Made by a program: the position numbers and the translations under genes. The notes beneath the pieces were generated by a model. That model was not told where the DNA came from. It searched no databases and was given only the letters and a program-made list of their open reading frames with translations. Below are positions 1-64,000 of a stretch of DNA of 64,000 bases, piece by piece. The DNA is from Lingula anatina (lineage: Eukaryota > Animalia > Brachiopoda): the NCBI GenBank assembly GCA_051362555.1, contig CM120640.1, positions 41,890,788 to 41,954,787 on the forward strand, given 5' to 3'. Position 1 is the stretch's first letter, and each line of letters opens with the position of its first letter.

Positions 1-596
1 GTCAACTACTCATATAAAGGATTAAACAATGAATTAGATCTATTTCTCATAATATTATGAAGAAATTTCTATCAGAAATCAGTTTAATCCTTTATGTGTC
101 TGTTGTGAATCATTCATAACGTCGACCTTTCCTTCTTGTTTTCCATTAAAATTTCTTTATATCTGAACTTTTTTCTCTATAAATCTACGTGGTCTTTATT
201 TCGTTACTAGACCTATTTTTCACTTTTTTGTGTCCTCGCCTTTTCGATTACGGAAATTTTCTAACCTAACAATATTTCATCGTTGACGTATCCATTTTTA
301 GAGTTCGTTAAGTTCAATTAGGCCAATATACCTAAAAATCATTAGGTCTAATGTTTTTATTTCATAACAATAAACAATGCAAGTAAAAACAATCACCGGG
401 ATGCTCGATAACAAGAAGATAATTGTATAATTGAGTTTATAGTAAAACACGACGTAATGAAAACTTTCACCAAAGTTTTTTCAAATTTATCGTAGTGATT
501 TGCATCAGTTTTGTTCTTGGATATTATATCACAAACGTTTATGCCACCACTACATTTAAATTTCCAGGCGTTCGTACGAAATTTAACGTTCATCAT

Positions 597-2270
597 CTAC
601 GTGGTATCTGGACACACGTCGTTCACGGTTAATGAATCTAGTCTTTTTCCCTTCAAAAAGTTTGGAGACGCGCATGTTGTAACATGGTCATTGACAAAAG
701 CTACCCAGTTTATGCCCTTTGGTTTTGGCCCTTTCACTTTCTGAATCCAATTGATCATAAACTTTGTTTCTGGAGTACAGGAGCAATTATAAGGGTTGTT
801 GCTGAGGTCTCTGAAAAAGATTGAAGATAGCGTGGAGCAGTTTTAACTTCAGTGACGATTTTTACTTTCAGTTATATCGAAACCCAATGAAGTAAAACTC
901 AGAACAGCAGTGCATATCTAAATTGTCTGTCACGAAAATAACCGATATCCAAATGAAAAGATTACATTTTAAAACATTGTAGTTGCTTTTTAAAATATTT
1001 AATATCATACACATGTATGAAGTCAATTGTCATAATAATTCTAAATTGTAAAATTTCAATTATGATAAGGAATGCATGGTCAGGCATATTGTAGTGCATG
1101 TGTACTCGGCAAGTTACTTACACTGCCATCAACTTGGTGAGTATAGCTGCTGTCTCCTTGTTTATGTTGAAAATATTGTTTTTATTCAGATACCTGATGC
1201 AAAGATAACATATATATAAATATATCATACAAAACAAGTGCTTAAACTAAATTAGGATGTGTATTTTTAAATAGTTTTTAAATGTCGACGAAAAGCCGTG
1301 CTTGTTAACAATATCGTACATGTTCCACAAAAATAATATTTTTATCTTTTATTCTGAAACATGTTTCTGTAAAAATTGATAACAATCATGTTCTCATCAT
1401 TCTGATCAGATTACTTACAAGGTGACTAAATGCGGCAGTTTATCAAATATACTCTTCTCTAAGGCGATAAGATGATTTCCTGCAAGACTTCTGCAAAATA
1501 AAAAAAAAAACAGTGTATATGTACAATGTTAAAAAAGAAAATAGGCCAAATTTTCTTCTCTAAAAAAGAAATTAATTAATTAATAGATTAATAAAAAAAT
1601 AATGCTAATAAATAAAAAAATAAAAATAAAAATAAATAAAATAAATAAATAAAAACAATGTGTCACATAAGATTTTCAATCTAGACAAATTGACTTTTTG
1701 TACAAGAAACTATTGAGTAATTGACCATTTTCTTATCTAAAAAAAAGGAACTGCAGGGATTAAACAAAAATTACAAATCTGTCGTCTGTGTCGCAATTCC
1801 TTCTGGGACCTTCGTCAATCCATTAACTCCACAATTTGTTTTATACGCCTTTTTTGGGCTGAAATATTCGGTATTCAACGCTTGACATTCGCAATTCGGT
1901 GGGCAGGGCATATCTGATGGATCAAACACAGATCGAGGTTAGTGAAAGTAATAATAAGAAAACAGTGCTAAACGACAGACATAACAAAGAAAAATGTTAA
2001 ATTACACTGAGGGTAAACTCAAAATTATCCTAGTTCTTAATGAAAAAAAAAAAAAACAGATATGAAAAATCAGTGGATAAAAGATTGAAAAATAAAAACA
2101 CAGCCTGCGTTAAGTACATGTAGTTTGTAGTAAAACATTGACAAATAAATATCACGTGCTGATATATTGGCCAGAGGGAAAAGAAATGCTAAATAGCTAA
2201 AGAAACCCTTATCACATTTGGCCTCTGTTCCTATCCATACAACAATGAAGACGTACTTCCACAACTGCAT
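597..2270 (-). CDS. Small secreted leucine-rich-repeat protein (signal peptide, LRRNT, about 3 LRRs, LRRCT), about 186 aa, 5 coding exons
   Basis: Exons 2270-2207, 1913-1775, 1490-1419, 1193-1122 and 810-597, with GT-AG boundaries and consistent phases. Translation: MQLWKYVFIVVWIGTEAKCDK (signal peptide); CPPNCEC...TNCGVNGLTKVPEGI (LRRNT); two 72-nt LRR exons (LSLAGNHLIALEKSIFDKLPHLVTL, LYLNKNNIFNIN); DLSNNPYNCSC...W...TCASPNFLKGKRL (LRRCT); TAG at 599-597. The first donor is weak (gtttct) and could instead lie at 2216. Confidence 0.8.
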
Positions 2271-2576
2271 GGCTATCACTAGTGCCTGTAAACAAAATTT
2301 AAAAAAGAATGATAAAGGGATTCATCTCTGATGTCACAACTTATGAAGCACTGAGATTATTGGTTCCAAACATCAACTACCTTATAACGTTGATATGTTT
2401 TACTTGATTGTAAACGTTAAAGCAACAGTACAACTGCAGTCAACGTAGTTTACATACTGTGATGACAAACACAGCTGATGAGTTTCTTCTGTGACATACT
2501 GTGATGGTATTGATTTTTTCCAAATGCCCAAAGGTATTCTTATGAATCGCCGGGCTTTCCAGACAAAGCCCCCGTG

Positions 2577-2580
<4 letters not shown>

Positions 2581-2619
<39 letters not shown>

Positions 2620-2627
2620 GTGTGTGT
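2581..2627. repeat. (TG)n microsatellite
   Basis: Visible dinucleotide run. Confidence 0.95.
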
Positions 2628-3465
2628 TTGCACGCACCGATGTATTACTGTTTGCATTAATCGGTGACAAATAAACATATTATCTACATGTTTAAATGTA
2701 CAGTATGTTTTGTTTGATGCCAACAAATAAGCACATTCATACGCCCAATATATATGACCAACCTTAAGTTATTACAGTCTGGTAACAGTACTTGAATTAC
2801 CTGTGCTGCTGATTAAGGTGACCTTATTTGTTGTCAACTAACAAATTCGTATATCACATGGAAAACATGTCTCTGACCTATTTGTATACCAGATTAACTA
2901 TGCATTTTACCTGCGTTGCCTCAGTTTCGTGAATGGCGATCTACGTGATAGATAACGGCAGTAAAACTAGACGGAACTAGCACGCTTGCTTTCTGCACAA
3001 TTAATGGAGAAAAAACGACACCAAGGACAAGGCATTGCAGATTATATACCACTTCCAACTGAAGAAAGGTGACTAACGTGTTTTCTGTTCATGCATTCTA
3101 AAGGTATTGCCTTGTACTTACCCTAAGAGGAGTTGTACATGTATATACTCGTTGTCCTAATAAGTTGAAAGTAGGTTAAACAGTGCATCTGTATATATTA
3201 GGACGTGGGTTCATGATAGTAATCGGACGGTTCATTGGTCCGAATGTTCACTATATATGGAGCCATCAGACCAACGAACCCTTTTATTTAAAAAAGATGA
3301 TATTGTTACGATATTTCGGATCCGTGAACTTTCGGACTACGAGACGAATCCTGACAAATGCCATATTACCATAACCGCATATTCACGCGTCTCTACCTGC
3401 TCTTATATAAATGTAGATCCTCCTATGCCTACATGACATAAACTTATAATGAACGAAATTACTAA

Positions 3466-3675
3466 GACTGGGTTCCCATGCCTAGATCGATCCGTCTAAC
3501 TCCCTGGGAAGTCTCACTAAATTGCTATCAACATAACCGGCTTAAATGTCTGTCACGCCTACCGAATCAGCTAAGGGGTAAAGATAATTACCCCTAACAG
3601 ATTTACTAGTTGATAGCAATTTAGTGAGACTCCCCAGGGAGATAGATCGATTCAAATATCTGTGGGAATGGTCCC
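3466..3675. mobile_element. PIF/Harbinger-type MITE, family A copy 1
   Basis: Flanked by TAA (3463-65 and 3676-78). Internal inverted segments ccctgggaagtctcactaaattgctatcaac / gttgatagcaatttagtgagactccccaggg and AGATCGATC motifs. Similar to copies at 39122, 39589 and 61027. Confidence 0.75.
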
Positions 3676-3678
3676 TAA

Positions 3679-3871
3679 CAGGTTTCCATCTATCGTACTA
3701 ACAAGATCGATCTAACTCCGAGGGCATTCGGCTTAAATGTCTGTCACGCCCACTGAAGGTGCTGGGGAGTAATTAAATGTCGTGCACGCTTAAACTGAGA
3801 GCAATTTAACGAGAATCCCCTCTAGAAATAGATCGATCCTGCTAGAACGATAGGGATATGTGAATGATCCC
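3679..3871. mobile_element. Degenerate MITE family A copy 2, directly adjacent to copy 1
   Basis: Shares ggcttaaatgtctgtcacgcc and agatcgatc with copy 1; ends gatccc followed by TAA. Confidence 0.6.
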
Positions 3872-4121
3872 TAAAATTTTACTCTTCCGCAAACTTGGAT
3901 TACATCATTATCTAGATTTAGAAAGAATGTTAACAGCTATCAAAACATCTACTTAAAAAGCGATATGTATGTAAGCAAAAACTGATCCAGAGTGGAATAC
4001 ATGTACTGTATTTTAGATGATTATCTTATTCTGCTTATTACTTATTCTTATTTTTTCTGCCACCAGAGACACCCAGAGCACAGGGATAAAATATCCATCA
4101 AAACTGACCTACAGAGGTGAA

Positions 4122-7100
4122 ATGGCACGTCGAATGACAAAAGGACTGAAGCCTACTTGTATGAAAAAATGTGGCATAATTCTCATCCTGACTGCTGTTA
4201 TCATTGCGATTATTGCGAAACTCTACTTTGAAAAAATAACCATAGACCAACCAAATTACAATCCAGTAGAGGGGTCTACACCTCCCATGGGGTGGAATTC
4301 ATGGAATCACTTTCAATGTGATGGTTTAAATGAAAGTGTGGTTAAAGAAACAGTGGACCTGTTAATCTCCAGTGGCTTGGCCAAAGCTGGCTACAAGTAT
4401 GTAAATTTGGATGGTAAGTGAGAGTTCTATTACCGTTATTTGGTGACTTTGCAAAAAAAGAAAGGTGCTATAAAATAGTCCATACCTGAATATGTTTTAA
4501 TAATTTCGAATAGATTTATCTTCTTCTCATTTTTCAATGTATTCTGGAATTTTACATTTTAAAATAAGGTCTCAAATAGCTGTCGAAATAAGTAAATGTC
4601 TTCCATCTGTGTGTAGACTCATCACTTACTTTCTGTACTATTTTTATGTCCTCTCAGATTGTTGGCAGCTGACTCGGAATGAAAATGGGGTTATCCAAGA
4701 AGACCAAACAAAGTTTCCCAACGGAATCAAGACACTGGCAGAATATGTTCACTCTAAAGGTCTGAAGTTTGGACTTTATACCTGTGTGGGCACTTTAACG
4801 TGTGGAAGAAGACCAGGTAGCTATGGGTACGAGGTAGGCTATATTTAATACCCAGTGGGCACTCAACGTTGATTCAACATTGAGGATAGGTTGAGATGAT
4901 GTTGATCCATCAATATTGATAGATCAACAAGATCTCAACATTGAATCAACCTTTTCTTGTCAACCAATTGTCAATGTTGATAGATCAACAGGGTCTCAAC
5001 ATTGATTTAACCTTTCTTTGTCAATCAATTTTCAATGTTGATAGATCAACAGGATTTCAACATTGAATCAACCTTTTCTTGTCAACCAATTGTCAATGTT
5101 GATAGATCAACAGGGTCTCAACATTGATTTAACCTTTCTTTGTCAATCAATTTTCAATGTTGATAGATCAACAGGATTTCAACATTGAATCAACCTTTTC
5201 TTGTCAACCAATTGTCAATGTTGATAGATCAACAGGGTCTCAACATTGATTTAATCTTTCTTTGTCAATCAATTTTCAATGTTGATAGATCAACAGGATT
5301 TCAACATTGAATCAACCTGTGTTTGTAAACCCTTTGTCAATGTTGACATATCAACTGGATCTCAACATTGGGTCAACCTTAACTTTATAACCTTAATCAT
5401 AACCTTGATAATAGTTTTAAATGATTATCTCACTAGAAAGGTATGCATAGGGGTAATTACCCCTCATAAAATGCTTGTTTTATCCCTTTTTCATTAAAGC
5501 AATAATAACTCTTCCTTTGAGATTCAAAATTCCGCATGAAATACATTGTAAACAACGCATGGAAATATATTCTATTGTATTTTACCACTAAAACGGCCGT
5601 AATTGTAGTAAAACTAAAATCTGTGCTTGTCAATAGGGCTTTCGATGCTTTTCTTCCCGGTCATCAAGGCATTGGTTGCTAATGACGTAATGGTGTCACG
5701 CGGATTCTCGCGTTCATTCGAGACCAAAATAACATATGGCGCCAAACGCATTAATGCAGACGCAGACGTAAGTTGCGAGTTTTTGTACAGTGCGTCGGAT
5801 AACGAAAAGCCCAGAATGGCACACATTGTGGATATTAATGTATTTTTAACAAAAAGACGAATATATCTCATGAATCTTATATAGTGTTGTTGTTGTCTGC
5901 TTTTCCCGCGGTTTTAAGTAGGTCAACAGTGACTATGCGATGTCAGAGAGAGCTCCGTCAGTTAAAATCTCTTAAGAGATTTTAACAAAAAAACCGTACG
6001 TTTAGGAAAAAAAAACCTGGATTAACTTTGAATGCAGGAATGGGGTCGCTGACCATTGGTAAGTACGGGAAAATTGCCGTTTACTCCAGGAAAATCCAAT
6101 TTTTGGCCAAAATGAAGGGTTATTATGACTTTAAAATTAATTTTGTGAAAAAAGCGGTCGTCAGTTTTTTAAAACTTTCCAGATTTGATGTTCAGGTTAA
6201 TTTTAAGAAAAAGAAAAAAACATAGGGTCACCAGCCTTACTTTATGGCAAATTGACAAAATTTTACTCAAGGTTGAAGAATAAGCTTGAAAAAGCCAAAA
6301 ATGCGTGTTTTTCTGGAAATTTAAGTTAGCTGTGAGAAAAAATTAGACTGGTCACCCTTTGTTTTTGTATTCTTAAAATTATCTTAACTACCTGATGTGA
6401 CGTAATAATTATTTTAGTAAAGCTAATTTGTTGTTTCATTTTTATGAGTAATTACCGTATGTGCCTGCATACTTGTATAATGTAAATGAAGTGCGGGACT
6501 GTTATTAAGTGCGAGACTCCGGATAACATGAACTGATGCAACACGTGAGTGTGGACAGTGTGTAACACTTTTACAGTACAAAAACTGTACTTTATTAACA
6601 GTACTTTGTGAGGCCACACTATCAGGAGGATTGTTCAACAGATAAGGACATGGAAAACAGTGACATTGCGTCTTCAAAACCCCACACTATCAGGAGGATC
6701 GTTCAACAGATAAGGATATAGAAAACGGTGACATTGCGTTTTCAAAAACCCACACTATCAGGAGGAACGTTCAACAGAAAAGGACTTGTAAAACTGTGAC
6801 ATTGCGTCTACAAAACTTAACTGTCTACGAATCTGTTAGAATTTAACTGTATTTGACAAATGTTAAAGTTTATGCAACATGATAGTATTACATGTAGTTA
6901 GTGTATGTATTGTATGTTCATTGTTTGTAATATATTATATTCATAGTTAAATTAGTTGTTGTTTATGTTTTTTTATGTTTGGGCTGTTTTGGTCCGTAAC
7001 ACTGAGCATCAAACTGGAAAGTTTAAAAAGAATCTGACGACCCATAGGTGGATACAGGGGCCGGTCTTGGGGTCTGGACCCCCCTTTTCTTCCAAAATTA

Positions 7101-10100
7101 CCTTTTTATGTACAGACACAGATGTGTCTGTACATATAGCCGTCATCTGCGTCTGTCGTCGCCGTCGCCGTCGTTGCCGTCGTCGCCGTGCACTTTTACC
7201 GATAACACGATAAGTGGAAAACTGTTTTTTCTTTTGGCTTGAAACTTACAGAACTGATGAATATTCATAATACGCAGGTCAAGTTCGAAAATCAGCATGA
7301 TCGGGCCACTTATAGGGAATTTATGCTGTTTTTTCACTTTTTCCAGCATATATGCAGCACCGATAACACGATAAGTGGAAAACCGTTTTACCTTTTGGCT
7401 TGAAACTTACAGAACTGATGAATATTTATAATACGCAGGTCAAGTTCGAAAATCAGCGTGATTGTGTCATTTTTAGTGAATTTAGGGTATTTTTTTCTCT
7501 TTTTTCAGCATATATACAGCACCGATAACACCATAAATGGAAAACCATTTTACCTTTTGGCTTGAAACTTACAGAACTGATGAATATTCATAATACGCAG
7601 GTCAAGTTCGAAAATCAGCGTGATTGGGTCATTTTTAGTAAATTTAGGCTATTTTTTCTCTTTTTTCAGCATATATATACAGCACCGATTACACCATAAA
7701 TGGAAAACCATTTTACCTTTTGGCTTGAAACTTACCGAACTGATGAATATTCATAATACGCAGGTCAAGTTTGAAAATCAGCATGATTGGGTCATTTTTA
7801 CTGAATTTAGGCTATTTTTTCACTTTTTTTCAGCATTTTTGCAACACTGATAACACAATAAATAAAAAGCTGTTTTACCCTTTGGCTTGAAACTTACAGA
7901 ACTGATAAATATTCATAATACACAGGTCGAGTTTGAAAATCAGCATGATTGGATCACTTTTATGGAAGTTAAGCTGTTTAGTTTCACTTTTTTCAGCATA
8001 TATGCAACACTGATAACACGATAAGTGAAAAACAGATAGGCCAATTGTCATAATACTCATAGGAGTGGCCAATCTTACTAAAACGAAGGTTGACTTGGAA
8101 AATCAGCATAATCGGTCCATTATTTTAGAAGTTATGCTGTTTTTTCACATTTCCTCACATTCAATTCTTAGGCATGTTAACAGTCTCATTATTTAACTTA
8201 TAAGATACGTAAAAGTGTTTGTTTGGCATTTCCTGCATCTTTACAACATTGTTAGTTGATTTTGTAAAAATGATAGTAAACCTGTTATAGTGTATTGTGT
8301 AATAAAGTGTCAAAAATGGAAATAAACACATATCATTGCAGTTTGTCAGATTCAATCATCCACTATGTTCAGAATATCATAATGGAGGAAATTGGACATA
8401 TAACACTGTCTTATTGATATTTTCCCATCTCATCAATTTTCTTAGTTGGTCATATAAAAATGGCAGTAAACTGTTTATTTTGTTTTATGTTTAAAAAGTC
8501 TTAAAAATGGTAATAAACCCATTTCAGAACAGTGCTGTCTTGTTTCACTTTTTTCAGCATTTATGTAGCACCGATAACAAGATAAGTAAAATACTGTTTT
8601 ACTTTTTGGCTTGAAACTTACAGAACTGATTAATATTTATAATACGCAGGTCAAGTTTGAAATTCAGCATGATCTGGCCAATTTTAGGGAAGTTATGATG
8701 TTTTTTTTTTTTCAAAATTTTCAGCATTTTTGTAACAGGATCAGTGTAAAAATGTTTTTCTTTTTAGATTGAAACTGATGAATATTCATAATACGCATTT
8801 CAAGTTTGAAAATTGGCTTGATTGGACTATATTTACAACTGTTATGCTGTTTTTTTCCTTATTCAGCATATATGCAACACTGATAACACATTTTAAGGAA
8901 AACCAATCAGCCTTTTGTCTTGCAACTCACAGTAGTGATTAGTCTGACTAGTATACAGATCAAGTTTGAAAATAAGCTTGATCAGTTAAGTTTTGATGAA
9001 GTAATTAGCCTTTTTGTATATAAGTGTTTTTTTTCTTCAGATTTAATTCTTAGGCATGTTAACAGTCTCAATATGGAACTAATTAGATATGTAAAAGTGT
9101 TGTTTTGACATTTTCTCCTTTTTAACAAAAATGATGGTAAACCTGTTATCATGCATTGTGTAATAAAGTATCAAAAACGGAAAGGAACTCATCATTGCAG
9201 TTTGTCAGATCCAATCATTCACTATGTTCAGAATCTGCAAATGGAGCAAATTGGACATTTAAAATTGTTCTATTGATATTTTTCCTATGTCGACAATTTT
9301 CCTAGATCATTTAAAAATGACAGTAAATTGATTATTCTGTTTTATGTAAAAAGGTGTTGAAAATGGAAAGAAAATCATTTCAGTACAGTTATCTCTTGTT
9401 TACATTTTGGCATTTTGAATTTTGAACTTTGAACTTCCATGGTCTTGAAGACCTTCCCATATCACATTTTCTGAATATCCATGATACTTTTATTTTTTTT
9501 ATAAGAAATTGATGGTCATTATGCTGTTAAGTATTGTGTTATATTGCATGAAAGTTGAAGAAACCTGTATTTTGGACACTGCTGCCAGGATAGCGATTAA
9601 GGGAAAACCATGTTACTTATGATACTCAAATTTACTGAAAAGTTTCATAAGACTGAAGTGCAGCTTGTGTTGGAAAACCAGTGTGATTGTTTTCTGTTTT
9701 GGAAGCAATGCAGTTCTATAGAGTGAACTATGGTGCAATAAATGTATATGGCAGTATATTAATTCAGGGTCACAAACTAATTTGCTTAATTAATTTTCAA
9801 GTGGCCATTAAATGAGATTACATAAAACACACGATGAGATTTCATTGTAAAGTCCCCTGGGTATATCTCTCTTAACTGTGTCACATAATTAGGAATCAAT
9901 GATTATTGTGCAGGTAAATGTTAGTAATTAGACAGCTAGATTTAAAGTTTGAATAGCAGCTTTATTGGAATTTTTTGTTTTGTTTTATTTTACATTTTCT
10001 TTTAATTATTTTTCAAACACTAGCATCTTCAAGATATCACTTTCAACTCCCATCCACCAGAAGCACTGTGCATTTTCTGTTTTTCCACATAAGGAGTTGT

Positions 10101-10410
10101 GTTGGTTTTTATGTCTTTAAACATTGTGTAATTATATTATTTTATGCACTGTCATCTTTTTTCACATATTGGGATTTTCATTATGTGAATTTGAACTCTC
10201 ACATATGGTCCTGAAACTGTAATCTTATTGACCATGTTATTCTGTTGTACATTTTGTGAAATTTTATCTTTCACATACTGGAATTTTCATTGTGGGACTT
10301 ATAACTCCCAAGGACATGTAACATTTAACTTTTATTGATACTACCTGTTGTGCAATATTTGCAACTTGACTGTTCTTTTTGGCAAATAATTAATTTTCTT
10401 TCTAAAAAGT

Positions 10411-10450
<40 letters not shown>

Positions 10451-13400
10451 TTATAATCTCTTAAGATATTATTACAAAGTATAGCCATCTATGGATGTCA
10501 CATGGTCTGATGAAAAGTTCAGATATCAGAATAATAGCTATGACTGCCCTTTTTGTAGTAAAACAAAATATATATTTCTGCGAGTTGTTTACACTGTTTA
10601 AACTCAAGTTGGATGATTCATATCATGGTTATGCACCTAGACTGAATGGCAGCTTTAGTGGAATATTTTTGTAATTTTTTCTTTAATTTTTAATTTTTCA
10701 AACTGGCATTTTTAAGATGTTTTCACTTTTCAGCATATATGCAACACTGTAAACACATTTCAAGAAAAAAACGATAGGCCTGTTGTCATGAAACTCGCTG
10801 GGGTAATGGATCTCACTAAATTGAGGTCAAGTTCGAAAAGCGGCATGATCGGGCCACTATTTTAGTAGTTATGCTTTTTTCCCCACTTTTCAGCATATAT
10901 GCAACACTATAAACACAATATAAGGAAAACAGATAGGCCAATTGTCATTAAACTCACAGGAGTGATCAATGCTGCTAAAACACAGGTTGAGTTCGAAAAT
11001 CAGCATAATCGGGCCATTATTTTAGAAGTTATGCTGTTTTTTCACATTTCCTCACATTCAATTCTTAGGCATGTTAACAGTCTCATTAGTTAACTAATAA
11101 GATACGTAAAAGTGTTTGTTTGACATTTCCTGCACCTTTACAACATTGTTAGTTGATTTTGTAAAAATAATGGTAAACTTATTATCGTGTATTGTGTAAT
11201 AAAGTTTCAAAAGTGGAAATAAACTCATGTCATAGCAGTTTGTCAGATTCAATCATTCACTATGTTCAGAATCTCAGAATGGAAGAAATTGGCTATTTAA
11301 CACTGCTCTATTGATATTTTTCTTAGTTGATCATATAAAAATGGCAGTAAACTGTTAATTTTGTTTTATGTTTAAAAAAAAAACATTTCAGAACAGTGCT
11401 GTCTTGTTTACATTTTGGCATTTTCAATTTGTGACTTTGAAGTTCCATGGGCCTGAAGACCTTCCCATATCACATTTTCTGAATATCCATGATACTAATA
11501 TTTGATTATTAAAAAATTGATGGTCATTATGCTGTTAAACGTTATGTAATATTGCATCAAAAAAACTATTTTGGGCACTGCTCCCATGATGACCATTTAA
11601 GAAAAACCAGGTCGGTTCTCAAACTTGCAGGAAAGAAACATGCGACTAAAATACAATAGGCAATGCAGTCTGTTTGGTAATTCTTACTGCCAGTTAAACA
11701 GTTTTTTTTGTGAAAATTTAATTCTTCACAAGATATGCTTGAAGACCTGTGCTAGTCACATTTTCTGAAAATCCATAATACGTTTATTTTATTTTCAAAA
11801 GTTGACGGTCTTTATGCTGTTAACCATTATGTAATATTGCATCAGAATAGAAGAAAACACAATTTTGGGTGCTGCTGCCATGATGACCATTATGGGAAAA
11901 CCATGTTATTTATGATTGCCAAACTTTCAAAAAAGAAATACAGGGCTAAAATGCAGACCGAGTTGGAAAAGTAGTCTAATTGGCTTCTTTTTCTGGAAGT
12001 TATACATTTTCAAAGTGTGAACTTGAACTCCCATGGGCCTGAAGCCTTATGCTTGTTACACATTTTACTTACATTGGTATTACCTGTTGAGCATAATTAA
12101 AATTTAATGTTGAATTTGCAGTTCAACATAATGTACTTTTGCATCAGAATTGACAGTAGCCTATTTTGTGCATAGTTATTTCCTGTTTTTTGTCTGTACA
12201 TTTGACAGCTTTGCTGCCTTGTTTGTAGGTAATTTTCCAAATTTCCCCCCTTTTCAGATCTGAGTCTTTTTATTTTAAGAAATGCTTGATGTCTTGGAGA
12301 ACACCTTCATCCCTCAGGCAAATTTCAATCAAATATCCTGATAGCCTAATTGATATATCAACATTAATGCAATTTTCAAATTCAACTTGATTTCAACATT
12401 GATTCAACATTGAGGTATCAATGTTAATTCAACATTGATACCTCAAGGTTGATTTAACCTTGATGGTTCAACATTGATTCAACTTTCATAGTCAACGTCA
12501 TATCAACAAAGTTTCAACGTTGACTGTCAACATTGATTCAACATTGATACCTCAAGGTTGATTCAACCTTGATGGTTCAACGTTGAGTCAACTTTCATAG
12601 TCAACGTCATATCAACATAGTTTCAACGTTGACCGTCAACGTTGATTCAACATTGATACCTCAAAGTTGATTCAACCTTGATGGTTCAACGTTGAGTCAA
12701 CTTTCATAGTCAACGTCATATCAACATAATTTCAACGTTGACCGTCAACGTTGATTCAACATTGATACCTCAAGGTTGATTCAACCTTGATGGTTCAACG
12801 TTGAGTCAACTTTCATAGTCAACGTCATATCAACATAGTTTCAACGTTGACCGTCAACGTTGATTCAACATTGATACCTCAAGGTTGATTCAACCTTGAT
12901 GGTTCAACGTTGAGTCAACTTTCATAGTCAACGTCATATCAACATAGTTTCAACGTTGACCATCAATGTTGAGTCAACATTGATTCAATGTTGATTTGCC
13001 CGCTGGGTAGTAATAGGTAAATTGCTCATTGATAAATAGATTAAAATATACATATATAAAATATCCTTTGTACTGATAAAAGGACTGTGCAAGGAAGACA
13101 CTTGAAGAAATTTCTTTGGGCTTTCAACTATTTTTGTGCTCGGTGACGATGACTGCATCATGCTCTAATTTAAAAATGCCTCATAATTTCGTTAATAAGA
13201 CTGCGTAAACTCTGTAGTGCATTCCTTGCAATATTTGAGCAGGTGATAAAAATGCCATCATTCAAAATGATTGTAACGTGCTTTAGTTATTATATGGGCC
13301 GGCAGGCTTTCATAAAAAAAGCAGGACTTGAGAAAATATTGGCACCCTCCCCTTACACATTGTTAGGACTTAGTAAACAGCAATTTCGCAAAGTTCATCA

Positions 13401-14701
13401 GCGTGAAACCTAAAAACTATCAATAGATCCACAATGAAATTGATATGTGAAACTAATCGGTCCATAAAGGTGGCATAATATTACTTTATCCTCTCTTATA
13501 GGAAATTGATGCACAGACATATGCAGACTGGAAAGTTGATTTTGTGAAAAATGATGACTGCTACATCCATCCAGGTGAAAATATTGAAAAAAGTTACCAA
13601 AACATGTACGCTGCGATCAAAAACACGGGTCGTCAGATGATCCACAGTGTGAAAGGATCTGCTGAAAATTTGGAACTTGCTTCTGGGTTTTCGAATATGC
13701 GCCGCGTTAATTATGATATAAAAGACAACTGGATCAATATGATGTCCTTAGTTGACTGGGCTTTTAGCAAAAACTTGTACGATCATTCGGGACTCTGGCA
13801 CGACTTAGATATGCTGGAAGTTGGGAATGGAGGGATGACAACGGAAGAATATAAGGTCCACTTTTCCTTATGGAGCGCATTGAAGTCGCCTCTAATTCTT
13901 GGTAATGACCCGAAAATGATGAAAGGCAGCGTGAAAAATATTCTTACGAACCCAGAAGTTATAAACATAAACCAAGACCCACTGGGTAAACCCGTTTCAT
14001 TGGTGAGAGAAGAAAAACTCGGACACGCTGAACACTTAGCCGTTTCTGATTTAAGATGTACGAGGAATGATACAAACCAGCAGTGGAGTTATAGCAAGGA
14101 AAAAAGATGGCTCAAACATGTGAAACTTGACTTGTGTCTAACAGCGAATGTAACAAGTAAGTTGGTCACGGTAGAGAAGTGCGGCCGTTCAGATCTACAC
14201 CAGGCGTGGACAGTCGATGAAGAAAGAAACAAAATATATTTCAATATTGCAAGTGGAAAAACTTATTGTCTTGAACTTAAAAGTTGGGAAATGTATGGAC
14301 AAGCAACCGTGAAAAAGTGCCCCAAGAAACCGACATACAAAGACAAGATTTATTTTGAAAAATTTGCATCGAACACATCCTCTTATGTGATCTATAATTT
14401 AAAGACGTTTAACGACAAATGTTTGAAGGTCGGTGGAGTCGCTGACCTTCAAGTCTACAGTGGGCCACTTAGCAAAAACAGGGTAGTGGTTCTAATAGTA
14501 AACAGGGATGTCGTGGATCACGGATTTTCATTTAATCTTGAAGAGTACGTAAATACAGAACAAGATAAACATTATGTGGTCAAAGAGGTGTGGGAGAAAT
14601 TTGAATTCAAAGCGATCGGGGACACCAAACTTGTCACAGACTTTGAAATTTCATCCCATTCCTGTAAAATGTTTATTATTACCCCACAGTCCAAGGCATA
14701 A
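4122..14701 (+). CDS. GH27 alpha-galactosidase-like glycosidase with N-terminal hydrophobic anchor and inserted ricin-B (QxW) lectin domain, about 555 aa, 3 coding exons
   Basis: Exons 4122-4413, 4658-4833 and 13502-14701 (GT-AG; phases 1 and 0). GH27 motifs: [56 protein letters not shown] (nucleophile Asp), RRVNYDI (acid/base Asp), [25 protein letters not shown]. An in-frame ATG at 4017 is an alternative start. Confidence 0.9.
4905..5380. repeat. Left subterminal tandem array: 61-bp unit, about 8 copies, with alternating variants (122-bp dimer)
   Basis: gatagatcaaca recurs at 4918, 4979, 5040, 5101, 5162, 5223 and 5284; variants gggtctc/gatttaa and ggatttc/gaatcaa alternate. Confidence 0.9.
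5498..6130. mobile_element. Kolobok-like non-autonomous element with TTAA target site duplication, nested in the EnSpm-like element
   Basis: TTAA at 5494-97 and 6131-34. Imperfect TIRs agcaataataactctt / aagggttattatgact. Both ends resemble the element at 50553-50888. Internal 26-bp palindrome at 5961-5986. Confidence 0.75.
6614..6817. repeat. 68-bp tandem repeat, 3 copies
   Basis: ccacactatcaggagga starts at 6614, 6682 and 6750. Confidence 0.9.
7104..12224 (+). mobile_element. Helentron-associated non-autonomous element (HINE/DINE-1-like), about 5.1 kb, with 162-bp tandem array
   Basis: 5' T-run, perfect 14-bp hairpin tatgtacagacaca-ga-tgtgtctgtacata (7107-7136) and (GTC/GCC) microsatellite. 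162-bp repeats at about 7198, 7359, 7521, 7684, 7845 and 8008, then larger internal duplications. 3' subterminal inverted repeat tgtctgtacat (12191-12201), short hairpin cagc-ttt-gctg, and T-rich end. Confidence 0.8.
10412..10605 (-). mobile_element. Inverted fragment of the Kolobok-like family inside the HINE
   Basis: Reverse complement resembles 50580-50770 (tgtaaacaactc.cagaaatata, agatggcta..ctttgtaataat, followed by an A-run). Confidence 0.6.
12400..12990. repeat. Right subterminal tandem array: 109-bp unit, 5 near-identical copies
   Basis: cattgatacctc at 12433, 12542, 12651, 12760 and 12869. Confidence 0.92.
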
Positions 14702-16354
14702 TTTGGAAATATTTCCTCATGGAAACAAAATGAGACCATATGTTATTATAATTAATGACTTATGTGCAATTTGGAATTATAAATGTATTACCACAACCAA
14801 GGGTACTCAATACTAGAGACCAGAGTGATGAGATTAATTCCATGCTTAAATTCTCTATTACAGTAGAAAGCATGCCATGAATCAGCCAGAGACATGCAGT
14901 TGTATCTAGAAAAAAATCAAACAGTGGCCTTGGTAGCGGGTAAACTAAGGAGGTGTGTGTCCCTTGTTCCAACCCACACTTGTTGCCATTTTCTCCTTGT
15001 AATAAGAAACAGAAATAGTGTTGTAGCTGCGACGGAGAAGCAATGAGAAACGGGGATCATCTAACGCACGAAATGTGGTAGAACAACTGTCCATGCATCA
15101 CACCTAAGACCCGAAATATAGGTTATCTATCCTAGATCACACTAAAGTTGTCCGGTGTCTAAAATTATCACCATTGATTATATAGTTGTTTTAGTGCCTA
15201 TATCTATCCTTAGTTATGTAATAAATAAACAAAAACGCACTAAGACAAGGACTAATCCATACCCATGGATGAAAAAAATTAGATAATTTTTAAATGTCGA
15301 CACTTGAGTTTCATGTAGAGATCGAATCCATGAACAAAGCATTAAAATAATGGGGATACAGTTTCATGTTCAAGCCATTTTACAATTTATTTCCTCTCAA
15401 ATATTTATGTTTTGTAAAGGGTTACGAAATAGGTTGATACTAACGCTATTCAAATAAGCCCTCTAGGCCTTTCAGTATGGAATGAAAGTAAACGTCACAA
15501 GGCCGATGTAAAATATAGTTTAGTTCGGTTGAGACTCAAATGGCAAAGAGCTTTTATATAACATAGTGATATATCATATTACACTAATATTAGCGGACAA
15601 ATGTCCAAACTTGGCCGCTGGTTTTCATATTCCATTATATGTAACATTAAACAGAGAATTACATAAATAGACAGCCAGTCTCAGCTAAAAATGTCCACAA
15701 TTATTAAAAATATATGAAAAGAGGTTCTGTCCCATTACTCTGAAATTTTGTATTAACACGTTTGTACATCCCACTTTTAAACCGACATTAGCCAAATGAT
15801 TTCACAAATTAATACATTCCTGGTACTGTTTGTGGCACATCCATACAAACCTGTGTGCATGATATTCTAATTAAAAACGAGACGATATCGTTTCACGGGC
15901 CAGAATGCGGTCATGCTGTTCAAGCTAATTAGTCATCCTAGTCGCTGTAGGATAAAAACAGTAGATGAAGAGGTGTGCATCCATATTAGCCACGATAAGC
16001 TTCGTGCCTGGCTTCACTTTCTCTATAAATAAGTGTGAACTGTGTTAACCACCCTGTATAAATTCTTCGAATCACGCGACGGACTTTCCTTCCCTCTTAA
16101 CAGATAACAGTAGATGTGGCAAAGGTTCAGAGGCTCTATTTCATTGGGCGTTGAGTTCGTACGTGCATTGATTAGAATACGCGTTTCTCAACTCCAAATG
16201 CATTTCCTTTTTCATTACGCCAGGCAAGCAAATACTTTTTTATTAATTAAGACACCGAAGCAAGACGTCAAATGTCTTTCTCGTGTTTTAACAGAGGTAT
16301 TTTATGGCTAGAAAGAAAATTCAATTCCCGTAACTATTTTGTTTTAAACAGAAT

Positions 16355-16360
16355 TTTATT
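16355..16360 (-). terminator. Candidate polyadenylation signal of the KLF gene
   Basis: AATAAA on the minus strand, about 480 nt after the stop, following an AU-rich 3' UTR. Confidence 0.4.
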
Positions 16361-16840
16361 AAAACTTTTGGTTTTCTATACTGATCACGTACAAAACAAT
16401 AAATAGTACAAATTCATAATAAATTAAATGTAAAGATGCTACAGTACTGAAAGACTACAAAAAGTAAGGATGTGTATTTACAAATGATTATATCAAAATA
16501 CAACAAGCACCATTGACAACGTAACAAAATATACTTTATGATAATCGCTCTTCTTATTCGAGTCGCTTAAAACTAACGGAATCAGTTTTTCGGTTCGATC
16601 CGATTCACTACAGTTCAACGTAATAAATATGAAAAAAAAAAAAAAAAAAAAAAAACATCAGCAACAGCAGGCCTACGTCAGATCAACATGATCAATACGT
16701 GCTTGTTTTTGAAAGATCTAACTCCAAACCATGCAGGACGCTCTGGTTATTTTGATTTGCCTCGTGACTAGGACCCTTATCTTCGTGCAAAAAAAGTGTA
16801 TAAAGCTCTAGATTCAGCGGCCTAACCATCAGGAGGTTGT

Positions 16841-19800
16841 TCAGGCAGAGCCTTGTGATGCAACAGGTACGTAGACACTGAGGGAAATCGGCGTCGGAGC
16901 TGGTTTATCAGTACTGCACTGAGAAACATCCGACATGTGACTGTCATTGCTGTTGCAGTCCATGGACGACTCGACAGGCGGTCTCGTGAGCTGTTGTGGC
17001 GTGTGTTTATTTGTAACGTGCCTCTTCATGTGCTTCGTCAAATGGTCGCTGCGCATGAATTTTCTATCACAAACGGGACAGGCGAATTTCTTCTCTCCGG
17101 TATGCGTTCTTTTGTGGCGGGAAAGTTCATCAGAACGAGCAAATCTCTTATCACACCCTTCCCACGTGCACACGAATGGTTTCTCACCTGAAAAGAGACA
17201 AAGTGGAGATTTAAGTTTCACAGCATGGCACGTCCCATCTCTGACATAAGGTACAACATACATTCGTGACTCACGTGAAGCAATGTCTAGTAATAAGACG
17301 GTGCTTCGGGGTCAGTTGACGACCCATACAATTTGTCTTGTGACCTTCATTATCAGCTCTCAACCACGCTGTAGTCACTAAGTACATTGTGTTATGTATT
17401 TGTTCTATATCATGGCTTGTCGGGTTGGGAGATTTTGCTGATAAAAGATGCTGAGGATATGAATTACAGTGCCCGTTCTCTGCAATGAATTTTGTTTCTA
17501 ATAATAAACATACATAAATTTACTGGGCATCTTTCCTTTGTCAAGCACAAGTGCACAACCTTTTTAAATTTATCAGTTTCATAAAAAAAATGTAAATTAT
17601 TAGCAGATCTAGATATTCTGGAACTGCCAATGTAAATGTAAAAAAAATTCACCAGGACTCAACTAACCTGTGTGCGTTCTAAGGTGTGCTTTCAAGTGTG
17701 AGCTTTTGAAGTAAGTCTTTCCACAGTTTTCATAATGGCAAACATGGCTCCTTCGTCTTTTCAGTTCTTCAATTTTCAGCATATCTGCAACCCCTTGTGC
17801 TGTGTTACAAGCCACTGGGGCAGGAGCAATGGGGCAGAGCTTATCTCCAGTCTTTTTCAGAACAGCTGATTTTTCATCCAATGTCTTTAAGTTACCACCA
17901 TTATTGTTACTGTTCATCAGAAAAACTTGGATAATCTGTGGTTTAGCAACAGAGAAGATTGGAACGGAAAAGGGTGGTGCCATAACAGAAACCGGGAATG
18001 CAGTAGAACTGGTCACTGGTAACCTATTTGGTGGCATATTTATCAGTGGATTATTGGGTGGAGTACAGAGTGCCTGAGTCAGTAAACTTTGGGATGGCAA
18101 AGATGGCATTGGGTTGTTGTCGGTGGTGGTCTGTTTACAGTGCCGCTGACCACCAGTTGCTGTATTATGATTAGCAGCATCTGATGTTGCCTGTGCCTTC
18201 AAACTCTTGGTAGAAACAATGACCGATACAGGCTGGCCACTGCTACAACATCTCTTTTCCGAGTCCAGTTCAAACGGAGAGTCAATGTCTGTTGGAGTAC
18301 GGGGAGGTGTCTCATATGGTAAAGTGGTGGTGACAATGGGTTTTCCCATCAAGAGCTGAAAATTACAATAAAAAATATTGTTGTGAATAATTATTCAAAG
18401 TGAGAAGGCAGATATTATACATTGGACAAAACTTCCTATCCCAACTCTAGCTGTAGCATCAAAAGAAATCTTTTTCCTACAATCTGATATTGAAATCTTG
18501 AAAAAATTTTAATTAGCATTTTACCTGTGCTAGTTTGGACTCCTTGAGAAGGGCACTGTTATCCTCTGTTGAATGTTTATGATTAGAAGCATCATCTTCA
18601 GAAACTGGGGTGTCTGGTCTGGCAGGTGAGCTACAGCCATGGCCAGATCTGGTCGAGGCCTTACTTATGGAAAGAAGAGTAGAGGCAGCCTCACATTCTA
18701 AGCAGTGTCCTTTCCCCTTCTTGCACGTACTCTTTGGTCGTTCATTCTAGAATAATAAGGAGCGAAATATTCCAGTTGATTATATACTTAGTTTTGTTAA
18801 TTTGTAAACTAAAACACTTGACCACAGATCTGACTGATTAAATAAATTCTGTTTATCTTTCTGTTTGCTTTGATGTTTTTCTTCTTATTTATTTATTATA
18901 ATGGGAAAATATTTTTTAATTAAAAATTTTAATAACATTTGTAAAAATAATGATTCTTAAATAACAGACATAAATATTTGTACTGATTGTATATTTTAAA
19001 TATTTTCTTTGTTGATGAAAACATTGGGTCACAACTTGCTTAAGCAACTTCCATAGCTTACCCACTTCAGTTTACTTTGACATCTATTTAGCAAAAAATT
19101 CACTTTTTTCCTTTCTTTCTATCTATCATTATTTTGTAATTATTATTTCATAATTATGAACTGGTGCAGGTTGAGGGAATGCATAAGGAAAGATAAAATA
19201 ATGCCAGGGATGAGATAATAAAAATACCTGGGTAGAAAAATCACCAGGCAGAAAGACTGCTTTTTGTTTAAAAAATGGGCTCTAAGATGTAACTACCTTG
19301 AAAAATGGTATGCACTCCTTAAAAGAACATCTATCTTGTTAAATTCTGTGATTTTAACGTCTGAGCAACCAACCCAAATCTTTCTTCCAGACTAGTCAGT
19401 AATATATGCGGAAATTATCAGTGTATTAGTCACATGCTAAATGTAGAGGGTGTGTCTGAACCTTGAAGGTCACTATATGCACATGTGAACACTCCGTGAG
19501 TAGGAAGGCAATGTTCGTTTCAAACCACTGGCATAATATTTTACAAATATAAATGTAAACCACCTCTGTATCAAAATATTTTCCATCTTATCGCAAGTGT
19601 TACACAAACACTACACCCGTTGTATTTCACTTTTGACTTATCATTGTGCGTTACAGACAAAAGCTGAGAAATGGTTATGAAATCGCGACCTTTGACCGCT
19701 AACCTACATAATGATAGAAATAGGTCAGATTTACTATAAGTCGGAAATGGGATCCTCTAAGGATCATATGGTACAGATTATCACGATTCTGGTACGTGAT

Positions 19801-20233
19801 TGAACTATATTACCAGGTATGAAGCTCTCACATGAAATCACACGGCAACTTTATAGCTAAATAATTTTTTTAACACTTCTGTTCTTGACTTGCAATGGTA
19901 TGAATGATCACGCACAATTGTCATGACTGACAGAAACCAAACGCTTATATAAAGCAAACACAGGAATCGGTATTAAACTTATTTCACCCTAAACATCACA
20001 GTAAATATCTCCAACACAACACAGCTATTTGGTAATACCAATATGTGACAACATAAGAATAAAAACGCAACCAACATCACGCCGTAGCTGTCTCACTACT
20101 GGGAAATGACAGATCACAACAAAGCCCATTGACTGCAACGAGTATTAACGAAATAAGTACTCACCGTTTCTGGAAAAAACTGTTGAATATAAACAGGCGA
20201 TGACGGTTCACAATCCATAGCGTCGTCTCTCAT
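16841..20233 (-). CDS. KLF10/11: Kruppel-like factor of the KLF10/KLF11 (TIEG/cabut) group, about 441 aa, 4 exons
   Basis: Exons 20233-20165, 18746-18525, 18355-17668 and 17187-16841; phases are consistent. Three C2H2 fingers: [79 protein letters not shown], where [11 protein letters not shown] and FMRSDHL are typical of KLF10/11. Sin3-interaction-like helix [10 protein letters not shown] and LCPIAPAP motif. Confidence 0.92.
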
Positions 20234-20337
20234 TTTAACAATTTGTTATCCTCACTGTTTCACAAGATGGTCAAAATACAGATGTCTATGTCGTCTGTGT
20301 CTCTGTTATTGCATCGTACTTTCATTACCAACAATTT

Positions 20338-20450
20338 GGGCGAGGGCGGGGTTTGATTCACCAATCAGAAAACGGAGGTCAATCCGCTTCAGCCAATCGG
20401 CGTCTAGAGAGCATGTGATATAGTGGTATTCAGGGCCATGTGTACACGTG
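20338..20450 (-). promoter_or_regulatory. Probable KLF proximal promoter: GC box, two CCAAT boxes, E-box
   Basis: GGGCGG 20344-49; CCAAT 20361-65 and 20393-97 (32 bp apart, NF-Y-like spacing); CACGTG 20445-50. All lie 110-220 bp upstream of the ATG. Confidence 0.6.
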
Positions 20451-21337
20451 CTCAATGAATGAATTTGCTATGCCTGGTGAGACCATGTGGTTGTGTTTAC
20501 ATCGTGTCCTCATCACTAGATGGAATCATCCCAAGAATACGTGATTTTATACTTGTACGCAGTTTACAAATTTATCAGACGTGTGTTTTAGTTAAAGTTA
20601 GCATTATGGTGTTGTGGATATTGGTTTCTTCGAAAAAGAAAGTCATTTTCATTGATCAGGGTTTTGACATCGCTGCAAAACGTGATCTGAGGTTAAAGTC
20701 CACTTTTCCAGAGCCTTTGTTTGGGGCTTATTTTGTTAATATACAGATATATTACGTATATCGATTAGTGTTTAGGTTTTATAGGGTCCTAGTGGTTGTT
20801 TATGAGACAGCCATTTATATATTTAAAAACATAGGTTTATTATGGAAGTTTTTTTAGTCTTAATATGCAGTAAATATTTAAAGTCAGATCGTTATTTATC
20901 TAATTAATCCAAATTGTACCTTTAGTTTTGTTATAATAGACGCATAATTTCATGATATAGATTTTTATCATTGTTGCAATCGATGTAGCGTCTGTTTGTA
21001 AACAAATAGCTTGGCAGGTTCAGTTAGGACAAGAAACTATGGAGTTGTTTATCGGCTGTGTTGAACTGAGATGTCAGCACGCAAACAATGGCGTTTTAGG
21101 GTTACACGAGGGTTGTCACTAAGCCCAGTGCACTAAACCCTTGCCCTGAGATTGATCAGGTTCACTTGTAAGCCGACTGGTGCACATATGCACCTGAAAA
21201 TGAATTTATTTAGCTTTATAATTAGGTCAGTTGATCCATTTTTACAGTAGACACGAATAAAAAAATACTGGCACAGTTACCGGTATTTGATGTCGACAGG
21301 TGCAGTTAACACTGAAAGATATAAATGTTATTTTAAA

Positions 21338-21565
21338 CGATACACGCTACTTTTTATATATCATACCTCCAAATTGAAAGGTGAACGTTTTCTTTGCTCT
21401 TTACAAAGAAGGAGTGCAAAGTCCAAGTTTTAAAACGTACTCGATAATCGATGATACGCGCTTTTTCTTTATATCATACCTCAAATTAAAATGTAAACGT
21501 TTTCTTTGCTCTTTACAAAGAACGAGTGCAAAGTCCAAGTTTTTAAAACGTACTCAATAATCGAT
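21338..21565. repeat. Tandem duplication of about 115 bp
   Basis: aacgttttctttgctctttacaaagaa.gagtgcaaagtccaagtttt occurs twice in series. Confidence 0.85.
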
Positions 21566-21774
21566 ATTGGCTCAAAGCCGGGTTTACTTTTAGCCACAAA
21601 CAGTAGGCTGCACTTTCCCATATCTAAAAGATTTGAAAAATATAAAATTTCTAAACTAGTCCCCAGATTAATATAAAATGTCCGCTTCTGTCTTGCACCA
21701 TTTCTCTTCTAGTGGAGACAGATAAAGAAAAAAGTTAGTTTTAACATGACAATATGAATGCTGGATGGGTTGCG

Positions 21775-21775
<1 letters not shown>

Positions 21776-21832
<57 letters not shown>
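21776..21832. repeat. (TA)n microsatellite
   Basis: Visible dinucleotide run. Confidence 0.95.
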
Positions 21833-21834
<2 letters not shown>

Positions 21835-23856
21835 TGTGGGTTGTCAGTGTTGAATGCTGTACTGTAAATTCACGAGGACAGCATTTACCAGTATGTTAAA
21901 AACGTGAGTGCGTTTTCTTTTCTCCCCCCCCCCCCAATATTAATTGAAATGTATGGTTAACTGCTATGATATCACATAAGCATACCTGGTTTAAAATGTT
22001 TCTACTGAGTGTAAAACAACCTGGCCAGACGGAATTAGTTAGAAGACATGGCGGCTAATGGGGAGGAGAAATGGCAATGAAATTCAATCGTTCCAAATAA
22101 CGTGAACGAAACTAAATATGATCTGAAAACTCGTTGGAATACTTTTTTCCGGTTGATTAAAAAGGATGAAACTGACAGCATGCACTGAGTGCAAATTCTA
22201 CAATTTTTAACAAAGTCATACTGTTTTTTTTTTTTTTACATTTTCTGAAGCCTTACTCATTGCGTGGAAACCAGACAGTTTAATCTTTATAATGACTTTA
22301 CGCTTCAGCACAGATGAATTTCCATCACATGATCAAAATCTTGTTTTAAGAGTAAAGTTTGTGCCTATGATGCACACCTTTTTAAACAGCGCACATCTAT
22401 GCTTTTCTTTACTTCATCGTTTTCCTTGCTCTGTGTTTTTTCTAATGGTACATATGAACTGCAGTCAAATGGGTAATATTTAAATTGAAAATCCTCATTT
22501 GATTGTCATCTGCTATGACTGCTCGAGACAAGGACCCTAACGAAATAGGTACAGTCAACACACTATTGTGATAGTTGTTCGCAGCCTCACATAACCGACC
22601 AGCCGTCGCATTCTAAGAAGCTGGAATTTTATCATTGTTAAGCTTTACATGGCAAATGAAATATGACAATACGTTTAAAAAACGAATTATTCTAGGTCTG
22701 AATTTTGAATGCGACGAAAGGAGGTCTTTTGGATTTTAATCCAAAATAACAGTATATTTTTTACACAATATGCAGTCTGTAAATGGGAAAGTAGGTAAAT
22801 GTTGGCGAACAATACATGTAGATGTCAAATTATAAGATGTAAACTGCCTGTTTTGCCCTTTCAAAACGCATTTTAAGTAAGCATACATCCAAAATGGTGT
22901 TGAGGGTTTAGATGTTTAGATGTACCCCTATGTATTCACCCATGCGTTGGGCGGTATGGTACGTCTAAATTGTACAAGCAGAGTCTCGGCGCCTTTTTCA
23001 GACCATCTTTAACGACGCTTTGTAAGGCCACACTCTTTGATTTTGCTAGGTTTTGCATATACGCCATTTCACTCAATATAGTGCACAGTATTAGGCAAAC
23101 TGCAGAAAAATACTTCGTCAGAAGACATTTAGGTTTTTAATAATACGTGCAATCTTCCCATTTTCCTTTCTACGTACCCTGTAGGCCTACATGTATGGCT
23201 TTCAGCAATTTTCTCGTTCAAAATCACCCGCAGAGCATATCTTGAAGGATTCAGTCAAGAACCATGGCTGGTAGGATTGTGTTTTCAACCTTCCAAGGAC
23301 AAAGGACACACACATACACACGCACACACACACACACACACACACTTCAACATTTAGATCTAAGAACAAGTAAATGGATTTTATTATGTGCAAGCATGTT
23401 GAATCAGCTTTTATGAATGATCATATCATATGCACGTAAACAGATGAAAAATTTATAAGCTCTCAAATGAAAATCAAAAGTCAAAATGCACACAAATGAT
23501 GTCATTGCGTGTAAATAAGAAGGAACAAGGATACGGGTGGATATAGAAAAGTAAAAAAAATTATATTAAACCGTCAATGACGTATAAAGACCTTGGAGCG
23601 CCGTCTTTTGGGAGATGGTTAAGATATTCATCAATTGTTTTATTTTTTCCTTTTTATGTTAAACTTTCCCTTGCAGAGTCTACATTATGTAGTATAACCG
23701 TTTTCTGTAAATGATCATAGTTTAGGTCGTCGGTTTTTGCGACTCTCTTTTTCAAACCGTCCAAATAACAGGACCTTTGTTCGGAAGTATTACGTGTAAA
23801 ATAAATAAATAATAATAAAAATCACAAAGTTGCCCAACAATACTAACCATTATTAA

Positions 23857-24093
23857 AACCCCCTTTACACTGGACGGCATCCTTTCTGCGTCCTTCATGC
23901 GACCATGAAAACTGGCATCGCTGTGGTCTTAGAAAGGAGGCACAAGCATCGCTTCAAATGATTGCAGAGTAAATGCTCAATGATCGGCCAGTTGCGTTAA
24001 GTTTTTTTATATTTTTTTATTATTTTTTTTTTACTCTCATAAGGGGCCGTACTACAGGACGCAGAAAGGACGCCGTTCAGTGTAAAGGGGGCT
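23857..24093. mobile_element. Harbinger-type MITE with about 37-bp TIRs
   Basis: aaccccctttacactggacggcatcctttctgcgtcct versus aggacgcagaaaggacgccgttcagtgtaaagggggct; TAA on both sides. Confidence 0.8.
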
Positions 24094-24224
24094 TAACTGG
24101 CACTGACAAGCTAGGGCATGACCAGGCAGTGATACAATCCTCACATTTTTACTCTTTTCTACACCAAGATGAAACGATTTGAAACGAAAATAATGATTTT
24201 ACTTATGACAATTGTAATGATACC

Positions 24225-24378
24225 GGTGTAACAGGGATGAAAGTCCGCTAGGAACCGTAGTCTGCTTCCCATTACTTTGTACAGGTGATATTCGTCCCAT
24301 ACATTAACCCCCAATATATTCCAAATAACCCTAACCTGTACTACTCATATGGGAGCCCGGACTTCCATTCCTGTTACC
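24225..24378. mobile_element. Small degenerate MITE-like inverted-repeat element
   Basis: gtaacagggatgaaagtccg versus cggacttccattcctgttac. Confidence 0.45.
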
Positions 24379-25686
24379 AATCATGAAATATAAATCCTAA
24401 GGGCAGAAGAAGACACCAGAAATGCAGTCAATTATAGTGTAAAGCGTCACGTAGGCCTACATGTACTTGGTAAAGTATCTGTCATTAATACCTTGCATGC
24501 ATTGATACATTAAGTACGTAAGTAACAAGAATTTATTTTGTCGCATATTTGATGGTATAGTTACATGGGTGTGATTACTGCTGGTGTATAAAGAACTACT
24601 ATCATGTGTCAGTTATTAAATGTTATTTTTATTTAACGCTATACTTGTATTATATATTTGCGTCCGGCTCAAAAACAAAATTAATAAAACTAAGGAATAC
24701 ATTTTTACTTCAGTTGCCCTACACATAAATAAATTCTTCTGGCAGGAAGGGTATATAACGCTGGGGATGACTCTCAGGTATGGTGACTGTGTTTGTTGGG
24801 AGAGATCAAAAGAGCCTAATGACAATATATGAAGCCGATTTTTCAGCAATTTTGAATCGTCATTAGGTTTAATTTTCATTTTCTGCCAACTTTATATGGT
24901 TGGACATTGATTATTCAAATTTATTGCTTTGGAGATACCCCAGTACTTTGTTTTTAATTATGACTTCTCTTCCGCAACTTACAATTGATTTTATTTACGA
25001 CGAAAAGAATGAAAGAACTCCACGTTTTGTAACATCAACAAAAGGTTAGAATTTACATAATTCTACAATCGGGGACAGCCGAGGGTGGGCCTGACAGGAT
25101 TGGCAACTCTACTAGTTATATCCAGATATATCCAGTCTGAGTATGCTGATACCTTTTCACAACTGCATAGCAATTGCAGCACGGTGAAAATTAGTCCCAA
25201 TTTACTTTTTTTCAATAACACATCCCGAACATTAGTGGCCTACCGCATTCGACTACTGGGCCCAAGACTGCCATGAGAATAGCAACAGATTGAGAATATT
25301 ATTAGGGGCCTAATTAGTCTGATGATGCTGAGACCTCTTTACAGCGCCATACCCAGCACAGTGCAGTAGAAAATATTCCTATTAAATTTGAAATTAATAA
25401 AATATTCCGAACATTTGGCCTTTGAGCCTAAGAACAGCGTAAGAAAATAGCTACTATATCCAGTCTGAACAAGTTGTTCCCTCTTTACCATTCCATGGTT
25501 ATAGCAGCGCAGTAGAAAATAATCCCAATATATGGCTTGCAAAAATTATTCTTATCATCCTTTGAATTGAGATAAATTAAAACTTCTTTAAACTCAAATT
25601 ACATAAACCACTGGATACCACTCATATTTTGTCATTATATAATATTTTATCTGCGCGGAAGGACATGTTACACAAAGGACGTAGCC

Positions 25687-25723
25687 TATATAAATGACGT
25701 CCTCTGCTTGCACTATTTCATTC
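25687..25723 (+). promoter_or_regulatory. ODC core promoter: TATA box and initiator
   Basis: TATATAAA 25687-94, TGACGT immediately after, and Inr-like TCATTC with +1 A at about 25720. The AUG-free exon that follows ends at a strong donor AAG/gtaag at 25865. Confidence 0.7.
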
Positions 25724-25805
25724 AGATCAATAGTCTACGCAGAGGAAGGCTGACAGTGGTGCTGTGGAACGCGAAAATTTGAAGATTTCTTAGTTGTAAC
25801 TTTAA

Positions 25806-27594
25806 ATTTCCAAAATCACCTCGTTAAAGGAAAAGGGCACTGAAGGGTGCGAAGCTCCCGTAAAGGTAAGATGAGACGTTGTTTTACCAGAATTAGAAGA
25901 GATGTCGATCGAAATATCTGAACGTACGGTACATGCTGGCGGTGTGGATTTTGGCCTTTGTATCAGTAGTAAATGGTCTCATATGGTCAATCATTCTGCA
26001 TTCTTAGTATTTAACACAATCATGGATTAATTACTTTAGTATATATATAAATTTATAAAATCTGCTTTCGTAAGAAATTAAATTACTACAAATAAAGATG
26101 ACGTTATCTCGATGCAATCCACGTGACTCGGTCGATATTTAGTATGTTATGCTAATAATAAAACGCGCATTGCGTTTCTCTCACTTGCAAAATGAAGTTA
26201 ATTTCAATGATTGTAAGTCAGTGTCTGGTTTTGTGGACTTACATGCTGGTTGGGATGATTAAAAGGGTCTTGGAATTGTAAGGAAGATTTGAGGGAGATC
26301 AAATTCATCCTACCGTACTTCTTACAGTGTAAATTCGTATGGATGTACAAATTGTGTTTCGAAACTCATGAAAGGGGATTTTTCTTAGTCCACAGTCAAT
26401 GAAAATATTCTCTCAACTCCCCAAATATAATGATAAAATTTTAAGCCTCATGTAGGCGTTGCAGGTGTGGCAGTGGCAGCATATGTTGGTGTTTGTGTAA
26501 GCAGCTGTGGTTAAGCTCAGTAATCATTAAACTATTAATATTTTATGTTCTCCAAGTTGAAATCTGTGCTTAAAGGCTTTGTCTGTATAATGTCAAATAC
26601 ATATTTTGTTTTAGATTTCCCTGCTTGAAAAAAAAACATTATTTTGGTGCATTTGGGAACCGTTTCGAAAACTAATAAAAGAGGGGTATTGTTGTAAATG
26701 GCAAGCTGCTAATTTTGTAAACATGCAAGGTTTTTTTTTCTCCTTGAAGACTCTTTTTCATGAGAACATCTATTTACAGCATTTTTAGTCATGAACATGC
26801 TGTTGTGTAAGAAACAACATCAGTTTGTCGGCCATATTCCAGAGACACTAGGTTGAGCTTTGCTTGTCTTTTAATCTCAACATAAATACTCTAGATACAA
26901 CAAGTACTTAAACAGATATTGTTACATCTTTCCTTTTTTGATGTTTTTTAACTGATCAATAAATGTCATTGCAGTTACTTAAATTGATATTCTCGAAGAT
27001 TCCTTTTGTTTGTTGCCACTCAAAGTCTGTGACCTTTTTTCTAAACTTGTGTAAATAACCAACATTTAGCTTGAGTTTGAAGGGTTGTCACATAATTGTC
27101 AATTGATCCCTTGTTCTTGGTTTCTGGTATTAAATTTGTACTGCAAGTACATTTTGTTGGTTTCACCGATAATAGTCATCATCAAATGTTGATATAATAT
27201 CATCAAGTCCTGTGGCTTTAAATGCATAGCTTATAAACCTTCTGAGCATATGGTTCTATGCAAAGCAAGAATAAAACCATTTGTACTTTTCTTCTTGTTG
27301 GTCTAGTATTGTGATCACACTGCAATTTTCCCATATTTGCTTGTATAGCTTCCAGTTGTTCATTTTGTTCATGCCCAATTGCAACTTTCTGAATGGTTTT
27401 AATATACAAGTGTCATTTAAGACTAGAAGATTAACCATGCCGTTTTTCCACTCCAATTTGCTAATTTAAAACCATCTTTTCCTCTTTTTCAGGGCGGTTA
27501 CACATACCACTACTATAACCCCAACCCTTCGGGCTTCTGCCTCTTTAGGCTCAAGCTAAACTTCAACGCGGAACCCCCCTGGGATCCCAGCTGA
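25806..27594 (+). CDS. Non-AUG upstream conserved coding region (uCC) of the ODC/AZIN1 family, about 50 aa, split by an intron
   Basis: Exon starting at 27493 (acceptor ctttttcag) reads GGYTYHYYNPNPSGFCLFRLKLNFNAEPPWDPS* (TGA 27592-94). Spliced to exon 1 (donor 25865), the frame is open back to ATT 25806, which is preceded by in-frame TAA: ISKITSLKEKGTEGCEAPVK. The frame contains no AUG. The C-terminus matches the mammalian AZIN1 uCC ending as I recall it (FNAEPPWEPS*). The exact start codon is uncertain. Confidence 0.85.
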
Positions 27595-27969
27595 CATTTG
27601 CTAAAGGAGCAGGCATTTCAACTCGCAGTGTACTTGTTCTCATTTATATATATTTAACTAATTTCTATATCAGCTTTTGCTTTAAGAAAAAAATACTTAT
27701 TAGTCTGATGTAAAGGTTTTTATTTAATGACTGATTGATTCCAAAAAAGGTTTCTAATGCTATTGAAAATAGGGCTACCACCTCCCAACAATTCATAATG
27801 ATACATGTTGAAAATACTACTTAGTTTTTTCTTCTAAAAGGCAATAATATGTTAAAATGTTTATTTGGGGCTCATAGATACATTTTTTTTTAATTTTCAG
27901 GTTGTTGCGTATTTCTTAGTAACCAGTATTTAGTGAACAGTTTGAATCCACATTTTACATCTCATCAAG

Positions 27970-30757
27970 ATGAAAATCACATACCCAATCAAGAATTCTT
28001 CTCATTGCTTTGAGGTGATGAATGGTATGCCAGCAATAAAAAAATTGATTGCAAGCAAAATCCAAGAACAAGGGACAGAGGTGAGGTCATTAAATAGGCT
28101 AGTCTATTTGCTGATGATGTCATTAAATGGGTCCAGCATGCATGTGTATGGACCTTAGACTGTCACCAGTTTGTATTAGTCACATGTTGAATAAGTTTAC
28201 CTCATAATGGATATCAATTGTACTGACAAACTTGATTAAACAGATGTAGAAAATGTTTGTTCATGAGATTTCAAAAGACTGATAATTCTGGGTTGCTTTG
28301 ACTATCGGAATGCCTGCAGGATAAGGAGACTTTCGGGGGCATTTTATGGAACAGCATATGTAAGGTTCTGGCGATAATAAATGATGAGTAAATGGTTTAT
28401 ACAAAGATTCTGAAATGGAAAAAAGCAAAATAAGACATTGAATATGGATATAATTTGCCTTCTTACACTGTCGTACAGAATAGAATAGTTTCTTCATTGC
28501 ACCATTACACTTTGTGACACTCTCACTTTGAAATTAAATGTGCAAAAAACAAATATAGTAACACTTGAAGACTACTGTGCAACAATGAACCTAACAACCA
28601 AACCATTATCTTTTCCAGGATGCCTTTTTCATTGCTGATCTTGGTGCTGTGGTTGAGAAGCACCTTGAGTGGATATCTATGATGCCCCGCGTACAGCCAT
28701 TCTATGCCGTTAAATGTAACAATGACCCAGGAATTGTGCAGTTCTTAGCCTCCCTTGGCACTGGCTTTGACTGTGCGAGCAAGGCAGAAATTGAGCAAGT
28801 TCTATCACTTGGAGTCGATCCTTCTCGTATAATCTATGCGAACCCATGCAAGATAAAGTCCTACATCAGATTTGCCAAGGAAAAAAATGTCTCCCTGATG
28901 ACCTTTGATAATGAAAATGAACTGCAGAAAGTGAAGGCTTTCTATCCTGAGGCACACCTGGTCATCCGAATCTTACCACCTGCTTCTAAAGCTATTTGTA
29001 ACCTTGGGTGCAAATTTGGAGTGGAGCCGGAGAAAGCATTGCCCTTGCTGCAGAAGGCCAAAAACATGGGCCTCAATGTTGTTGGAGTTAGGTATGTACT
29101 ACCAGTTTATATTTTTTGAGTTTTTTCGTGAATTCTTGCTTTTTTGAGAACTGAACTTTGAAAAATGCATTCTATTTCCTCCAGATGCAGTTGAATAAAA
29201 TGAAGATTTACGAAGCACTACTTTATTCAGTATGGATTAATGTTCTGTAATTTGCTCGGTTTTTGAAACATGCAATTGTTTATGATACCTGTGATACATT
29301 TTATTATCGTATGAATGTCTTTTTGTAGCTATTGCCTGCATCTAAATTTCAATGACTGAAAGTTTTCATGGAGACGGTAACTGCAAAACTATGTTCTGTC
29401 ATGTCTGTTGAAGTTATCTGTAACTTGTAAGACTCTGGACAAAATGCATATTCAAGCTAGAATGTTGGCTTGAGTGGGTGGTGTTTATGTGTATTTTTTT
29501 TTTCTATTCTCAGTAGAGTGAATACTTTTCCTGATTGTCAAGTCTCATATATGCAATATTTTGCCTTTTCAGCTTTCATGTTGGCAGTGGTTGCCTAGAA
29601 GCAGAAGCCTTCAAGAAAGCCATTTCTGCAGCACGTAAAGTATTTGACCAGGCCAAGGTCATCGGCTACAACTTCAACCTCTTGGACATTGGTGGTGGTT
29701 TTCCAGGCTTCGACCAACCCGAGATCAACTTTGACGAGGTCACCCAGACAATTAACACCAGCCTGGACGAGCTTTTCCCAGATGATGATGACTTGAGAAT
29801 CATTGCTGAGCCTGGCCGTTACTATGCGACTTCTGCGTACACCCTTGCTGTCAATGTTATTGCCAAGAGAGAAGAAGTTGAGGCAGAACTTGTGGAAGAG
29901 GATAAGGCTAGGGTCATGTATTACATAAATGATGGCGTATATGGCTCCTTCAACTGTCTGCTATATGACCATGCAGAATTAACCCCTGATTACTTGAAGG
30001 TTAGATTTTTCTCCCATTGTTAAGAAAATCGGTGACTTAAAAGCTAGGATTTGTAAATTAGCTCCTTTCTCTCCAGGGTTGGATTCAGAGAAATTTTCTG
30101 ACAGTTTTCCAAATTATTTTTGTTGATACATCCTTCATTTTTGACCACCTGCCGACAGAAAAAAAGTAGATTATTGGCAATGTAAATTCCAAAATCTGCC
30201 AGCTTCTGGAAGACCCAGAAGACGACCTCATTCCGCGCCTGCTTTCTGTGTAGTTATTGTTTTTTTTTTACTGAGATGGCAATTTTCTTTTACTACTTTT
30301 TCTTAAATGGTTGAGCCTTGCTATTATATTTCTGTATGGTATCATGTTTTACAGAAAGATTGATTAGAGGATTCAATGTCCACATTTTTTTCTACATTAG
30401 GAAGTAGATTCGAAGGCCACCATCACCAGCAGCCTATGGGGGCCTACATGTGATGGCCTGGATTGCATCCTGAAGAACTGTGCAATGCCTTCACTGGAGG
30501 TAGGGGAATGGCTGTGCTTCAGGAACATGGGGGCATACACGCTGGTCGCAGGTTCAACTTTCAATGGCATGCCTCGCCCTAATGTGTACTACTACATCGA
30601 GGACACCAGGTGGCTACAGATGTTGGTGATGATGCCCTCCCAGGATTCAATCCAACTTGTGTTGAAAGACTTCGATGTTGCCAAGCCTGTCCCAGACCTT
30701 TCAGACCTTCAAGAGTTGGTTGTGCCAGACGTGAAGTGCTGTGCTCCCGAGTGTTAA
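27970..30757 (+). CDS. ODC1: Ornithine decarboxylase, about 455 aa, 4 coding exons
   Basis: Exons 27970-28080, 28619-29091, 29573-29999 and 30401-30757 (1368 nt, in frame). Motifs: PFYAVKCN (PLP lysine), GFDCAS, IIYANPCK, VGVSFHVGSGC, LLDIGGGFPG, IIAEPGRY, YYINDGVYGSFNC, WGPTCDGLD (catalytic Cys), MGAYT...STFNG. Confidence 0.95.
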
Positions 30758-32149
30758 CAGAATTCAATAAATTTATTGATTTGAGGAGTCCAAAATAGCA
30801 TGTGCATAACAGTATAAATATTATGACTGCAGTAATATCCAATGAGCCCTTTGAAAATATATCTGGATCAAAGTGGCATCGACCATAACTGTTAGGATCA
30901 TGTGTTCATTTTTACCAAACTGTTAAGATTTTAGATGAAATAAGTTTTTCATTGTCTGTTGTGTAAAATCATTATTTTTAACAAAGTCAAGCTTTTAGTT
31001 TAAAAGTGTCTGAAATTTTGTTATATCTGTACTACATTGGTGCATTTGTTAAAGAAATATTTTTGAGATTATTTGTATGGAATTAATATGGGGTGGTTTA
31101 AAGCAGTCCAATAAGATCATTTGGGGCCAAGGAAGTTGAGGAAGATGTTTTTAACATTCCCATCTTGACATAACCTCAGATTTTAGCATTTTGTTTGATC
31201 AGTCTGCAGATCAACAAAATTTGATTTTAGTGATTTTTCAAGAAGCACAAGCAGTGACTTGTAAATTCATTTTTAATTACCTTAACAGTTTGAGAAACAT
31301 TGGGCCATGAGTAGAACTAAGGATAACCTCAAAATATAATGAGAAGCATTTCATCTGGTAAATATTTTTTAATTAAACAAATTGAAAACCAGAATGGGCA
31401 GCCTGTGAGCAGAGACAGTTGTCACCAGAATGACAAGAGAAATCTTCGATAATTTGGTGAAGTGACCTGTATCTGTCACAGTGGATTTTAAGTGATTTGT
31501 TGCTCATTATGTGTATGACTGTTTGGTTACTAAGGTATTTATGCCTGCTCTGTAGATTATATTCAGAAATAAATGTTCTCACAAGGATTTTGCTGTCTGT
31601 CAGTTTCAAAGATAAAGGTGTTAACACAAAAATTCGCATATGTCATTGTAGAAATGCATCCCTTCCACAAGTTGAAGTCGAAACGTGACGATTTAAAGCA
31701 AAAGATGGTACAGAATGAGAGACAATTTGAATGTTAAGGGGTAATGTACTGTATGCAAGACTAATCTCCTCTTTTAAGATCTAGAATGTCAGTACCAGTA
31801 TTGTCTGTAGCAAACTGACACCTGGTTAAAACAATTAGAATTCAAATCCTAAAGTGCACTGACGTGAAATGGTATTATTGCTACATTGTTACAAGAAACA
31901 TTGCTTCTAAGTTGAGTCCTAGAACTTGCCCTCCTAAGTCGCATCTTGTAATTCCACAAACTTGTATTGACATTCTAAAAATGAATAATGTATTGGGTTT
32001 AATCTGTGACAGAAACTACATGTAACAAGATTTATTTCTGAAATATCACTAGAATACATCATTGATACAACAAGAAGAGATTCTCTAACAATTTAAAAGC
32101 TACAGTTTGTGAACCGATTCGCTTCTCCAATAATGTTAAGTGGAAAAAA

Positions 32150-32282
32150 TCCTGAATATCAGAACTTTACCAGGAGTTGACACTATTTAGGAAAATACTC
32201 TGAATATCAGAGCTTTACAGTAAGGCAACATTATTTTTAAAAAAATGCCCTGAATATCAGAGCTTTACAGTGAGGCAACATG
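32150..32282. repeat. About 50-bp tandem repeat, 3 copies
   Basis: ctgaatatcaga(g/a)ctttac recurs three times. Confidence 0.75.
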
Positions 32283-32545
32283 GTTTGAGATATTTCTGGG
32301 GTACTAATTTTGAGCACATTGGGAGGAAACATGCGTCTACCTAATAAAATGTGATTTGTTGAAATTTAATACTAGCTCCATAGCAGATATGTCTGACAGG
32401 TCTAAAGATATTACAACAAATTGTTAAAATATTCAGAACAGATAAAATAGTCATTTCCAAAACACTCTACTTTGAGCATTCTAACTTTTAAGTTAAAAAT
32501 CTTAACAAGTTAGCCATATGAGTACATTCAATCTAATGTTGGGGT

Positions 32546-32701
32546 CAGTGTTTGCCTCTAAGGAAAATTAGTTGCTGAACCGAAGGTCCAGCCATCTTGA
32601 AAAGTAGCTGGACTGCATGTCTGCAGGGTGGGAAAGCTTCATGACTCGTTCTGAAAGTTGTCAAACCTGGGCAGACTGTCCAGCATTAATTTCGAGCACT
32701 G
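32546..32701. mobile_element. hAT-like MITE
   Basis: CAGTG...CACTG termini; 8-bp flanks gttggggt / gttgaggt (one mismatch). Confidence 0.6.
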
Positions 32702-33535
32702 GTTGAGGTGAACAGCAAAACCAATAATATACCTTGACCTGTACATCATGACTTCACATGACTTTTTTTTGTCTTTTTTGTTATTTTATGATACGCACAT
32801 TAAATCAAGAAGAAATTGACATTGTTATAAATCCATTACCAAAAAATTGAGTATAATTGAAGTAAGACAAAAAAGTGGAAGTTATCCTACAGAATACATT
32901 AATGAAGAATCTTCATAATAACAAAAACATTTCTAAAGGCACCTATGATACCAAATTGTACCAAGATATGTGTAAACTTAAATGTTTAAGTACTGGGAAC
33001 TGTCAAGGTATGACTAAGTTAATATATATATGATTAATAAAACATACTAAATTAAAATTAACTTATGTATATGGCACTAGTTGACAAAACTGGATATTGC
33101 AGAGCACTATTTGCACTTGACAGTTAACAAAGGCCCATTCACTTATTTAGGAATATCAAATGATCCGTGATAAATATTGCTGGGTTAGTTTCCCAAAACA
33201 AGATAAAGGACTGGCACTATTAAATGCGTAGTTTAGTTCATGCAAAGTTTTTCAAACCTTATCATACAAACTCTGCATTCCGTTTTGTTCTTTCTTCATG
33301 CTGTTTGGCAGTAGATACATGAAGGATTGTCTCAAAGGCAACACACTGACAAATCTCCATTTACTTCTCAAATCTTGATATTGCAAGTGCAGAAAATATT
33401 TCCTTTAATACTTTTGTTGGGAGCATTTTTGATACATACTTCTAAACACACTGTATATGGCTACATTTACACTAATATTGAATATAAAAAATATAATATG
33501 TAAACAACACATGGTTTATCTCTGCAGAAGAACTG

Positions 33536-34654
33536 TTACGGCCATCCAAAATTCACTCCAACCAAGCTGTAAAATTTCTTGTTGTGAGGTCTGAAGAAGG
33601 CACGTAGTTTTGCTAATACTGCTGGGTCAATGTTTGGGTGTTTGCGGCCTTTACTTTCTCCTAAACAAACATGCTCGTCCTCATCTCGAATACAGTAGAA
33701 CCCTTTTGTCTCATTGTACACAAACATATCTCTCTTGAACTGAGGATCAATGTCAAGAAATGCCTCTACTCTCTGGAGCTGTGTCACTGGATCCTCGGCA
33801 AATCTCTCACTGCTGATTAGAAGAAACTGATCCAAAGAGAAGTACTTTAACCACCTGGCCATGTGTACATGGTACTTAGACCTCCGCACTGGAGTGTAGC
33901 TTTCACGGATTCCACCGGTTTCTTTGTCGATGACAAGGTCTTCAAATCTGTGGTAAGATTTCCCTTTTTCCTCTTTGTTCGTGCGCACCTGAAGGTAGTC
34001 AGATATCATACGTTCTACGGGATCACGCAATATCAGCAAAAGTTTGATGCTACTGTTCATCTCATGCACTTTTCCAGCTACATGCTCTTCCACAAAGTAG
34101 GCAGGGGTTTTCTCAATAGTGATTTGATTTCTAAAAGAAAATGGCATACGTTTTCGGTACCAGTTCAAACCCAGCTTATATCTATCAGGCTCATCGAAAA
34201 AATGCATTTCCCTGCCTGCAGTTTGGATATCTGGATGAAGGTCCAAGAAATTCAACAGAGCCCTTGTTCCTCCTTTACGAACCCCAATGATAATACACTG
34301 GGGCAGACGACGTTGGGTGTGTCTTGAGTGAAAAGGATAGGAGTCAACTACAAAGTCATAGTCACCCTGAGTCTCATGTTGAGTATTGCTGGACATTTCA
34401 GTATAAGAGGACAAGTCACTTTTTAGGTGTGCCCCACTTGAGGTATATATTCCATAGATACAAAAACAGCAAACAATTCCAATCAGCAAAAATATTGCAA
34501 GAACTCTTTGTCTACATGAGCAGAACTTTGAAGAGGCTTTTACTGAGTCTATGCTATTGCCATCTGTCTGTATGGACTGAGACTGTGTGAGGACCTTGGT
34601 GCAACCACTCAGACCCTGACCTTTGCTCTTCTTTTTCTTCATCTTGGCAGCCAT
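33536..34654 (-). CDS. HS3ST: Heparan sulfate glucosamine 3-O-sulfotransferase (HS3ST1/5-like), 372 aa, single coding exon
   Basis: Type II transmembrane segment VLAIFLLIGIVCCFCIYGIY; 5'-PSB LPQCIIIGVRKGGTRALL; EMHFFD; EKTPAYF; 3'-PB RDPVERMISDY; KGFYC...CLGESKGRKHP; ends FGWP. Confidence 0.93.
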   Translation of the reverse strand: MAAKMKKKKSKGQGLSGCTKVLTQSQSIQTDGNSIDSVKASSKFCSCRQRVLAIFLLIGIVCCFCIYGIYTSSGAHLKSDLSSYTEMSSNTQHETQGDYDFVVDSYPFHSRHTQRRLPQCIIIGVRKGGTRALLNFLDLHPDIQTAGREMHFFDEPDRYKLGLNWYRKRMPFSFRNQITIEKTPAYFVEEHVAGKVHEMNSSIKLLLILRDPVERMISDYLQVRTNKEEKGKSYHRFEDLVIDKETGGIRESYTPVRRSKYHVHMARWLKYFSLDQFLLISSERFAEDPVTQLQRVEAFLDIDPQFKRDMFVYNETKGFYCIRDEDEHVCLGESKGRKHPNIDPAVLAKLRAFFRPHNKKFYSLVGVNFGWP

Positions 34655-35693
34655 GCATCAGCAATATCAGTCAAAATACCATGTGTCTCTGTACTTCTTG
34701 TAAACCAATTTGATAATCTTTCAATAACATTAAGGTCTCATGTGTGTAAACTGTTCAGAGATGTCCATATGTGACACATCACATCTTGCCAGTCTCATTT
34801 CCTCCCTGCAAGTCTTCTTTCTGAACAAAAATCTTGTTTGCCAACAAGATAATAAATCCAGAATTCCATTCCTGGAAAATGAGAATAAGAATGCTTCATT
34901 ACTACAGTTCATCATCAAATCAAGAACATCGCTGCTACTTTTAAATGTAAAGATTATCACAGTTCATGCAACCAGTACATAAGTTATATATGCAAATTGC
35001 TACCCCATCATCTCTGCAGCAATCTGAGAGTGTTTCATTGATTTCTGGGCCAAACTACAGAATGACCACACAGAATGCATTAATGAAATTAAATCAATGT
35101 AATATTATGCCTTCATGATGTAAAAGATTACTAAGAAGATTAGCCGAAACCATTAATATGTATATAAATTGCAAATATACTGGGTCTGACATATAAATAA
35201 TTCAAATTAACCAAAAACATCTCATGAAAGCCTAACATTTCATCAGATTTTATACAAGCCTGCATAGAATAAGAAAAAAAAATATATTATTTTGCAACAA
35301 TCTGGTTCATATTTGATATTTTGCAATCAAGACAATGTGGCAGTATTATCATGCAATACCAAACCTGAACATCTATAGTTAGTCATGTTATCATTATCTT
35401 ATAACAAAAGAATGCATGTGTCTAGCTGGCAATAATACTGCATTCATATGACCAACTGAAAAAGCAATCATTATAAGGCTTGATACTAGACAGTATACCA
35501 CATTTCAAAATGATATTTTTGAAGACCTGCCCTCACCTTTTAACAAATTCTAAATATTTTACAAAAATTATTTTGAGGAAACTATTTCAGAAAGAGAGAA
35601 AAATGATTAAAGCTGCTAATAAAAAAAGCTCCTTTACTGACTTAATTTCCAGCTTATTAAAAGCACTTCGTCCTCACCCTAATCATGAGTTGG

Positions 35694-35772
<79 letters not shown>
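35694..35772. repeat. (TA)n microsatellite
   Basis: Visible dinucleotide run. Confidence 0.95.
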
Positions 35773-35773
<1 letters not shown>

Positions 35774-36861
35774 TGATTATCACAAATAACATGATATCAC
35801 TGTGCATGTGGCAGTCTTAGTGGGGAATATATACACTAGACAGAATATGTGACACAGACATAAATGCAAAACTGCCCATACTGCACACTGGTTTTTGACA
35901 AAGAACAGAGATAATATTCCCCCCGGACAGGTTTAGTCTGCAATCCAAGAAATAACATCTATCATGTCTCTGTGACAGATTGTTCTATCTTATCTAAATT
36001 TGCTCCTTAAACAGGGAATACACTAGCTGAAGTCAGTAAGCTACTTTGCATAGATGTATGGATAGCAACCTGACCCCAACATATGGTTACATAAATCCTA
36101 ATTTTGCTACATATTCCAAAACCCTTCTTGCCATACCTATTACTGCATCTTAAGACACAAATAAATATGTGAATTCTGCCTAGGACGTTCCAATTTCTCC
36201 TACCATCAAAGTCCTGTTAAATCCACAAATGGGTATTTCATGTGTAGATATTCATCTTGTCCATAAGACAACACTCTCAGTATATGAAATATAACAGTCT
36301 CTGTCTACTTCTTTCAGTTCTCTACACATCCACAGATGCAGAGCTCCAACGTTAATCTGCACTGTCAGGCTAATTTCTCCTAGCACATAATGAGCTGTTA
36401 ATCAGCACTGATTGCTTTCACTCACATTCATTGGTCAGTTAGAAGGTTATTACAATTATGCTCCGATCATCAATCATTGGGCACTTAATAAACAAGTGAT
36501 CTGTCTTCTATGCGTAATTTTTACTGTGAATCAGAAGATTTCATCTTCAATAATTCATACTAACCATTACCTTTGAATATGTCCAATATGCTGAGAATGA
36601 CGTATTATGTACTTCTTTTCATACCTGCTTCTGTTCATATATTTTGTCTATTTACTGTGTACACTTATTAGATGATGTATTAACATTGATGAAAATGAGT
36701 GACTCATAAAGGGATATTCAATAGAAAGAGCCAGCTTGTGTACCAGATTGTGTTTTTTTTTCTTTCATTTTTTCAAAAAGAGGATTCTGCATAGACTGTT
36801 ATCTTCAACTACAGATGCCTTTTAGACAATACATACTTTATATTCATACAATTTTTATTAC

Positions 36862-36969
36862 CTTTGTAGTCTGTATTGCTGATCTTTTGCTTGGATTACA
36901 ACTAAGCTATGTTCTTGTTTCCCCTGTGCTGTGTTTCCTGGTTGGTTCCTTCAGTGATGTTTGCCAAAC
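36862..36969 (-). other. Candidate non-coding 5' UTR exon of the first HS3ST gene
   Basis: Minus-strand acceptor ccttgtttctag and donor AAG/gtaata; a downstream acceptor tcttattctcattttccag opens the coding exon at 34871. Confidence 0.35.
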
Positions 36970-38114
36970 CTAGAAACAAGGAAAAGTCTATCAGGAATAT
37001 GGCATGCATTTATGATATAACTATAACATCTGTAGCCAAAGTATGTACTGCTGTTTACAACTCTACAACAAAGGATTTGTGAAAGTTATGAACTTTGGAG
37101 CTATTTTCATCTTCTGTAGCTGAGAACAAAATGTTTTCCATAAAATTCTGCTTCCTGGTCTCATGATTTAAAGTAAAATAACCTTTTCTTCTTTTTGTTA
37201 TCATGTTCACTTGATCCCACAGTGCATGTAATATCTCTCATGTTTCTGCAGAATACAGGGAATAAGATCTCATTTCATCAAATTCATCCTGTACTAATTC
37301 AATTTCTGCCACTGTGAAGTGGATAAATTTGACAGCAGAGGCAACGGGGAAATGAATTCATTAAGATGAGGTATAAATATTTTCACATCCACTTCTTCTC
37401 ATATAAAGAATAGTATTTCAGAGCAGAAGACAAAATCAGATTTATGTTTTCTCATAAACAAAAGAGAATTCTTTGAAATGAGACACCATTTACTCTGTCA
37501 GTTGTTATTGGCACACAGACAACTGACAAAATATTAAATTTTGTAAATGACTGACTTTCCAGTTTCTATTCACAGTATCACACCCACTGTTGCCAATAGA
37601 TCATGCATTTTAAGCTTTTGAACAGCCAATTGATCATACTTCTTTCCTGCTCCAAAGTAGCAGCCAACATGCTTTGTTAATGATATTTCTTAGAACAGAT
37701 TTTCCCCTGTAGAAAACTTAATCTCAAATGACAAGTGTCAATATGAAAATACTGTACTCCTTTTCCCTTATTTCAATTTCAAGCGGAAATGAAGATCAAC
37801 TATTGTACATTTTATTTGTATCCAACTTTCAATTTATCAATCATGATTTACCAAATTACAGGTATACATCCAGTTAAACAATTTCAGTTTTGTAAATTTA
37901 AGTAAATTATAATTTACTGAATAAAAATTGCTTATTTCCAGTTAAACCATCCAGAAGTCAATTTAGTGTTTTCTGTGCATATCTACAAATTTGATAATAT
38001 ATTTTACATCTGATTCCACACATGTGCCATGTTTACCAACTAAAAAAGCAGTTTGATTTTGTCTGATAATGAAGCTAACTCACACCAAGAGAGCCTGTTA
38101 ATCGATACTAGCTT

Positions 38115-38251
<137 letters not shown>

Positions 38252-39121
38252 TTCAATTTTTACCTAATCTATTTAACAGTATATCTTTTAAAGCCAACTT
38301 GGGTTGAATATTTGTACCGACAAGCACATGGATAATTTAAGTTAGATATTAATAAAGCCTTGAGGAAGAATACCATCACTCCACTGGAGGTTATTCAGAA
38401 ACTTTTCTATTGACTTTCAGTGCACAATGAAAACCACCTCAGACTTCTAAAAAGCTATTGTCTTAAAAGACATGTTTAAAGCAAGCAAAACATTACAAAT
38501 ATCAACAATTTTTTTTAACAATTTTGCTCCATTTCCTAAACCCTTTGGGAAAAAGGCCTCATGATTAAAAATTGTGTAATAAATTGAACTTAAAAACGGA
38601 CTAAAGGGCCATTTATTAATTTGAGATATATTCTGTCAAAATAAGGAAGAAATTTAACATGATAAGGGGAGGAAACCAAGTGGAGGCTTTATCAGGCCTA
38701 CCCAACTACCAGACTCAGCACCGAATGATCCCAAATTCACTGGTAGATCGGCCACACTACCTGTCTTCAAGGTGTGCACCAGTACGCATTTCACAGTATC
38801 ATACCGGAATAAATTTTGAGATGAGATGCACTACTATCCAACCCTGCTCAGAATCATCACATGCACATAGCGTACTAGGCAAGAGCAGTGTGGCGTCTGA
38901 TACTTTGAAGCATGTACTGACGTTCACCTTGAAAACGGGTAGTGTGGTCCAATCTACCAGTGAATTCAGGATCATTCAGCCAAGTCTGGTAGTTGGGTAG
39001 GCCTGTTTATTACCTAAACTAAAACAAATTAAATAACAATTTGGGCAACTACGCATTTTTTTTTTCAAATATGGCTGGTAAAGAGAGGTCAGAGTAGGTA
39101 ACATGAAGTTTCACTCTCTTA

Positions 39122-39340
39122 GGCTGTATTCCCAGAGCTTTTAGATCGATCTATCCCCGCGGGGAGTCTCACTAGATTACTGTCAGATAATCCGGCTTAA
39201 ATGTTCGTCCTGCCTACTACAAGCTGTAAGGGGGTAATTAACTTTCGTGCCCGCTCGGCTGACAGCTATATATTTAGGGTGAACCCCCAGGGAGTTAGGT
39301 CGATCTAAAGTAGATCGATCTAATCTCTGGAAATGGGGTC
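39122..39340. mobile_element. MITE family A copy
   Basis: TTA on both sides; ends ggctgtattcccagag / ctctggaaatggggtc; very similar to 61027-61241. Confidence 0.85.
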
Positions 39341-39588
39341 TTAGTCTGTATTCATAGTCACACTTTGTACTTAAGCTGGGCCAGTCCATGTCTGTGGGGA
39401 TTCTTGTTAAAACAGTAATCAGTGGAATCAGCTTAATTGTCTGACATGCCTCTTCACACATCTAGGGGGTTAGTTACTATCATGTGCTGATTAAGCTGAT
39501 GTCGCTGATTGCACTTTAGCAAGCATCCCCCCCCCCCCCCCCCCCCGCAGAGTTGGACTGTCATAGCTAGTAAGATGTGCGAGTCTAA

Positions 39589-39814
39589 CACCCCATTTCC
39601 ATAGATTTTTAGATCGATCTATCCCTGTGGGGAGTCTCACTAGATTACTGTCAGCTTGGCCGGCTTAAGCGTCTGTCCCGCCTACTAAAAGCTGTGAGGG
39701 GGTAATTAACTATGGTGTCCGCTCGGCTGACTGCAATTTAGCGTGAACCCCTAGGGAGATAGGTTGATCTAAAACTTAATCTTTAGATCGATCTAAATCT
39801 CTGGGAAAGCACCC
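39589..39814. mobile_element. MITE family A copy
   Basis: TAA on both sides; shares tagatcgatctatccc..ggggagtctcactagattactgtcag with the other copies. Confidence 0.85.
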
Positions 39815-41425
39815 TAATGCTCCCTAATGCTACATTTTTACTGCAAAGTCAAGACATTATACATTCCTAAAAACCACTGCAAAGCATATCCAATTTTTTG
39901 AGTGTGTGATAATTGTATTTAATTATCTTTTCAAGCTTTTTCATATTACAAGAAAAATCAGAAGGATACACTATCTGTTTTGCAGTAAACTTCAAATATT
40001 TCAACATTTAAAGGATGGTCATTCAAGGTTTATTACTTTGACAATGAGATACTAATAATGTATGGCATATATATAATACCATGTGTAAAACATTCACTTT
40101 AATACTAAATGAGGACATGATATATAAATTAACACAATGATATATCATACACATTGATAACACAACAGCAAATAAAATGTTTGTTTGTTTGTACGCTATA
40201 CTTAGAAAAAAAATGAGTAAAGCTACATTTGAATTTCAAAATCAAACTGCAAAACCAAATACAAAAAAGATCATTTTACTTTACTATATACAGCTAAGTA
40301 GAAAATTTGTGCTGCCATAGTATAAATAATTTGCAAAAATTGAAATTATCTTAAAATTGTTGCTAACTTGAATCTACTTAGTCACATTTTTACAATACTG
40401 ACTAGGGTGACAATTCATACATACAGTACATATATAATACATATATATATTAAAAAACTTTCAACAAGTTTCCTCAATACACAGAGGCTTAACATATTCC
40501 TTTAAAAAAAGAAGAAAAAGAAAAAAAATTTAAAAATGTCCACAATGTTGGCTTATTCTCTGTATGGGAGAGTAAGTTCAATTTGTTGCATACACTAATG
40601 GAAATGCAGTGTCAAAGCATAATTAATATTTTAACTATGCACTAATAAATTCAGATGCAACTACTTTCTAAGGTTAAGTTCAGATTGTCAGCCTTTAACA
40701 GCAAAGCCATCAGTGATAAGGTAACAAAATCATATTTTTGTTTTCTCATAGTTATTTCCCAATGCTGTATGAATACTACTGACACCTCCAAATACAGGAA
40801 AAAAGTGCACATAATGCTGGTATTAATATTTATCATACACAACAAAGATATAGCATTGAGGTGTCATGGTTTGTTTGGTTTGTCATGGACTGCTGAGAAT
40901 GAATATCTTACGGAAATCCCTCTCCGATGGTCTTCTTTGCAAAATAGCATAACATAGCACCACACAAAACAATACTATTCCATTATTATGGGCAATGTTA
41001 TTCTCATGACTGCACATTTTCTTATGTCATAGTTCATTTCAATATCAATTGCATTGTAGCAGTCACAAGCAATACTACACTGGAAGTCACCACTTACATT
41101 CTGTCTACTCATCTGTGTATGATGCTAATTTATTATTAATAAGTATAAAGAATTCTCAATGCTCTTAAATATTGCTTCCAGATTCTTTAAACATTTTTTT
41201 CTTAACATTGGCACTTCAAGGACTACGTGCATTTGATATGTGCTGTTCCTGATACAGGAAAAATATAAACATCTTTGCGACAGGCAGCTTGTCATTTCCC
41301 TTTTTATTTAGAAATCACCTGACCTGTCAAACTAAATTATTTTGATAAAGATAAAATCAATACAAAATAAAAATAATGTATAAATTCAACACAATGTGAG
41401 GAAATCTCAAAATTTACAGACATAA

Positions 41426-42559
41426 CTATGGTTCTGGCCAATCAAACTTTCTTCCAATCATTTTGAACAGTTTCCTATTGTGTGGTACAAAGAAATTTTG
41501 TAACTTTTTCAATACACCATCATCAATGTCTGGGTGTTTTCTTCCTTTGGTTTCATTCAGGCATTTTTCTTCAGTTTTATTGCGCATACAATAGAATCCT
41601 TTTCTTCTATCAAAAAATAAGTTCTCCTCTGAAATCTGGTGGTCAAGACCGAGAAAAGTTTCTATTTTAGAAATCTCTGACACTGGGTCAGTTATCAACT
41701 TATCACCATCCACAATATGAATTTGGTTGAGATCAAAAACTTCTAGCCATCGTCTTAAATGTCGATGATAAATGCTGATTCGCACTGCTTTGTATTCAGT
41801 GTTTATTGAACCATCATCATTCATAACAATGTCCTCAAATTTGGGCCAATCTTCTGCTTTTCCTTTTGCTTTTTTATTATCTAGTATTTGGGCATAATCT
41901 GAGATCACTCTTGTAGTTGGGTCCCTGAATATGACGATGAGTTTGGCACTACTGTTCATGTGATAGATCCTTCCCGGTACTTCTGGAGTTATGAAATATG
42001 CTGGACTTTTCTCAACAGTCACTTGATTAGGAAAAGAATATGGCATCTTTTTACGGTACCATTCTAATCCCATGTCATAATTATCATCTTTGTCAAAGAA
42101 GTGAACTTCTTCCTGTGCCACTTGAATGTGTGAATGTAGATTGAGGAATACTAAAAGTGCTCTTGTGCCACATTTCCTCACACCAATGATAATGCACTGT
42201 GGAAGATGGCGCTTGGTGCCTTTGAAACGTATCCGCCCTTTACTTTCAAACAATAAATCCATGTTCTGAAGGGGAGCACGAGTTATGGACGCAGGCTGTG
42301 ATGGCTGTGCACATAAGGTGGCGTTCACAGGTTTGGAATAGACGAGACTGAAGGCGATGAAAATGCACACCAAAACAACCATTATGACACTTGCAGTGGC
42401 CATTCTGGTTTTCATTGTGCTGCAACAGAATTTACTCCAGAGGCCAAGGATCCCAGTGGCACTTGTGGAGTTGTTGGTGGAGGCTGCTGCTGGGACGTAG
42501 GGTTGATGGAGTGGGCTATACTGTATATCTGCCTTCACTGGCCTAGCACTGGCTGTCAT
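41426..42559 (-). CDS. HS3ST: Heparan sulfate glucosamine 3-O-sulfotransferase (HS3ST1/5-like), second paralog, 377 aa, single coding exon
   Basis: Transmembrane segment VIMVVLVCIFIAFSLVY; LPQCIIIGVRKCGTRALL; EVHFFD; EKSPAYF; RDPTTRVISDY; KGFYC...CLNETKGRKHP; FDWP. Confidence 0.93.
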   Translation of the reverse strand: MTASARPVKADIQYSPLHQPYVPAAASTNNSTSATGILGLWSKFCCSTMKTRMATASVIMVVLVCIFIAFSLVYSKPVNATLCAQPSQPASITRAPLQNMDLLFESKGRIRFKGTKRHLPQCIIIGVRKCGTRALLVFLNLHSHIQVAQEEVHFFDKDDNYDMGLEWYRKKMPYSFPNQVTVEKSPAYFITPEVPGRIYHMNSSAKLIVIFRDPTTRVISDYAQILDNKKAKGKAEDWPKFEDIVMNDDGSINTEYKAVRISIYHRHLRRWLEVFDLNQIHIVDGDKLITDPVSEISKIETFLGLDHQISEENLFFDRRKGFYCMRNKTEEKCLNETKGRKHPDIDDGVLKKLQNFFVPHNRKLFKMIGRKFDWPEP

Positions 42560-44006
42560 GCTGCTCTATGGTACCCTCACATCTAACACAATGACAAAGG
42601 GAACATATTTGACTAAGAAAGTTGGGTTCAATATACATTTAAAAACAGAGAAATACTTTTTATCAGCTAGCACTTCAAAGGCAAAATAGAACAAGGTGCT
42701 CAAATCGTTTGTAACAAAACTAAAGGAATTCAATTTATCTGAATTTGTAGGAATCTGACATAAATCCATTATGCAAAATTCATTTTTGTCTTCTGCTAGA
42801 CAGAATTTATGACATCACAAGATAGATCACCCTATCATCTGTTTGTGTAGCAATCTCTCTGCTAAGTTCGCCTTCTCAGGCTGCTTCTTGTGCTGTTATA
42901 AGACCACTGCTAAAGACCACCCCAGAAAGAAGACATTTAGTTTGCCCTCACTTGTTCTGTAATTTTAAGTTAAGCAGTAAGCAGAATGTTAAGGTGTGCA
43001 GGTTTAAATACGGTAACACACGACTTTCCCATCATTTAATTATAATTAAACCTTCTATTTCCTTAAGTTAGACAAACAAAATGTAGAATAGTGATATCAG
43101 TAGATGCAGAAACAATATTTTTAATCATGATTCTATCACACTGCCCTCATAACTCTCACATATATAAGCCCGCTAATTCATCACATCAACACAAGTTATT
43201 TTCTCATGATTATAATTCAAAGCATAAAACATTCTCCCAATCATTAAAATCAATGTCAAAAGCTGCCCTTAGGTGAAAATCTAAAATTATTGATGGTACT
43301 TTGAAATAATGCTATTCTATAAAGCTGTTTTGGGTCATTCCCTTAGCAAATGAGGTCAATCTAAAATTGCACCATAACCAATCTTAAATGCCATTTTCAA
43401 TTAAGTATTATATATTCCACTTGATAACTGCAGCAAATAAAACCAAAATTCAATGTAAGATTTATATTTTGCGGTAACCTAACAAAATGTCATTTGTTAG
43501 CTTCAATCTCTTAATAAGCGGGCCATGTGCAAAAACAACTACATCACTTTAGAGAGCATGAAGGTCGTCTAAAAAAATTCCTGAAACTTTTGTTTCCTCA
43601 TGAATTCCACAGCAGATTGTATAAATCAATTGAGAAAATAAACAATGAATGATAGGTTTTCAAGATTAATTTCTGAAAACAAAATTGCAGTGCTTCTGAT
43701 GTGACCACACCCTGGCCCATAATATTTTGCTGCTTTTTCATCTACAATATCTCAAACAAGCAAAGCAGATGAACTTTGACTTACACATTTAAACAAATAG
43801 CAGGTTTTAACAAAAACTAATGCAATCAATTTATTCTTTGAATGACAATATTCACCTTTTTTTTATTTGGATAACGCTAAACGAAGGAAAACACTACCCT
43901 GTCTTGCTTGTGTACCAACAAGTATATGGTAGCCAGAACACCACCAACTTCCAGCGATAAGAATAACCTACACCATCTGGATGGATACTGCCTTGAATTA
44001 AAAATG

Positions 44007-45910
44007 AACTAGAGGATCAGAGAGGCGATACCGCCTCCGGATATTGTACCACCAGCTGGAGTAAGCACATTCGAATGGAAACCCCCCCAAAAAAGGGACA
44101 CCACAACCAGTCTTGTCCTTGACAAGCTCTATGCAATAAACAAGAAATCTCAAAGTATGAAAAAAAAATCGAAAAAAATATAACATAAAAATGGTTCAAT
44201 CAAGCGGATTTTCCAATTGGCCTGTATTTTCCTAAGATTGATCACTCCTGTGATTTTCTGGACAATAGGCCTATTGCTTTTCCTTGAAATGAGTTATCAG
44301 TGTTGCATATATGCTGAGAAAAGAGAAAACCTAGGGGCAACACTGGGCATACAAAATGTATCTCTGCTTGTTTTGAAGATGTGAGGGGCAAGAAAATATG
44401 CAAAGTTCAGTTCATGATGAAAAAGTAGGTCAATTTCAAGGTCACAGTACATGACTTTCTATTCAAGTTCAATAGTAACTATGGGCATTTCCTTGCCAAT
44501 TTTGGAAATGTCAAGGTCAGAAAACATGCAAAGTACAGTTCATCATAAAAAGTAGGTCAAAGGTCAATTTCAAGGTCACAGTTAGATTGCCAGTATAAGA
44601 CTTCCTATTTAGTTTCAATAGTAACTATGGGCTTATCTCTGCCAGTTTTTGAAATATAAGGGAGAGAATTTTTTCAAAGTTCAGTTCATGGTGAAAAGTA
44701 GGTCAAAGGTCAATTTCAAGGTCACAGTTAGATTACCAGTATATGACTTCCCACTCAAGTTCAACAGTAACTATGGATGTACCTCTGCCAGTTTTAGAGA
44801 TATAAGGGCTGGAAAATTTGAAAGTTCAGTTCATGGTGAAAATTAGGTCAGATGTCAATTTCAGGATCATAGTTAGATTGCCATTATATGACTTCCTATT
44901 CAAGTTCAATAGTAACTATGGGCGTATCTTTGCCAGTTTTGGAGATATAAAGATCAGAAAACTTGCAAAGTGCATTTCATCATGAAAAGTAGGTCAAAGG
45001 TCAATTTCAAGGTCACAGTTATATTACCAGTATATGACTTCCTATTCAAGTTCAAAAGTAACTATGGGCATATCTCTGCTAATTTTTGAGTATTTCACAT
45101 TTTATTTTCACCACTGAATTTAGGATGTTGAACTTTTTGATATAGTGCAATGCCTTAGCAGTATTGAAAACAAAAAAATTGACACCACCCCCCAGTGTTG
45201 CCCTTGACAAGTTCTACAAAATGCATAAAACAAGAGGTCTCTAGCATTAACAGTATCAGAATTAGAGAGAGTTTTCAGTTTCGACATCTAATAGCCGCTG
45301 CTACCATGAAAATGCACCGATTGACCCCAAACTCAAGAAAATGAAAGATGACCCTAAGGGTAACACCTGCCCATAATATTATAGGTAAGATCTGTTTAGT
45401 TTCTGAAAATTGGCTGAAATAAAAATTTTCTCGCAAAAATTTCCAATTTTTAGAAAATTTTGGCCCGTTTGACCTTGAAATAAATGTCAAAGGTCAAATC
45501 CAAGGGCATATTTGAAATCCTCACATATGACTTTCGGTCAGCCATCTGTAGAAATTTTTCCCATAATTCCATTGGTTTGGGAGATATTTAGCATTGAATT
45601 TTCAAAAATTTTGACAAGGGTGCGTTTCAATGAGCGTCACGCCCAGGTCAATGCACCAACTGAGACAAAAAAACCTGGGTGTTCAAGTTGAGATTATATG
45701 TGACCTAAATCCAAGAGATGGGGACACAGGTCCTTGCGGTCTAGGAGGAGAAGCGGTAACGGTGACTTGTATCCCACGTCATCCTGCGGAGCTGCAGGAG
45801 CCGCAGGAGCCGCAGGAGCCGGCGGAGCCGGCGGAGCCGGCGGAGCTGTACGAGACGGGTCGGGACTAAAACCATGAGTACCGCCAGCGTACACGCTGGT
45901 GGTACTAATT
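44007..45910 (-). mobile_element. Helentron-associated non-autonomous element (HINE) with 146-bp tandem array
   Basis: 5' hairpin agtaccgccagcgt-ac-acgctggtggtact (45877-45906), then 9-bp minisatellite ggagccg(g/c) at 45787-45846. 146-bp repeats (aggtca at 44554, 44700, 44845, 44991). 3' subterminal repeat gtaccaccagc 44046-56, hairpin gaggcg...cgcctc, and minus-strand terminus CTAGTT. Confidence 0.85.
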
Positions 45911-46536
45911 AAACCACAAATCAATGTACAATGCATTTAAAATACCCCACACATTGTGCACAGATGTACCAAGAGCTCTCTACCCACATGTCACAGACAT
46001 TGTATTACAACAAACTGTCTTTTATTCTTTTCAGTTCCATGTTATATATGGGAAGATTACTTCATCCAATGAATTGAAATAATTGAGAATTCTTCACTTC
46101 AGAAGTTGCCAATATTTTCTGACAGTGTAAAACAGGTAATAGCTAATGCAGCTGAGCAGCTTTACAATATACGCTGAGGATGCTAGTCTAAAAGTTGCCT
46201 CTGGTTTTATGCTTTAACTGAATAAGTTAAGAAAAACTTTTTAACGTGGGTTCAGCTCCTGTTGAAGTAGATTGCCTGCTCCCCCTGCCTTAAGTAAGGT
46301 AAATGTACAAGTGAGATGTTACTTTCATGATTCAGGAGTCTTTTAAAACAAACACTGTTCTGCATCTGATAAGAGAGGAAATTATTTTCAAATTTAGATC
46401 TTTGGCTTTATTCCAGGTAATACAAATATAGAAATACAAGAAGAATAGTTTTAAATATAAGAATAATGAAAACAGGAATGATCCAAAACCTTGTCAGATT
46501 GAATATCACCGTATCTTATGATTTGGGTAAAATGCA

Positions 46537-46652
46537 GATCAAATATGGCAACCCACTTAAAAGCTTGCTGTATAATCCCCTAATATCCAATGAATAGATT
46601 CTCCGGGGGGAATTTCACAACAAGCATTTAAGTGGGTCAGCCATATTTGATC
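46537..46652. repeat. Imperfect inverted repeat (about 45-bp arms), probable MITE remnant
   Basis: gatcaaatatggc.acccacttaaa.gcttg versus caagcatttaagtgggtcagccatatttgatc. Confidence 0.7.
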
Positions 46653-47609
46653 CGAATACTAGTTAGTCCGCTTAGAGAGTTCTTAACCTCCTAACCTGTA
46701 ACAATGTTACAAGGGGTTTACTCCCTTTTATAAGTTCAATTAAGTGTTCAGCGGGGAGGGAGGGTTCCATTTGTACAACTTGCTAGCAAGGTTAATAATC
46801 TGTCAGTCTCTCAAAGAGTCTCAATACAGACTGTATCAGCTCGTTGTGAAAAGGGACTATGACTGGTAGGGTAAGAAAAACTTATTAGAATACATCAAAA
46901 GAGGAAAAATAAGTCAATCAATCCAGGGCAAATTCATACTTAGTTTATGAAAGAATGTTAATTGTAATAATTGATGTGCAGAACTGACATTCTGACACCC
47001 AATTCTGCCAAAGTGAGTTACCCCTGACTAGAAAATAATCATGCACACCGAAATGCTGCTTCAAAGGGGAAATTCAATACATTTGCCAATAGATGAACAA
47101 ACAAATTTCAATATTGTGGTGGCTTTCTAAAATTTACAATGAATTGGGTTAATTCTTTGCTATATTTAGTAAGCATGAGACCCAACAGTGAAATAAGAGT
47201 GAATCAAAAGCTTTGTAAATATTTACCATAAACAAAACACAAACCTTCAACGTTTTTCCATTAGACTAGGAAATGTCAGTAACACAATCACTGTCTCTTA
47301 ACTTTAATTTATTTATATTTATAAAAATTGAGGGGATTTTTTTCTAACTGTAATATAGAGCCAAGCAGACAGCAAGTTTGCCATTTATAGATCATTTTCC
47401 CTAAAGACAAACAGAAGACTCTGCAGTTGCAATAATCTAATTGCTCAAGCAGAAAACAGCTCATTGCACTGCCCAGCATTGGTAGTTATTTCTGCTTTTT
47501 CATCAAAACATGATCGATTACCATATTGTCACACTGCCTGTATTAGCACCTTTGATATGAGCTGATTATCAATTAAGAAAAATAATTAGCTAGGTGAATC
47601 TTACTCTAC

Positions 47610-48155
47610 GAGCGCATTCTCAACGAATTAAGCCAGGCTTTACAAAGCCGGTGACCTAAAAATGGCGGACGTACATGAAAGAAAAACCGCCTAATCTTTT
47701 AATAGTCTCTCCGCCTCTCACACGCCTCCCCACACGTCGTCCCTGCAGGGTACAGTAATTAAATCTTGGCTCCGAACATTAATATTTCCGTGAATATCTC
47801 TGGTGATATTATCTCCGTAGATAGTCTATTCATTGCTGTTCTACGGGCCAAATTATTCCTTTTTCGTCTCTATTTTCAAAGATAATAGAACAGAAGAGCT
47901 TTTTTCCTTCGATCGCCTTCAGCCGAAATGCTTTCCTCACCACGAGTTTAACTGATGAGCATGCGCACTTAATATTTCTCAGGTAGCTTCCGCATGGCGA
48001 ACGGAGACGCGATTTAATTACTGTACCCCGCAGGGATGACGTGTGGGGAGGCGGAGAGACTATTAAAAGATTAGGCGGTTTTTCTTTCATGTACGTCCGC
48101 CATTTTTAGGTCACCGGCTTTGTAAAGCCTGGCTTACTTCGTTGAGAATGCGCTC
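47610..48155. mobile_element. Foldback-type MITE with about 150-bp near-perfect TIRs
   Basis: gagcgcattctcaacgaa...aattaaatc matched in reverse by gatttaatt...ttcgttgagaatgcgctc; TAC on both sides. Confidence 0.9.
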
Positions 48156-49475
48156 TACCTTTTCCAATACTATATCCTACTCTCTCTGGGTTTACCTTAC
48201 AAAAATAATGTTGGGCTGTGTGAGAACCAGTGAAAGGCAGCTTTCCTTGGTATTATATCTGTATATATCAATAACATAAACCAGATATATGAGTTTTGTA
48301 CCTTGGAGTGACCCATGCCAAATGACCTGCCTAGGACTTGACCTCAAAATGTGAACCTAAGGACTTGGTTTAATCAACTCTACAATTAATTTATAAGCTA
48401 TGAAATTTTTTAATGATTACCAAAGTAGATGTGGGAAATGGAGCCTGTGCATCTCTTCCATCCAAAGGGAAATCAAAAATTTCAGAATTCATCCAAAGAG
48501 GCATCTATCAACTGAGACCATTCAGTAGTCTTTTAGATGAAGGCATAAAATGCCATGAAAAGTAAAAGTACATATATGCTCAAGTTCATGCAAAAAGATA
48601 TATCAAGTTTAATTGAGAAAGGATAAAAGAAGGTAATCAAAACTATTATATTGCACACTCCATTTTCCCTTCTTGTAAAAGATCAAAATGTAAAGAGAAA
48701 ATACAGGCACTAGAAAACAGCTGCAACCAGTTTCAATGTTTTGATGTGTTGTCTGGTTCAAAATGGACATACAACAGTATCAGTTACAAACACATCATTT
48801 CCCTAACTGTTATAAGTTCCTTAAAGCCTTGAGTACTTGTAAAGCTCTTATAATCTAATATTGGTTTTCTTTCTTTTTATCTTTCATTTCTCTCCTTCAT
48901 ATGTACCAGTGAAATAAAAGATATTGAAGATCAATACAAAGGGGATGCTACAATGCATTTGGAGATTGAAATCCATGATCTTATGCCAAGTCAATAGGAT
49001 ACCAGGCTAATAAAACAGCTTCCCCAATCTAATTTACTGTGTAGTAACCATATGCCTTCTATTCACAGGGGATGATGTCCGCTTGAAGAAAACTACTGTC
49101 AAGATAGAAAAATACCATAAAAGCATTGTGCATAATTGATGGCTGGTCAGGATTAACATCCTTAAACGCTTCTTTCAGATACTGATACTAAACTGTCTAT
49201 AGGGCTTAAAAGCTTTTCTGTATTTCTTTTTACCACCAGCTACTGCAATGTAGGACTAGGGCCAGTTTCACAAAAGGTTAGCTCTGACATTGGTCTAAAG
49301 CTTTCCAGTACCACCGAAAATTTGGTCACTTCCAGGTCAAGATAAATCCATAGTGCTCTACTTTACTAAAAGTAACTACTGTTCTACAACATAAACAGTG
49401 CATTTTTTTTGTAAGAAAACAAGCACAGTAATTTTATTGAATTGGACTATTAATGTTAACACCAATTTTGGAGTT

Positions 49476-49515
<40 letters not shown>

Positions 49516-50552
49516 TAAAATAGGTCCAGGTTTGTACTAGATTTTATACTATTCTTATAACAAACATTATGTTCTGTTGATTGTGTACTTTTAAGTCTGA
49601 ATGTAATGCATTTTATTATTATGATCAAGTACAAGAACGAATGCCTTAAATCACTGGAAAAAGAATAAAATATAGAACAGTTGGATTTGAATAAACAAGC
49701 AACCACAGACAAAATTCACATTGCCAAATTATTACACTTTCTTCAAACAGCATCTCCCCATTCATCATCATCAATTAATTCAAATATAAATTAATTCAAT
49801 GCTGTTCTACAGAGCAATTTACCTTAGAATGTTTTGATCCATTGGCAGCAAAAGTTATAAAATTTAATCTGGCAACAAAATCTGCTCCACCCAATCTGTA
49901 GACAGCTCCAGTGAAGTTAAAAAAACTTAAGTCCAACCTCATTAAAAAAGCCAAGAAAGTACAGAGTTCACTAGCAGAGGATAACCCTCCCAGGCACAAT
50001 TCCAATGGTACACGTTCATTCAAGAATGAGAGAACCTATTTCTGCTCCAAAAAAATCATGCTCTAATTATTTGACCTTGCTTAATGAAGTGAAACCAATT
50101 AAGTTGCGGGTGGAATCGGAGAATGCTGTGGAGAATGCTGTGTAAGTTGTGCCAAACAAAGCCCTATTAGAGGAAGGAGGGTCCAGAAGATGAATAACCC
50201 TTTCTGCTGTCAATCTGCTATCACCCTGGAAACAGAGGAAGTCAGGGACTGGGCACATGTTCTGGGTGGATCAACTGTGACACTGATCACCAAATACCAC
50301 CATGTGTGACATGTTATTTCTTCAAACTCTGGCAGAAAAATGGATTGACATGGACAGCAGATAAGCAGCAACTTGCTCATGTGACATGTTTTTATTACCA
50401 GATTTTGACAATGTAATTGCAGAGATGATCCAAGTCACAAGAATATAATTATCTGTAATCTGTTTTTCTAAGCAGCTGGTGTCTATGTATATATATGTAT
50501 GATCCCTCAATCAGATGCTGTCTTAATCTTATCTTTTTAACACCCATATTAA

Positions 50553-50888
50553 AGGGATAACAACTCTTCGTATGAGATTCATATCTTATAATAAATACAT
50601 TGTAAACAACTCACAGAAATATATTGAATTCTATTTTATCACAAAACAGCAGACATCGCAATTATTCTGGAATCTGTGCTTGCCATTAGAACACATCACC
50701 TTCACAGATGGCTACCCTTTGTAATAATCCCTTATGAGATAATTACAAAAAAAAAAAAAAAAAAAAAAACATGGACTAACTTTTAATGTCAGACAGATTC
50801 ATAAACAATTGGTAAGTATAGGAAAATTGTTGTTTACATCAGGAAAATCCTTTTTTTTTTTTGGCCCAAATGAACAGTTGTTATCCCT
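50553..50888. mobile_element. Kolobok-like MITE (336 bp)
   Basis: Perfect 13-bp TIR AGGGATAACAACT / AGTTGTTATCCCT flanked by TTAA on both sides. Confidence 0.85.
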
Positions 50889-53800
50889 TTAATCACATGA
50901 AAACAATGAAATGGAAACTGCTCAATTTTACTGTCTACTGAGGTAACATCAGTCATAACCAGTTTCAATCAAAAAGAGTTAGAACAAAGACATAGCTCCA
51001 TTAGCATATAAATAATTCTAGGATTATATGACAAAGTACTTAATTTCCAATTACATCCATCTTCTCCTGTCAACTGAAAATTGCTTTATTTTTAAGTTTA
51101 TAGAACACAATCAAAACCAATTAACCCATTTCATTCACTAAACCACATAAACTATCTGCCATCTGACAGTTAAAATGAAGAGTGATATATCTCTAACAGA
51201 GAAATAATTACTAACACAAGCACACAGAGAAACCATCCACAGCCTCTCCCAGGGCAAAGCAGCTGTCCTTACTATGTAATACCTGGGATAGATACTGGCA
51301 TGGCCACGCAGGGCCTGGTGAGTAGTATATCAACTAACTAAATACAGCCATCATGTGCCTTTGCCAGACTAGCAGGTAAATATGCAAATAAAAAAATAAG
51401 TATTTAAATAAATGAATAAAATTTACCTATTATAAAACATCTCTTCCTTATCACATCAAAAGCACTTTTAATTTTGATATATATCTTTTTTTTTATGTTA
51501 TTAGCTGAAAATATTAAGATAAGTACAATAAAAGTGAATGGATAAATATTATTCACTTTCGTCTTATGTACAGAAATATCTTTTCAGTCAAACCTTTTAT
51601 TCTGATTGCAATTTTGTAGGCAATTCGTACCCAATGAAGACAAAACATACAACAGAGAGCAGACAACCCTTATCTCACTACCTGCTCTAACAGGGATCTA
51701 GACAGAGGTACGAGGAGGCCCTCAGAGGCCCCCTCAATTGATCAGATCAGCACCTGATCATTAACCAAACCTAATAACAACCCAGTATTTTTTGTTCGTG
51801 TTCAAAGCAGCACAAAGCCCAATCCCCATTTGTCACTACCGCCTATTGATCCACGGGCCACAGGGGAACCATTGATGCCTGATCATTACACCTTGATGTG
51901 TACAGATTAGAAAAGGTCAGCTCTGTGGTAGAACAGTCTTAATTACGGTATTTTGGTCCTGTAGAGCTTTACACATGGCCCCTCACTATGACAGTTATCG
52001 AAATGATTTTGGTTATCCTTTTTCTGTGCCTTATTCGGTTATTGGCAATCCTTTTATTAATGGATTGTAAGTTTTGATAAAAATGCTTATGCTGGGAAAC
52101 CACAAGATGCATTTTGACCACAAATGAGCAACCTTATTGGAGGGTATATAGATTGCCTGTCAGTTGCTAATAAAACTTAAATCTTTATGAAAACCTTCAC
52201 ATTTTATGTTCTGACACATCAAAATGTGTTTTTCTTTCTTATTTAGCAAAATGGGTTTATTGTTTAAGTCAGGTTTTGCTTTGCCACATTAAATTTTGTC
52301 TAATTATTTTTTTCTTTCATTTCATCTGAGAAATCATGGTATAGTTTTCTGTCCTTCACTTGCTCTATTACCTAGCTGATGGGGCAATTTTCTCAAGTAA
52401 TTGACTTCTTGTATGTCAGCAAATTTGTTCTTTTTGATAATTTAGTTTAAACATGTTCAATTTTGCACTCAACATGTTGTGGTCCCTAAACTCATCAACA
52501 ACTATATAACATCAAAGAACTCATTGGCCTTAATCTGCAAGACTGATGACTTTTGTCTTATTGCATTTACAACAAAATTAACAAAATTTACTGAGAGAGC
52601 TTTATGCAGATATGAACATTACTGCACATATATGCACAGATACTTGCACAAACAAGAACTGGTGCCTGCCGGCTGCGTAATGCAGTTGTCTTCAAACATA
52701 ACTCACTTTGCTACCCTAGTTATCAAGGTCCATCTGATCACTTAAGGGAAAAATAATCTTTTTGGTAAAATCCCTCATTCAGCAACTTGATCCGTTAAAA
52801 AGAAGAAACTTTTTGTCAACCTTACCTCATTACGTTTCAAGTGAAAATCATTACTTCACTAAACAAAAGATAATATATAGTACTACATTGCTGACCTTTT
52901 CTCAAATAGTTTTCCAAGTCCTTGAAGGCGTAAGGTAGATCCAATAGCAACCAGCTGATACTTACTGTGGTTTTTCTAGGGCTTTAGAGGAGCCAGATAT
53001 CTCTTGATAAAAATGACCTCAGCCAGGCAGCCCAGCACCAGATATAGTAGACTTAAGCAAAATCTAATCACAATTTTACACAAAAAAGATCCAAAATTGA
53101 AGGCTGCAACCCAGCAGGCTGTGCTCACTGGGCACTTTTCTGGCTCAATGAACCTGACAGATCTCACCTCTGGTAGAGATTAAAGCACCACCAAGAAAGA
53201 GTGTCAATCAGCCAAAGCTTGCCCTGCTGGGGGCATTGACCAAGGAAAAGCAAACATGTCAAAATATCAAACATGTAGTTATTATTTCCATATGTGATTT
53301 ATACTTACACATTTCTTAAATGAAAACATATTTTGCTCTGCCCTCCTGTAGCTCCAAACTCCATGTTAAAGTAACCCTTGAATCATGATTATATTTATAG
53401 TCCTGATGTGATTCAACAAAGTAGGGGTCAGCTAATTAATTTTCTGTTAAATTTCATTTTAGTCTGGAGGCAAGTCAAGTTTTATTAACCATATATCTTC
53501 ATTAAGTTATGCAATCAACATGAAGCTTGGGAAATCCTATCTTTCTTTCCTTCACACTGGTAACATTAATATTGGCCAGAGGAAGCCATGATGTAATCAA
53601 TTTAGGGTGAAATTAATTGACCAGATAAAGGCATGATGTAACTGTAATCTTGTATTACTGTTTTGGCATTTACGATAATATCAATAAGTGTATAAAACTG
53701 GGGTCAACAATTTCTTAGAATTAACAGAAATACAAGACCGTATAACAAAGGGTGATTTACCTCATCCAAATGCATCCAAAATGTCCCGAGACCACTAATA

Positions 53801-56800
53801 AGAACAAGATTGTTAAGATTGAGGGAAAATGTACCTGGATTTTGCCTTGCCCTAATTACTTTTCTCCAGCAGTGAATCTGTAGTTAATGGCAACATTTCC
53901 CTAGAGGGGAGATTACTCTCAAACTTTCCCAGATGCATTAGTCAGTAAAAAAATTCCTGCCCTATCTAGTCTATTTTCAATATAATTTTGACATCAGGTC
54001 AAACTTTTTCTCTGTAAAAAGTTTCATTTGGACAGGAAAAACTCAATTTAAAGAAAAGGAGATTTGAACTAGTTTGTAAAAAAACTTTTCAACATAATTT
54101 TCTACATAGACTGAAGATTTTACAGGTTAAAAAGGCATGATGTAGAAAGACAAACTGCACTAAAAAAATTCTAAACCTGGACCAGAAAGTCTGCCAGCAT
54201 GACAGCTGTACAAATGACCTAGAGTATTCTTTAATCACTAATGTTACTATCAATCACCACCTAAATGGATTTTAACGGTATTGCTTTGCCCATTTCACTG
54301 GCATTAATTTAGAGGGTTTTCATTTTAACTACACAGCCATCACATCCCTGTCTCCAAGAACAACTGTTCTCATCAGTTTCACTGAGATTTCTGAGAGATT
54401 TTCCTGGAAATAAAAATCATGAGTCATGCACTGTTACCAGGACTGTCATCGGAAGATAAAAAGACGAAAAAATCCATGCAATTACACAAGAGACCTGGGG
54501 CTGTCACAGTTTATTAATCAAAGGGATTTGACAGCTTAGTCTTCCCTATTCTGTTAATCACCCAGATCAGTGATCCAGTGAAGCAGAACTAGTACACCCA
54601 CGAGCACAAATCCTGATTCTGATCAGTTGCATAACCCATTGATTCCCAATATTCTTCACAGTCTGAGACAAAGCTGGTAATCTGTACCTCAGGATATTGG
54701 AATGTGTGGATTCTGGAGGGTTAAAACAACAAAACTAATTAACAAGACTGTATATTCTTTGTAACCTTCTGACCTATAGTCACTCTCTTCTTTGCTCACA
54801 CCACCACCAAAGCTGCACCCACTGGGCTATTGACCACTGGAGGAATTTTAGTGTCATATAAGCTGCACTCAACTTACCTCAGCTAGCATAATGAACCTGG
54901 ACTAGTAATCTTCAAAATGAACCTACAAACTAGAAAAGAGTTGAATTGCCCATAGATATGATGTGATATTACAATCTTTTTTTTTTTTTCAAAGTTGAAA
55001 ATTTTTTACCTTAACATTACAAGCTGGAAATATCTTACGAATTTGTAGAGAAACCTTTACATCCATCAAACTGGTAAGCCAGACAATGCCGAAGTAAATA
55101 CTGAAGACCCAAACAACTTACAATGTTAAATGTTTCTTCATAACAAAGAAAAAACTTTATTACCAGCAAGCCTGAACATGTGTTTTTTCAGCCACTGTGT
55201 TGACATATTACCTCTCTTTATCTCTGACTTGCTGGCACAGCTGACAATGAGAACACTTAGTATGTCATCACGTTCTAAATCTAGAATCATTGTGTGAAGA
55301 AATACTCCTAAAGAAAGTTGCAGGGATAGGTGATCAAATTACACTATTGCTTAATTTTTATACTTCCTTTAATATCTCTTACAACCATTGGTTTTACCCC
55401 AGTTGGATCTGTAAGAAATATGACTGCTGAACTATGCCAAAGAAAACAATGAGGAGTGGCAAGTTTCAATAACTAAAATCCAACAACGTCTGCAAAACTG
55501 AAAAATATTTCAACTTGTTTTTATGGCCAACTGTGTTTTCAAATGTTTTCAAACTCCTGACAAAGAAAAACAATGCAGGCAAAACTGGATGCAACCTGAC
55601 TGCAAAACCAAAATCCACTAAAATTTTAGGCCCCGTGAGACCAAATTTCAAGTTTTTTCCCTCTTGAAAATATGTTTATTCTTTTGCTTGGACTAAAAAA
55701 CCTAGACATGAGTTCCTAAGTAAGTTTTATATAAACTGTATACTGGGGCTTTGAGATAATCTCAGCACTGGCCCCCAGCCATTAGAAACTCCCTGACCTT
55801 TAAGAGTCTGCCTCTACAAAAACACACATTAAATCCAAAAGCCTAAGCAATATTTTGTCCCTACCTTGAGAATAATGAACTCGAGTCTGATCTCAGCTTT
55901 GGTCATTGCAATCAAATCCAATTCAGAAACATGAAACCTATGTTACACGAAAAGTCTCCATCCTTTCTGCACTTTTTTTCAAGACAATCTTCCTGTTCTG
56001 AGACTGAATGACGGCTGCCATCAGCTAACAATGCTAAAGTGAAGGCCACCTGAACTTCAAGAAGGAAGAGGGTCATTACAGCCCCATCCAAGAAAAGCAG
56101 ATGTTTCCTGCTGGTTTTAATCAGGCCCTAGTGAGCACCTCGGTAGGGTCAACAATGGCAGTTAATCCCACCTCTTTCTGCACCTAGGTTTCGTCTCTCA
56201 AAAGAACTTACACCCACATATTGGTCTACACTTTAAGACCAAAAATTTGATCATCTTCAGTTCATTATAAACTTTAGTTCACTAAATAGCACTTTTGGTA
56301 CGTATTTTCTATATGTCCTTCTTATAATAAAACTTTGCAATATTTCACCTGATACAAATATCTCTGGCTCATCTCATGTCCAATTTGACTAAAATTTTGA
56401 CCGTTAAGTCTCTTTGGCAAAACAGGACAAAAGTGTTGCATGTTCAAGGTGGTAGCAAAAATGAGGCCACTACTGCCATCATATTATAGCAACTCTTAGG
56501 TGCTTTCAACAGGAATTTCTTTGAAACTGCAGTTTTAAAGCAAGGGAAGTCATGCCCTGACCTTGAGCCCAAGTTTCAGTAGGAAGCAGTATAAAGAGAA
56601 GCCTTGTCATAACTAAGTTACCAGGGTGGGGTCCTTAACATCAGGGTCCTTAACATCACATACTTAAAAAGTAAATATATCACCCTGTACTAAGAACAGT
56701 GAAAGAATGCACTTGTTATTTATCCTCGCTGAATATCATTTAATGTATAAAATTTAATCTACTTGGAACAATGTAATGTTGGAGCTTGTTCCAGAGTGAA

Positions 56801-59800
56801 GTCCTTATTACTTCCCCATAGGAAAATGTGCCCATTTTTATCAAAAAAATGAAAGTAAGGAAATAGGCTGTTATATTTGACCTTAAATCCACTGGGTTAA
56901 TAAATTAAATTTGAGAGTTTATTGCTTGATTTTAAATAAATATTGCTGCATTTTATCCCCAAATCTTCTAAATTGAAGACTTCCTTTATCACTTCTACCC
57001 TAATGTTTCAAAAATGAAGACACTTTGTAATTTATAAATTGACATCTTATATACTTATTGAAAGTTTCCAATATGATAAGGGAAAATAACTGCCATCAGA
57101 GCACATGGTTGTTTTTATTACATGTACCTTCCTTCATAAATGTCTGAACCTTTTCTACATAAAAATAAAATTTAAATCATGCAGGAGGTTGTAGCATATA
57201 TCACAGATGAAGTGGTCTATCCTTTATTGCATATTCTTCCCTGATAAACGACACCAATTACAATTCTAACCACCAAATACAAATTGGTGAATAATATGAG
57301 ATTATCTTTCATCGTGGGAAACTTTTTATTGGTTGTCAAATTCTCAACTTGGGTTAAGGATAAGTTTCCTTTTGAAAAACAAGTACTTTTGACCAGCAGG
57401 ACATAGAGGACAAGAAAAATAACAGAATATCAGTCACTGTTTATCAGAAACTAAGCATTTGTTTTGATGAAAAAACATTTGATCAAAGTTGTGCATTCAA
57501 TTACCAAGAAAGTTTTAACAACTGGCTGAAGTTTCTTTGACATTCTTATCAACTCACCTTGCTAACAAATCTGGTCCATTTGAAATACTGGTAACAAGAA
57601 TCTTACGTTCTACTTAATTCAGTGTACTTCCTTTCTTATAATTGCAAAATGAAACTGGCATCACAGCCAAGTAGCCTAGAACCACTATCCTGTTCAACCA
57701 ACTCAAATTTCACTTTTATACTGATTCCCACATGAGGGACCCTCTCAATCACAACAGATTCATATACGGTCCCTCAGTGATATCAGCACTGTGGTGCCCT
57801 GATTCTCTGTACACATTTTCTCAATCACGATGATCCATAAAATGGCCTGCAATAGAATCAATAGGGTCCAGAATGAAGAAAATATAATTCTACCACAGAC
57901 TGTCCATGTTCCCAGGCAACAGCAAATTGATGGATTCAGGTTATAGATGTAATCAATTTACATCTAAAGATTAGGTGGCCTCCCCTAAAGAAATGATGCT
58001 CTTTCAATAAACAAACATGAGCCAAACAGGCTAAACTTCTATCTTGTATTCAATACTATAATACAAATTTGCTCTTGTCTTCAAATAATATTTATGAGAT
58101 CTTTTTTTTATAACTTTCAGATGATGAGAGAGAGAAAGAGAAAGAGAGGGAGAGAGTTCATGCTATAAACTGCCTACCCAAGATCAACAATATCTAAAAA
58201 AACAAAAGCTGCATATTTTTTCTCTCCTCTAGTAAAAAAATTCTTTTGGCAAACCGATATTGTCATCCAGGCTACTCCAATGGGAAAACTTGCCTCTCAA
58301 AATACAGCATTGCTTTTCTTACTCCAGGCAACTTAGCAAAAACTGTTAACAATATCAACCTCCAAGTGGCTTTAATTAAATGGCCATGATTGAATTTCAA
58401 CAAATTTAGTGATTGTTATACTATGGTTGTTATTTAGAACTTCCATTTGAATAATCATATTTTCGAAATCTTGACATTCTCTTTCCTCTTCACTGTCCTA
58501 TGAAGTTATTTCTTTCAAATTCAGCTGGGGTTTTATTGAATCAAATTGTGTTATTTTTCAAAATATTTTCCAACTCAAATTTACAGATCATTTGCACTTA
58601 CTATACAATCTCTCTCCTCCCCCCCCCCCCCCCCCCCCCAATAAAAATTCCCAACAAAACACACTGAATATATTTATTACAGAACAGAAAGGACCTTTAT
58701 AGGAAAAAATGCCCAGTTCTGTATTTCTTATGACTATCCTCCAACAAATAGTTATTCAATCAAGAGAGACTGAAAATAGTCTATACCCAATGGGCATATC
58801 CGCTTCATTAAACTCAATCAAACATAGATCTATTTTCTAAGCTCTATCTAGCTGAGACATCAGATGTGCAACTAAATTCTCCAAGGCCACACCATGCATA
58901 ATGCCCCATTGGGGCCTCAAACTTAATTAGTTGGTCCACCTACAAAGGGCTAGAGACAAAACCATTTTAAACATGCATTTTTATGGTTTAGAACCATCAA
59001 ATTTGAATTGGAGATTTTTTTAAAATAAAATACACACATGAACATGGCATGTTATTAAAGTTCCAGTGGCTCTAGCTGCAAATGATTAGTTGGGTCTGCA
59101 CTACTTAATCTTTAGACAATTACTTCACGCTAGACCCCAGGGCTGCCGCCACGAACAAGGCATTAGAGGTTCTAAGCGGATTTATGGGAAGGGATTTCTT
59201 CTTCTGTTGCAATTAAATAACTTTATTATTATCAGATCAATACTCACTTGAGCTTTATCCAAGAAGGGATTTGTAAATAACCAAAATTCCCTTGGACTTT
59301 ATAGGTCTACAAAAAATTTATAAAGCCTAAATTCTTTCTTCATATTCTCATTTTCATGGATATCAGTGTGGTGACTTATACATGGTAATTGCTCGTTTTT
59401 TTTATTTGTTAATTTGATTCCTAAGGGAAAAACTCATTATTTATTCACCGTGCCAGCTATTGCTGTTAATCGCTGAAGGCAGAGTGGGTTTTTACAGGGA
59501 TGGTACAACACATGCAAATAATAACCAGTTTTTGAAGAGTTCTTCTCTCAATTTGAAATGGCTTTTTCATTTAAAAGAAAAAAACTGATGCTTATTAGCT
59601 GTCTATCTTAATTACTGCGTAACTCAGTCAGTTAACTACTCAGGCAAGGCAAACCATTATGATGCCAACTAAATTCATTACAGTTAACCTGATCATTGGA
59701 AAAAGTACAAGCCAAGCTAATCCAGACTCTTAGAAAAGTAACAAATCTCCATCTGTTTCTGTTAGTATACAAGTGAGCTGAAATACCCCAGCAACCACTG

Positions 59801-60372
59801 AGTGGCAGATTGAGAAAAGCACGTGGTTTGTGTTATATAAACATATGTCAATTTTTTTTACAGCTTCAGTATTTTTTAATGAAACAAATAAAAAACATCT
59901 GCAATATGTCTACTCAATATACTGCTTTCACAGTTTTTTTAACCCACTGAAGTGTCAAGAAATCTTGACTTTTTTATTTGAAAATTTAGGACCAGGTGAA
60001 TGAGGTTTATTTCAATCAAAATGAACTATATATTTTTAAAAATATATTTTCAATTCATAACCTTGCTGTTTTCAATCTCAACCCTCAAGTTTATGATTGC
60101 AAACCTCGAACCACGACATCATAACAATGTAAATATGGAAGCAATGCATTTTCAACCATCTCCGGCACATATAATATGGAAACTACAGAAATTCAGTGGA
60201 TTAACAGTTTGGGATTTGCGATACGGTGCTCACCACCATAAATTTTAAGTTTCTGCCATGATATTACAGTTTGAGTCATTAATTCAGCGTATGTGATCAC
60301 AAACTTTAGGCTTGAAATCAAGAACCATCTTATTCTTTCTTAGGGCATGATTTATTTTTAATATCTCCATTA

Positions 60373-60925
60373 GGGTGTGCTTATGTGTTCTGAAGGTATG
60401 GTTTCCTGAAGGTTATGTATTTTGAAGGTTTGCTATTCGAAGGGTTCATTTATCTGAAATACATGTATGGGTACAGATAGAGTGCAAAGATATCAAACAA
60501 AATGCCAGTGGATACTAATGTAATAAAAGACGACGCGTGCTTTGTGAGATGCAACAGTTGATATTCTCATTGTGCAGCAATCCTAATTACAAAAAAGCAT
60601 AGGAGGGTGAAATGCACATTATGTTGTGCTATAAAGGTAAACCATTAGATGTAATCCTAAGGAATAACTCACACACGAAAATCTTCAATTGCTAATAAAT
60701 GAAAACCTGAGAGAGCCTCTTAAGTTTGACACAGAGGTCAGTGCTCACCCCAATTACGCAACTACTATTTTGTAGCTATTGTATCTGCACCTTCAGAAAT
60801 CGTATTGAACTCTTTTTTTCTGTGATAGTGAACCTTCTGAAAACTGGTTGATTTTAGATCAAGACTTCATATTTTTTGGAATATCAAACTTAGAAATACT
60901 GAACTTTTGAAACATAGGGCAGCCC
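60373..60925. mobile_element. Degenerate non-autonomous DNA transposon with short subterminal repeats
   Basis: Repeated (c/t)gaaggt motifs about every 16 bp at the left end, with inverted aacctt/ttc.gaa motifs at the right end; termini GGG...CCC. Confidence 0.4.
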
Positions 60926-61026
60926 CCCCCCCCCCCCCCTCAAATATCTACTTGTCAGTTTCACCATTGTCTTGGCAAAATGAAATACCATATGTCCCTT
61001 ACCTATCTTTGCATGTATTACTTTAA

Positions 61027-61241
61027 GGCTCTGTTCTCACAACTTTTAGATCGATCTATCACCGCGGGGAGTCTCACTAGATTACTGTCAGATAATCCCC
61101 CTTAAGTGTCCGTCCCCGCCTACTACAAGCTTTAAGGGGTAATTAACTTTCGTGTCCGCCCGGCTGACAGCTATTTAGCGTGAACCCCCAGGGAGTTAGG
61201 TCGATCCAATATAGGTCGATCTAATCTATGAGAATGGGGTG
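61027..61241. mobile_element. MITE family A copy
   Basis: TAA on both sides; closely similar to 39122-39340. Confidence 0.85.
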
Positions 61242-63220
61242 TAAGTCTAACATAAAGACATGCTAAACTGTAATCAACTCAATCACACTAAAGAAACCCT
61301 CATAACTGCTAACTTGAAGGCTGTGGATATCTGAGCACTGCAAATTAATCCTGTTGGAGTATGCAAGCTGATTTTTAACTTTCTATTCATGAATTATCAG
61401 AAGTAGCATTTTTACACTGGTTTTGAGCCAACGTAAACTTATTTCAAAATTTTATGGTAATGGTGAACACATGAACCTCCCAATCACTAATTCTCTGCAG
61501 AAAAAAAAATAATAAAAAGGGATTTTTCACCACTGTTCCGATTCATCTTCAGAAAAACTTTATTTAAGGTCACAAGTAATGCAGCCCTGGGAATAAATAA
61601 TTTACATAAAAATATCAATGAAAACATTGGAGGATTTCATTTCAGCACTAAAGATTTTCAGCAGTGATGCGTGTCCCCAGCTAATCCAGTTACAGCCTGT
61701 CACTGCTGCCTTTGGAGATCTGTCAGTAATTAATTGAATTAAATTGCCTTCTGCCGACAAGTCCATGTGAAAAATTAACTACACTGCTCCTAGATGGACG
61801 TCATTAAAATGCCATAGGTTACCATTTTGGTAACTAGATTGAGAGTCACCATGTTAAAATTCCCTTAATCTTTTCTCTTGCTACCTGTGGAGGACTGCCT
61901 TCCTATAAAGAATGAAAAACTAAATAAGCTTGGACAAAATTTTTAAATAATTTATTTATTAATAGTATTATTTCATTTTTGTAAATGCTTCTTGGCAGTC
62001 TTCTACATATTTTGTACTTAGAATGCCTGCTCTTCTATCTCCCTACTGAAAAAAAAATTATCATCCTTTCTTGTTGGTCTTGTATAAAGGCATTTTAAAA
62101 CAAATAATTTTGTTGCAAAGAAATACCTACTTCTGACTTAATCTAAACACAGGATTTTTTAAATCACCTGGTGAAAGCATATCCTGGCTCTAAACACTTT
62201 GGATAGTAAAAAAAAAACTGGCATGTGCAGATACGTAGATACAAAAAATCCACAACTGAATGAGAACAAATGAATCAGGAAAAATGAATCCCAAATGCCA
62301 TCTCATAAATTAATAACAATGAAGATTTGCCTTTAATCTAATAAATGGATCAGAAAATGTGTTGTTCCAGACTACCCAAGGGATTTTTTGTAAAAGGTAA
62401 TTAGCACCCATGAATTAACGTCTGGAGCCATTAGCACCATAAGCTCATCTGTATGCTAATGTAATAAGTAGTCAGGTGAGTGAATGACAGTTTGTAGGGG
62501 GCTTATATACTGCAGAGAAAAAACTACTGATAGACGAACTAGAGAGCAATCCTAACGTACATATCTATGCCCAGAAAAAAGGCAACAAAAATTTCTTATA
62601 TTAGGATACCAGATTCAGTGAAAATTGAGACTGCTTCTTTCCCTGCTGAAAAATTGTCTAGCCTGACAATTAGATCAAAATATACGAAGAACTTTTCGTG
62701 ATATATTGTCCACTAGTGACTTTCTAACAGACACATCAACACCAATGAAAACATAAGGTATAACTCACTTTAATAAAAAGCAACCACAGGTATAACAAAA
62801 ACTGATTGCAGATGTAATATATTACATACTCCCCCCCCCCCCAAAAAAAAAAAAAAAAAAAAAAAGACACATTTGCATGGTAGCAGACATGCCATCCCAA
62901 CACAGGAACAGTCCCCTCTATTGTGTAACTTGGTGGATTGATTCTTGGCGACTTCTCTCCTCATAAGATACATGGATGTGACACAGAACTGTCATAAAAG
63001 GTGCATTGATGGCGTGGGATATGGTTGGTACACAGAAGCAAAGTGACAATGATGAAAGCAAAATCCATTATGGAAATAATTCTTCCTGATAAATCATTTT
63101 ACTTTAAGAGCAAATGAAGTTATTGCCTGACATAAACAAGAAAGACAAAAATTAAAACTTTGTTTTGAAAAGTACTCGAGCTACTTCTACTGCAACCATC
63201 TTAATAAGAATACTTTTTCT

Positions 63221-63268
<48 letters not shown>

Positions 63269-64000
63269 AGCACGTTTCCATCTTCACTTTGGAATCCTGA
63301 ATGTCATGTTTTCAAGTAATGAAATCACTACCAGTACTTAAATATTGCATTTTTACGCTATTAATTACTTTCCATTAATTAAATAATTCCTGAAGCAGAA
63401 GACTTTTTCCCTTCTCTCCACATCTATTGTTCATTTCCTGAATGGTAAAACTGATAAGGCTGCCTGATAGAACAAACTAATAGTTCATTTTTCTGCATCT
63501 GTTCAAATTAACTGCAAATCTATAATGGATTCACTTGGCTGTCAATGGGTTTCTATATGTTCTTGAAGAAATTCATTAGAAAAAGAATAAACCTTTTATA
63601 TACAAAATGAGGAAAAAAACAAGGAAAATCCCCGTCTTAACCAGTTCACTTCAATATCATTCTTTGTATTCTTCCCTTACACAGCCTTAATTCTATATTC
63701 ACATACAACAACTTCTGTGCTTTGCCCATGAAAAACAATACAAGAAACTCCAATTAGCAACAATGGGCAGTCCAGCAAATTAAAGTGTCTCTGGTGACAT
63801 ATCACTGCTGCCAAATGCATAGTTCACTGCAGCCTCCAAATCATTTAAACAGAAGCCAAGTCTTGATAATGGGTATCAAACCGACAGGGAGCTGTATTGC
63901 ACTGGTGCTGATCAAAGAAGACCAAATCCATAGTTTGTGCAACCATCTATTTGCTAAGTTATAGATGACCTTTCCAAAGGTTTACTTGATCAATTCCCCA

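Follow-up and report, generated by a model that had tools for sequence, protein, structure and literature searches.

The window analysed here, a stretch of 64,000 nucleotides of Lingula anatina DNA, carries on its + strand an ODC gene with three leader-bearing exons and with coding exons that extend to position 30757. The main start is the AUG at 27970, which has A at -3 and opens coding exon 1 (27970-28080); this exon was placed using RNA and by an N-terminus matching those of proteins P0002, P0007 and P0011. Coding exons 2 (28619-29091), 3 (29573-29999) and 4 (30401-30757) were also placed using RNA, and exons 2 and 4 additionally by the PLP-binding lysine motif AVKC and by GPTCD, respectively, giving a protein of 455 residues. 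The initial annotation had stated that the enzyme retains its catalytic motifs, and AVKC, HVG, DIGGG, EPGR and GPTCD are all present. The protein is closer to human ODC (E 3e-52) than to AZIN1 (1e-35) and is predicted to be an active ODC rather than an antizyme inhibitor. In a tree of 77 of 120 proteins together with the window and 18 homologous loci (43 mostly fungal rows were left out), it groups with proteins labelled as coming from calanoid copepod transcriptomes (support 0.999). It ends in KCCAPEC (30730-30757), and we take the Cys-Ala pair near this end to recall the degron of mammalian ODC. Elsewhere in the window, two long uninterrupted heparan sulfate 3-O-sulfotransferase-like frames were observed at 33536-34657 and 41426-42565 (-). 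In a protein search the 41426-42565 frame had named matches of similar score in chelicerates, a nemertean and hemichordates; the 33536-34657 frame is presumed to be a heparan sulfate 3-O-sulfotransferase from likeness only. Exons at 4017-14701 (+) and 16841-18394 (-) presumably belong to an alpha-galactosidase and a KLF-type zinc-finger factor, respectively, which they resemble. Three degenerate 78-nt direct repeats (63-72% alike) lie at 25127-25532, just upstream of the ODC promoter.

The leader was mapped using 7 of the 9 RNA runs under the species label (X1, X3, X4, X5, X7, X8 and X9; X2 and X6 were left out), each of which was sampled in part (6-30% of the run), and the stranded libraries assign the leader RNA to the + strand. 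A TATA-like box (25688-25695) and an initiator-like TTCATTC (25717-25723) make up a candidate promoter element at 25688-25724, and read ends pile up at 25730-25735, a candidate start site downstream of both the box and the ATG at 25694. Leader exon 1 (25730-25865, from RNA depth and its joint) is followed by a phase-0 intron (25866-27492) that, according to the RNA joints, interrupts the upstream frame before a Gly codon, a position common to homologs. The part of exon 1 from 25806 to 25865 measures 60 nt, its donor is AAG/GTAAGA, and the next exon starts with GGC at 27493. The proposal that a leader exon at 27493 joins exon 1 in phase 0 is borne out by the splice 25865>27493 in all seven runs, with 159, 87, 241 and 198 reads in X1, X4, X7 and X8 in one mapping and 99, 122, 241 and 221 reads in X3, X5, X7 and X9 in a second. 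The second joint of the leader, 27629>27901, has 36-180 reads per run, and no leader joint other than these two is listed in the seven runs. As the initial annotation had predicted, the spliced leader contains no AUG before the ODC start at 27970 (0 ATG in 342 nt from 25730); an ATG-free leader was obtained in 40 of 2000 dinucleotide shuffles. Two peculiarities were seen in X1. At 27614, 20 nt past the first stop of the upstream frame, 36 first mates begin (depth 107), which is probably a library effect because the other six runs do not list such a pile. At 30203-30236, reads of both strands match a short piece of the last ODC intron and continue into other sequence, and these probably come from a repeat common to another transcript.

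Within this leader lies an AUG-less, intron-split uCC, and the earlier observation of it is confirmed here. The frame is closed upstream by TAA at 25803-25805, is open to the ATT at 25806-25808, which stands directly after that TAA and has T at -3, includes ATC 25815 with A at -3, and ends in PPWDPS-TGA at 27594; the two candidate starts and the ending are as described in the initial annotation. It comprises 50 codons from ATC 25815 or 53 from ATT 25806 and has no in-frame AUG. Counted from the ATC, codons 1-17 occupy 25815-25865, and codons 18-50 with the first stop occupy 27493-27594, where the sequence and homologs place PPW at 27574-27582 and CCC-AGC-TGA at 27586-27594. To compare the two candidate starts, a profile was made from 14 homolog ATT starts: in 12 mRNA-like loci the in-frame ATT that stands 46-49 codons upstream of the stop, and in L006 and L007 the ATT of the upstream exon. 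L005 and L009 lack such an ATT, L014 is truncated, and L015 and L016 are near-duplicates, so these five were not used. An A at -3 is shared by all 14 starts and by ATC 25815; the profile scores are +4.8 for ATC 25815 and -13.2 for ATT 25806; and the 50 residues counted from the ATC (Ile) match protein P0277 in a gapless alignment with 25 identities. On these three grounds AUC 25815, which stands at the homologous position, is by our own estimate quite probably the start, so that the AUU favoured earlier gives way to what had been the second choice. The near-cognate starts given for uCCs in PMC2811004 are AUU, UUG and ACG, and AUC is not mentioned in the available sections of that paper.

Relatives of the frame were sought in metagenome contigs with a 30-nt degenerate motif for NAEPPW(D/E)PS-stop. 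The motif gave 19 matches, 18 of them upstream of an ODC homolog, which is beyond chance, and the peptide is conserved in the ODC leaders of other species, where the initial annotation had advised to look for it, and its identity as an animal uCC is upheld; the 19th contig ends 120 nt past the motif. The same motif had 0 matches in 596 billion bases of prokaryote genomes, and 3 viral-contig matches to a shorter motif were not uCC-like. The phase-0 intron before Gly is common to the genomic loci, as seen at both ends in L006 and L007 and at the acceptor in L014. Given the motif loci before ODC homologs, the AZIN1-like ending and the common intron, the frame is, as judged from sequence, a member of the animal uCC family, and both PPW near its end and Pro-Ser-stop are intact. 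Among further searches, Pfam had no family for the uCC exon, P0277, P0278 or P0280, a protein atlas query with P0278 returned a best score of 0.77 and nothing usable, a protein search with P0278 matched only P0278 itself, and P0279, among 4 representative-search matches, was set aside as a repeat protein. The uCC mechanism was reportedly described in 2008 by Ivanov, Loughran and Atkins, with a further study by Ivanov et al. in 2018. In the literature, uCCs are described from ODC-homolog leaders of six animal phyla, mostly AUU-initiated and ending in adjacent prolines and Pro-Ser (PMC2811004), and the human AZIN1 uORF ends in FNAEPPWEPS (PMC9648851). Like the animal uCCs and that of AZIN1, the frame studied here has about 50 codons and no AUG, lies in the leader of an ODC homolog and ends in FNAEPPW-D/E-PS-stop (PMC2811004, PMC4458265, PMC9082881, PMC9648851), and it shares its intron position with L006, a locus whose uCC resembles that of human AZIN1. 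Compared with the AZIN1 uCC, however, its start is likely AUC rather than AUU, its main ORF encodes a catalytically intact ODC, its leader is without AUG uORFs, and a conserved in-frame tail follows its stop, which is absent from L006 (TGA TAG).

The uCC is of a known kind, and it is this tail that may be new. The earlier statement that the uCC ends at Pro-Ser-stop holds for the first stop, but it missed a conserved in-frame tail of 17 codons past the UGA. The conservation first became visible in the leader alignment and runs through 17 sense codons to Ile-Ser-UAG. In the window, alignment of the loci places the first part of the tail, 11 codons plus 2 nt containing LLKEQ, at 27595-27629; a phase-2 intron supported by RNA joints and genomic loci follows at 27630-27900; and the end of the tail, LLRIS with the second stop TAG (27917-27919), lies at 27901-27919; this stop has a TAA next to it and is separated from the ODC AUG by 50 nt. 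In the genomic loci L007 and L014 the tail is likewise divided between two exons by an intron at the same position and in the same phase. Across the loci the tail starts with (Y/H)LLKEQ and ends with LL(R/C)IS-stop, the second stop being TAG in 7 sequences and TAA in 3. It is intact in 10 of the 19 loci (L001, L002, L003, L005, L007, L011, L013, L014, L015 and L019), and the sole indel is an in-frame insertion of 2 codons (6 nt) in L003. One independent gene call, P0278, runs from PPWDPS into a tail-like stretch, probably since its caller read TGA as Trp.

The coding character of the tail was measured with the window and 9 loci, L015 being dropped as a duplicate of L011 and the L003 insertion left out. 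Mean pairwise difference at codon positions 1, 2 and 3 was 0.24, 0.09 and 0.48 in the tail (permutation p 5e-5, 10 sequences), about like the 0.16, 0.07 and 0.48 of the last 14 uCC codons; past the second stop it was 0.71, 0.68 and 0.71 (p 0.36). The pN/pS of the tail was 0.21 in frame 0, 0.48 in frame +1 and 2.24 in frame +2, and the antisense frame with common third positions gave 0.27, as expected. The coding signal was present separately in tail codons 1-9, 10-17 and 12-17, the last group giving p 0.013 alone on the next exon, and it was also obtained with 6 sequences, one per lineage (p 1e-4). These p-values are conditional because the sequences were picked since their tail looked intact, and 7 of the 10 fall in one ODC clade (support 0.96), with the window, L003 and L013 outside it and deep branches weakly supported; selecting sequences for similarity would not on its own produce codon periodicity. 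Conservation of the tail exceeds that of the ODC protein, with 11-15 of 17 residues identical to the window while ODC identity is 37-59%. These results demonstrate purifying selection on the tail, in frame with the uCC and reaching as far as a conserved second stop. A fusion of the tail to ODC was considered and rejected, as the second stop is conserved and, in mRNA-like loci, precedes the AUG by 9-89 nt with no fixed frame. An amphipathic helix was not detected in the tail beyond shuffles (p 0.45).

The runs under the species label also differ among themselves. In X7-X9, about 4% or more of the coding sites across 25733-30900 depart from the genome sequence, mostly silently, and these runs possibly represent a cryptic lineage. 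In X7 and X8, at least 19 fixed sites, 15 of them silent, were found to differ from the genome in a 471-nt ODC exon; in X7 and X9, 7 fixed sites were found in about 130 nt of non-coding leader, and 0 differences in the 207 nt of uCC plus tail. This zero divergence indicates strong constraint and not a frame, since synonymous sites and some of the non-coding flank are also unchanged. X4 carries a 1-nt loss at 27603 in a minority of reads (6 of 135, beginning at 2 places).

The first stop is a single UGA in each of the 10 intact sequences, and UAG or tandem stops are found in 7 of the 9 loci whose tail is not intact; no p-value is attached to this relation because the losses represent few independent events, and a Fisher test of UGA versus intact tail was set aside as its groups are not independent. 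The codon before the stop is the Ser codon AGC in 19 of 19 loci, and positions +4 to +6 are TAT in 9 of 9 intact loci. The +4 base is C in the window and U in 9 loci, so that a pyrimidine follows the UGA throughout. Among the loci without an intact tail, L004, L008, L010 and L016 combine UAG with a 2-nt deletion and group with named gastropod ODCs, and L012, L017 and L018 form one clade in which the middle of the tail has decayed, with internal stops in L012 and L017. In this clade the tail end TGT ATT TCT (C-I-S) and the next bases are kept in the uCC frame. At L009 (345-395), PPWEPS is followed by TGA TAG TAA, yet about 11 tail-like codons with silent changes come after; the usual ATT start is absent there. 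The L013 locus (268-1485) encodes an ODC homolog with ALRC in place of AVKC and without HVG, DxGGG or EPG, which is probably antizyme-inhibitor-like because the PLP lysine motif and the three others are missing; its uCC and tail are intact. In the RNA data of the window, no splice form removing the stop is listed in 7 runs, and no variant or edit of the stop codon at 8% or more was seen in 4 runs.

In AZIN1, eIF5A-dependent synthesis at PPW becomes slow at high polyamine, ribosomes line up, initiation at non-AUG codons increases and repression of the main ORF follows (PMC4458265, PMC9082881), and the same effect operates at the Pro-Ser-stop of yeast HOL1 (PMC11550727). The role of polyamines rests on mouse and human AZIN1 work (PMC2811004, PMC4458265, PMC9082881), AZIN1 being the only uCC for which direct tests are described in the accessible text of PMC2811004. 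By analogy, the uCC of the window likely serves as feedback by polyamines on an active ODC, as the initial annotation had suggested. If the AZIN1 scheme applies, most scanning subunits would pass the AUC and reach ODC at low polyamine, and at high polyamine elongation at PPW and termination at Pro-Ser-stop would slow, so that ribosomes queue, AUC initiation goes up and ODC output goes down. Termination at UGA_C is weak, and with spermidine the OPRL1 UGA was read through more than 20-fold more often (PMC9841425). Slow termination at AGC-UGA-(C/U)AU would admit a near-cognate tRNA, more at high polyamine, and give a 68-residue product. Our main reading, to which we assign a probability of roughly 0.55, is thus that the leader encodes an AUC-started, polyamine-stalled uCC with a conserved 17-codon tail that would be made by UGA readthrough. 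Readthrough would be the simplest entry into the tail since the tail starts right after the stop and in frame, with UGA and a fixed context, and the conservation makes translation past the UGA likely. Against readthrough, 9 of the 19 loci lack an intact tail, the three stops of L009 with their tail-like codons are unexplained unless the loss is recent, and the context is not the mammalian UGA_CUAG, the relatives having UGA_U. For the function of the tail we prefer a second termination roadblock at Ile-Ser-stop, because this end is as in MAGDIS: ribosomes escaping the first stop would still block ODC. This is the weakest step and the analogy is a weak one of two residues; the tail may alternatively act as a degron or as a trans-acting peptide.

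Since the coding signature is blind to how ribosomes enter the frame, the tail might instead be translated through separate initiation, or termination and reinitiation, at the UUG or CUG 1-2 codons past the stop, with the uCC acting as an AZIN1-like sensor. Every one of the 10 intact sequences does have a UUG or CUG at codon +2 or +3. However, the codon shifts between these positions and between UUG and CUG, its -3 base is mostly a pyrimidine as against A in 14 of 14 uCC starts, purine-ending Leu codons are equally common at tail codon 13 (10 of 10), and the tail keeps strictly to the uCC frame and goes together with UGA, which makes such an entry unlikely. Only slightly less likely than this is a plain AZIN1-type sensor ending at UGA in which the downstream conservation reflects an RNA element, such as a hairpin over the stop at the mRNA entry channel of the PPW-paused ribosome. 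Minimum-energy folding gives a similar hairpin for most intact loci, the strongest cases being L002 (z -2.71) and L007 (z -1.89), 75.8% of cells pair compared with 24-44% in slid controls, and nucleotide similarity persists in the frameshifted gastropod-like loci and L009. On the other hand, with the structure taken from L002 there was no covariation beyond shuffles (146/500, 60/500), the alignment fold did not recover the hairpin, and the window's own sequence does not fold so (z +1.32). The hairpin does not extend over the second exon of the tail, and it would explain neither the periodicity of the codons there nor the in-frame indel nor the TAG/TAA second stop.

The same UGA could be passed in other ways, or the conserved frame could serve another purpose. 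We consider it improbable that uCC and tail are conserved yet not polyamine-responsive here, as a constitutive brake or a trans-acting micropeptide: the direct tests are confined to AZIN1 (PMC2811004, as far as its available text goes) and the tail is conserved beyond what a mere spacer needs, but PPW and Pro-Ser-stop, the two tested polyamine-sensing motifs, are intact before a polyamine-making enzyme (PMC9082881, PMC11550727). An antizyme-like +1 frameshift at Ser-UGA-U/C, giving Asp-Ile-Cys/Tyr/Phe and then a stop, would agree with the D-I-[C/Y/F]-stop found in frame +1 of all 10 intact sequences, with the window's one change there, GAT to GAC, being silent in +1, and with UGA_U as the antizyme context (PMC9841425). 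Such a frameshift is very improbable, as it would add just 3 codons with no long +1 frame, the +1 peptide follows from Tyr-Leu-Leu-Lys in frame 0, the tail pN/pS is lower in frame 0 than in +1, and codons 5-18 would be left unexplained. The most improbable proposal is that selenocysteine is inserted at the UGA, or that editing turns it into UGG, with the 68-residue form as the main product; every intact copy does have UGA, perhaps within a stem, but no Rfam match was found in window 25600-32500 or in 9 loci, a home-made SECIS scan without a positive control, in which some 3' UTRs were incomplete, gave no match, and no A>G change at the stop reached 8% or more in 4 runs.

Readthrough of the UGA, the reading we prefer, has parallels in other systems. 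The AMD1 mRNA likewise belongs to the polyamine pathway and combines readthrough of the first stop into a conserved extension with a second in-frame stop, at which a stall was shown (PMC13025110). In AMD1, however, the main protein is extended by 127 residues into the 3' UTR, whereas in the window a uORF that precedes the main start is extended by 17 codons, with a stall that is only proposed. The AMD1 MAGDIS uORF and the yeast HOL1 Pro-Ser-stop uORF share a polyamine-dependent termination pause (PMC13025110, PMC11550727), and the stops in the window are Pro-Ser-stop and then Ile-Ser-stop; those uORFs, however, are short, AUG-started and have one stop, and the likeness of Ile-Ser-stop comprises two residues and serves as a lead only. 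A weak UGA is also shared with OPRL1 (UGA_CUAG) and with the +1 frameshift of OAZ1, where recoding rises with spermidine (PMC9841425). Compared with the UGA_CUAG class, CUAG is absent, the window having AGC-UGA-CAU(U) and its relatives UAU, and compared with OAZ1/antizyme there is no long +1 frame, which stops after 3 codons. In the literature searched, which did not extend to the original 2008/2018 uCC papers and the 2018 JBC review, no readthrough or conserved coding past a uCC stop was reported, the tail motifs had 0 occurrences, and no case of programmed readthrough inside a uORF was found. Readthrough is unmentioned in the available sections of PMC2811004 and PMC4458265, and those of PMC5009743, on antizyme inhibitor, contain nothing further on uCC or tail. 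There is by our own estimate a modest chance that the tail was noted earlier in the original uCC papers, whose authors had invertebrate alignments.

In conclusion, a uCC alone would be one more case of the mechanism described in 2008, and the tail changes that. More tentatively, and rather doubtfully at present, the ancestral animal ODC leader may have been a two-stop polyamine sensor, with polyamine-stimulated readthrough of the UGA and a renewed stall at Ile-Ser-stop, from which AZIN1 would be derived by losing a layer. If this is true, programmed readthrough would be used inside a uORF as a regulatory sensor. The ODC leader can also be a short natural system for asking whether slow termination at Pro-Ser-stop, which involves eIF5A and polyamine, becomes readthrough. 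If the tail is made by readthrough, the ODC leader would join antizyme (frameshift), AMD1 (stall and readthrough) and AZIN1 (queue) in ribosomal polyamine sensing, and for the many animals in which the tail is preserved the AZIN1-based model may not be complete.
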